Source: an uncultured Oscillospiraceae bacterium (lineage in GTDB: Bacteria > Bacillota > Clostridia > Oscillospirales > CAG-382). From it: a DNA stretch of 36,031 bases. How positions within the stretch are numbered: position 1 is the stretch's first letter; each line of letters begins with the position of its first letter. Below the pieces are notes generated by a model, which was not told the DNA's origin, searched no databases, and saw nothing but the letters and a program-made list of their open reading frames with translations. Shown piece after piece: positions 1 through 36,031 of the stretch. The translations under genes and the position numbers were made by a program. Location: contig CAZJCI010000001.1 of assembly GCA_964544455.1 (NCBI GenBank), positions 1-36,031 on the forward strand, given 5' to 3'.

Positions 1-1021
1 CCTCAAGCATACGGAAATTCGTTATTCCCTGCGGATTGTTTGCCGTAGCGTTTTTCCATTTAAAACTTTGAGAGTCTGCGGGAACAAGATTTGCGTTTGT
101 GGTATAATAATACTTATAATCATAGCCCGTCGAATTTCCGTCCGAATCATAAATATCAAACGTACACTTAAAGGAAACCACCTTTTTATAGTCAACGTTT
201 GTAACAGTAATACTTACATAAGTTTCCCCGTCGGAATTTTCAAACGAAACTCCGCTGCAAGCAACGGGAGCTTTAACCTCGTTTCTCCATAAATCCATTG
301 CGGAAGTACGTAAAGCATACAAAGAAAATTCGTGCTTTGTGCCGGTTAAATAATTGAGCCAAAAAGTTGTAAGCTGTATATTTTCATAATGTTTGCCTGC
401 GTCCCTGTTTTCAGCAAATTTTTGCTCCGCATACGCAAAAGCTCTGTCTTCCCAAAGATACCAACCGACATTTTGATATGCTTCAACATCATAAGGCGCA
501 ACTTCTATCGTTCGCCCGTCAAGCGAATACAGCTTAACTGCTTCGTGCCACCCAACGTTTTTATAAAGCGGCGCTTGCAAAAGCGGTATTCCCAACGCCC
601 TGCCGTCGGTTGAATAAACGTTTACATATTTACAGTAAAAATATGTGTCACTTGATTCATCGGAATATTTAGGTTCAAGCTCAAGCATTGCCGTAAGTTC
701 CGGAACATCTGTATATTCGGCTTGAGGATTAAAATCCAAAACTTCGAGCGGCATACCGTTATGGTCATAACACCGCACAACCATATCCATAAAAATATAA
801 TCGGAGTTTGTATTTAACGAATAAGTTATTCTGCTTTTGCCGGTACCGATTAAATTTTCAACCGAATTCACTTCAAAATCCGTCATTGTGAAAGAAGAAT
901 CGCCCAATTCATCAACACTCGTAAAAGTTACCGGACATTCGGACTGTCTTTGCGCAAAAACCGAAGCGTTCAGAACCGTAACCGCTGCCACGGCGAATAT
1001 TCCCAAAAACAACCTTTTCAT
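1..1021 (-). CDS. secreted protein of unknown function (C-terminus runs off the left edge)
   Basis: Absent from the ORF track because it has no stop in the window. My hand translation of the minus strand from the ATG at 1021-1019 stays open to nt 1, about 340 codons. The N-terminus MKRLFLGIFAVAAVTVLNASVFA/QRQ looks like a Sec signal peptide with an AxA-type cleavage site. AGGGGTG lies 5 nt upstream of the ATG. No family recognised. Confidence 0.6.
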   Translation of the reverse strand, partial: MKRLFLGIFAVAAVTVLNASVFAQRQSECPVTFTSVDELGDSSFTMTDFEVNSVENLIGTGKSRITYSLNTNSDYIFMDMVVRCYDHNGMPLEVLDFNPQAEYTDVPELTAMLELEPKYSDESSDTYFYCKYVNVYSTDGRALGIPLLQAPLYKNVGWHEAVKLYSLDGRTIEVAPYDVEAYQNVGWYLWEDRAFAYAEQKFAENRDAGKHYENIQLTTFWLNYLTGTKHEFSLYALRTSAMDLWRNEVKAPVACSGVSFENSDGETYVSITVTNVDYKKVVSFKCTFDIYDSDGNSTGYDYKYYYTTNANLVPADSQSFKWKNATANNPQGITNFRMLE

Positions 1022-1056
1022 AACAACACCCCTAACGCTTTATATATAAAAGCCGC

Positions 1057-2031
1057 TTATGCCCAAAACATACCGTTCGGCTTGGGTTCGGAAATAATAA
1101 CGCCCTTAAGGAACGCCACCGCCTTTTCCAAACCTTCCTTGCTTGTCATATAGCTGTCTTCATGCTCAATGCTCATAACATGGTTATAGCCTATAAGCTG
1201 AAGAGCGGATACCATTTCTTTCCAAGTTTCCGCACTTGTGCCGTAGCCAAGACTTCTGAATACCCAGCTTCTGTTAATTTCGTCGCTGTAATGCTTATAA
1301 TCCAAAACTCCGTTAACGGCGGTATTATATTTATCAATCTTTGTATCCTTTGCATGGAAGTGGAACATAGCCCCTGCCTTGCCGATTTCTATAATCGCCT
1401 TAGCAGGATCTATTCCCTGCCAAATAAGATGCGACGGGTCAAAGTTCGCGCCGATAATATCGCCAACGGCGTTTCTCAGCTTAAACAAAGTTTCCGTGTT
1501 ATATACGCAAAAACCGGGATGCATTTCAAACGCAATTTTCTTAACGCCGTATTGCTTTGCAATTTCGGCTTTCTTTTTCCAATAAGGAATAAGAACGTCG
1601 TTCCACTGATAATCAATTACTTCAAGATATTCCGGCGGCCATGCGCAAGTTACCCAGTTGGGCATTTTATCTTCGGGACTTCCGCCGGGGCAACCCGAAA
1701 AAGTAATAACAGTGTCAATTTCAAGCTCGTTTGCAAGCCTGCAAGCTCTGTCGAATTCATAATCGCACTTAGCGGCAAAATCCTTATCCGGCGATACTCC
1801 GTTACCGTGCACGGAAAGAGCCGAAATAATCGTTCCGTATTTTGGGAAAAGCTCCTTATATGCCTTAAGTTTAGCCTTATCCGCAAGCAAATCTTCAGGA
1901 TGCGAATGCGCTTCTCCCGGATAACCGCCAACGCCGATTTCCACAGCCTCAACGCCAATCGAAGTAACATATTTAAGCATTTCTTCCACTTGCATATTGC
2001 TAAGTGAAGCCGTTACAAGACCTAATTTCAT
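1057..2031 (-). CDS. sugar phosphate isomerase/epimerase, xylose isomerase-like TIM barrel family
   Basis: Track ORF 1057..2052. The 2052 start is a TTG. The ATG at 2031 (MKLGLVTASL) is preceded by GGAGGAC, so I prefer it. Family-typical segments are VEAVEIG, FEMHPG, FHFHAKD and SIEHED. It lies 35 nt upstream of the secreted-protein gene on the same strand. Confidence 0.8.
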   Translation of the reverse strand: MKLGLVTASLSNMQVEEMLKYVTSIGVEAVEIGVGGYPGEAHSHPEDLLADKAKLKAYKELFPKYGTIISALSVHGNGVSPDKDFAAKCDYEFDRACRLANELEIDTVITFSGCPGGSPEDKMPNWVTCAWPPEYLEVIDYQWNDVLIPYWKKKAEIAKQYGVKKIAFEMHPGFCVYNTETLFKLRNAVGDIIGANFDPSHLIWQGIDPAKAIIEIGKAGAMFHFHAKDTKIDKYNTAVNGVLDYKHYSDEINRSWVFRSLGYGTSAETWKEMVSALQLIGYNHVMSIEHEDSYMTSKEGLEKAVAFLKGVIISEPKPNGMFWA

Positions 2032-2068
2032 AATATTGTCCTCCAAATTCAAAAATAATTATACTGTT

Positions 2069-3418
2069 TTAATTTAATGAGATATATGCGACTTTGCGTT
2101 TTTCCATATGTATTAATATTTTTCCATCGTCGATTTTCGCTTTCGGAAGAGTAATAACTTTTTCCGTTCCGTCATCCGATTCATCATAAACGGTAACAAC
2201 GTAATTGCCGTATTTGCAATTGTTAAGCCGTATTTCAATTTCGCCTTCAAGTTCTCTTGAAACAAGCATTATTCCGGCGTTATTCCCATCAGCAGCGGCA
2301 AGAACGTTAAGCGCACCTTCCGAATCGCCTGTCGTTTCAACTTCGTTTTCAAGACGGTAAATTTTGTCAAACGCTTGCATAGCTCCGTATGCGGCATACG
2401 GAATAACGGTTTTTCCGTCCGTAGCCGTTCCGAAAAAGTTATTATAAGTTTGGTTTATATAAATACCGTACTGCATAAGTATATCAATACTGCTTTTTTG
2501 AGCAATAATAAGCGACGCCGCCATATCCGCAAAACTGCCTTTTACAAAAGGCGTGAAAGAGCGAAAACAGTAATACATATTAAATTCATCAAGTATGCTT
2601 TCGCAATTACGTAATCCGTATTCTTCAAGAATATTTTCGGCAAACTTTGCATGCAACGCAATTTCTTCGGGAAAGTCGGCATAACAATGCCAGGAAAAAA
2701 AGTCCAGCGGTGCTTTGGTTTTTCCGTCCGTTATATATTTCAAAAAATCGTGCATATACGGAACAAGAGTTTTAAACCATTCCGACGGATTTTCACGATT
2801 CAGCATATAAAATCCGCTGAAGCCGCAACCGCCAACCTTTATTTTGTTTCCAAACCGTTTTTTCAGTCTGTTTGCGGTTAATCCGTACAGCTCAAAGAAC
2901 TCATCTTTTGTTCCGGTCCACATCTTATCGTTATCCGGTTCGTTCCATATTTCCCAATATTCAATTCCCAAATAAAAACCGTTTGCCCAGCCTTCGTTGT
3001 AATGGCTGATAATGTGCTCGCAAATTCTTGCCCATTTTTCGGGGGATTTCGGCGGATTTACGTATAATTTTTTCGGGTAATGGTCAATCGATTCTCCCAA
3101 ACGGTAAAATACCTTTGCTCCCGAATTCACAATAGCGTTAATATAGCTGTCGGTCGGAGCAAAATTATATGAACTTTCATCGTTTTCATCAGCGTCAAAA
3201 TTCGGAAATATACAGTGTATATCCACAAACTGATTACTTCCGTAAGGATATTCCACATCGTGAAGACGAGAATATGTAATTCCCATTTCGCGAAACTGTT
3301 TTGTCATATCCTTTGAAAGTTTTGCGCCACCTTGCCTCGGACCGCAGTTTGTTCCGTTCATCGGCTTAATTTTACCATTAATTTTACCGAAATCAACGGA
3401 AATATTAAATTTGCTCAT
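2069..3418 (-). CDS. cytoplasmic clan GH-A glycoside hydrolase (GH39/GH5-like)
   Basis: 449-aa ORF with an ATG start. It has a YWEIWNEPD segment (the N-E-P acid/base motif of clan GH-A TIM-barrel hydrolases). No signal peptide. The exact GH family cannot be fixed by eye. Confidence 0.65.
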   Translation of the reverse strand: MSKFNISVDFGKINGKIKPMNGTNCGPRQGGAKLSKDMTKQFREMGITYSRLHDVEYPYGSNQFVDIHCIFPNFDADENDESSYNFAPTDSYINAIVNSGAKVFYRLGESIDHYPKKLYVNPPKSPEKWARICEHIISHYNEGWANGFYLGIEYWEIWNEPDNDKMWTGTKDEFFELYGLTANRLKKRFGNKIKVGGCGFSGFYMLNRENPSEWFKTLVPYMHDFLKYITDGKTKAPLDFFSWHCYADFPEEIALHAKFAENILEEYGLRNCESILDEFNMYYCFRSFTPFVKGSFADMAASLIIAQKSSIDILMQYGIYINQTYNNFFGTATDGKTVIPYAAYGAMQAFDKIYRLENEVETTGDSEGALNVLAAADGNNAGIMLVSRELEGEIEIRLNNCKYGNYVVTVYDESDDGTEKVITLPKAKIDDGKILIHMEKRKVAYISLN

Positions 3419-3448
3419 TATTTTTCATACCTGTTTTGATAAAACACA

Positions 3449-4537
3449 TTAATTAAAATAATAAGGCTTTCCGGTTTTTGCGGATTCATAAATTCCCTCA
3501 AGTATTTGTGTTACGCAATATGCCTGTTCCGGAAGAACAACCGGGTCGGTATCGTTAAGAATCGCATTAATCCATGCTCTTGCGTCTCTTTCCTGCGGAG
3601 AACCGTTGCCGTTGCCGTCGTAAAATGCAACGCCGCCCGCTTCAAGGTCGGGAGTTTTTGTATACTGCTTTCCGCATTCAACTCCGTTAATTCTGACTTT
3701 TCCGGTAAATGTATCGAGTCCTTCTTTGGTTCCGCAAAGCTGATAACGTGTTTCTCTCACTTCAAGAGTATTAAGTGCCCATGCGGATTCAAGCACTATT
3801 GTCGCGCCGTTTTCCATAACCACAAATCCAAATGCGGAATCTTCAACCGTAAATTCTTCGGGTTTCCAATCTCCCCAAGCGTTGGCGGTTCTTGTTTGAT
3901 TGTTAAGCTTGTGATATGTTGTTCCAACGCAATATTTAGGTTTATAATTGTTCATCATCCAAAGAGTAAGGTCAAGCGCATGAGTACCGATATCAATAAG
4001 CGGACCGCCGCCCTGTTCATATTCGTTAAGGAACACACCCCATGTGGGAACAGCTCTTCTTCTTATTGCATGAGCCTTTGCAAAATAAATATCGCCAAGA
4101 TTTCCGTTATCGCAATATTCCTTTGCAAACTGATTTTCGGCAGCCTGTCTGCCCTGATAGCCGATTGATAACTTTTTACCGCTTTCCTTTGCGGCATCAA
4201 GCATTTTTTTCGCTTCGGCGGAATTAATTGCCATGGGCTTTTCGCACATTACGTGTTTTCCCGCATGAAGAGCGTCAACGGTAATAAAACTGTGGCTTCT
4301 GTTAGGTGTGCAAACGTGAACAACGTCAATGCTTTCGTCCTTCAAAAGTTCCTTATAATCCGTATAAACCTTTGAGCCTTCCGCACCGAATTCTCTTGCC
4401 GCTTTTTGCGCTTTCCATTCAATAATATCGCAAAAAGCCACCATTTCGATTTCCGGAATTTTTTTCAAAGACGGCATATGCTTTCCGTTTGCAATACCGC
4501 CGCATCCAATGATGCCTATTCTCAATTTCTTTTCCAT
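3449..4537 (-). CDS. Gfo/Idh/MocA family NAD(P)-dependent oxidoreductase
   Basis: Track ORF 3449..4576. The internal ATG at 4537 (MEKKLRIGIIGCGGIANGKH) has AAAGGAA 9 nt upstream and puts the Rossmann GxGxxG at the N-terminus. It also has the family-typical MCEKPMA segment. Confidence 0.85.
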   Translation of the reverse strand: MEKKLRIGIIGCGGIANGKHMPSLKKIPEIEMVAFCDIIEWKAQKAAREFGAEGSKVYTDYKELLKDESIDVVHVCTPNRSHSFITVDALHAGKHVMCEKPMAINSAEAKKMLDAAKESGKKLSIGYQGRQAAENQFAKEYCDNGNLGDIYFAKAHAIRRRAVPTWGVFLNEYEQGGGPLIDIGTHALDLTLWMMNNYKPKYCVGTTYHKLNNQTRTANAWGDWKPEEFTVEDSAFGFVVMENGATIVLESAWALNTLEVRETRYQLCGTKEGLDTFTGKVRINGVECGKQYTKTPDLEAGGVAFYDGNGNGSPQERDARAWINAILNDTDPVVLPEQAYCVTQILEGIYESAKTGKPYYFN

Positions 4538-4593
4538 AACTGAAAATTCCTTTCTTTTTTTTGCCATATACGGCATTTTTAGCTTATATCGAA

Positions 4594-4615
4594 AAGAGTT
4601 GACAAATTAACTCTT
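4594..4615. promoter_or_regulatory. inverted repeat AAGAGTT-N8-AACTCTT, candidate operator in the leader of the sugar operon
   Basis: 7-bp perfect arms at 4594-4600 and 4609-4615. The repeat lies just downstream of the predicted minus-strand transcription start (about 4618) and upstream of the oxidoreductase RBS. No regulator gene is visible in the window. Confidence 0.3.
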
Positions 4616-4624
4616 CCGTTTTAT

Positions 4625-4653
4625 ATATTACCACATATAATTGAATTTTTCAA
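4625..4653 (-). promoter_or_regulatory. sigma-A type promoter for the minus-strand sugar operon
   Basis: On the minus strand: TTGAAA (4653-4648), a 17-nt spacer, then TGgTAATAT (-10 at 4630-4625, with the extended TG). Confidence 0.55.
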
Positions 4654-4730
4654 GTACTTATAAAAAATTAAACCATTTTTTTATATATATAAGCATTTTT
4701 TCAATACTCCTCTCATTCAAAAAAACGCAG

Positions 4731-5072
4731 TTATCTGTAATATTTATAAAACGCTGTAATTTCCCTTTCTCTTTCGGTGCAATAATCATATCCTTTCAAA
4801 ACCACTCCGTCCGCACTCATAAGCTCTCCCATTGTAAGCGAAAGAATTTCGGCTCTGAAAATTTCGGTAATTCCGCAAGTAACGGCAAGTTCTTCGCCGC
4901 CCGGAAGAATATTAATGTGCCCCTCTCTGCCGACAATTTCTTCTATCCCGTCAAAACGTTCAGTAACGTATCTGACATGGCGGTTGTTTATTTTTTCCGC
5001 AAAAGCCTTTTTAAAAGCCGATGAATTGTCGCTCTTAAAAAAAATATGTTTAATTTTGTCTTTCAGCTTCAT
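4731..5072 (-). CDS. hypothetical protein, 113 aa
   Basis: ATG start with AAAGGGGAAAG 3 nt upstream. It has its own good promoter (next feature). No family recognised, and no signal peptide or TM segment. Confidence 0.55.
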   Translation of the reverse strand: MKLKDKIKHIFFKSDNSSAFKKAFAEKINNRHVRYVTERFDGIEEIVGREGHINILPGGEELAVTCGITEIFRAEILSLTMGELMSADGVVLKGYDYCTEREREITAFYKYYR

Positions 5073-5166
5073 ATGCTTTCCCCTTTGTTTTCAGCACTGA
5101 TTCCATTATATGTAAAATATATCAAATTCCGAATATACGCCTATAAAAAAATCATTCCATATAATT

Positions 5167-5195
5167 ATTTTAACATCAACGCCCTTTTTCGTCAA
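5167..5195 (-). promoter_or_regulatory. sigma-A type promoter for the 113-aa gene
   Basis: On the minus strand: TTGACG (5195-5190), a 17-nt spacer, then TGtTAAAAT (-10 at 5172-5167). Confidence 0.5.
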
Positions 5196-5515
5196 CAGTT
5201 AATAAAAAAAGTTACAAACCGTCCGAACAAAAAAATTAACTATATCCCACATTTCCAATGCAAATAACGCAACCTTAAAGTGCTTTGTCTTTTACCGTCA
5301 CCCCATTACCGTCATATAACAAAACGACGCTCATCAAAATGAACGCCGCAGTTTAATAAATTTCCGATAATTCCACATATCAATAAGTCAAATTCTCGTT
5401 AAAAAAAGTAATCTAAATGCTTTCGTTTATTTTCATTCTTTATTTCATAATCTGATTGCAATTTTTCACAACCCATAATTTCCGTATTTTATTTCAGAAT
5501 ATTCGCCGTAATTTG

Positions 5516-6355
5516 TTATTTCATTTTACCCGTAACCTTTTTATTTTTAACGTTTTTTCTTCCGACTGTTTTTTCAATGTTATCAACCGAATTTTTTTGC
5601 ACGCCGTTTTTTAAAACAAGCGATTTCAATGCCTCCATTGCATTTGCAAGTCCGCCCACCTCGTCAATAAGTCCGATTTTCACTGCCGATTCTCCGTCTA
5701 TAACGCTTCCCACGTCCGTTGCAATTTCGTCGGTTTTCATCATCAAATCAAGCAATTCCTCTTTTTTTGCTTTCGAATGAAAAACAATAAAGTTCAATAT
5801 TCTTTCCTGCATTTTTGAAAAATAAGCAAAAGATTGCGGCACACCGATAACAAGTCCGTTCATTCGCACCGGGTGAAGCGTCATTGTGGCGGAAGGAACA
5901 ATAAAAGATTTATCCGCACAAACCGCAAGCGGAACGCCAATGGAATGTCCGCCGCCAAGTACAAGCGAAACGCTCGGTTTGGACATTCCCGCAACGGTTT
6001 CGGCAATGGCAAGTCCCGCTTCAACATCTCCGCCGACAGTATTAAGCAATAACAAAAGACCGTCTATATCGTCCCTATCCTCAATTCCCACCAATTGCGG
6101 CAAAACGTGTTCGTATTTTGTGGTTTTAACCTGCGGCGAAAGTGCCGAATGTCCCTCAATCTGACCTGCAATAATTATGGTATGAATCGAAATACCGCCG
6201 TTTTTTGTCGTAATGCTTCCGCTGTCCTCAATATTCGAAAATTGAACGGAATTTTTCTCGGCAATTTCCTTTTCTTCGTCCGAATATTTTTCTTTATCCT
6301 GTTCCGAGTCGTAAGCAAGCTTATCGGCAACGCTTTTGTTTTTTTCAATATTCAT
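5516..6355 (-). CDS. tepA: TepA-like ClpP-fold protein (translocation-enhancing protein TepA / YmfB family)
   Basis: Long colinear blocks match B. subtilis TepA as I recall it: IIAGQIEGH, KTTKYEHVLPQLV, LNTVGGDVEAGLAIAE, SKPSVSLVLGGGHSIGVPLAV, MTLHPVR, GVPQSF, KMQERI. Confidence 0.85.
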   Translation of the reverse strand: MNIEKNKSVADKLAYDSEQDKEKYSDEEKEIAEKNSVQFSNIEDSGSITTKNGGISIHTIIIAGQIEGHSALSPQVKTTKYEHVLPQLVGIEDRDDIDGLLLLLNTVGGDVEAGLAIAETVAGMSKPSVSLVLGGGHSIGVPLAVCADKSFIVPSATMTLHPVRMNGLVIGVPQSFAYFSKMQERILNFIVFHSKAKKEELLDLMMKTDEIATDVGSVIDGESAVKIGLIDEVGGLANAMEALKSLVLKNGVQKNSVDNIEKTVGRKNVKNKKVTGKMK

Positions 6356-6382
6356 TTATACCGCAACCGCCTTAAAAAATAA

Positions 6383-6433
6383 AATATAACTCCGCATTTT
6401 GGCATATTATTGCCCAAAATGCGGAGTTATATT
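6383..6433 (-). terminator. very stable hairpin with a U-tract (intrinsic-terminator-like), 27 nt upstream of the tepA start codon
   Basis: Arms 6383-6402 and 6414-6433 are perfect 20-nt reverse complements (AATATAACTCCGCATTTTGG / CCAAAATGCGGAGTTATATT) with an 11-nt loop. On the minus strand the hairpin is followed by TTATTTTTTAAGG. On the plus strand it is followed by CAATTTTTAT. Confidence 0.6.
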
Positions 6434-6855
6434 CAATTTTTATCATTTTACCGCATCGTCGCACAAAACAGCTTTTGCATAATAATTCGCCGTACAAAAA
6501 ACGTGCTTTACTATATAATAATATACTTATATATCCGCATACTTACACACATGGCAGTATGCATAAATACAGCACAGCATAACACAGCCCGCAAATTTGC
6601 AAGAAAATTCTTTTTGCGCATATTATACCGTTCTTATAAACTCGAAAATATTCCGTCAGCCAACAGCCTAACCGCAAACGGCCGAATTCGCTTTGACGCG
6701 CCGCAAACTGTTTTTGAACCGTATTTTTGCAACTGTTTTAATTTTGAATATCCGCACTCAAGCACGCCGACAAACTTCAACCGTTGTGTTTAAAAATTTA
6801 CCGCCGAAAAATTCCGTTTCGCCAAACAGTTTTCACAAAATTTTCGGTTATCGAG

Positions 6856-6884
6856 TTGCAAAACGCAAAATACTGTGCTATAAT
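6856..6884 (+). promoter_or_regulatory. sigma-A type promoter for the giant ORF and mreB
   Basis: TTGCAA (6856-6861), a 17-nt spacer, then TGcTATAAT (-10 at 6879-6884). This is about 50 nt upstream of the ATG at 6934, which has AAAGGAA 7 nt upstream. Confidence 0.6.
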
Positions 6885-6933
6885 ATTGTCCGATATAATT
6901 TTTTATATATAATATAACCGAAAGGAACTGAAT

Positions 6934-9900
6934 ATGGACTGTAATGTCGCTTCCGAAAACGAATTTTCAATATCGGCGGAAATGCCTCAAACATATACGG
7001 CAACGCATTTTTTCTGCGGTATTCCGTTAATAAAATCCGTAATGCTGACGTCTGAAAAAACAATTTGCAATATTAACGGAAATTTATCCGTAAATATAAC
7101 CGCAAAATGCGAAAACTCGGATATCCTTAATTTCGCTTTTAATCTCGCCGATTTTCGCGCTTGCGATTATACGTGCGTCGGAGCAACCGCAATAAAGTTG
7201 AATCTCGAAAAATTTAAAATTGTTCCCAACGCCGATTTTATCAATTCGCTTGAAAACAACGCATACGCAAAAATTTTCATAACCGTTTGCATAGGCAAAA
7301 CGCACGCGGCAAAATCCGCAGATATAAAAATTTCTCCGTTCGGGCATATTTGCCCCGAAATGCCCCCGGAACTCGTTTGTTCATACGTTCTTCCGGATTG
7401 CGAATTTGCCGCAACCGCCGAACTCGAACTTCCGTCATATGCCGAAAAAGCGGAAAAAAAGCATTCTCAAAAACCGCCCAAGCAAATTCTTCACGCGGAA
7501 GCGTTGGCGGATTTTATGCTTTCCGCAAAGCTTACATATTCTTCGGTTCACAATGAATTGCCCGACGGCGAATGTATCATTCGCGATACGGACAGCCTTA
7601 TGGCTTCAAACAAAAAAAGCGTCAGTCAAACGGAAGCCGCGCTGATTTATTGCTCGCTTGCGGAACGTTGCGGTCTTCGTCCGGGAATAGTTTTTCTCCG
7701 CCGAGGAGCGGGAGCGATAAAAGTTCTCATAAAAATCGGTCTCGGCAATTACTACGCCGGAAACGCGGTCGGCGAAAGCGTTTCGCAATTACGAAAAAAA
7801 ATTCTGAATAAAGAAATATTTGTTTTTGATATTTTGGAACTTCTCGGTACGGAAGAAAGCGATTTTCAAAAAAACGTAACCGAAACCACCGCTCTTGTTT
7901 TTAAAGTCAGTTCGGCAGTCGCATATTCCGTAAACGTATATACCGCAAGACTTTGCGGCGTAAGGTCGTTGCGCCCGTTCGACGGTTGCGGCGCAAAAGA
8001 TATATACGGCGGATACGAAAGCGTTTCCGACGTTGTAAAAAAAATAGATAAAAACGCCGACTTGGTTTCGGTTTACAATTTTTCTCCGTATAAAACGCCG
8101 TCCTTGGGGCTTTGCGCCGCTTCAACTCTTGAATACGGAAAAGAATATACCGTTTCCGCTTTGGACGACGAATTCATATGCTCGTCGCCGGACGCATTTT
8201 CGGAAATATGCGAAATTCAACCGCAAAGAATATACGATATTCACCGAAACATAACCGAAAAAACACTCTATGATGCAAAAGCAGAAAAGCTGAAAAACAA
8301 AATTTCCGAAAGCGTAAAAAAAGGGACGGTTTACGCATACCCGTCAAAATATATGCTCTGTGCCGAAAAGCTTTTCCCCGAAAAAATTCGCGACGAACTT
8401 AATTCCGACGCAACCCTGCTTTGCCAAACGGCAAAAATAGCTTCTCTTAATTGCGAAAATACTTCCGTCTATGCAATTTGCGGAACAGTTAAGCTGACCG
8501 AAAACGGAAGCGAATGTTTTGTTCCGTGCGCATATATTCCTTGTAAAATTTCGGTGGAAACCGGCGCAATAAAAATCACATACGGAGTCGGGGGTGCAAT
8601 GCCGAACCCAAGTTTAATCAAACGTATTGCCCAACACACCGAATTCGGTTTAAATATCGGCGCAAATTCCGAACTTTGCCAAAATGAACTGAAAGATTAC
8701 ATATCAAAAATAAAAAAAATTTCACAAGAAAGCAACGGCAAATTTGTTTTTTATTCCGATACGTTTTTGGCGGCGTTCGATATTTCCTATGCGCTTATGA
8801 GAAACTGCCTTGAACGCACGGAAGGAAAAAAATTCGAAAGCTGTCTTGAAAACGGAAAATATACGCTTTCTCCACACGAAAACGCAAAAAACGAAAATTT
8901 CGATTCAACCTTGCCTTTCGAATGTTCTTCAACCGTGCGAGAAGCGGTAAAACAAGCCGAAACCGATAGCGTTGTTATTTCCGGCGCTCACGGAACCGGC
9001 AAAAAAAAGGCGGTCGCCAACATAATATCTCGCGCCGCTCTTGCGGGAAACGGCGTTCTTGTTTGTTCAAAATACCCCGAATCCCTAAAATCTCTCCGCA
9101 ATACCTTGTGCACAAAAGGTCTCGACGAATTGTGCCTCTATATATCGGAAGAAGCCGAAACCAAAAACAGAATTTTAAATGATATTCGAACCCTTACTTC
9201 AAAAGCGCAAAATCCGCCCAAAATCGCAAATAACGGTTTTTCCGCAACCGAATCCGCTCTTAATTTCCGCACAAATCAAGTTTATTCCGAATGCGGATTC
9301 GGATTGTCCCTATACGATTGCATTGAAGAATATTGCAAATACGACGTCGTATGCGAAGTTCCCCCAATAAACATCGAAACGGAAATTTGCAACCTTTCGG
9401 AAGAAAGCGTCAAAAATATTATTGATATTTCCGAAAATCTTGCCGCCAAAGCGGCGGAAATTTCCGAAATGTGCGAAAAAAGCCGAACCGATATATTTCA
9501 ATATCTGAAATATATAAAAAGCGTAAAAGAAATACCCAAATCATCGTTTTCCCTTTTTCAAGAAACAGCCGAACAAATCAGAATTTTTTCCGAAAAGTCC
9601 GCTTTCACCAAAAATTGCCTGGAACTCTCCGATAAAGATATGCCCTCCGTGCGTTCTCTGCTTGCTTTGGGCGAATTTTCGGAACTTATCGTAAAATCCG
9701 GAATAGATTTTCTTCCGAATCAAATTTTTGCCGAAAGCGTATACAGATGCGCAAAAAACGTCCATAGCGCGTGCGACTTAATCGACGAACTTCACGAAAT
9801 TAACTGCCGCCTCAGTTTTATAAGCAACAGAATAGCGTCCGTATCATGCACGGAACTTTACATAAAATGGAAAGATTCCGAAAACAATCTTTTTGTCCGA

Positions 9901-11931
9901 AACAGCATTATCCACGAAATAACAAAATATTTGCCCGCCGATAAAAAAATATCTTCAAAAGAAACAGGCGAAATTTTGGAAAATCTGTCTCGCCGAGAAC
10001 AGCTTGAAAAAGAGCTTTCTTCGGCGTCGTCGGAATTGAACTCTGTCCTCGGCGAACTTTGGAACGGAAAAAATACCGATACCGAAAAAGCAAGACGCAT
10101 AGCCTCATTTGCCGTTTCGGCAGACGCTTGCATAAAAAAGCTTTTCCCGACTCAAACCGCAATTTCCGAAAATACAATAAACGGAATAAAAAAATTGATA
10201 AGCGAACTTTCCAAAAATAACTCGCAAAAAACGGATTTTGTGTTGGCGGTTTCGGCTTTCAAAAAGCTTGCGGACCCCGGCAACGGGCTTTTTTCCCAAC
10301 TCCAGGAATGTTTGTGTGCCGATTTGTACGAACTCAAATTTCCCAACGGAATTATGAGTAAAAACGGAATGTGCACAATGTTGCACACATTTTGCGAAAA
10401 CATTCAAACGCTCTCAAAAATTCACGAACTTAACATTCTGAAAAAAGACGCCCAAGCCGTAGGACTTTCAAATTTTGTCCGTTATATCGAAACCCGAAAA
10501 ACTACCGGCAACGAATCGGCTCTTTTCAAAAAAAGTATCTACTGTGCGTTTGCAAATTATATCATTTCCTCAAAACAACTCACCGGTGAAGAAGATATTA
10601 CCCAACAATACAAAAAATACCGAGATGCCTATATCAACCAAAAAAACATTACGGCATACAATTTGATTGTTGCTCACCGAAAAAAATTCAAAGAATACGT
10701 TGCAACCGAAAACGGAAAAAAAGAGCTTTTCGAATTGCAAAAAAACCTTAACAACAGCGCACTGTCCTGCTGTGAAATCATAAATAACAGTTATAAAATT
10801 CTTCAAGTAATCTATTGTGCGGTATTGGTTCCTCTGACAATCGCATACGGTTTGCGTACATACCCCGAAATACTTGTGCTTACCGATTGCGAAAAAACCG
10901 ACGCTTCCGAGGGAATCCCGCTGTGCGCAAGCTTCGATAAATGCGTGTTTATAACTTCGCCGTTCGAAAAAATAGGAAGCATAATATCGTCTCTCCCTTT
11001 GGATATACCCATATTCGAACTTAATAGCGTTGCGGAAGAAAAAAACGGAAACATCTCGGCTTTTACCAACAGCCTTTTCGGAAACTCAATCGCAACGCTG
11101 TGCCGTGAAAGCGGCGAGGATACGGTGAAATTTATAAAATGCGACGGCGGCGTTTACGATAAAAACAACGGCACAAACAAAATTGAAGCGGTCAAAGCTT
11201 GTGAAACAGCCCTTTCCGTCGCTCAAACCGAAGGTTTTCAAAACGTGGGAATAATGGCGTTTACCGCCGCTCAAGCTTTCGAAATAACCTCCGCTTTGCA
11301 AATTCTTTCCAAAAAACACCGTAACCAAACCATTGCCGAAATTCCTGTTCGTTATATCGGCAATATGGGCGACTTTTCAAAAGAGGTCATTGTTTTATCG
11401 GTAACATTCGGTAAAAATATATTCTCTTTTCCCAAAAGTTTCGGTTGCGCCGACAATATAAGTATGATTCGTCACGGTCATCCGGTTGTTTTGGCGGAAT
11501 TGTTGTGCTGTTGCGGAAAATTATATGTAGTTTCCTCGTGCGAACCGGAAGAAATTTCCACCGACGGGTTGTGCCTTGGCGCAAGCGCAATACGAAGCGT
11601 TTTGGAACTTGCAAAATACGGTTGCTTGCCCATATACCTTTCAAACGAATCGCACAGCCGCACGCTTGGCGGAATCGAGAATAAAATTTGCCGAAATGCC
11701 TGCATTTCTCATAATGCGCAAAATGTAATCATAAGTAACGGAACAGCCGTATACGGCAATACCGCAATAGTTTATGATAACGGATATATCCGAGATGCCT
11801 ACGAAAGAATAATACTTCCTCTCACGGAATTCGAAGCGAAAGGCTATAACGTAAAATTTCAAAATATATGCGATTTGCTAAAAAATACAAAACCGACGGA
11901 ACCCTCGTTTCCGTCCGAGAAAAGAGAGTGA
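6934..11931 (+). CDS. 1665-aa DUF4011 / SF1 (Upf1-DNA2-like, AAA_11+AAA_12) helicase-related protein with a DUF559-like C-terminus; catalytic motifs degenerate
   Basis: An uninterrupted 4998-nt ORF with a good RBS. Landmarks read by eye:
- DUF4011-like core, aa 511-575 (VYAICGTVKL...FVPCAYIPCKIS...NPSLIKRIAQ).
- P-loop-like GAHGTGKKK, aa 684-692 (nt 8983-9009).
- Long helical insert, aa 740-1290.
- Motif II position reads LVLTDCEKT, aa 1314-1322 (nt 10873-10899).
- C-terminal block IVYDNGYIRDAYERIILPLTEFEAKGYNV resembles the ExDG...DxxR...GW core of DUF559/Vsr-like nucleases. Confidence 0.8.
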   Translation: MDCNVASENEFSISAEMPQTYTATHFFCGIPLIKSVMLTSEKTICNINGNLSVNITAKCENSDILNFAFNLADFRACDYTCVGATAIKLNLEKFKIVPNADFINSLENNAYAKIFITVCIGKTHAAKSADIKISPFGHICPEMPPELVCSYVLPDCEFAATAELELPSYAEKAEKKHSQKPPKQILHAEALADFMLSAKLTYSSVHNELPDGECIIRDTDSLMASNKKSVSQTEAALIYCSLAERCGLRPGIVFLRRGAGAIKVLIKIGLGNYYAGNAVGESVSQLRKKILNKEIFVFDILELLGTEESDFQKNVTETTALVFKVSSAVAYSVNVYTARLCGVRSLRPFDGCGAKDIYGGYESVSDVVKKIDKNADLVSVYNFSPYKTPSLGLCAASTLEYGKEYTVSALDDEFICSSPDAFSEICEIQPQRIYDIHRNITEKTLYDAKAEKLKNKISESVKKGTVYAYPSKYMLCAEKLFPEKIRDELNSDATLLCQTAKIASLNCENTSVYAICGTVKLTENGSECFVPCAYIPCKISVETGAIKITYGVGGAMPNPSLIKRIAQHTEFGLNIGANSELCQNELKDYISKIKKISQESNGKFVFYSDTFLAAFDISYALMRNCLERTEGKKFESCLENGKYTLSPHENAKNENFDSTLPFECSSTVREAVKQAETDSVVISGAHGTGKKKAVANIISRAALAGNGVLVCSKYPESLKSLRNTLCTKGLDELCLYISEEAETKNRILNDIRTLTSKAQNPPKIANNGFSATESALNFRTNQVYSECGFGLSLYDCIEEYCKYDVVCEVPPINIETEICNLSEESVKNIIDISENLAAKAAEISEMCEKSRTDIFQYLKYIKSVKEIPKSSFSLFQETAEQIRIFSEKSAFTKNCLELSDKDMPSVRSLLALGEFSELIVKSGIDFLPNQIFAESVYRCAKNVHSACDLIDELHEINCRLSFISNRIASVSCTELYIKWKDSENNLFVRNSIIHEITKYLPADKKISSKETGEILENLSRREQLEKELSSASSELNSVLGELWNGKNTDTEKARRIASFAVSADACIKKLFPTQTAISENTINGIKKLISELSKNNSQKTDFVLAVSAFKKLADPGNGLFSQLQECLCADLYELKFPNGIMSKNGMCTMLHTFCENIQTLSKIHELNILKKDAQAVGLSNFVRYIETRKTTGNESALFKKSIYCAFANYIISSKQLTGEEDITQQYKKYRDAYINQKNITAYNLIVAHRKKFKEYVATENGKKELFELQKNLNNSALSCCEIINNSYKILQVIYCAVLVPLTIAYGLRTYPEILVLTDCEKTDASEGIPLCASFDKCVFITSPFEKIGSIISSLPLDIPIFELNSVAEEKNGNISAFTNSLFGNSIATLCRESGEDTVKFIKCDGGVYDKNNGTNKIEAVKACETALSVAQTEGFQNVGIMAFTAAQAFEITSALQILSKKHRNQTIAEIPVRYIGNMGDFSKEVIVLSVTFGKNIFSFPKSFGCADNISMIRHGHPVVLAELLCCCGKLYVVSSCEPEEISTDGLCLGASAIRSVLELAKYGCLPIYLSNESHSRTLGGIENKICRNACISHNAQNVIISNGTAVYGNTAIVYDNGYIRDAYERIILPLTEFEAKGYNVKFQNICDLLKNTKPTEPSFPSEKRE

Positions 11932-11935
11932 CTAA

Positions 11936-12958
11936 TTGAACAGTTCAAGATATGTCGGAATAGATTTGGGCACAGCCAATACACTTGTCTATACAAAAGA
12001 AAAGGGAATAAGCGTAAGAGAACCGTCTATGGTTGCGTATGAACGGTCAACGTCAAAAGTAATAGCCGTCGGAAGCGAAGCGAAAAAAATGCTCGGCAAA
12101 ACGCCGGACTCCATAAAAACTCTCAGTCCCGTAAAAGACGGAGTAATTGCTGATTTTGAATTTTGCGCCGATATGCTTTGCGAATTTATAAAAAAGGGAT
12201 TCGGTCCGATTTTGGGCTTTCGTCCCAAAGTAATGGTTTGCATTCCTTTCGGCATAACGGAGGTTGAAAAACGGGCGGTGCTGGATTCCATACTCGAAGC
12301 GGGCGCAAGCAGCGTCGAAATTTTCGAAGAACCTCTTTGCGCGGCTCTGGGCGCAGGACTTCCCGTAATGTCGGAAAAAGGCAGTATGATTGTGGATATA
12401 GGAGCGGGAACCGCCGAAATAGCAATTCTTTCGCACGGAGGAATAGTAACTTCCACGTCCGTAAAAATTGCGGGTAACGCATTTGATAAATCCATAATTT
12501 CATATATAAAACAGGAATTTAACGTCCTGATAGGTCAGGTAACCGCCGAAGAAATAAAAACCAAAATCGGTTCCGCACACCCAAGTTCGGACATCGGCGC
12601 AATCGAAGTAAAAGGCAGAAATATGCGCAACGGAAAAGCCGCCGAATTCATATTATATTCCGCCGAAGTACGAGAAGCAATTCAAGAACCGCTTGCCGCG
12701 CTTTTCGAAGCAATACGCTCCGTGCTGGATTCCGCGCCGCCGGAAATTTGCGCCGATATTTACGACAACGGCATAACGCTCAGCGGCGGCGGCGCACTGT
12801 TAAAAGGACTTAACTTTTATTTCCACGATATTTCAAAATTAAACGTAAGAGTTGCCGAAAATCCGCTTGACTGCGTAATTTGCGGCATACGCAAGCTTAT
12901 TCAAGAACCGGCGTTGCGCAATAAAATCGAAAGTATAGCTCTTCATTCCGCAACATAA
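11936..12958 (+). CDS. mreB: rod-shape-determining actin homologue MreB/Mbl
   Basis: A TTG start 4 nt after the giant ORF's TGA, with AAGAGAG 7 nt upstream. Canonical MreB blocks are present: GIDLGTANTLVY, REPSMVA, KDGVIADFE, EEPLCAALGAGLPV, GSMIVDIGAGTAEIA, GRNMRNG, LSGGGALLKGL, VAENPLDCV. There is no mreC or mreD downstream. Confidence 0.9.
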   Translation: MNSSRYVGIDLGTANTLVYTKEKGISVREPSMVAYERSTSKVIAVGSEAKKMLGKTPDSIKTLSPVKDGVIADFEFCADMLCEFIKKGFGPILGFRPKVMVCIPFGITEVEKRAVLDSILEAGASSVEIFEEPLCAALGAGLPVMSEKGSMIVDIGAGTAEIAILSHGGIVTSTSVKIAGNAFDKSIISYIKQEFNVLIGQVTAEEIKTKIGSAHPSSDIGAIEVKGRNMRNGKAAEFILYSAEVREAIQEPLAALFEAIRSVLDSAPPEICADIYDNGITLSGGGALLKGLNFYFHDISKLNVRVAENPLDCVICGIRKLIQEPALRNKIESIALHSAT

Positions 12959-12970
12959 AAATTAAATATA

Positions 12971-13010
12971 TTTAAAAAATGTCTTGATATTTTAAAAAAA
13001 TGTCTTGACT
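12971..13010 (+). repeat. tandem 20-bp direct repeat TTTAAAAAA(A)TGTCTTGA(TAT/CT)
   Basis: Copy 1 is 12971-12990 and copy 2 is 12991-13010. They are near-identical apart from one extra A. Copy 2 supplies the -35 of the tsaB promoter. Confidence 0.5.
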
Positions 13011-13034
13011 TTTCAAACCGCAAAACTGTATAAT
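13005..13034 (+). promoter_or_regulatory. sigma-A type promoter for tsaB-hpt
   Basis: TTGACT (13005-13010), an 18-nt spacer ending in TG, then TATAAT (13029-13034). Confidence 0.6.
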
Positions 13035-13064
13035 ATATCTAACATAACAAAGATTGGTGATAAA

Positions 13065-13829
13065 ATGTATATACTTGCCATTGATACAACAGCAAAAACG
13101 GCGTCCGTATGCGTTGCAAAAGTTTGCGAAGAAGAAATAACCCCCTGTTCTTTGTGGACAGTAAATTGCGGATTCACTCACAGCGAAACGCTCTTGCCGA
13201 TGATCGACGCTTGCCTTGGCGCAACGGGAATTTCAACCGATAATTTGGAAATTATCGCCGTAAGTGCCGGTCCCGGTTCTTTCACCGGAGTAAGAATAGG
13301 CGTTGCCGCCGCAAAGGGAATTTCTTTCGGACTCGCCGCAAAGGGAATAACTCATAAATGCGTCGAAGTTTCTTCAATCGAAGCTTTGGCGGAAAACGTA
13401 AAAAATTATTCCGAATATGTCATATGCCCCGTAATGGACGCAAGACGTTCTCAGTTTTACAACGGACTTTTCAGCGCAAAAAGCGGAAAAATACAAAGAC
13501 TGTGCAACGACAGACTTTCCACCGCCGCCGAACTTTATAACGATATAAACGAAAAATTCGTCAACAAAAAAATTCTTCTTGTGGGCGACGGTGCGGTTTT
13601 GTGCAAAAAACTTTTCGATAAAATCGCCGTCGAATCGCAAAATAACCCAAACTTTGAATATACCGTTTGCGACAGTTCGGATATGTACCAAAACGCATAT
13701 TCGGTTGCCAAAACCGCAATTTTTTCGCCAAACGCCAAAAACACGGACGGCGCACGGCTTTCGCCGATATACCTAAGAGCTTCGCAAGCCGAAAGAGAAC
13801 GCTTGGCTCGCCAAAAAGAAAAAGAATAA
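13065..13829 (+). CDS. tsaB: tRNA t6A37 threonylcarbamoyl-adenosine biosynthesis protein TsaB (YeaZ)
   Basis: Track ORF 13005..13829. The upstream part overlaps the promoter, so I prefer the ATG at 13065 (MYILAIDTT). TsaB-typical segments are ILAIDTT, HSETLLPMID and AVSAGPGSFTGVRIGV. Confidence 0.85.
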   Translation: MYILAIDTTAKTASVCVAKVCEEEITPCSLWTVNCGFTHSETLLPMIDACLGATGISTDNLEIIAVSAGPGSFTGVRIGVAAAKGISFGLAAKGITHKCVEVSSIEALAENVKNYSEYVICPVMDARRSQFYNGLFSAKSGKIQRLCNDRLSTAAELYNDINEKFVNKKILLVGDGAVLCKKLFDKIAVESQNNPNFEYTVCDSSDMYQNAYSVAKTAIFSPNAKNTDGARLSPIYLRASQAERERLARQKEKE

Positions 13830-13853
13830 AAATCTTGAAAGGATTGTCATTTT

Positions 13854-14423
13854 ATGCTCAAAACTTCAATCGAAAACGACATCGAACAAGTACTGCTGTC
13901 TGAAGAACAAATCCAAAACGCCGTAAAAAAAATTGCCGCTGAAATAACGGCGGATCACCAAAATTCCGAAAAAAACCTTCTGCTTGTCTGTATACTTAAA
14001 GGCTCTCTGCCTTTCACTGCGGATTTGCTTAAGGAAATAAAAATCCCCTGCACATTGGATTTTATGAAAGTTTCTTCCTACGGTTCCGGAACCGTTTCCA
14101 CAGGACAGGTAAAAATCAAATACGACCTTGCCGAAGAAACGCTTGAAGACTACGACGTTGTGGTAATCGAAGATATAATAGATACCGGTCATACTCTTTC
14201 CAATCTTCTTGTCCATCTTAAAAACAGACACGCTCACAGCGTAAAACTTTGCGCGCTTGTCAATAAACCCGATCGAAGAATCGTAAACGTAAACGTGGAT
14301 TACTGCGGCTATACCATACCGGATAAGTTCGTTGTCGGCTACGGTTTGGATTACGACGAAAAATACAGAAATCTTCCCTACATAGGAATACTTAAAGAAG
14401 AAGTATACAAAGGCAAACTTTAA
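13854..14423 (+). CDS. hpt: hypoxanthine phosphoribosyltransferase
   Basis: 189 aa. It has the PRPP-binding motif VVVIEDIIDTGHTL, plus LKGSLPF, FMKVSSYG, KFVVGYGLDY and YRNLPYIG. AAAGGA RBS. Confidence 0.92.
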   Translation: MLKTSIENDIEQVLLSEEQIQNAVKKIAAEITADHQNSEKNLLLVCILKGSLPFTADLLKEIKIPCTLDFMKVSSYGSGTVSTGQVKIKYDLAEETLEDYDVVVIEDIIDTGHTLSNLLVHLKNRHAHSVKLCALVNKPDRRIVNVNVDYCGYTIPDKFVVGYGLDYDEKYRNLPYIGILKEEVYKGKL

Positions 14424-14502
14424 TATTTTTAAAAATATATAATAAAAACAGCCGTTGCCCGCTTCAAATTTGCGCCAAAGCAACGGCAAGAAGGAGAATT
14501 AT

Positions 14503-15495
14503 ATGAGTATACAGGAAAACATCAAACGCTTTCAAAGCAAAAAATGGGGTGTGTTTTACCACTTTTTGGGCGGACACGACGGCAAAGCGTGGAGCGAAAG
14601 AGTAGATAAAGTCAACGTTGAACTTTGGGCAAAACAGCTCTGCGAGTTGGGGTGCGGATTTATGGGCATAACCATGATGCAGGTAACGCAGTGTATGCTT
14701 GCTCCAAACGAAGCATACAACAGAATAACGGGCTACGCTCCCGGCGAAGCATGCGCAAAGCGAGATTTAGTACTCGAACTTTCCGACGCGCTTGCAAAAT
14801 ACGATATAGACCTAATGCTGTACTATACCGGCGACGGTCCGTGTCGAGACAGAAGCCATAAAGCCAGCAACGCTTTCGGCTTTACCACCAATCAACCCGT
14901 TTGCGTCAACGGAAAATGGACGCCGCTTGTAAAGGAACCGGAATATATCCCTCAAAGTTTTGTGGATAAATGGTGCGAAGTCCTCCAAGAATATGCCCAA
15001 AGATACGGCAACAGGGTTTTCGCTTGGTGGATTGACGGTTGCTCCAAAACGCTTTACGAAGATTCCACAAGACTTCAATATCTTGAAAAGTTCAAAAACG
15101 CCGCAAGAAGCGGAAATCCCGATGTTCTTATGACATTCAACGCAGGTTTTTGCAACACCGGTCACCGCCCGCCCTGCCGCCTCGATGATTTCACCAGCGG
15201 AGAAACAAGCGAATTTTTACCCATTCCGCAAAGTCCCTACGTCGAAAACGCCCTGTGGTTCGAATTTTTGTGCAACGGATTTTGGTGGAAAAACGGCGAC
15301 AGAAGCACCGGAATTTGGGTTGGAAACAAAGAAGAACAAAATCAAATAAGATATACCCCCGAAGAACTGCGAGACCACGTAAAAGCCGTAAACGAAGCCG
15401 GCGGCGTGGTAATGTTCGATACGCAATTCGTAAACGACGGAAAAATCAACGAATTGCAATTCGAATGTATGTCAAAACTTTGCGAACTGAAATGA
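14503..15495 (+). CDS. GH29-like (alpha-L-fucosidase-like) TIM-barrel hydrolase, catalytic domain only, cytoplasmic
   Basis: The ATG at 14503 is preceded by AAGGAGA. WGVFYHF, KRDLVLELSDALAKYDIDLMLYY and the AWWIDG block resemble the GH29 core, including the Asp nucleophile position. No signal peptide. Assigned by eye only. Confidence 0.55.
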   Translation: MSIQENIKRFQSKKWGVFYHFLGGHDGKAWSERVDKVNVELWAKQLCELGCGFMGITMMQVTQCMLAPNEAYNRITGYAPGEACAKRDLVLELSDALAKYDIDLMLYYTGDGPCRDRSHKASNAFGFTTNQPVCVNGKWTPLVKEPEYIPQSFVDKWCEVLQEYAQRYGNRVFAWWIDGCSKTLYEDSTRLQYLEKFKNAARSGNPDVLMTFNAGFCNTGHRPPCRLDDFTSGETSEFLPIPQSPYVENALWFEFLCNGFWWKNGDRSTGIWVGNKEEQNQIRYTPEELRDHVKAVNEAGGVVMFDTQFVNDGKINELQFECMSKLCELK

Positions 15496-15545
15496 GATGA
15501 AAATATATTTTGAAAAATACGAATAAATATAAGGAGAACAAAATA

Positions 15546-16001
15546 ATGGGATTTTTGGCGGATTTTAAAAAATTTATTAATCGAGGAAACGTAATAGATA
15601 TGGCGGTCGGCGTCGTTGTCGGCGGCGCGTTCAGCAAAATCGTGTCTTCTCTTGTTTCCGATATAATAACTCCGTGTATCTCCGCAATCACGGGCGGCGG
15701 AAAAGTAACCGGAGAATTTGTTTTGCGAAAAGCGGTTATCGGCAACGGAACGGCGGAAGTGCCGGAAATACCGTCGGTGGTTCTAAACTACGGTAATTTT
15801 ATTCAAACAATAATCGACTTTCTGCTTATAGCGTTTTGCATCTTTGTCGTAATAAAAATCATTTCGTCAATGCGAGAAAAAGCCGAAAAACTCACCAAAA
15901 AAGAAAAACCCGAAGAAACTCCGGTAGCTCCTCCGCCGCCAAGCAAAGAAGAAATTCTGCTCGGCGAAATAAGAGATTTGCTCAAAGAAAAAAACAAATA
16001 A
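15546..16001 (+). CDS. mscL: large-conductance mechanosensitive channel MscL
   Basis: The ATG at 15546 is preceded by AAGGAGA; the track's 15510 start is a TTG inside the spacer. The MscL signature FKKFINRGNVIDMAVGVVVGGAF is present, with a second TM segment and a charged C-terminal tail. Confidence 0.9.
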   Translation: MGFLADFKKFINRGNVIDMAVGVVVGGAFSKIVSSLVSDIITPCISAITGGGKVTGEFVLRKAVIGNGTAEVPEIPSVVLNYGNFIQTIIDFLLIAFCIFVVIKIISSMREKAEKLTKKEKPEETPVAPPPPSKEEILLGEIRDLLKEKNK

Positions 16002-16008
16002 AATATCA

Positions 16009-16043
16009 AAAAACGGTACGGCTCCCATAACCGTACCGTTTTT
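16009..16043. terminator. bidirectional intrinsic terminator between mscL and the glycyl radical enzyme gene
   Basis: AAAAACGGTACGG, a 9-nt loop, then CCGTACCGTTTTT. The stem is 13 bp and is flanked by an A-run and a T-run, so it gives a U-tract on both strands. It sits between convergent stop codons at 16001 and 16051. Confidence 0.75.
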
Positions 16044-16050
16044 CGATTCT

Positions 16051-18105
16051 TCAAATTTCTTCATACTCAAGCCGTTCAATAAACTCTTTTTTTGTTTTTT
16101 GGGGCAATTTCTTAAAATAGTCGCTGTATCCGCCGATTCTTACAATCAAGTTTGGGTAACTTTCCGGGTTTTCCGTTGCACTTTTCAAAAGTTTGGAAGA
16201 AAGCGAATTAACTTGGAATTGCAATCCTCCTCGTTCCAAATAAATGTTTATAAGCGTTTTAATTTCGGCTTTGTGATTGCGAACGGCGTCAATACCGAAA
16301 TTAACGTCTATCGGTTGTCCCCCGAAAAATTTGTGTTGCGGCAACTTAGAAGCCGATAATATCATCGAAGTCGGATTCGATTTTCTCGCTTCGTTGGAAG
16401 CCCCCGCATTCTTTGCAAAAGGTTTTCCCGCATATCGTCCGTCATAGCCCGCCCCATGCGCCGCACCGTATGCAACGTTGGCGTCGATTGTGTGCAGCGA
16501 CGGACAATAATATATATTCCCATGGCTGAATTTTCTTATTAATTTCGAAAGAATTTCGGCTACCCTAACGGCATAAACGTCAGCTGCGGAATTTTCCCCG
16601 AACTTCGAACACTTCATAATGTCGTTTCGAATATTTTCGAAATTCACAAAATTATTTTTCACAGCTTCGTTAATTTCGCTAATAGAATAAAGCTTCTTCT
16701 TAAACACAAGCTCGTCAACGGCGCAAATTCCGTCGGAAGCGTTTATCATTCCCATACATTCAAACGTCACATTGTGATATTTTGCCCCCGATATTCTGTC
16801 GCAACGCTTTTCAATGCATCCCGGAGTCAGCAACGAAACAAACGGGTTGGGTTGCGTCCTTTTGCTGAGTTCGGCTCGTTCTTCATACGATTTCACACAT
16901 ATCTCAAGCATATATTCTGCGCATTTTTCAAAATTTTCAAACAATCCCTCAATGCTTCGCGGCTCGTCAATGCTTGGCACAATTATGTTATCCGATTTTA
17001 AAATTTTACCGCAATTCACAGCGGCTTCAAGAATGTTCGAAACCGAAAGCACACATCCCCACATACTGTTAAATTCGTTTCCTGGGATTCCAATACCCAT
17101 ACACGAATTGTTTGAGAATTTTTCAATGTCGCCTTGCGGTACGCCTTTTTCCATCAAAGCGTTAATACAGGATTTTTCTCCGTAAAAAGTCGGCTGTCCC
17201 GAAGAAAATAATTTTTCGTCAATAAGTAAATCCCATATTTTTCCCGACGTGTTTTCGTCAACCCTCGCACCCAAAATAGGCGCAGGCATTTCAAATTCCT
17301 TTTGACATTCAATAATCAGCTCGGATAATTCGTTATATTTCGGTCCAACGTTCAAAAGACAAGCACCGTCGCAATAACTGTTCAATAGTTTATAAAAGTT
17401 GCGCAAAATGCTTTTGGCTTTATCCTCGGTCATTCCGTTTAAAACCGACGCCTTATAATAAGGATACATATATTCGTCAAATTTTCCCAAAGAAATACTG
17501 TACCACGCATTTTCCGATAAAGGAATCAAAAAATGCAATATCCAAACCGCTTGAACAGCTTCGCAAAAGCTTTCGGCCGGATAATACGGAACTTTGTCAA
17601 TCATTTGTTTCAACGAAATAAGTTGCGATTTTTGCGATTCGTCGCAACTGAAAAGCCGCTTTTCCGTTATAACCGAAATTCGTTTCATCAAGTTCAAAAC
17701 CGAATCAACGGAACGCTTCATTGCCGCAAGATATTCGTCTTGCGGATATTTTTTTAATTCCCCGTCAATTTGCTTTTCATAAAAAACAAGTCCGTTTTTC
17801 AATACGCTTTCATAGTCAATCACAATGTGCGCTCTGTCAACGTTCGTTCGACAGCCAAACAAATCCGGAGCGTCCGTAATTCTTTTCGAACTCTCGCTTT
17901 GCATTTCGTCCGCAAACAAAGCGTTTTCACTGTTGTTGTCAAAATATAACCACCCGATAATTTCATCGTCTTTTTCAATTTTAAGCTTTAAAGCTTCGGT
18001 TTCAAGCCTGAATTTTTCGGCAGACCTGATAATCGGCGAAAGGCTTTTCAAATCGTCATAAAAATTTTTTCTGATATATCTTTCAATAGCGTAATCACAA
18101 AGCAT
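16051..18105 (-). CDS. compact PFL-like glycyl radical enzyme (684 aa from ATG 18105; 703 aa if the TTG at 18162 is used)
   Basis: The C-terminus PESYPNLIVRIGGYSDYF (RIGGYSDYF at nt 16114-16140) corresponds to the RVxGYSA-F glycine-radical motif. The Cys-loop candidate is FSNNSCMGIGIPGNE (Cys codon at 17103-17101). Other PFL2-family-like segments are FxEAVQAVW and YPYY. The ATG at 18105 has AAGGA 11 nt upstream and overlaps the iclR stop by 11 nt. Confidence 0.8.
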   Translation of the reverse strand: MLCDYAIERYIRKNFYDDLKSLSPIIRSAEKFRLETEALKLKIEKDDEIIGWLYFDNNSENALFADEMQSESSKRITDAPDLFGCRTNVDRAHIVIDYESVLKNGLVFYEKQIDGELKKYPQDEYLAAMKRSVDSVLNLMKRISVITEKRLFSCDESQKSQLISLKQMIDKVPYYPAESFCEAVQAVWILHFLIPLSENAWYSISLGKFDEYMYPYYKASVLNGMTEDKAKSILRNFYKLLNSYCDGACLLNVGPKYNELSELIIECQKEFEMPAPILGARVDENTSGKIWDLLIDEKLFSSGQPTFYGEKSCINALMEKGVPQGDIEKFSNNSCMGIGIPGNEFNSMWGCVLSVSNILEAAVNCGKILKSDNIIVPSIDEPRSIEGLFENFEKCAEYMLEICVKSYEERAELSKRTQPNPFVSLLTPGCIEKRCDRISGAKYHNVTFECMGMINASDGICAVDELVFKKKLYSISEINEAVKNNFVNFENIRNDIMKCSKFGENSAADVYAVRVAEILSKLIRKFSHGNIYYCPSLHTIDANVAYGAAHGAGYDGRYAGKPFAKNAGASNEARKSNPTSMILSASKLPQHKFFGGQPIDVNFGIDAVRNHKAEIKTLINIYLERGGLQFQVNSLSSKLLKSATENPESYPNLIVRIGGYSDYFKKLPQKTKKEFIERLEYEEI

Positions 18106-18811
18106 AACCCAAACCGTCCTTATATCCCAAATTTTTCGAAATTTTTTTTGCCGCTCTTTCAAGTAACGGCAACTTATCCGTTATCAGCGAATCAATGTCG
18201 TCGTAAATGGTAAGCGATGAAATTCCAACGGAAGCAATAACCGCCCCATCGGAATCATAAACGGGAACGGCAATGCATATAATCCCCTTTGCAAATTCTT
18301 CGTTGTCAATCGCATATCCCGCTTCTTTGATTTTTTCCGCTTCGCCGGAAAAATCGTCCGGATAATCTCCGTAAGAAAGCAAAACTTTGCCGGGTGCGGA
18401 AGAACAAAGCGGATATTCGCCTCCGATTTTGCCGTTAATGCGCACTTCTTTCAGGGAATCAAAATGAAGCAAATAAAGCGCGTTGCCGTTGTTTCGCACA
18501 CCAAGATATACCGAGTCGCCCAAAAGCCGATTTAAATTACGCAATTCGTTTTTCGCAATTTCGGCAAGATAATATTCCGGCGTGCATTTCGAAACAATCG
18601 AAAACGGTTTCATTGTAAATCTGTATTTTTTTTGAATATCGTCGCTTAAATAAATCCAATTATATTCAAGCAAAGCTTCAAGAACTCTCGAAGCGGCGTT
18701 TTTGTTAATTTCAAGCGAATTGCATATATCGGCAAGACCAATATCTTTGCGGTTCTCCGAAAAAAACTCAATAATTCTCAAAGCATAGTCAACCGCAGGA
18801 GCTTTCGACAT
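18095..18811 (-). CDS. IclR family transcriptional regulator
   Basis: 238 aa. The N-terminal winged HTH (VDYALRIIEFFSEN...IGLADICNSLEINKNAASRVLEALLE) and C-terminal effector domain layout are typical of IclR. GAGG RBS. Confidence 0.85.
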   Translation of the reverse strand: MSKAPAVDYALRIIEFFSENRKDIGLADICNSLEINKNAASRVLEALLEYNWIYLSDDIQKKYRFTMKPFSIVSKCTPEYYLAEIAKNELRNLNRLLGDSVYLGVRNNGNALYLLHFDSLKEVRINGKIGGEYPLCSSAPGKVLLSYGDYPDDFSGEAEKIKEAGYAIDNEEFAKGIICIAVPVYDSDGAVIASVGISSLTIYDDIDSLITDKLPLLERAAKKISKNLGYKDGLGYAL

Positions 18812-18836
18812 AACATTACCTCGTTTTCGTTTTGAA

Positions 18837-18869
18837 TTATAAATATATTATATCATAATATATTTATAA
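18837..18869. promoter_or_regulatory. perfect 13-bp inverted repeat TTATAAATATATT-N7-AATATATTTATAA, candidate IclR operator
   Basis: Arms at 18837-18849 and 18857-18869 are exact reverse complements. The repeat starts 26 nt upstream of the iclR ATG and overlaps the predicted iclR promoter. Confidence 0.45.
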
Positions 18870-18875
18870 TAGCAA
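18847..18875 (-). promoter_or_regulatory. sigma-A type promoter for iclR and the glycyl radical enzyme gene
   Basis: On the minus strand: TTGCTA (18875-18870), a 17-nt spacer, then TATAAT (18852-18847). The whole spacer and the -10 lie inside the inverted repeat. Confidence 0.45.
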
Positions 18876-19024
18876 CCGCTTTTTACTGTTGTTAAACGTT
18901 TGTTTACAAATAACTTTTTAGCTTGTTACTCATAAAGCGATTGTGAGTTTTGTATATAATACTAAAAAGAAACAGCGGCGTTTTTGCCGAAAACGCTAAA
19001 AATAAATTTATTTGAAAAAAACAC

Positions 19025-19052
19025 TTGCATTTTACGGAAAATATGGTATAAT
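19025..19052 (+). promoter_or_regulatory. sigma-A type promoter of the rimP-nusA-infB operon
   Basis: TTGCAT (19025-19030), a 16-nt spacer, then TGgTATAAT (-10 at 19047-19052). Confidence 0.65.
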
Positions 19053-19074
19053 ATATATATAATAAGTTTTTAAT

Positions 19075-19112
19075 GAAAGGAAGCGGCAAAACAAGTCGTT
19101 TCCTTTTTCTTA
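19075..19112 (+). promoter_or_regulatory. leader hairpin plus U-tract (candidate attenuator / anti-SD element) upstream of rimP
   Basis: GAAAGGAAGCGGC (19075-19087) pairs with GTCGTTTCCTTTT (19095-19107): 13 bp including 3 G-U pairs, with a 7-nt loop. It is followed by TCTTAT. The 3' arm CCTTTT could alternatively pair with the real rimP SD GAAAGG at 19134-19139. Confidence 0.4.
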
Positions 19113-19145
19113 TAGTTAAGACGTAACAAGTCGGAAAGGGTTTTT

Positions 19146-19634
19146 ATGGCAAAAGAAAATACAGCCAAAAAGGCAAAAAATATTGCCGAAAAAGTTGCGT
19201 CGCTCGTGCGCGACGCCGTGGAAGAGTGCGGTTGCACACTTTGGGACGTGGAACTGATAAAGGAGGGCTCCGAACTTTCATTGGTAATAAGCATAGATAA
19301 AAACGGCGGAGTAAGCCTGGAAGATTGCGAAATGGTAAACGATGCGGTCAACCCCATACTCGACGAAGCCGATCCCATCGACGAAGCATATTTTCTCGAA
19401 ATATCCTCGGCGGGACTCGAAAGAGAACTTTCAAAACCGGAACACCTTAAAGCATATATCGGAAGCCCCGTTTCCGTAAAGCTCTATGCGCCCGAAAACG
19501 GCAGAAAGGTTTTCAAAGGCAAACTGTCTTCTTTCAATGAAGAAAACAAAACCGTGTCAGTTGCGGAAAACGAAACCGAAACCGTTTTCGAACTTTCAAA
19601 AATCGCGTCAATAAAGAATATCGCAGAATATTAA
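19146..19634 (+). CDS. rimP: ribosome maturation factor RimP
   Basis: 162 aa. It has the RimP-typical segment EAYFLEISSAGLEREL and sits directly upstream of nusA, the conserved position. Confidence 0.9.
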   Translation: MAKENTAKKAKNIAEKVASLVRDAVEECGCTLWDVELIKEGSELSLVISIDKNGGVSLEDCEMVNDAVNPILDEADPIDEAYFLEISSAGLERELSKPEHLKAYIGSPVSVKLYAPENGRKVFKGKLSSFNEENKTVSVAENETETVFELSKIASIKNIAEY

Positions 19635-19659
19635 TTAATAATTTCGGAGGAGAACAACA

Positions 19660-21060
19660 ATGAATAAAGAATTTTTCAAAGCGTTGGAATTGCTTGAACG
19701 TCAAAAAGGGATTCCCAAAGAATATATGAAAGAAAAGGTGGAAGCCGCTCTTCAGGCGGCGTTCCGAAAAGAAATAGGAACGTCCAACGTAAACGTCGTT
19801 CTGGACGAAGCCAAAATGGAAGTCAAAGTATATCAACAACTTTCGGTAATAGATATACGGGAAGAAGAAAAAAAAGCCCTCGAAGAATACGAAAAACGTA
19901 TGGCGGAAAAAGCGGCAAGGGAAGCTGAACTTGCGGCTCAAACGCCCGCCGAATCCGAACCGGAAAATAACGAAGAACCCGAAGACGAAGACGACGGATT
20001 CGTTTTCAACAAAGCCCTTTCCAAAAAGCCCGAGGAAAAAAAGGAAAGATACGGATTCAAATTCAATCCCAACCTCCACATAACGCTTGAAGAAGCTCAA
20101 AAAAAGAGCAAACGCTATAAAGTCGGCGATATCTACGAAATAGAACTCAAACCCAAAAATTTCGGAAGAATTTCGGCTCACGCGGCAAAACAAGTCATAG
20201 TTCAGGCAATAAAAGAAGCGGAACGTGGAATGATGATTCGAGAATACGAAAGCAAAAAAGAAGAAATCGTCACCGCCGTGGTTTCCCGAATCAATCCGCA
20301 AACCGGCGACGCAACTCTCGAAATAGGCAAAAACAACGTCGTTCTGTTTAAAAAAGAACAAATTCCCGACGAAGAACTTCACGAAGGAGACGTCATCAAA
20401 GTGTACGTCCTCGAAGTAAAAAAGGAATCCGAAGGCAGAGGTCCCGCCGTTGTTCTTTCAAGAACGCATTCCGGATTTGTAAAAAGACTTTTCGAACTCG
20501 AAGTCCCCGAAATTCAAGACGGCACCGTCATAATTAATTCCGTGGCAAGAGAAGCCGGTTCCCGAACAAAAATCGCCGTCTATTCAAGAGATGAAAACGT
20601 CGACGCAATAGGTTCGTGCATAGGTTCAAAGGGAATACGTAAAAACAACATAACAAAAGAACTCGCGGGCGAAAAAATAGATATAGTCAAATACAGCGAA
20701 GACGCCGAAGAATTTATAAAAGCGTCGCTTGCCCCGGCTCAGGTAGTTTCCGTACAGCTTGCCGCCGACGGCTCAAAATCCTGCACGGTACTTGTGGACG
20801 ACGATCAACTTTCGCTTGCCATCGGCAAAAAAGGTCAAAACGCAAGACTCGTCGCAAAACTCACAGGATATAAAATAGATATAAAGAGTTCCTCGGACGC
20901 GCGCAAGGCGGCGTTGGAAGACCTCGCCGCGGGAAGAACGGAAGCGTCAACGTCGTTCGGAGCCGCTTTCGCGCAAGCGCTCGCAACAAAATTTGCGGAC
21001 GAGTCCGAAGCAAAACAACCGCAAGAAGAAGAAAAAGACGGTAATAATATTGCAGACTGA
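19660..21060 (+). CDS. nusA: transcription termination/antitermination factor NusA, with a charged insertion of about 74 aa and an acidic C-terminal tail
   Basis: GGAGGAG RBS. Colinear with B. subtilis NusA through the NTD, S1 (GDIYEIELKPKNFGRISAHAAKQVI), KH1 (VAREAGSRTKIAV..VDAIGSCIGSKG) and KH2 (LSLAIGKKGQNARLVAKLTGYKIDIKS). Confidence 0.95.
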   Translation: MNKEFFKALELLERQKGIPKEYMKEKVEAALQAAFRKEIGTSNVNVVLDEAKMEVKVYQQLSVIDIREEEKKALEEYEKRMAEKAAREAELAAQTPAESEPENNEEPEDEDDGFVFNKALSKKPEEKKERYGFKFNPNLHITLEEAQKKSKRYKVGDIYEIELKPKNFGRISAHAAKQVIVQAIKEAERGMMIREYESKKEEIVTAVVSRINPQTGDATLEIGKNNVVLFKKEQIPDEELHEGDVIKVYVLEVKKESEGRGPAVVLSRTHSGFVKRLFELEVPEIQDGTVIINSVAREAGSRTKIAVYSRDENVDAIGSCIGSKGIRKNNITKELAGEKIDIVKYSEDAEEFIKASLAPAQVVSVQLAADGSKSCTVLVDDDQLSLAIGKKGQNARLVAKLTGYKIDIKSSSDARKAALEDLAAGRTEASTSFGAAFAQALATKFADESEAKQPQEEEKDGNNIAD

Positions 21061-21129
21061 CTGCAAACTTAAATAAACGGTAAACCAATGTGTAAAAAAA
21101 CGGAATAAATTCCGTAAATCGGAGGTCAA

Positions 21130-21396
21130 ATGGTAAAAAAAATACCCGAGAGAAAATGTACCGGATGCGGTGAAAGATTCCCCAAAAAGGAACTTTTAAG
21201 AGTTGTAAGATCGCCGGAGGGCGAAATATCGGTGGATACAACGGGCAAAAAAAACGGCAGAGGCGTTTATATTTGCAAAAATGCGGAATGCTTTAAAAAA
21301 GTTCGCAAAGGCGATAAGCTTTCAAAAAATCTCGAAATAAAGGTTTCGGACGAAATATATTCTCAAATCCAAGAAATGCTCGAAAACGGTGAATGA
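21130..21396 (+). CDS. ylxR: YlxR/RnpM family (DUF448) RNA-binding protein
   Basis: 88 aa. It has ERKCTGCGERFPKKELLRVV...GKKNGRGVYIC, typical of YlxR. GGAGG RBS. It occupies the conserved slot between nusA and infB. Confidence 0.85.
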   Translation: MVKKIPERKCTGCGERFPKKELLRVVRSPEGEISVDTTGKKNGRGVYICKNAECFKKVRKGDKLSKNLEIKVSDEIYSQIQEMLENGE

Positions 21397-21767
21397 TAAT
21401 GTACGAAAATCTTGCAAATAATATTGACATCGCGCCGATACAGGAAAAAATATTCGGAGCTATGGGACTTGCAAAACGCGCGGGAAAACTTACAACCGGC
21501 GCGGAAATGTGCGAAGAAACAATACGTGCGGGGAAATCCCAAATTGCGTTTTTATGTTCGAATATGTCGGAGAATTCTCAAAAAAAAATCCACGCCGCTC
21601 TCAAAAACGCGGATTCACCGTACATAGTTCTTAACGCTACCAAAGAAGAACTTGCAAAAAAATTCGGAAAAAAAGCATACGTAACGGTGTGCGCCCTAAC
21701 CGATAAAAGTTTTGCAAATATTGTATATAAGGCTCTCGGTATCGCCGAAGACCGACTTTTACACTAA
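21393..21767 (+). CDS. ylxQ: L7Ae/L30e-family RNA-binding protein (YlxQ-like)
   Basis: ATGA start/stop overlap with ylxR; an alternative ATG lies at 21399. GLAKRAGKLTTG and the size fit YlxQ, as does the conserved position before infB. Confidence 0.75.
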   Translation: MIMYENLANNIDIAPIQEKIFGAMGLAKRAGKLTTGAEMCEETIRAGKSQIAFLCSNMSENSQKKIHAALKNADSPYIVLNATKEELAKKFGKKAYVTVCALTDKSFANIVYKALGIAEDRLLH

Positions 21768-21791
21768 AGTAAAACGAAAGGTGTGTAGTTT

Positions 21792-24700
21792 ATGGCAACA
21801 AATTCAAATAAAACAATTAAAATCAGTCAGCTTGCAAAGGATTTTAAGCTGAAAAACAAAGAACTTTTGGAAATCATCGAAGAAAACGGAATTTCCGGCA
21901 AAACCTCAAGTATGGGACTCGACGAAACCGAGTTCAGCGTTGTGTTCAACGCAATTTCCAAAAAGAGCGTAGCAACGGAAGCGGAGTTCTTTTCATACGA
22001 CGTAGAAGCTGCGGCAAAAGCGGCAGCTCAAAAAGCCGCCGAGGAAAAAGCCGAAAAAGCGGCAAAAAAAGCCGAAAAGGCGGAATCCAAAACCGAATCC
22101 AAACCCGAAGCAAAAGCCGCACCCAAGACGGATGCAAAGTCCGAACCCAAAACAGAGCATAATGAAACCGAATTTTCGCAAAACAAGGTTTCTCAACCCG
22201 AAATTTCAAAAACCGAAGCATCACAAAACGAAAACGTTTCAAAAGCCGATGTCGCAACTCAAAAATCAACCGTCGAGCCCAAAAACGAACCCAAGGAAGA
22301 ACTTTCGGCAAAACCCGAAACCGTAACCGAACCAAAAACCGAAAGCAAATCCGAGCCCAAGCCCGAATTTAAAGCCGACTCCAAAACCGCCCAAAAATTC
22401 GAAAAAGAACCCTCAAAAAATGCTCAAGTCGGAGATAAAAAAACTTTCGAAAGAAAACCAAATACTGCCGAAAAGAATTTTCACAAAGAGGCCGCGCCAC
22501 CCGAACGTCGTCCCTACGGCGAAAAGAAGCCAAACGGAGAACGAACGCTGTCGGAACGCACTCCTTTCGGCGAAAGGAAGCCCTACGGCGACCGAAAACC
22601 CTACGGTGAGAGAACACAAAACGACCGTCCGTCCTATGGCGACCGAAAGCCCTACGGCGAAAAGAATCAAAACGGCGGTTTCGGAAACGGCGAAGTTTTT
22701 GGCGGCGGATTCAAAAAGCAACAAAACAAAGGCGAAAAAAGAGGTTTCGGCACAGGCGTTTCAAAGGAAGACGAAGACGGAAATCAGTCTGTTCGTCAGC
22801 CCAGCATAAAACCTGTGTTCGATAAAGACGGACGCGCGCAAAGCCGCTATAAAAGCGAAAACGTGGAAAAGAAATCGTTCGATGCCGAAGCCAAGGACGG
22901 AAACGTAAGACTTGTGGACCTCCGAGCCGGAGAAGTCGATCTTTCCAAATATGATGAAAAGTTCGAAAATCTTGCCGGAAGCTATGGCGATGACGATAAT
23001 GCCCCCAAGAAAAAAGCAACTACTTCTTCAACTTCAAAAGGCTCGCCGAAAAACGGCGGTAAAAACGGTAAAAACGAATACGTTAAAAACGAACTTCCCA
23101 ATTACGGCAGAGGGAAAAAGGATAAAAATGCCAAAAAGGGAAGAGGAATCGCTCAGTCGGAGCCGGTTAAAAAGTTCACCGGACCGGTAACCATTCCTGA
23201 TGAAATTATGATTTCGGACCTTGCCGCAACTTTAAAAATCACAACCGGCGAAGTAATTAAAAAGTTGCTTATGATGGGGCTTGATATGGCAAGCGTAGGC
23301 GCAAATAAGGTTATTGATTTCGATACGGCATATCTTGTTGCGGACGAAATGGGAATTACTGCGGAGCGAGAAGTGGTGGTAACTCTTGAAGAAAAGCTTT
23401 TTGCGGACGAAGAAGATAAAGCCGAACAATTGGTTCAAAGAAGTCCCGTGGTTTGCGTAATGGGGCATGTTGACCACGGAAAAACATCGTTGCTTGACGC
23501 TATTCGAAACACAAACGTTACAGTAGGCGAAGCCGGCGGTATTACCCAGCATATCGGCGCATACAGAGTAAAAATAAACGATAGGGAAATCACATTCTTG
23601 GATACTCCCGGTCACGAGGCTTTTACCGCAATGAGAGCTCGCGGCGCACAGGCAACTGATATTGCCATTCTTGTTGTTGCCGCCGATGACGGTATTATGC
23701 CGCAAACGGTTGAAGCCATTAACCATGCAAAAGCCGCCGGCATACAAGTTATTGTTGCAATTAACAAAATGGATAAACTTGGCGCAAATCCCGACAGAGT
23801 GAAGCAGGAACTTGTTAATTACGATCTTCTTCCCGAAGATTGGGGCGGAGATACAATATGCGTTCCCGTGTCTGCGCTTAAACACGAGGGAATCGAAGAA
23901 CTTCTCGAAATGGTTCTGCTTGTTGCCGATATGAAAGATTTAAAGGCAAATCCCAACAGAGCCGCAAAAGGTATTGTCATAGAAGCAAAGTTGGATAAGG
24001 GAAGAGGCTCCGTTGCAACGGTTCTTGTGCAAAACGGTACCTTAAAAACCGGCGATATTGTAATTGCCGGAACGGCAACCGGGCGTGTAAGAGCTATGAC
24101 GAATGACAGAGGAGAAAATGTAAAAACCGCAGGGCCGTCAGTTCCGGTGGAAATTATCGGTCTTTCGGAAGTCCCGGATGCCGGCGACGAATTCAGAGCC
24201 GTTGCGGATGAAAAAATGGCAAGAGAACTTGTTGCCAAAAGGAAAAACGAAGCCAAGGAAGCGGAATTCAAAGCAAATTCCAAGGTATCTTTGGAAGATC
24301 TTTTCAGTCAGATTAACGAAGGTGCCAAGGAACTTACCATTATTGTTAAAGCGGATGTTCAAGGTTCGGCGGAAGCGGTTAAATCCAGCCTTGAAAAGCT
24401 TTCAAACGAAGAAGTTAAGGTACGTGTAATTCATTCTGCGGTGGGCGGAATCAACGAAAGCGACGTTATGCTTGCGGACGCCTCAAACGCAATTATTGTC
24501 GGTTTTAACGTTCGTCCCGACAAAGGCGCAACCGAACATGCCGAAAGAAGCGGTGTTGATATAAGAACCTACCGAGTTATTTACGATATTATCGAAGAAG
24601 TTAAAGCCGCGCTTTGCGGTATGCTTGCTCCGGAATTTAAAGAATCCGTGCTTGGTCACGCCGAAGTCCGTCAAACAATTCATGTGCCCGGCGTTGGAAC

Positions 24701-24959
24701 AATTGCAGGTTCCTATATAACGGACGGAAAAGTGGCAAGAAATGCGGAAATAAGAGTTGTGCGCGACGGTATAGTTATTTTTGAAGATAAAATTTCGTCC
24801 CTCAAACGGTTTAAAGATGACGCAAAGGAAGTTGCGCAAGGATATGAATGCGGTATCGGACTCGAACGTTTTAACGATATAAAAGAGGGCGATATTTTGG
24901 AAGCGTTCATAATGGAACAGGTTGAACGTGACCTTGATTCGGTTAAGTCCGAAAGCTGA
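21792..24959 (+). CDS. infB: translation initiation factor IF-2 (1055 aa, N-terminal low-complexity region expanded)
   Basis: G domain motifs [29 protein letters not shown] and SAL are present. The C-terminal domains are colinear with IF2. GAAAGGTG RBS. Confidence 0.97.
22506..22664 (+). repeat. in-frame tandem repeats encoding (R/K)(K/R)P(Y/F/N)G(E/D)(R/K) units inside infB
   Basis: The peptide reads [53 protein letters not shown]. The DNA shows recurring CCCTACGGCGA(A/C). Confidence 0.6.
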
Positions 24960-25005
24960 TTTAATATAATTCAGCGGAAAAACGTTTACGAAAGGAAATG
25001 TTTAA

Positions 25006-25359
25006 ATGCCGAAAAAAAATAATTATCACAACGTAAGAGTTAACGAAGAAATAAGCCGTGAACTTACCGAAATTTTAAGAACGGTTAAGGATCCAAGAGT
25101 TTCCGGAAGCTTTATAAGTATTTTGCGAGTTGAAACGGCGGCTGATCTCAGAAACGCAACAATTCATTACAGCGTGCTTGGGGAAGATAAGGACGGTGTA
25201 AAAAAAGGATTAAAAAGTGCAGAAGGCTATATCAGACGAGAACTTGCCCAAAGGCTGAATTTGCGCGCAACTCCCGAATTGTGTTTTTTATATGACGATT
25301 CCATTCAACACGGTGCTCACATAGCCGAAATACTTGAAAAGCTTAATAAAAACGATTGA
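25006..25359 (+). CDS. rbfA: ribosome-binding factor A
   Basis: 117 aa. It has RVNEEISRELTEILR..VKDPR and PELCFLYDDS, typical of RbfA, and follows infB as in most bacteria. Confidence 0.9.
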   Translation: MPKKNNYHNVRVNEEISRELTEILRTVKDPRVSGSFISILRVETAADLRNATIHYSVLGEDKDGVKKGLKSAEGYIRRELAQRLNLRATPELCFLYDDSIQHGAHIAEILEKLNKND

Positions 25360-25396
25360 AAATTTTCGATAAATTCAATAAAATAGGGGATTTGAA

Positions 25397-26806
25397 ATGA
25401 AAAAAGAAAAGCTGTTCGCTTTATTGGAAAATTGCATTATGGTATTGCTTTTTGCGGCAATGCTGTTTCAATGTGCCGTTTATGTCGGTTTTGTGCAAGG
25501 CGATAATGCGGGACTTTCGGAATTTCCCGAAAGCGAAAAGAAAAAAATTGCAAATATCCGTATTTCAACGTCCGAAACAGCAAAGTCTTTCATAATCCCC
25601 TATTTTGTCGGCACTATAACCGAAAACGGAAATTTTGCCGGCGCATATAACGAAAATTCGGCATATGAGATATTCGGATATTTTTTAAATGTTCTTGAAA
25701 ATGCTGTTGGCGGTACTTGTAAAAAGGTTGCTTATTCCGATTTCGAAAAAAAATACGAATATCTTGACAACCTTTATGTCAACACAAAAAACTGTTATTA
25801 TGTCTGCTTTGAAAACGGGATTGAATTTTCGGTGTTGTGCGGACTTATAACGGATACATACGCCGATATTCCCGAAAATCCGGATTTTATTGTGAAAGAT
25901 ATGTTTCTTTTGTGCGGTTCTTTGGGCGAAACTAGCATTACTGCGGTCGATCCTGACGGCAACGTATTAAAAATTTTTCCGTCAAAGAACATTTCGTTCA
26001 ATAATGAATACCTTGAAACATATAATGGAACCGATAAAGACGAATTTGAATTTGTAAAAGTAGACGGAAATAAAAAAGCCGGAAAAAACTGCTATTTCCC
26101 GTCATACAAATATTCGATAGGCTATGAAACCGTAAATAAAAAGAGTTTTAACGATAAATTTTCCGTAAGCGCGGACAGCGACGATATTAAAGAATTGGTA
26201 AGAATTTTCGGAATGAACAATGATAATACGCATTTTTATAAAAAAAGCGACAGTTCGATTGTATGTGTTGAAGCAAATGACAGCTTTGAAATTTCGATTG
26301 ACGGAAATTTTGCGTTTGTTTCGGAAAACGGAAAAAATTTGTCCGAGTTTGCCGGAAGCGGTATTAATTCGGAGTACGGTTTTTCCGATTATGCAAGTGT
26401 GACAAAGAATATTGTTAAATCTATAAACGAAAAGCTTGTGGGTTGCCGTGCAAAACTTACGTTAAACGATATTATATACAGCAACGGCGAATGTTTGTTC
26501 AGATGTAATTATACAATTGACGGTATACCCATCGAAAATTCGGAAATATACGGTCTTGAATTGAAATTCAGCGGCGAAAAGCTTATATCCGCTTTCGGAA
26601 AAATCGAAGTAATCGAATATTCAAACGAAGCGATAACCGATATGCCGCAACGAACATCATATGTATTGTTGCCCGATTCGGAGAATTTTTATATTGTTTA
26701 TTTCGGAGCGGAATATTGTTTCGATTCAAATGCGGAAAACTCGGATATTGCCGTATTGCGCTGGACAGCAAAAACCGAAAGCGTTGAAAAGGAGGCAAAT
26801 TCATGA
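25397..26806 (+). CDS. membrane-anchored protein of unknown function (tentatively YycH-like)
   Basis: 469 aa. TAGGGGA RBS. One N-terminal TM segment (CIMVLLFAAMLFQCAVYV), then a large, probably extracytoplasmic, beta-rich region. The YycH-like call rests only on size, topology and pairing with the next gene. Confidence 0.65.
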   Translation: MKKEKLFALLENCIMVLLFAAMLFQCAVYVGFVQGDNAGLSEFPESEKKKIANIRISTSETAKSFIIPYFVGTITENGNFAGAYNENSAYEIFGYFLNVLENAVGGTCKKVAYSDFEKKYEYLDNLYVNTKNCYYVCFENGIEFSVLCGLITDTYADIPENPDFIVKDMFLLCGSLGETSITAVDPDGNVLKIFPSKNISFNNEYLETYNGTDKDEFEFVKVDGNKKAGKNCYFPSYKYSIGYETVNKKSFNDKFSVSADSDDIKELVRIFGMNNDNTHFYKKSDSSIVCVEANDSFEISIDGNFAFVSENGKNLSEFAGSGINSEYGFSDYASVTKNIVKSINEKLVGCRAKLTLNDIIYSNGECLFRCNYTIDGIPIENSEIYGLELKFSGEKLISAFGKIEVIEYSNEAITDMPQRTSYVLLPDSENFYIVYFGAEYCFDSNAENSDIAVLRWTAKTESVEKEANS

Positions 26807-27768
26807 ATTTTTCCAAAGTAAAACTATTTATATGTTTTTGCCTTTTGATTTTAAACATTGTTGTGGGCTTTTTTTGTTTGAAAATAAACAACGAAAAATA
26901 CTATATTTCGGAAGATGAATTGGAGCTTGCTCAAAAGCATTTGTCAAAAAACGGCGTGGAAGTTTTGTTTAATGCAAAAGACAGAAAAATTTACAGCTTG
27001 CCTGTTTATTCTCTTTCGGTGAATACCGATTACGAAGAAAAAAAAATTCCGCAAATATTCAAAAATATAACCGAAGCTTTTTTTAATACGGAATTGGAAA
27101 ATTCTGCATTTATCAATACTCCTGCGGGATACAGCGTGAGCGTTAAATCGTCAGACGGTTTGCTTATGGGAACCGCCTCGTTTGAAAATTCCTTAAATAT
27201 TGAATGTTATTACGAAAAAAGCGTTGAACATAAGGATATTCAAGAAATTCAAAAAAGCTGTTATGAAGCGGAGTTTACTTACGCTAATAAAAACGATGAA
27301 AAAACGGCGGAAAAATTTGTCCGTGCGGCACTGAATTCCTATGAAATGAAATTTGAAAAGTTCGGAACACGCATATATAATAACGGTAGTATTGTGTGTT
27401 TTACGGGCAAACTTTCGGATGTGCCTGCAATGGATTATTTTTTAAATGTGTATGTAAAAAACAATAATGTTGTGTGTTGCGTGGGAAATATAACCGAAAC
27501 TGCGCCCGAAAAGGCATACAGCGCAAAATTAATTGATGTTGTTAATGCCACATATATTGCGTCGGATTATTTTACAGGCAAAAATTTTAATTCAAAGCGA
27601 GATAAAATAAAGATTGACAAAATTACAATGACTTATAAGCTTTATGAATACAGTTACGGTTCTTATTACGCTGTTCCCGCTTGGGTAATTTCATACATTG
27701 AAAACAACAGCAACGAAAACAACATTGTGTTTGACGCCGTGACCGGAAAAAATGTTCAGGAATTTTAA
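26803..27768 (+). CDS. membrane-anchored protein of unknown function (tentatively YycI-like)
   Basis: 321 aa. ATGA overlap with the upstream gene, and a perfect AAGGAGG 7 nt upstream. The N-terminus MNFSKVKLFICFCLLILNIVVGFF resembles the MDWxKxKxxFIxxFLxLN start of YycI proteins as I recall them. Confidence 0.65.
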   Translation: MNFSKVKLFICFCLLILNIVVGFFCLKINNEKYYISEDELELAQKHLSKNGVEVLFNAKDRKIYSLPVYSLSVNTDYEEKKIPQIFKNITEAFFNTELENSAFINTPAGYSVSVKSSDGLLMGTASFENSLNIECYYEKSVEHKDIQEIQKSCYEAEFTYANKNDEKTAEKFVRAALNSYEMKFEKFGTRIYNNGSIVCFTGKLSDVPAMDYFLNVYVKNNNVVCCVGNITETAPEKAYSAKLIDVVNATYIASDYFTGKNFNSKRDKIKIDKITMTYKLYEYSYGSYYAVPAWVISYIENNSNENNIVFDAVTGKNVQEF

Positions 27769-27848
27769 ATAAGCAATTCGAATATGTGCGGTACAGTACT
27801 GTTTCTGTATATTTTAAAGACAATAACCGAAAGGAATGGTTACGGATT

Positions 27849-29123
27849 ATGGATAGATTTGTAGTAAACGGCGGTAAGGCTCTTCAAGGCGAAATTGAAG
27901 TGGGAGGAATGAAGAACGCTGCCGTTGCAATTATTTTTGCTACAATACTTAACGAAGACGAATGTATTATCAGAAATTTGCCTGATATAAGCGATGTTAC
28001 GGACGGTTTTGCAATTCTCGAAAAAATGGGTGCGTTTGTGGAACGTATTGACAGAAATACTTACAGAGTTAACACAAAAAATGTTGAATGCGGTTCATCT
28101 CCGTATGAATATGTCAGAAAAATGCGCGCGTCATATTATATTCTTGGTGCTGAACTCGGACGTTTCGGAAAGGCTCGCACGGCTTATCCGGGCGGGTGCG
28201 ATTTTGGCATTCGTCCGGTAGATCAGCATATCAAAGGATTCAGAGCACTTGGCGCAAGTGTGACAACCGTTGAATCCGAAAAAAGTTATATAGAGTGTGT
28301 TTGCAATTCCGGTACTGTCGGAAATACAATTTATATGGATGTTGTTTCCGTTGGCGCAACAATAAATATAATGCTTGCGGCTTCTCGTGCCAAAGGTGTA
28401 ACAATTATAGAAAATGCAGCAAGAGAACCGCACATTGTAGATCTTGCCAATTTTCTCAACGCTTCCGGCGCAATGATAACGGGGGCGGGAACGGATACGA
28501 TAAAAATTAAAGGTGTGGATAAGCTAAAGGGAACGGATTACACGATTATTCCGGATATGATTGAAGCGGGAACATATATGATTGCAGCCGCCGCAACCCG
28601 AGGAGAACTTATGATTACAAATGTGATTCCGAAGCATTTGGATTCGATTACGGCAAAGCTTCTCGAAATGGGCGCCGTGGTGGAAGAATATGATGAGGCT
28701 GTTCGAGTAAGCGCAAACGGAAAACTTTGCGGAATAGACGTTAAAACTTTGCCATATCCGGGCTTTCCCACGGATATGAATCCGCAAATGGGCGTGCTTA
28801 TGTGCTTGGCGGACGGTACAAGCGTTATGCGAGAGGGCGTTTGGGACAACAGATTCCGATATGTTGAAGAATTAAAGCTTATGGGAGCGGATATTCAAAT
28901 TTCCCAAAGCGGAAAACAGGCAACTTTTAAAGGCGTTGAGTCGCTTTTCGGAGCTCATGTTCGAGCGGTGGATCTTCGCGCGGGCGCGGCGGTCGTCGTT
29001 GCCGGGCTTGCCGCAAAAGGAACAACCGAAATAACGCATATTCATCATATTTTGCGAGGCTACGAAAATATTACCGAAAAATTAAGACGCGTCGGTGCGG
29101 AAATTATATTGATTTCCGATTAA
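27849..29123 (+). CDS. murA: UDP-N-acetylglucosamine 1-carboxyvinyltransferase
   Basis: I prefer the ATG at 27849 ([25 protein letters not shown]). MurA segments present are [35 protein letters not shown] and RGYENI. Confidence 0.93.
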
Positions 29124-29179
29124 ACAAAATATATATCGAAAAGTATTTTTATAAATGTGATTATCACGTGGAGGTAAAT

Positions 29180-30301
29180 ATGGCAAAGGATACAAAACCG
29201 AAAAAACAAGCGCCGGAAGAAATCACCGGTGAGGAAAACAGAAAAAAAGCGTTGAGTACAACTATTGCGAAAATAGAAAAAGATTTCGGTAAGGGCGCAA
29301 TAATGAAACTTGGCGAAAATACAAATATGAGCGTAAGCGCAATTTCCACGGGTTCGCTGACTCTTGATTTGGCACTCGGAATAGGCGGAATCCCCAAAGG
29401 AAGAATTATAGAAATATACGGTCCGGAATCTTCCGGAAAAACAACCGTTGCTCTTCACGTGGTTGCCGAAGTTCAAAAGCACGGCGGCGAGGCGGCGTTT
29501 ATAGACGCAGAGCACGCTTTGGATCCAATATACGCAAAAGCTCTTGGGATAAATATAGACGAACTTTTGGTTTCGCAACCGGATTACGGCGAACAAGCTC
29601 TTGAAATAACGGAAGCTCTTGTGCGTTCGGGCGCGGTTGATGTTGTTGTTGTGGATTCCGTTGCAGCTCTTGTTCCTCGTGCCGAAATCGACGGCGAAAT
29701 GGGAGACGCTCATGTCGGACTTCAGGCAAGATTGATGTCGCAAGCACTTCGCAAACTTTCCGGAGCAATTGCAAAATCAAATTGCACTGTTATCTTTATA
29801 AATCAACTTCGACAAAAAGTCGGAGTTATGTACGGAAACCCCGAAACAACCCCCGGCGGAGTTGCTCTTAAATATTACGCTTCAGTTCGAATAGATATAA
29901 GGAGAAGCGAACAGATTAAAAACGGTTCCGAAGTAAAAGGTAATCATACAAAATGTAAAGTTGTAAAAAACAAAGTTGCGCCGCCTTTCAAAACTGCGGA
30001 ATTCGATATTCTTTACGGTAAGGGAATTTCAAAAGAAAGCGAATTGCTTGATATCGGCATACAGCTTGATATTATACAAAAAAGCGGTTCTTGGCTTTCA
30101 TACAACGGCGAAAGACTTGGGCAGGGCAGAGATAATGTTCGCGATTTGCTTTGTTCCAACAAAGAACTTGCCGATGAAATTGAAGCTAAAATCCGAAAAG
30201 CGTTTGTGGAGTCCAACGGTGAAATTCTTGAAAGTATTTCCCAAGGCGAAGAATCGGAAGAAGATGAACTTCTTATTACTGAAAGTTTTGATGAAGAATA
30301 A
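29180..30301 (+). CDS. recA: recombinase RecA
   Basis: The ATG at 29180 has GGAGG 4 nt upstream; the track's 29168 start is a GTG. Present are Walker [65 protein letters not shown] and ALKYYASVR. Confidence 0.97.
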
Positions 30302-30939
30302 TGCTGATAACAAAAATTTTTTCGTCGGAAACCGGTAACGAATATACGATTTATGATGAAACTTGCGCAAAGTATATTATTTCCGCGGCTGATTTTAAGC
30401 GGCTTAAAATATCATATTTCGGAGACGAGCCAGAGTTCCCCAAAGAACTTTCGGACGATATCAGAAACGCGCTTTCCGAATATGCCGAAAAATTACGGTG
30501 CGTAAAATATTTGCAATGGTATATTCAAAATTATGGTGAAAAGAGCGTTAAAAGGCTTCTTGAAAAATGCACGGAAAACGGGTATAGCGATGAAATTTCG
30601 GAAGCCGCAACGGCATTGTTGATTAAGTTTAATATAATAGATGAAATTGCCGCTTGCAAAAGGCGTATTACGGTTTATGCCGAAGATAAGCTGTTCGGAA
30701 AGTACAGAATAAAGCAAGAATTATTTGCAAAAGGATACAATAAAAAAAGTATCGAAGCCGCTTTCGAAGATTGTGAAACCGATTTTTATGAAAATGCGGC
30801 TGCAATGTATGCAAAATTGACCAAAAACGGCGTTCCGAAAGATTTTTACGAAAAGAAAAAATTGTGCGATAAAATGGTTCGCTACGGTTATTCTTATGAT
30901 GAAATAAAATTCGCTTCATCCGTTGAATATGAACAATAA
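30301..30939 (+). CDS. recX: RecA regulator RecX
   Basis: TAATG overlap with recA. 212 aa, with a helical-repeat pattern such as RIKQELFAKGYNKKSIEAAF and KMVRYGYSYDEI. The position after recA fits. Confidence 0.8.
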   Translation: MLITKIFSSETGNEYTIYDETCAKYIISAADFKRLKISYFGDEPEFPKELSDDIRNALSEYAEKLRCVKYLQWYIQNYGEKSVKRLLEKCTENGYSDEISEAATALLIKFNIIDEIAACKRRITVYAEDKLFGKYRIKQELFAKGYNKKSIEAAFEDCETDFYENAAAMYAKLTKNGVPKDFYEKKKLCDKMVRYGYSYDEIKFASSVEYEQ

Positions 30940-30947
30940 TCTTTAAA

Positions 30948-30994
30948 ACAGTGTATCCGGCAAACTTTGCAAAGTGTGATACACTGTCTTTTTA
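30948..30994 (+). terminator. intrinsic terminator after recX
   Basis: ACAGTGTATC (30948-30957) pairs with GATACACTGT (30978-30987). The 20-nt loop contains a small inner stem. The hairpin is followed by CTTTTTAAG. Confidence 0.7.
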
Positions 30995-31015
30995 AGTAAA
31001 GGAATGATAAAATTA

Positions 31016-32245
31016 ATGAAAACCGAAAGAAAATTTCCCAAAGTTACTGTGAGCAAAAAAGCTGAAATTTCACTGAAAAAAGGTCATCCTTGGGTATACG
31101 GAGAGGAAATAATTCAAGGCGGCGAATCTCTTAAAGACAGTTTACTTGCCGATGTTTTTTCTGTCAAAGGCTCATATCTCGGTACCGGATTTGTCAGCTT
31201 GACCAGCAAAATAAGAATAAGAATTCTGTCCGATAATGCAAATGAAACATTTGCAAATGAATTTTTCGAACGCAGAGTAAAATATGCCGTCGATTACAGA
31301 AAAACGGTTATGGGAAAAGATTTTTCCTCGTGTCGGTTGATTTTCGGAGAAGCTGACGGTCTGCCCGGTCTTACGGTTGACAGATTCGAAAATATACTTG
31401 TCGCTCAAGTTCTTTCCTATGGTACAGAACAGGTTAAATCGGTTATTTTCGATTATTTAATAACATATCTTCGCAGTATGGGCGAAAAAATCGACGCTGT
31501 TTACGAAAGAAACGATGTTGCAATACGTGAACTTGAGGGGCTTGCTCAATATAAAAAGCAATATGAAACGCCGCTTTGCGCAAAACTTGAAAAAACAACA
31601 ACAACATTTTGCGAAAACGGCATAAAATATGTTGTTGATTTTGAAAACGGTCAGAAAACAGGATTTTTTCTTGACCAAAAATATAACAGAAAAGCTGTTT
31701 CAAAAATTGCAAAAGGTAAAAATGTGCTTGACTGTTTTACGCATACAGGTTCATTTGCGCTTAATGCCGCATTGGGAGGGGCTAACCAAGTAACAGCGGT
31801 GGATATATCCGAAACGGCAATTGAAACGGCAAAGAAAAATGCGGAAATGAACGGACTTGAAGATAAAATTGAATTTGTTATGGCAGACGTTTTCGATTTT
31901 TTAACGAATCTTGATGAAAACGGAAAATCGCAATACGATTTTATAATTCTTGATCCGCCCGCGTTTACAAAAAGCAGAAAAACGGTAAAAAACGCCGAGC
32001 GAGGATATAAGGAAATTAATTATAAGGCAATGAAGATTTTGCCGCGCGGAGGATATTTTGCAACTTGCTCCTGTTCGCATTTTATGAAAGACGAGCTGTT
32101 TGTTAAAATGTTAAATTCGGCTGCGCACGACGCCGGCGTACAGCTAAAACAAATAGAAGCAAGGTGGCAATGTTGCGATCATCCGATATTGTGGAACGTA
32201 CCTGAAACGGCATATCTTAAATTTTATATTTTTCAGATTGTTTAA
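31016..32245 (+). CDS. PUA-domain class I SAM-dependent rRNA (cytosine-C5) methyltransferase, RlmI-like
   Basis: The ATG at 31016 has AAAGGAA about 10 nt upstream. The N-terminal part looks PUA-like (KKGHPWVYGEEI), and the SAM-binding motif LDCFTHTGSFAL is present along with ILDPPAF. Confidence 0.8.
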   Translation: MKTERKFPKVTVSKKAEISLKKGHPWVYGEEIIQGGESLKDSLLADVFSVKGSYLGTGFVSLTSKIRIRILSDNANETFANEFFERRVKYAVDYRKTVMGKDFSSCRLIFGEADGLPGLTVDRFENILVAQVLSYGTEQVKSVIFDYLITYLRSMGEKIDAVYERNDVAIRELEGLAQYKKQYETPLCAKLEKTTTTFCENGIKYVVDFENGQKTGFFLDQKYNRKAVSKIAKGKNVLDCFTHTGSFALNAALGGANQVTAVDISETAIETAKKNAEMNGLEDKIEFVMADVFDFLTNLDENGKSQYDFIILDPPAFTKSRKTVKNAERGYKEINYKAMKILPRGGYFATCSCSHFMKDELFVKMLNSAAHDAGVQLKQIEARWQCCDHPILWNVPETAYLKFYIFQIV

Positions 32246-32296
32246 ATAACGCAATTTGCATAAAATGACGAAATTGCCAAAATTATTTAAAATCTA

Positions 32297-32325
32297 TTGA
32301 AATTAAAGCTTTTTTGTGGTATAAT
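32297..32325 (+). promoter_or_regulatory. sigma-A type promoter for the DUF1846 gene
   Basis: TTGAAA (32297-32302), a 17-nt spacer, then TGgTATAAT (-10 at 32320-32325). Confidence 0.65.
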
Positions 32326-32388
32326 CTATAAGTTATAAGAAATGCGGAATTTTTAAGAGGATTTTAAGCGAAAGGTTTGGAAACGACT

Positions 32389-33873
32389 ATGAAAATCGGG
32401 TTTGATAACGATAAGTATGTTGAATTACAGTCTAAAAACATTCATGAAAGAATTGCAAAATTCGGTGGAAAACTGTATCTTGAATTTGGCGGCAAGCTTT
32501 TTGACGATCTTCACGCGGCGCGTGTGTTACCGGGGTTCGCTCCGGACGCAAAAGTTAAGCTTTTGCACACTATGAAAGACGAAACCGAAATAATAGTCAC
32601 AATTAACGCGGCAGATATAGAAAAGAAAAAAATGCGCGCCGATTTCGGAATATCCTATGATATGGATGTTCTCAGACTTATAGATAATCTGCGTTCGCTT
32701 GATATATATGTAAGCGCAATTGTTATTACGCAATACACCGGTCAGCCTTCGGCGGATATTTTCAGAAAAAAGCTTGAACGTCGGGGAGAACGAGTATATT
32801 TTCATAAAATTATTGCCGGTTATCCCAATAATGTGGATACAATCGTATCGGATGACGGTTACGGAGCAAATCCTTTTGTCGAAACAACAAGACCTTTGGT
32901 TGTAATAACCGCTCCGGGACCGGGAAGCGGAAAACTTGCAACCTGCCTTTCGCAAATGTATCATGAACATAAGCGAGGAATTAAAGCCGGATATGCAAAG
33001 TTTGAAACTTTTCCCATATGGAATATTCCGTTAAAGCATCCGGTAAATCTTGCTTACGAGGCGGCAACGTGCGATTTGCGAGATGTAAATATGATAGACC
33101 CATATCATCTTGAAGCATACGGAAAAACAACGGTAAACTATAACCGTGACGTTGAAGCCTTTCCGGTTGTAAAAACAATTCTTTCAAGAATTACCGGAGA
33201 AGAAAGCTTATATAAATCTCCCACGGATATGGGAGTCAATATGGCGGGATATGCAATATGCAACGACGAAGTTGTTAAAGAAGCGGCAAATCAGGAAATC
33301 ATACGCCGTTCCTATAAGGCGTGGTGCGATTATAAAAACGGACTTGTCGATATTGAGGTGGCGCACAGAGCCGAAGCTCTTATGCAGGAAGCCGGTGTAA
33401 CTACGGCTCAAAGACCGGTTGTTGCCGCTTCCTTAAAAAAAGCGGAAGATTCCGGGGTACAGGCAATTGCAATTCAGCTTGATGACGGAACGATAATTAC
33501 AGGAAAATCCGGCGATATGCTTGGCGCACCTGCGGCCGCAATCATAAACGCCATTAAGTATCTTGCCGGAATTAAAGACGAAATTTTCCTTATTTCTCCG
33601 GTTATACTTGAACCCATAAGAAATATGAAAAAAAACACTTTGGGCAGAAACGTCACAAAACTTAACCTTGAAGAAGCGCTTATTGCAATGAGTATTTGCG
33701 CCGCAACCAATCCCATGGTTGAAGAAGCCCTAAAACAGCTTGAACATTTAAAATATACAGAAGCTCATTATACAAAAATGCTGAATCCGCAAGATGAAAT
33801 TACATTCAGAAAATTGAAAATCAATATTACTTGCGAACCGGAATTTGTTTCGAAAAACTTGTATAATCAATAA
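32389..33873 (+). CDS. DUF1846 (UPF0371) family protein
   Basis: I prefer the ATG at 32389 (MKIGFDNDKY) over the TTG at 32377. KIGFDNDKYVELQS..I.ER, LYLEFGGKLFDD.HAARVLPGF and TAPGPGSGKLATCLSQ match my recollection of this conserved family. Confidence 0.8.
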   Translation: MKIGFDNDKYVELQSKNIHERIAKFGGKLYLEFGGKLFDDLHAARVLPGFAPDAKVKLLHTMKDETEIIVTINAADIEKKKMRADFGISYDMDVLRLIDNLRSLDIYVSAIVITQYTGQPSADIFRKKLERRGERVYFHKIIAGYPNNVDTIVSDDGYGANPFVETTRPLVVITAPGPGSGKLATCLSQMYHEHKRGIKAGYAKFETFPIWNIPLKHPVNLAYEAATCDLRDVNMIDPYHLEAYGKTTVNYNRDVEAFPVVKTILSRITGEESLYKSPTDMGVNMAGYAICNDEVVKEAANQEIIRRSYKAWCDYKNGLVDIEVAHRAEALMQEAGVTTAQRPVVAASLKKAEDSGVQAIAIQLDDGTIITGKSGDMLGAPAAAIINAIKYLAGIKDEIFLISPVILEPIRNMKKNTLGRNVTKLNLEEALIAMSICAATNPMVEEALKQLEHLKYTEAHYTKMLNPQDEITFRKLKINITCEPEFVSKNLYNQ

Positions 33874-33960
33874 TTTTCGGTTGAAATACATATTAAAAAC
33901 GCTGTTATATTGCAAAATAATTTTTAATAACGATTTTTATATCAAAATAATCATAAAATA

Positions 33961-34000
33961 AATACACCGAAAAGCAGTTTTTATTGCTTTTCGGTGTATT
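33961..34000. terminator. bidirectional intrinsic terminator between the DUF1846 gene and the MATE gene
   Basis: Perfect 16-bp stem AATACACCGAAAAGCA / TGCTTTTCGGTGTATT with an 8-nt loop. T-rich flanks on both strands. It sits between convergent genes. Confidence 0.75.
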
Positions 34001-34045
34001 TTAATTATTCGGTGGTTAATTTTTTGCCATACCGCAAAAATGTGC

Positions 34046-35428
34046 TTAAACGGTTTGATTTGCCATATCTTTCTTTTGAAGTCTGTTTTTAATAATAACA
34101 AAAGAAATAATAAGCGCAAGCGTTGTTGTGCACCACGAAACGGGATAAAGCAAAAACAGCGAATCCAACGTATGTATTTTTTGGAATACGGTATATATCC
34201 ACAAAACTCGCAAGCCGCAAGCACCCAACATTGTGCAACACATCGGCGTAATAACGCTTCCCATTCCTCGAAGAGCACCGCTCATAACGTTCATCATTCC
34301 GAGTGAAAAATATATCGGGCACATATATTTTAAACGTATTGTGCCGTATGTAATTGCCGATTCTTCGCCGGGAAGATATATTGAAAGTAACGGATTTGCG
34401 AATTTCAAGGCAAAATATCCGACAACAGCGCCTATAAATATTGAAATGCCCAAGCATATGCCAACAGACTTATTTATTCTGTTATATTTTTTTGCGCCTT
34501 TGTTTTGACCGACAAAGGTTATGCATGCCTGCGCCAAAGAATCCATACCCACGTTTACAAATTGTTCTATGTTTCCCGCTGCGGTACTTCCCGCAAGTAT
34601 GGGTGAAGAGTTGAACGAATTAAGCGCGGTTTGTATAAGCGTATTTGATATTGCAAACAATGCGCTGGATATTCCGGAAGGAAATCCGATTTTTACTATT
34701 TTTTTTAAGCTTTTTGCGTGAAATTTTATATCGCGAAGCCGTAACATACAGCAATCCATACTTTTCATCAGTACAAGCGAAACAAGAACCGCCGATACAT
34801 ATTGCGAAATAACCGTCGCGATAGCAACTCCCGCAACGTCAAGCTTAAAAACAATAACAAAAACCAAATTAAGAACTACGTTTATAATTCCGGAAATCGT
34901 GAGGATAAAAAGTGGACGTTTGGTATCGCCTTTGGCTCTGAGCACTGCCGCAAAAAAATTATATATTAAGTTGGCAGGTGTTCCGATAAAGAATATTTTA
35001 ACATAAAGCGCCGCAAGCGAAATGACCGATTTTGGGGTGGACATAAAATACAGTAACGGTTCCGCTACGAATATTCCGATAATTCCGAGAGCCGTTCCGC
35101 ATGTAATTCCAAGAGCCGCCGCTGTGTGAACGGCTTTCGAAACTTCATCGTATTTTTTTGCGCCCAGTGCGTTTGCAACCGTGACATTAACGCCGACAGC
35201 CATTCCCAAAAATGTGTTTATTACCAAACCCGTCATGGCTCCCGTTGCGCCGACAGCCGAAACCGCGTCTTGCCCGGATTGAGCGAATCGTCCGACAACA
35301 ACAAGGTCCATTGCATTATAAAGAAGTTGTAAAAGTCCCGAAAGTACAAGCGGTATTGCAAAAAAAATAATGTTTCCGAACATTGGACCGTTTGTCATAT
35401 CGACGTTGCGTTTGCGAAATATTCCCAT
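34046..35428 (-). CDS. MATE family efflux transporter
   Basis: Track ORF 34046..35566 starts at a TTG. The ATG at 35428 (MGIFRKRNVDMTNGPMFGNIIFFAIP) has GGAGG 12 nt upstream. The sequence is polytopic and hydrophobic throughout, with a MATE-typical start (PL.LS.LLQ.LYN..D...VG). Confidence 0.9.
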   Translation of the reverse strand: MGIFRKRNVDMTNGPMFGNIIFFAIPLVLSGLLQLLYNAMDLVVVGRFAQSGQDAVSAVGATGAMTGLVINTFLGMAVGVNVTVANALGAKKYDEVSKAVHTAAALGITCGTALGIIGIFVAEPLLYFMSTPKSVISLAALYVKIFFIGTPANLIYNFFAAVLRAKGDTKRPLFILTISGIINVVLNLVFVIVFKLDVAGVAIATVISQYVSAVLVSLVLMKSMDCCMLRLRDIKFHAKSLKKIVKIGFPSGISSALFAISNTLIQTALNSFNSSPILAGSTAAGNIEQFVNVGMDSLAQACITFVGQNKGAKKYNRINKSVGICLGISIFIGAVVGYFALKFANPLLSIYLPGEESAITYGTIRLKYMCPIYFSLGMMNVMSGALRGMGSVITPMCCTMLGACGLRVLWIYTVFQKIHTLDSLFLLYPVSWCTTTLALIISFVIIKNRLQKKDMANQTV

Positions 35429-35468
35429 TATATTATTGTACCTCCATAAAACGTTGTTGCAAAAGTCA

Positions 35469-36031
35469 TTACAATCTTCGCATATGGAATCCGCCGTCGG
35501 CGTTAAATATTGTGCCGGTGCCGAAATCAAACGAACCTTCGGCAAGCGACGAAACCATTTTTGCAATATCTTCGGGAGTACCCCAACGTTTTATGGGAGT
35601 TATTCCTTCTTGAATGAGTTTATCGTATTTTTCCTTTACGGCACCCGTCATATCGGTTGCGATAATTCCGGGCCTGATTTCGAAAACGGGAATATTATAT
35701 TCCGCAAGTCTGTCCGCAAACAATGTTGTTACCATTGTTATTCCTGCTTTCGAAATGCAATATTCTCCGCGAGAAGTTGAAGAAGTATATGCGGACATTG
35801 AGCCTATGTTAATAATTCGGGGAGAATAATCGCAAATATTGTTTAATTCGGAAATCATATAATTTGCACACATTTGCGTTAGAAAAAAAACCGATTTTAA
35901 ATTTGTCGAAAGAACCAAATCAAAGCTTTCTTCTTCGGCAAAAAGTATATCTTTTCTAATCGGAGGAGCTATTCCGGCGTTGTTTACCAAAAGGTCAAGC
36001 CTGCCAAGGGTTTTTGCGCAGTTTAAAAGAT
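35469..36031 (-). CDS. short-chain dehydrogenase/reductase (SDR), N-terminus beyond the right edge
   Basis: The frame stays open to the window end: ...AKTLGRLDLLVNNAGIAPP. SDR motifs present are LVNNAG, the IINIGS region, and a YxxxK as YCISKAG. The stop is 40 nt upstream of the MATE start. Confidence 0.8.
   Translation of the reverse strand, partial: LLNCAKTLGRLDLLVNNAGIAPPIRKDILFAEEESFDLVLSTNLKSVFFLTQMCANYMISELNNICDYSPRIINIGSMSAYTSSTSRGEYCISKAGITMVTTLFADRLAEYNIPVFEIRPGIIATDMTGAVKEKYDKLIQEGITPIKRWGTPEDIAKMVSSLAEGSFDFGTGTIFNADGGFHMRRL

What the first reader, a model, noticed from the sequence alone, without database searches (positions are those of the whole stretch)
6856..12958. The giant pseudo-helicase lies directly upstream of a stand-alone mreB in an apparent two-gene operon
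The giant ORF's TGA (11929-11931) is followed 4 nt later by the TTG start of a canonical MreB. The SD-like AAGAGAG for mreB lies inside the end of the giant ORF, and I see no promoter or terminator between the two genes. The next recognisable promoter, for tsaB, follows mreB. So the two appear to be co-transcribed from the promoter at 6856-6884, and mreB translation is likely coupled to the giant ORF.

This mreB copy lacks the usual mreC-mreD-min neighbours. A dedicated partnership between an actin-like cytoskeletal protein and a helicase-derived giant protein has not been described to my knowledge. It would be a new kind of MreB accessory or regulatory module. Alternatively, an MreB paralogue may have been recruited to a different process.
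Basis: inference. Interest (0 to 1): 0.62.

Follow-up and report, generated by a model that had tools for sequence, protein, structure and literature searches.

The report
Dead helicase and MreB gene pair
In a broad group of uncultured gut and rumen Clostridia, a 1,600-residue protein descended from an anti-phage helicase-nuclease, with all its catalytic sites lost, always sits directly upstream of its own branch of the actin-like protein MreB, which suggests an undescribed partner of the bacterial cytoskeleton.

Summary
The giant ORF (6934-11931) ends 4 nt before the TTG start of a true mreB (11936-12958). No + strand terminator lies between them, and a sigma-70-type promoter lies at 6856-6884.

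The pair is not a quirk of this genome. All 18 loci examined from this MreB clade carry a homologue of the giant gene directly upstream (gaps -4 to 142 nt). At least 6 different upstream and 4 different downstream neighbourhoods surround the pair. About 150 other MreB loci carry no such gene, and the four nearest I checked are classical mreB-mreC loci.

The linked MreBs lie on one side of a branch (SH-aLRT 94). The giants form one clade (support 100) nested in the Prometheus/ProA family of DUF4011 helicase-nucleases. The giant keeps the Upf1-like fold but has lost Walker A and B, the arginine finger, the nuclease core and a transglutaminase-like Cys/His pair. It is still under purifying selection (dN/dS about 0.1). 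MreB keeps every ATP-binding motif.

Best reading: a co-inherited two-gene operon in which the dead enzyme acts as a non-catalytic partner of a dedicated MreB. Physical interaction, co-transcription and a second mreBCD locus in the same genome were not tested.

The parts
6856..6884 (+). Sigma-70-type promoter with extended -10 (TTGCAA-17-TGcTATAAT) for the giant-mreB operon
   Evidence: 10 of 12 matches, TG present. TTGCAA(A)-N17-(TG)nTATAAT-like sites lie 70-155 nt upstream of the giant gene in 9 of 15 orthologous loci, including L088, L089 and L096. L005 and L099 have looser sites. Function is inferred.
6920..6927 (+). Shine-Dalgarno sequence GAAAGGAA, 6 nt before ATG 6934
   Evidence: Read. 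The string CCGAAAGGAA is conserved before the start codon in the window's sub-clade.
6934..11931 (+). Giant gene (1665 aa): catalytically dead, truncated descendant of the Prometheus/ProA family of DUF4011 helicase-nucleases
   Evidence: No Pfam hit. NCBIfam ProA E 1.4e-47 but 162 bits against a cut-off of 1500; PADLOC PDC-S37 E 3e-32. The profile hits ProA-type proteins at E 1e-65 and aligns collinearly with them from the N-terminus. dN/dS is 0.11.
6934..7983 (+). N-terminal beta-sandwich plus alpha/beta domain (about aa 1-350), weakly transglutaminase-like, with the Cys/His of ProA-type relatives replaced
   Evidence: Model m59a1e2a78c1c has pLDDT 80. Foldseek finds 3kd4 at E 1e-3, and factor XIII and protein 4.2 at probability 1.0 over about 145 columns. 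The 'GTCxD...HAF' of ProA-type proteins reads 'QTEAAL' here with no His. This domain holds the most conserved motif of the family: E234, S241, A243, E244, G247, L248.
8326..8853 (+). DUF4011-like region (about aa 465-640)
   Evidence: It aligns with the DUF4011 part of ProA-type proteins. Y513, G517, P531, N558 and L561 are invariant.
8983..9006 (+). Walker A remnant GAHGTGKK (aa 684-691), with Lys in place of the Ser/Thr that binds Mg
   Evidence: active relatives read GPPGTGKS. Orthologues erode further, to GGCGRNE (L009), AVKEKTD (L088), NASDKED (L096) and SFDKQSE (L099).
9241..10818 (+). All-helical insertion of about 525 aa between the two halves of RecA1 (about aa 770-1295)
   Evidence: Model m1c082e2546dc, residues 131-654, is almost entirely helical and pLDDT is mostly above 85. 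ProA profile positions 454-1294 align here.
10879..10899 (+). Walker B / motif II remnant LTDCEKT (aa 1316-1322) in place of FDEASQ
10819..11613 (+). Rest of RecA1 and RecA2 of the SF1B helicase fold (about aa 1296-1560), without the motif VI arginine
   Evidence: Foldseek finds senataxin, Aquarius, IGHMBP2, Upf1 and Dna2 at E 1.6e-6 to 1e-4, probability 1.0. The PDB profile search finds Nam7/Upf1 at E 1.5e-6.
11671..11883 (+). Remnant of the Vsr/MTES_1575-type nuclease domain (about aa 1580-1650). The catalytic 'IECDGxxYH' segment is deleted and there is no DUF3320 tail
   Evidence: Small alpha/beta unit in the model. The alignment with ProA-type proteins shows a gap of about 31 aa over the ECDG core while 'RDxYDR...GY' is retained.
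11922..11928 (+). Weak Shine-Dalgarno-like AAGAGAG for mreB, inside the last codons of the giant ORF
   Evidence: Orthologues have GGAGAAATGA at the same place.
11936..12958 (+). mreB (340 aa, TTG start), member of a distinct MreB clade that is always linked to the giant gene
   Evidence: family scores; clade; all ATP-binding motifs kept; clade signature F238, Y241, C272.
13005..13034 (+). Promoter-like site of the next gene (tsaB), marking the downstream edge of the pair
   Evidence: 11 of 12 matches. tsaB is identified by TIGR03725. No terminator-like hairpin lies between mreB and this site, so read-through is possible.

Best explanation
The giant gene and mreB form a two-gene operon that is inherited as one unit. 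It is driven by a conserved sigma-70-type promoter upstream of the giant gene.

The giant protein descends from a Prometheus/ProA-type anti-phage protein. That ancestor had a transglutaminase-like N-terminus, a DUF4011 region, an SF1B helicase with a long helical insertion, and a Vsr-like nuclease. The descendant lost all three catalytic centres and the DUF3320 tail on the stem of one clade. At or near that time it became fixed next to a duplicated or relocated mreB.

Since then the two genes have diverged together in uncultured gut and rumen Clostridia.

I propose that the giant protein now works by binding rather than catalysis. It would act as a scaffold, adaptor or regulator for filaments of its dedicated MreB, which keeps a complete ATP-binding site.

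Shown here: the adjacency, its conservation through rearrangements, single origin, loss of motifs, retained folds and purifying selection. Inferred: co-transcription, physical contact and the cellular process served.
For: 1. The pair is invariant while its surroundings change. Eighteen loci were examined.
- Loci: window, L001-L009, L087-L089, L094, L096, L099-L101.
- Upstream neighbours: a 113-aa gene, spoIIGA-sigE, a DHH phosphoesterase, a PfkB-like kinase, WecG, and radical-SAM/OKR_DC.
- Downstream neighbours: tsaB-hpt-mscL, a polysaccharide deacetylase, iPGM, and DUF378.
- In L003 a gene was inserted between mreB and tsaB but not between the giant gene and mreB.

2. The link is specific. 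An hmmsearch with the giant-protein profile found no homologue in about 150 other MreB loci. Four sister-group loci are classical mreB-mreC loci, one preceded by maf and one followed by a PBP2-type gene (L010, L102, L103, L180).

3. There is a single origin.
- The 18 linked MreBs lie on one side of a branch (SH-aLRT 94), and one change of state explains the tree (FastTree support 97).
- The giants form a 46-row clade with support 100. Verified mreB-linked members sit in every sub-clade.
- The sister protein P0154 has no mreB next to it. ProA-type proteins are the outgroup.

4. The two genes diverge together. Their distance matrices correlate at r = 0.91 (Mantel test, 0 of 5000 permutations as high).

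5. The giant is dead but kept. Its motifs are eroded and its fold is retained. dN/dS is 0.11 for L004/L007 and 0.07-0.2 for deeper pairs.

6. Signals fit an operon.
- The promoter upstream of the giant gene is conserved.
- Gaps between the two genes are short, -4 to 142 nt.
- No + strand terminator-like site lies in the region.

7. It does not look mobile.
- GC content is even across the region and the flanking genes are housekeeping genes.
- A pattern-limited scan found no relatives in viral contigs.
- Plasmids hold only one distant ProA-type hit.
Against: - No transcript data exist, so a separate mreB promoter inside the 3' end of the giant ORF is not excluded. One weak candidate lies at 11688-11715.
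- No interaction test was possible. The structure tool folds single chains only.
- Correlated divergence is expected for any two vertically inherited genes and does not prove contact.
- Only three positions distinguish this MreB clade from other MreBs, so no obviously remodelled binding surface is visible.
- The contexts of 29 of the 46 family representatives are unknown.
- All genomes are MAGs of related Clostridia. Part of the conservation is therefore phylogenetic inertia, although the giants have diverged to 16% identity.
Confidence: 0.6

Rival explanations
1. Co-expression without partnership. The two genes share a promoter and stay together only because separating them would leave mreB without transcription. 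The proteins act in unrelated processes.
For: In most loci mreB has too little upstream space for a promoter of its own, so selection on expression alone could preserve the order. The MreB clade shows only three signature residues. No interaction data exist.
Against: The pair has survived at least six changes of upstream neighbour and four of downstream neighbour, while the giant diverged to 16% identity. Gaps of 50-142 nt in several lineages would allow a new promoter and separation, yet no separated case was seen in 18 loci. The origin of the linkage coincides with the origin of both clades.
Confidence: 0.2
2. It is still a defence module. The motor-dead ProA-like protein would sense a phage cue. 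The MreB-like protein would be its effector or a guarded decoy, for example by arresting growth or by mimicking the MreB that some phages exploit or inhibit.
For: The nearest relatives are anti-phage proteins: ProA at E 1.4e-47, PDC-S37 at 3e-32 and Hhe at 1.5e-6. From general knowledge, some Bacillus phages use MreB to organise replication and some phage proteins inhibit MreB. I did not test this here.
Against: - Every catalytic centre is gone. A review of the Prometheus work states that all four ProA domains are needed for its activity (PMC13700489).
- The pair is inherited vertically and sits among housekeeping genes at stable positions within lineages. It shows neither the patchy distribution nor the island context typical of defence systems.
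- No copies were found on viral contigs, and plasmids hold only one distant ProA-type hit.
- PADLOC gives no hit for the MreB.
Confidence: 0.1
3. This is the genome's only, housekeeping mreB, moved away from mreCD. It is not an extra paralogue recruited to a new task. The giant protein would then modulate ordinary rod-shape elongation. This concerns the role of the MreB and is compatible with the best explanation.
For: The MreB keeps all canonical motifs and scores above the MreB subfamily cut-offs. No second mreB was seen in any held sequence of these MAGs. The sigma-70-type promoter suggests vegetative expression.
Against: The clade is separate from the mreC-linked MreBs of other Clostridia. 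MAGs labelled Oscillospiraceae occur on both sides of the split (L007 and L100 against P0125), which suggests that the two types coexist as paralogues. This could not be tested in a single genome.
Confidence: 0.3

Closest known systems
Prometheus / ProA single-protein anti-phage system (NCBIfam NF058533; PADLOC candidate PDC-S37)
   Same: Homology is collinear from the N-terminal domain through the DUF4011 region, the SF1B helicase with its long helical insertion, and a remnant of the Vsr/MTES_1575-type nuclease.
   Different: - It scores 162 bits against a cut-off of 1500 and is about 250-300 aa shorter, with no DUF3320 tail.
- Walker A and B, the motif VI arginine, the nuclease core and the N-terminal Cys/His are all lost.
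- It is encoded among core genes, inherited vertically and always followed by mreB. ProA acts alone.
Hhe (DUF4011 helicase with Vsr-like nuclease; NF042953, PADLOC Hhe)
   Same: It belongs to the same broad superfamily, with weak matches around motif I (E 1.5e-6 and 6e-8).
   Different: It is far more distant than ProA (26 bits against a cut-off of 2000). The same loss of catalytic sites applies.
Classical MreB with MreC, MreD and RodZ, and the Firmicute paralogues Mbl (linked to spoIIID) and MreBH
   Same: This is a true MreB by family scores and motifs. Stand-alone paralogues away from mreCD are well known in Firmicutes (PMC8136486).
   Different: It forms a separate clade from mreC-linked MreBs. 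Its neighbour is a dead helicase rather than mreCD or spoIIID. It scores below the MreBH cut-off (361 against 515). Orthology to Mbl was not tested, because I held no reference sequence.
Actin-like filament with a dedicated adaptor (ParM-ParR-parC plasmid partition, MamK-MamJ)
   Same: This is a possible functional analogy: an actin-fold ATPase encoded next to a non-catalytic binding partner. A dead helicase might still hold nucleic acid.
   Different: - The actin here is MreB proper. MamK scores 75 bits against a cut-off of 400.
- The gene order is reversed.
- No centromere-like repeats lie upstream.
- The locus is chromosomal.
The analogy is untested.

Membership tests
MreB (PF06723 / TIGR00904 / PRK13927) | Score above the curated family cut-offs | tested here: met
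   PF06723 418.5 bits (cut-off 27); TIGR00904 398.7 (365.75); PRK13927 421.5 (293).
MreB (PF06723 / TIGR00904 / PRK13927) | Actin-fold nucleotide-binding motifs (phosphate 1, connect 1, phosphate 2, adenosine) | tested here: met
   GIDLGTANT, DGVIADF, EEPLCAALGAG, DIGAGTAE and SGGGALLKGL are present and conserved across the clade.
MreB (PF06723 / TIGR00904 / PRK13927) | Linkage to mreC and mreD. This marks the classical copy, not the family | tested here: not met
   No mreC or mreD was found in the window or in any of the 18 linked loci. Sister-group loci L010, L102, L103 and L180 do have mreC.
MreB (PF06723 / TIGR00904 / PRK13927) | Polymerises on the membrane | not testable with these tools
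   A hydrophobic stretch (PILGF) lies where I recall the membrane-binding loop of Gram-positive and Thermotoga MreB to be. I did not test this.
MreBH (NF010540) | Score above the cut-off of 515 bits | tested here: not met
   361.1 bits.
Prometheus / ProA (NF058533) | Score above the equivalog cut-off of 1500 bits | tested here: not met
   161.9 bits, E 1.4e-47, residues 487-1304 against profile positions 454-1294.
Prometheus / ProA (NF058533) | Four-domain architecture: DUF4011, SF1 helicase, MTES_1575-type nuclease, DUF3320 | tested here: not met
   No Pfam domain reaches threshold. The protein ends about 15 aa after a nuclease remnant. It has 1665 aa against about 1900-2000. Collinear homology of the first three parts is clear.
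Prometheus / ProA (NF058533) | Intact helicase ATPase motifs (GPPGTGKS, DEASQ, motif VI Arg) | tested here: not met
   The giants read GAHGTGKK, TDCEKT and have no Arg. Erosion goes further in L009, L088, L096 and L099.
Prometheus / ProA (NF058533) | Intact nuclease core (IECDGxxYH ... RDxxR) | tested here: not met
   A deletion of about 31 aa removes the ECDG segment.
Prometheus / ProA (NF058533) | Protects against phage | not testable with these tools
The context is core and vertically inherited rather than an island.
SF1B Upf1-like helicase | Two RecA-like domains in the Upf1-like arrangement | tested here: met
   Foldseek finds senataxin, Aquarius, IGHMBP2, Upf1 and Dna2 at probability 1.0 over about 350 columns. 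The PDB profile search finds Nam7/Upf1 at E 1.5e-6.
SF1B Upf1-like helicase | Catalytic motifs I, II and VI | tested here: not met
Transglutaminase-like cysteine protease fold (N-terminal domain) | Fold similarity | tested here: inconclusive
   3kd4 at E 1e-3 with TM 0.15-0.19. Factor XIII and protein 4.2 at probability 1.0 over about 145 columns, mostly the beta-sandwich.
Transglutaminase-like cysteine protease fold (N-terminal domain) | Catalytic Cys and His | tested here: not met
   ProA-type relatives read G-T/N-C-x-D ... H-A-F. The giants read T-E or P-L/M-E and have no His.
Type II (ParMRC-like) segregation module | Centromere-like repeat array next to the operon | tested here: not met
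   Only short two-copy matches were found in 6300-6960, with no array.

The most novel reading that the evidence does not exclude
An anti-phage helicase-nuclease of the Prometheus/ProA type was exapted. After losing its protease-like, motor and nuclease sites it became the dedicated structural partner of a specialised MreB. Together they would form an unknown actin-based module in a large clade of uncultured gut and rumen Clostridia. One possibility is that it tethers nucleic acid or the nucleoid, or an envelope or sporulation machine, to MreB filaments, in the manner of ParR with ParM. This would be a rare documented case of an immune enzyme turned into a cytoskeletal component.
Probability: 0.4. 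Interest if true: 0.85.

Novelty: new variant of a known kind. Interest (0 to 1): 0.72.

Why it matters
MreB partners known so far (MreC, MreD, RodZ and a few regulators) are small membrane or adaptor proteins. None is a 1,600-residue relic of an immune helicase.

A strictly conserved pair would have three consequences.
- It defines a new MreB subfamily with its own accessory protein.
- It shows a defence gene domesticated into core cell biology.
- It assigns a testable role to about 46 clusters of large 'hypothetical' proteins that are common in gut and rumen metagenomes. One linked MreB cluster alone occurs in 67 blocks of the assembly collection.

It also gives a clean natural example of a protein kept under selection after losing three separate catalytic centres.

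Tried and rejected

**Same-genome paralogue test by accession numbers.** The listing of cluster members showed that the giant and MreB of RGIG7291 have consecutive accessions (MBR5308341 and MBR5308342). It returned no accessions for the JAZ-series MAGs, and no second MreB from the same genome appeared. The last contig look-up (P0110) landed in an unrelated assembly.

**RNA evidence.** No RNA run holds the stretch. The DNA runs listed hold only 5-9% of the sampled words.

**The search for related loci with the giant-protein alignment**. It used a single peptide pattern and recovered only 5 loci, so recall was low. The search from the MreB side worked better.

**Searches that found nothing.**
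- Rfam over 4500-13200: no match.
- Repeats upstream of the giant gene: no array.
- Viral contigs: none. Plasmids: one distant ProA-type hit.

**Ideas rejected.**
- Translational coupling as a conserved feature. Gaps range from -4 to 142 nt.
- The first 480 residues as a new domain added in this family. ProA-type proteins align from their own N-terminus.
- ORF 6410-6793 (+) as a gene. It has no Pfam hit and no orthologue, and it lies in a non-coding stretch.
- Recent horizontal transfer. GC content is even.
- A sporulation link. The pair sits next to spoIIGA-sigE in the L088/L096 group, with SpoIIE near L089. This is seen in only some lineages, and the promoter looks sigma-70-like, so it stays a lead only.

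Full report
**1. The observation**

The window is a whole 36-kb contig of core chromosome. It carries rimP-nusA-infB-rbfA, recA, a murA-type gene, tsaB, hpt and mscL.

A 1665-aa ORF runs from ATG 6934 to TGA 11929-11931. Four bases later TTG 11936 opens a 340-aa ORF that ends at 12958.

The second ORF is a true MreB. It scores 418 bits against PF06723 and passes the cut-offs of TIGR00904 and PRK13927.

TTG 11936 is the only start that keeps the GIDLGT motif, and the same TTG is conserved in relatives. A gene caller's 330-aa version (P0023) starts too late.

The consensus scan found TTGCAA-17-TATAAT with an extended TG at 6856-6884, the tsaB promoter at 13005-13034, and no + strand terminator-like site in 6300-13200. 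The scan alone is at chance level. However, a TTGCAA(A)-N17-(TG)nTATAAT-like site recurs 70-155 nt upstream of the giant gene in 9 of 15 orthologous loci, including the deepest branches, and two more loci have a looser site.

No RNA run holds the stretch, so co-transcription remains an inference.

**2. Is the adjacency conserved?**

The giant protein has 17 full-length relatives of 36-90% identity in the protein collection.

In the window's sub-clade (L001-L008, L087, L094) mreB follows directly, and where the contig reaches far enough tsaB-hpt-(GDPD)-mscL come next. That block could simply reflect common descent.

The decisive result came from the MreB side.
- The next-closest MreBs (52-58% identical) also have a large Pfam-blank gene directly upstream, but in quite different neighbourhoods.
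- L009 has a 1667-aa gene that is 32% identical to the giant.
- L088 and L096-098 read spoIIGA-sigE-giant-mreB-iPGM.
- L089 reads WecG-giant-mreB, with DUF378 on the opposite strand.
- L099 reads radical SAM-OKR_DC-giant-mreB-tsaB-hpt-mscL, with a 4-nt overlap.
- L100 reads DHH-giant-mreB. L101 reads a PfkB-like kinase, then giant-mreB-iPGM-GLUG.

All these upstream genes are homologues of the giant, with BLASTP E 4e-22 and 1e-9 and hmmsearch E from 1e-111 to 1e-195.

That makes 18 loci out of 18.

By contrast, none of about 150 other MreB loci fetched contains a homologue. The four sister-group loci I annotated are classical mreB-mreC loci. L010 continues with a PBP2-type gene and L180 is preceded by maf.

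In L003 a deacetylase gene was inserted between mreB and tsaB. In the window a ClpP-like gene was inserted between the giant gene and its usual 113-aa divergent neighbour. Neither event split the pair.

**3. Phylogeny**

In an IQ-TREE of 93 MreBs, the 18 linked copies lie on one side of a branch (SH-aLRT 94). One change of state explains the trait. FastTree on 142 rows gives a 64-row clade with support 97.

An exhaustive profile search found 8,866 relatives of the giant protein. The top 37 or so representatives are collinear proteins of 1510-1750 aa. After them come ProA-type proteins of 1900-2000 aa that also align from the N-terminus.

In a tree of these, a 46-row clade with support 100 sits on a long stem and contains verified mreB-linked members in every sub-clade.
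- Its sister is P0154, which keeps an MTES_1575 nuclease hit and has no mreB beside it.
- ProA-type proteins are the outgroup.

The distance matrices of the giant and of MreB correlate at r = 0.91 (Mantel test, 0 of 5000 permutations as high). Linkage therefore arose once, about when the giant clade arose, and was never seen to be lost.

**4. What the giant protein is**

It has no Pfam hit. Clear but sub-threshold matches are:

| Library | Family | E-value | Score |
|---|---|---|---|
| NCBIfam | ProA | 1.4e-47 | 162 bits (cut-off 1500) |
| PADLOC | PDC-S37 | 3e-32 | 109 bits |
| NCBIfam | Hhe | 1.5e-6 | 26 bits (cut-off 2000) |

The family profile hits DUF4011/AAA_11/AAA_12/MTES_1575 proteins at E down to 4e-65.

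ProA is the Prometheus single-protein defence system. A paper that cites the original work describes it as having four domains, all of them needed for activity (PMC13700489).

The C-terminal two-thirds folds with pLDDT 85. The model shows RecA1, a helical insertion of about 525 aa, RecA2 and a small C-terminal alpha/beta unit. It matches senataxin, Aquarius, IGHMBP2, Upf1 and Dna2 at probability 1.0. The PDB profile search finds Nam7/Upf1 at E 1.5e-6.

The N-terminal 690 residues fold with pLDDT 80 into a beta-sandwich plus alpha/beta domains. Resemblance to transglutaminase-like proteins is weak (3kd4, factor XIII, protein 4.2).

Alignment with active ProA-type proteins shows the following changes:

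| Site | ProA-type proteins | Giant family |
|---|---|---|
| Walker A | GPPGTGKS | GAHGTGKK; eroded beyond recognition in L009, L088, L096, L099 |
| Walker B | FDEASQ | TDCEKT and variants |
| Motif VI arginine | present | lost |
| Nuclease core | IECDGxxYH | deleted |
| N-terminal Cys/His | GTCxD...HAF | Cys and His both replaced |
| DUF3320 tail | present | absent |

Even so, dN/dS is 0.11 for the giant against 0.04 for mreB in the closest pair. Deeper pairs give 0.07-0.2, with synonymous sites near saturation. This is a selected, non-enzymatic protein.

**5. What the MreB is**

All ATP-binding motifs are intact across the clade. Only three positions (F238, Y241, C272) separate it from other MreBs. 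It is probably a working, polymerising MreB.

I could not determine whether it is an extra paralogue or the only copy. MAGs labelled Oscillospiraceae occur on both sides of the MreB split, which hints at paralogy.

**6. Mechanism**

The best-supported reading is an operon with a sigma-70-type promoter whose two products act together. The giant protein would be a binding scaffold or adaptor for its own MreB (confidence 0.6).

Rivals are:
- co-expression without contact (0.2);
- a residual defence role with MreB as effector or decoy (0.1), disfavoured by the loss of all catalytic sites, vertical inheritance, core context and absence from the mobile elements searched;
- the question of sole MreB against paralogue, which is orthogonal to the others.

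A ParMRC-like tethering role is an analogy only, and no repeat array lies upstream.

**7. Novelty**

No paper in the searchable library mentions MreB together with DUF4011, and none that turned up describes such a pair.

Earlier notes of this scan on other genomes reach the same reading. They are AI notes read after my own analysis. They agree with it but are not independent evidence.

I rate this a new variant of a known kind: an actin-like filament protein with a dedicated partner, where the partner is of an unprecedented type.

Noticed in passing
window 4731-5072 (-): A 113-aa gene with no Pfam hit. It is 72% identical to the 114-aa gene that lies divergently just upstream of the giant gene in L001-L003, L005 and L006. 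In this window it is pushed 1.9 kb away by an inserted ClpP-like gene. It is absent from the deeper lineages (L088, L089, L096, L099).
   Followed up: partly
window 5516-6355 (-) and 6356-6933: A ClpP/SppA-like serine protease gene (PF00574, E 1.5e-21) followed by 578 nt of non-coding DNA. Neither is present at this position in the orthologous loci. There is no Rfam match in the gap.
   Followed up: partly
window 6375-6441: A 28-nt inverted repeat, 93% complementary with an 11-nt loop, just upstream of the ClpP-like gene's start. It could be an operator or a leader hairpin.
   Followed up: no
window 6934-11931: The giant protein has 68 cysteines (4.1%), against 0.4-2.1% in five other proteins of the window. 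Its orthologues have 1.9-3.6%.
   Followed up: partly
window 11936 / 11966: The collection's gene call for this MreB (P0023, 330 aa) starts at the internal TTG 11966 and removes the GID of the phosphate-1 motif. The rare TTG start at 11936 is conserved across the sub-clade, which may mean low or coupled translation.
   Followed up: yes
window 14455-15495 (+): Orthologous loci have a 243-aa GDPD phosphodiesterase gene between hpt and mscL. This window instead has a 346-aa ORF with only a weak alpha-L-fucosidase-like hit (E 1.7e-6).
   Followed up: no
L088 1220-2875; L096 1179-2867: In one large sub-clade the giant-mreB pair lies directly downstream of spoIIGA-sigE, yet it keeps its own sigma-70-type promoter. 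SpoIIE lies 2 kb from the pair in L089. This is a possible sporulation link, seen only in some lineages.
   Followed up: partly
L095 6001-11013: P0154 is the sister of the mreB-linked clade. It has 1670 aa, an intact-looking Walker A (GSGKT) but a lost DEAxQ, and a detectable MTES_1575 nuclease domain. No mreB lies beside it. It may be an intermediate stage of decay.
   Followed up: partly

What the first reader, a model, noticed from the sequence alone, without database searches (positions are those of the whole stretch)
6934..11931. Intact 1665-aa ORF with the architecture of a DUF4011 / SF1 helicase / DUF559-nuclease protein but with every catalytic motif eroded (pseudo-helicase)
Read by eye, the protein is colinear with the large DUF4011 + AAA_11 + AAA_12 (+ DUF559/DUF3320) helicase-related family. 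The positions where that family is invariant are changed:
- Walker A reads GAHGTGKKK (aa 684-692), with no Ser/Thr after the Lys.
- The Walker B/motif II position that is normally (F)DxxIxDEASQ reads PEILVLTDCEKT (aa 1311-1322).
- The following GDxxQ(L/M)PP reads FITSPFEK (aa 1339-1346).
- The motif VI region that is normally RRLNVAxTRA reads GHPVVLAELLCCCGKLYVV (aa 1515-1533), with no arginines.
- The C-terminal nuclease-like core reads IVYDNGYIRDAYER...KGYNVKF (aa 1612-1642), where ExDG...DxxR...GW is expected.

Despite this, 5 kb of reading frame is uninterrupted and has a consensus promoter and RBS. That argues for selection on a non-enzymatic role such as a scaffold, sensor or regulator. 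I know of no described function for such a catalytically dead version.
Basis: partly seen in the sequence, partly recalled or inferred. Interest (0 to 1): 0.72.

Follow-up and report, generated by a model that had tools for sequence, protein, structure and literature searches.

The report
Dead defence helicase wired to mreB
This intact 1665-residue gene is a catalytically dead descendant of a ProA-type anti-phage helicase-nuclease, kept under selection in uncultured gut Clostridia and always placed directly in front of the cell-shape gene mreB, which suggests an immune enzyme was re-used as a non-enzymatic partner of the bacterial actin cytoskeleton.

Summary
ORF 6934-11931 (+) is intact, with a promoter-like site and RBS. 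GAHGTGKKK aligns with GPPGTGKSQ and LTDCE-KT with FDEASQ. GDPKQLPP is deleted, and the motif VI arginines are gone.

The nearest named family is the anti-phage protein ProA (NCBIfam, 162 bits against a cut-off of 1500). The catalytic Cys/His of ProA's N-terminal transglutaminase-like domain is also lost. The nuclease end is a remnant.

It is not a pseudogene. Sixteen full-length orthologues (41-100 % identity) carry the same altered motifs, and dN/dS is 0.22.

New finding: it belongs to a wider clade of about 1600-aa dead relatives, marked by shared indels. In other sub-clades even the P-loop is gone. In all 14 loci examined the gene sits -4 to +67 nt upstream of mreB, although the other neighbours differ. 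Canonical ProA is common on plasmids; in the one ProA gene checked it is not next to mreB.

Best reading: an exapted pseudoenzyme acting by binding, probably with MreB. The MreB link is inferred from gene order only.

The parts
6856..6884 (+). Sigma-70-type promoter-like site: TTGCAA, 17-nt spacer, TATAAT, with TG before the -10 hexamer
   Evidence: 10 of 12 matches, TG present; sequence. It is a consensus match only; no expression data.
6921..6927 (+). Ribosome-binding site AAAGGAA, 6 nt upstream of the ATG
   Evidence: read directly from the sequence
6934..11931 (+). Intact ORF of 1665 aa: a catalytically dead ProA/DUF4011-type SF1B helicase-nuclease homologue
6961..7338 (+). N-terminal beta-sandwich (about aa 10-135)
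   Evidence: AlphaFold model, pLDDT 85 and pTM 0.71. Foldseek matches Ig-like sandwiches, including those of factor XIII and protein 4.2.
7351..7968 (+). Relic transglutaminase-like alpha/beta domain (about aa 140-345). ProA's G[NT]C[LA]D...H becomes S-Q-T-E, and a 5-residue insertion sits where the His lies.
   Evidence: alignment; 5 of 6 ProA fragments hit Pfam Transglut_core weakly, best E 0.0017; a helix starts at T233, followed by strands. The fold assignment is inferred.
8083..8553 (+). DUF4011-equivalent region (about aa 384-540), with the conserved YAxxG...APCxxxPC core
   Evidence: hhalign; alignment; 3 of 16 family members give weak Pfam DUF4011 hits. The boundaries are approximate.
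8983..9009 (+). Relic P-loop GAHGTGKKK (aa 684-692). The Gly residues and Lys690 are invariant in the family; Lys replaces the Mg-binding Ser/Thr.
9241..10818 (+). About 525-aa all-helical insertion within RecA-like domain 1 (about aa 770-1295). This is the part most similar to ProA.
   Evidence: NCBIfam ProA best stretch aa 487-1304; model secondary structure
10864..10899 (+). Relic motif II, PEILVLTDCEKT (aa 1311-1322). D1318 is invariant; DEASQ is replaced by D-C-E-K-T.
10948..10971 (+). Site of the roughly 20-residue deletion that removed motif III (GDPKQLPP). The deletion is shared by every mreB-linked relative.
11131..11568 (+). RecA-like domain 2 (about aa 1400-1545). It keeps the structural N..EA and T..Q motifs. 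Motif V is replaced by GDFSKE, and motif VI (aa 1515-1533) has no arginines.
   Evidence: lowest dN/dS, 0.14
11719..11883 (+). C-terminal remnant of the MTES_1575/DUF559-type nuclease domain (aa 1596-1650)
   Evidence: colinear with ProA, but weak on its own (E 0.0035, probability 9 %); family conservation
11936..12958 (+). mreB (340 aa, TTG start), 4 nt after the stop codon of the large gene. A purine-rich SD-like stretch lies inside the 3' end of the large gene.
   Evidence: Pfam MreB_Mbl E 1.9e-125; NCBIfam MreB 421 bits against cut-off 293; junction sequence; no + strand terminator-like site at the junction
13005..16001 (+). Co-oriented downstream genes, probably in the same transcription unit: tsaB-like, hypoxanthine phosphoribosyltransferase-like, a 346-aa fucosidase-like ORF, and mscL
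   Evidence: These neighbours are conserved only among closer relatives.
16005..16047 (.). Strong hairpin after mscL (19 bp, followed by a T-run), reported on the - strand. Its near-palindromic stem suggests it may also end the + strand unit; that is inference.

Best explanation
The gene encodes a soluble protein of about 190 kDa that descends from the ProA/Hhe class of single-gene anti-phage proteins. That class has a beta-sandwich plus transglutaminase-like domain, then DUF4011, then an Upf1-like SF1B helicase carrying a large helical insertion, then an MTES_1575 nuclease.

The fold and domain order are kept, but the catalytic residues of every module are lost:
- the Cys/His of the transglutaminase-like domain;
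- the Mg-binding Ser/Thr of motif I;
- the DE of motif II;
- all of motif III (deleted);
- the Arg of motif IV;
- the QGxE of motif V;
- both arginines of motif VI;
- most of the nuclease core.

It therefore cannot work as an ATP-driven translocase or nuclease (shown by alignment, inferred for activity). Purifying selection and full-length conservation show that it has a function.

It is the first gene of an operon with mreB, and this tight junction is the only context feature kept across the whole dead clade. I infer that it acts stoichiometrically, by binding, as a scaffold or adaptor working with MreB filaments. In the window's own family the relic P-loop may still hold a nucleotide or phosphate as a structural or allosteric ligand. 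Sister sub-clades lack the P-loop yet keep the mreB linkage, so the shared function does not need NTP.
For: Homology and register:
- NCBIfam ProA E 1.4e-47 and Hhe E 1.5e-6.
- PADLOC PDC-S37 E 3e-32.
- hhalign 98.9 %, E 1.5e-17 over 1393 columns.
- Motif tables against proteins that pass the ProA cut-off.

Fold:
- Foldseek matches Setx, Upf1, Ighmbp2, Dna2 and Aquarius at probability 1.0.
- The N-terminal model has pLDDT 85.

Selection:
- 16 full-length orthologues.
- dN/dS 0.22 overall and 0.14 in the degenerate core, against 0.13 for mreB.

Wider dead clade:
- A representative search gave tiers of about 1600-aa relatives.
- They share the motif III deletion and the insertion at the transglutaminase-like His position, and the P-loop is progressively lost.

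mreB linkage:
- mreB starts -4 to +67 nt downstream in 14 of 14 distinct genes examined. These range down to 15-18 % identity to the window protein, and the other neighbours change.
- No + strand terminator-like site lies at the junction, and the gap is 4 nt.

Controls:
- Canonical ProA P0035 is not next to mreB.
- ProA relatives occur on 430 plasmid records, while the window protein has no close plasmid or phage relative.
- The locus lies among core genes: rimP-nusA-infB, recA, tsaB, hpt.
- No transmembrane-like segment was found.
Against: - No direct evidence of any physical or functional interaction with MreB exists. The link rests on gene order alone, within one vertically evolving lineage of uncultured Clostridia.
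- Loss of activity is inferred from sequence. Lys690 and Asp1318 are invariant in the close family, so nucleotide binding, or even slow hydrolysis, cannot be excluded.
- The C-terminal model is of only moderate quality (pLDDT 67, pTM 0.37).
- The transglutaminase-like and nuclease assignments rest on sub-threshold matches.
- What ProA itself does mechanistically could not be found in the literature library.
Confidence: 0.55

Rival explanations
1. Gene order is inherited history, not function. The protein is a real, selected pseudoenzyme, but it works independently of MreB, for example as a nucleic-acid- or protein-binding scaffold or regulator. It merely stayed where the ancestral ProA gene was inserted.
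For: All carriers appear to belong to one lineage of gut Clostridia MAGs. MreB divergence tracks divergence of the large protein, as expected for simple vertical co-inheritance. Nothing in the protein sequence points to actin binding.
Against: Every other neighbour has been shuffled between sub-clades. Upstream neighbours include fab genes, a PBP, rimP-nusA and beta-galactosidase; downstream ones include an aminotransferase, iPGM and tsaB. The junction with mreB nevertheless stays at -4 to +67 nt in 14 of 14 cases, down to 15-18 % identity. By established knowledge of operon evolution, retention of that kind is typical of co-functioning genes.
Confidence: 0.22
2. It is still an immune or sensor protein. 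The relic P-loop binds nucleotide, and the protein acts as a non-catalytic sensor or guard. It might monitor MreB, which some phages target or exploit, or serve as a decoy for phage anti-defence factors.
For: It descends from a family that NCBIfam and PADLOC name as anti-phage. GxxGxGK and the Walker B Asp are invariant in the close family. That phages interact with MreB is my own knowledge and was not tested here.
Against: The gene is a fixed part of a core operon in each of the 14 loci examined, rather than showing the patchy, mobile distribution seen for canonical ProA. No effector domain remains. The P-loop is absent in sister sub-clades that have the same linkage. No defence genes lie nearby.
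Confidence: 0.12
3. It is a divergent but active ATPase or helicase whose catalytic residues have moved (for example D1318-x-E1320 as Walker B, and Lys691/692 replacing Mg2+ coordination).
For: D1318 is invariant. E1320 is present in 14 of 16 family members. K690, K691 and K692 are conserved.
Against: Motif III is deleted. The arginines of motifs IV and VI are absent and no compensating conserved Arg appears. Deeper family members read GKE, GKKA or GRN (P0020, P0021, P0022). Other sub-clades have no P-loop at all.
Confidence: 0.05
4. It is a decaying pseudogene or an ORF-calling artefact.
For: No Pfam domain reaches threshold, and all database copies are unnamed hypothetical proteins.
Against: There are 5 kb without a stop codon. 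There are 16 or more full-length orthologues without frameshifts. dN/dS is 0.14-0.33 in every region. The N-terminal structure is predicted with confidence.
Confidence: 0.01

Closest known systems
ProA anti-phage protein (NCBIfam NF058533; PADLOC candidate PDC-S37)
   Same: The order of modules is colinear over about 1400 columns: beta-sandwich plus transglutaminase-like domain, DUF4011, SF1B helicase with the long helical insertion, and nuclease-like C-terminus. It is the best-scoring named family.
   Different: - Scores 162 bits against the family cut-off of 1500.
- All catalytic motifs of the three modules are lost, and motif III is deleted.
- The C-terminus is about 250 aa shorter, with no DUF3320.
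- It is Cys-rich (4.1 % against about 1 %).
- It sits in a core chromosomal operon with mreB, whereas ProA relatives are frequent on plasmids (430 records) and the one ProA gene whose context was checked is not next to mreB.
Hhe (DUF4011 helicase-nuclease single-gene defence system; NCBIfam NF042953, PADLOC Hhe)
   Same: DUF4011 plus an Upf1-like helicase architecture, with weak but significant similarity around the P-loop (E 1.5e-6 and 6e-8).
   Different: A far weaker match than to ProA (26 bits against a cut-off of 2000), and no active helicase or nuclease motifs.
RecC and AddB, the pseudo-helicase subunits of RecBCD and AddAB (my own knowledge of the literature)
   Same: Bacterial precedent for an SF1 helicase fold that lost its motor motifs and is kept as a binding or recognition scaffold. 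RecC has lost them all and also has a dead nuclease-like domain. AddB keeps only a Walker A motif, much like the relic GxxGxGK here.
   Different: They are SF1A-derived and unrelated in sequence. They work as subunits alongside an active helicase in DNA-end processing, with no link to mreB. The AddAB Foldseek hit here has low probability (rank 2, probability 0.30).
Upf1-like SF1B helicases (Upf1, Senataxin/Sen1, Ighmbp2, Dna2, Aquarius)
   Same: The predicted fold of the two RecA-like domains matches them at Foldseek probability 1.0.
   Different: Identity is 10-16 %. The catalytic motifs are absent. The domain is embedded in a much larger bacterial architecture.
Erythrocyte protein 4.2, a catalytically dead transglutaminase that links membrane and cytoskeleton (analogy only)
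   Same: A pseudo-transglutaminase kept as a cytoskeleton-associated scaffold. It appears among the Foldseek hits of the N-terminal model (7tvz_E, probability 1.0).
   Different: It is eukaryotic. The roughly 150-column match may cover only the beta-sandwich. There is no evidence of homology beyond the fold.

Membership tests
ProA (NCBIfam NF058533, equivalog) | Whole-protein score at or above the curated cut-off (1500 bits) | tested here: not met
   161.9 bits. The controls P0035 and P0039 score 2282 and 2145 bits.
ProA (NCBIfam NF058533, equivalog) | Colinear multi-domain architecture | tested here: met
   hhalign 98.9 %, 1393 columns, query 73-1591 against 274-1825 of a canonical member. 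DUF3320 is missing.
SF1B / Upf1-like helicase | Two RecA-like domains with the Upf1-type fold | tested here: met
   Foldseek probability 1.0 to Setx, Upf1, Ighmbp2 and Dna2. The model is of moderate quality (pLDDT 67).
SF1B / Upf1-like helicase | Catalytic motifs: I GxxGxGK[ST], II DExx, III GDxxQLPP, IV YR, V QGxE, VI RRxNVAxTRA | tested here: not met
   The window protein reads GTGKKK; DCEK; motif III deleted; EKNG; GDFSKE; and no Arg in motif VI.
DUF4011 (Pfam PF13195) | Pfam gathering threshold (22.2 bits) | tested here: not met
   No hit for the window protein. 3 of 16 orthologues give weak hits, best E 2.3e-4. The region aligns through hhalign.
Hhe (NCBIfam NF042953 / PADLOC) | Score at or above the cut-off (2000 bits), with active helicase and nuclease | tested here: not met
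   25.9 bits, and only around aa 677-760.
MTES_1575 / DUF559 (PD-(D/E)xK-type nuclease) | Recognisable domain with catalytic acidic residues | tested here: inconclusive
   No Pfam hit. hhalign of the C-terminus against the ProA nuclease region gives E 0.0035, probability 9 %, with a 12-residue deletion. The distant dead relative P0024 hits MTES_1575 at E 2.4e-4.
Transglutaminase-like (Pfam clan of PF01841) | Cys at a helix N-terminus, with His and Asp on the following strands | tested here: not met
   ProA has G[NT]C[LA]D...H...E/D and weak Transglut_core hits (5 of 6 fragments, best E 0.0017). The window protein has T233 in place of Cys and an insertion in place of His. The fold itself remains inferred.
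Defence-island or mobile defence gene | Patchy, mobile distribution, neighbouring defence genes | tested here: not met
   The context is core genes, with no PADLOC hits in the neighbours. Synteny with mreB is fixed. There are no plasmid or phage relatives.
MreB (the downstream partner gene) | NCBIfam/TIGR MreB cut-offs | tested here: met
   PRK13927 421 bits (cut-off 293); TIGR00904 399 bits (cut-off 366); Pfam MreB_Mbl E 1.9e-125.
MreB-interacting protein | Physical interaction with MreB, or an effect on it | not testable with these tools
   Only gene-order evidence is available. No complex-prediction tool or experimental data were on hand.

The most novel reading that the evidence does not exclude
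A complete anti-phage helicase-nuclease of the ProA type was domesticated once in an ancestor of a gut Clostridia lineage. It was stripped of all three catalytic activities and kept for a very long time as a 190-kDa, Cys-rich accessory factor of the MreB actin-like cytoskeleton, co-translated with MreB. This would be a previously unknown class of MreB partner and a clear case of an immune protein exapted to housekeeping in bacteria.
Probability: 0.35. Interest if true: 0.82.

Novelty: new variant of a known kind. Interest (0 to 1): 0.66.

Why it matters
Bacterial pseudoenzymes derived from defence proteins are rarely documented. Here all three enzymatic modules of a large immune protein have been silenced, while about 1650 residues stay under purifying selection.

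The invariant, often overlapping junction with mreB offers a concrete, testable hypothesis for a new cytoskeleton-associated factor in a poorly studied, uncultured branch of gut Clostridia. It also gives a natural 'motif-dead' reference that could show which surfaces of ProA/Hhe-type proteins act by binding rather than catalysis.

In practical terms, annotation pipelines leave these proteins unnamed. Automated defence-system finders could pick up the weak ProA/PDC-S37/Hhe similarity and mislabel them as immunity genes.

Tried and rejected
Searches that gave nothing useful:
- Direct Pfam scan of the window protein: only a chance CENP-H match.
- PDB sequence search: nothing meaningful.
- PDB profile search with the ProA N-terminal domain: no hits.
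- Rfam over the whole window: no RNA families.
- Literature searches for PDC-S37, ProA and DUF4011: no description of ProA's mechanism and nothing linking this family to MreB.
- Two scans of JGI metagenome contigs: no relatives.
- Cluster look-up: no organism or protein names.

Ideas rejected:
- Misregistered motifs.
- Pseudogene.
- Membrane protein: the highest hydropathy segment is the buried strand before motif II.
- Mobile or defence-island gene.

Ideas left open:
- A conserved Fe-S or Zn site formed by C1331, C1337, C1403 and C1423. These residues are invariant in the 16 close orthologues, but P0022 reads differently at the C1331/C1337 stretch, and that stretch carries no conserved Cys pair in the other sub-clades.
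- The Foldseek match of the N-terminal model to transglutaminases may reflect only the beta-sandwich.
Full report
**Observation.** The window contains an uninterrupted ORF at 6934-11931 on the + strand: ATG start, 1665 codons, TGA stop. Upstream lie a TTGCAA-17-TATAAT promoter-like site with an extended -10 TG (6856-6884) and an AAAGGAA ribosome-binding site 6 nt before the ATG.

**Homology and register.** Pfam alone finds nothing in this protein, and the PDB sequence search is empty of meaningful hits. More specific libraries do find it:
- NCBIfam 'anti-phage protein ProA' (NF058533): E 1.4e-47, 162 bits, best stretch aa 487-1304. This is far below the 1500-bit cut-off.
- Hhe: E 1.5e-6.
- PADLOC PDC-S37: E 3e-32; PADLOC Hhe: E 6e-8.

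A profile of 16 orthologues aligned by hhalign to a canonical DUF4011/AAA_11/AAA_12/MTES_1575 protein (P0017) gives probability 98.9 %, E 1.5e-17, over about 1400 columns.

| Motif | Window protein | Canonical protein |
|---|---|---|
| I | GAHGTGKKK | GPPGTGKSQ |
| II | LVLTDCE-KT | LVVFDEASQ |
| III | gap of about 20 residues | GDPKQMPP |
| IV | EEKNGN | YRSRHES |
| V | GDFSKE | QCDERD |
| VI | HGHPVVL-AELLCCCGK | GGWRRLNVAISRARR |

MAFFT alignments with proteins that pass the ProA cut-off (P0035 at 2282 bits, P0039 at 2145 bits) give the same picture. So the register is right. What survives is the Gly/Lys skeleton of the P-loop and the Walker B aspartate.

**A third dead module.** Canonical ProA proteins carry an N-terminal G[NT]C[LA]D...H...(E/D) pattern. 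Five of six ProA fragments hit Pfam Transglut_core weakly (best E 0.0017). In the window protein the Cys position is T233 (S-Q-T-E), and a 5-residue insertion replaces the His position.

The N-terminal 475 residues model confidently (pLDDT 85, pTM 0.71). The model shows a beta-sandwich followed by an alpha/beta domain in which a helix begins at T233 and strands follow. Foldseek returns Ig-like sandwiches and the transglutaminases factor XIII and protein 4.2, but with about 140-150 aligned columns. That may reflect the sandwich only, so the transglutaminase-like assignment stays an inference.

The C-terminal 1190 residues model less well (pLDDT 67, pTM 0.37). They still match Setx, Upf1, Ighmbp2, Dna2 and Aquarius at probability 1.0.

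The last 70 residues or so align colinearly with ProA's MTES_1575 nuclease domain, but only weakly (E 0.0035, probability 9 %). The DUF3320 tail of ProA is absent.

**Not a pseudogene.** The 5.8-billion-protein search returned 16 full-length orthologues of 1650-1689 aa, at 41-100 % identity, all unnamed and from MAGs or metagenomes. Two records name 'Clostridia bacterium'. The GTDB scan adds Oscillospiraceae and Eubacteriales MAGs from animal guts.

The altered motifs are themselves conserved: G684, G687, G689, K690, K691, D1318, G1479 and D1480 are invariant. Against the 90 %-identical orthologue, dN/dS is 0.22 overall and 0.14-0.33 in every region. It is lowest (0.14) over the degenerate helicase core. 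For comparison, mreB gives 0.13 and tsaB 0.14.

**A wider dead clade.** An exhaustive profile search of 1.84 billion representatives gave 6472 hits, arranged in tiers:
- the family itself (more than 900 bits);
- about 1600-aa relatives at 100-260 bits;
- about 1950-aa canonical ProA proteins.

The intermediate proteins (P0024-P0034, and a further group P0052, P0055, P0119 and P0145) also lack every motif, and most have no P-loop at all. Deeper members of the window's own family read GKE, GKKA or GRN.

All of them share the deletion at motif III and the insertion at the transglutaminase-like His position. That argues for a single origin. The window's family is the branch that has kept the most P-loop-like sequence.

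**Context.** In the window the stop codon is followed after 4 nt by the TTG start of a bona fide mreB, with no + strand terminator-like site at the junction. Then come tsaB-like, hpt-like, a fucosidase-like ORF and mscL, all co-oriented. The wider window is core genome: rimP-nusA-infB, recA, an EPSP-synthase-family gene.

I examined 14 distinct genes of the dead clade. These were the window, P0002, P0003, P0004, P0011, P0016, P0018, the L006 gene, P0022, P0024, P0027, P0031, P0052 and P0055. In every case mreB is the next gene on the same strand, at -4 to +67 nt.

Between sub-clades, which are 15-18 % identical to the window protein, all other neighbours differ. Upstream genes are variously fab genes, a penicillin-binding protein, beta-galactosidase or rimP-nusA. 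Downstream genes are variously an aminotransferase, iPGM or tsaB.

A canonical ProA control is not next to mreB. ProA relatives occur on 430 plasmid records, 203 of them conjugative. The window protein has no plasmid or phage relative beyond one weak 27 % hit in each collection.

**Mechanism.** The following is shown by sequence and structure prediction. The fold and module order of a ProA-type protein are kept. The residues needed for ATP hydrolysis, for coupling hydrolysis to nucleic-acid translocation, for transglutaminase/protease-type catalysis and for nuclease catalysis are gone. Selection maintains the whole length. The gene is fused into an mreB operon, with spacing compatible with translational coupling.

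The following is inferred. The protein acts by binding, as a large cytoplasmic scaffold or adaptor (no transmembrane-like segment), made together with MreB and probably working with it. In the window's family the relic P-loop and D1318 may still hold a nucleotide or phosphate. Sister sub-clades without a P-loop keep the mreB linkage, so the common function does not need NTP.

I put about 0.9 on 'selected pseudoenzyme derived from ProA' and about 0.45 on 'functions with MreB', which gives about 0.55 for the combined statement.

**Rivals.**
- Adjacency is inherited history and the function is unrelated to MreB (0.22).
- It is a non-catalytic immune sensor or guard (0.12).
- It is a cryptically active ATPase (0.05).
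- It is a pseudogene (0.01).

**Comparison with known systems.** The protein fails the membership criteria of ProA, Hhe, DUF4011 (Pfam threshold), active SF1B helicases and MTES_1575 nucleases, while clearly descending from the ProA lineage. Functionally, the nearest precedents are RecC and AddB, SF1 helicase folds kept as non-motor scaffolds; AddB retains only a Walker A motif. This comparison rests on my own knowledge of the literature. A looser analogy is protein 4.2, a dead transglutaminase used as a cytoskeletal linker. I found no description of this clade or of any ProA/DUF4011-MreB connection in the paper library.

**Verdict.** The extra findings raise the interest: triple inactivation, a deep dead clade marked by shared indels, and invariant coupling to mreB. 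It is a new variant of a known kind. The functional claim remains gene-order inference in uncultured organisms, which limits both confidence and immediate testability.

Noticed in passing
window 6934-11931; relatives P0022-P0055: The protein is unusually Cys-rich: 4.1 %, against 1.6 % pooled for 13 neighbouring genes and about 1 % in canonical ProA. It has 14 invariant Cys in the close family, including the pairs C240/C246, C532/C537 and C1331/C1337, plus C1403 and C1423. Most of the dead clade is enriched (2.4-3.3 %), but P0052 is not (1.4 %). A metal or Fe-S site is possible but untested.
   Followed up: partly
window 6356-6933: A 578-bp non-coding stretch lies upstream of the gene, with no Rfam hit. 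Several orthologous loci instead have a conserved 114-aa gene on the opposite strand (L001, L002, L003). The closest relative (L009) has a BlaI/Penicillinase_R-type repressor there. The upstream region is therefore not conserved even between 90 %-identical orthologues.
   Followed up: partly
L015 2129-2422: A spoIIID gene lies 3.6 kb upstream of the dead-helicase/mreB pair in one distant relative. In Bacillus subtilis spoIIID lies next to mbl (my own knowledge). The linked mreB might therefore be the mbl-type paralogue.
   Followed up: no
window 25397-26806, 26803-27768 and 30301-30939: Three sizeable + strand ORFs (469, 321 and 212 aa) give no Pfam hit at E <= 1e-4. They lie between infB and the EPSP-synthase-family gene, and just after recA.
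   Followed up: no
window 16051-18162 and 18095-18811 (- strand): The mechanical ORFs for a glycyl-radical enzyme (PFL-like, 703 aa, TTG start) and an IclR-type regulator overlap by 68 nt. The TTG start of the enzyme ORF is probably over-extended.
   Followed up: no
window 14455-15495: Between hpt and mscL the window has a 346-aa ORF with a weak alpha-L-fucosidase match (E 1.7e-6). The closest orthologous locus (L009) has an unannotated 330-aa gene there. The loci with 41-50 % identical orthologues carry a GDPD-family gene, and L010 a PIG-L gene. This slot in the operon is variable.
   Followed up: no
plasmid collection, e.g. NZ_OY725931.1 14944-20802: Canonical ProA-type proteins, annotated 'DUF3320 domain-containing protein', occur on 430 plasmid records across Klebsiella, Ralstonia, Acinetobacter, Rhizobium and Bacteroides, about half of them conjugative. 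This contrasts sharply with the strictly chromosomal dead clade.
   Followed up: partly
window 22001-23000: AT skew reaches 0.50 within the N-terminal part of infB. This is a strongly A-rich coding stretch, probably a low-complexity Lys/Glu-rich linker.
   Followed up: no
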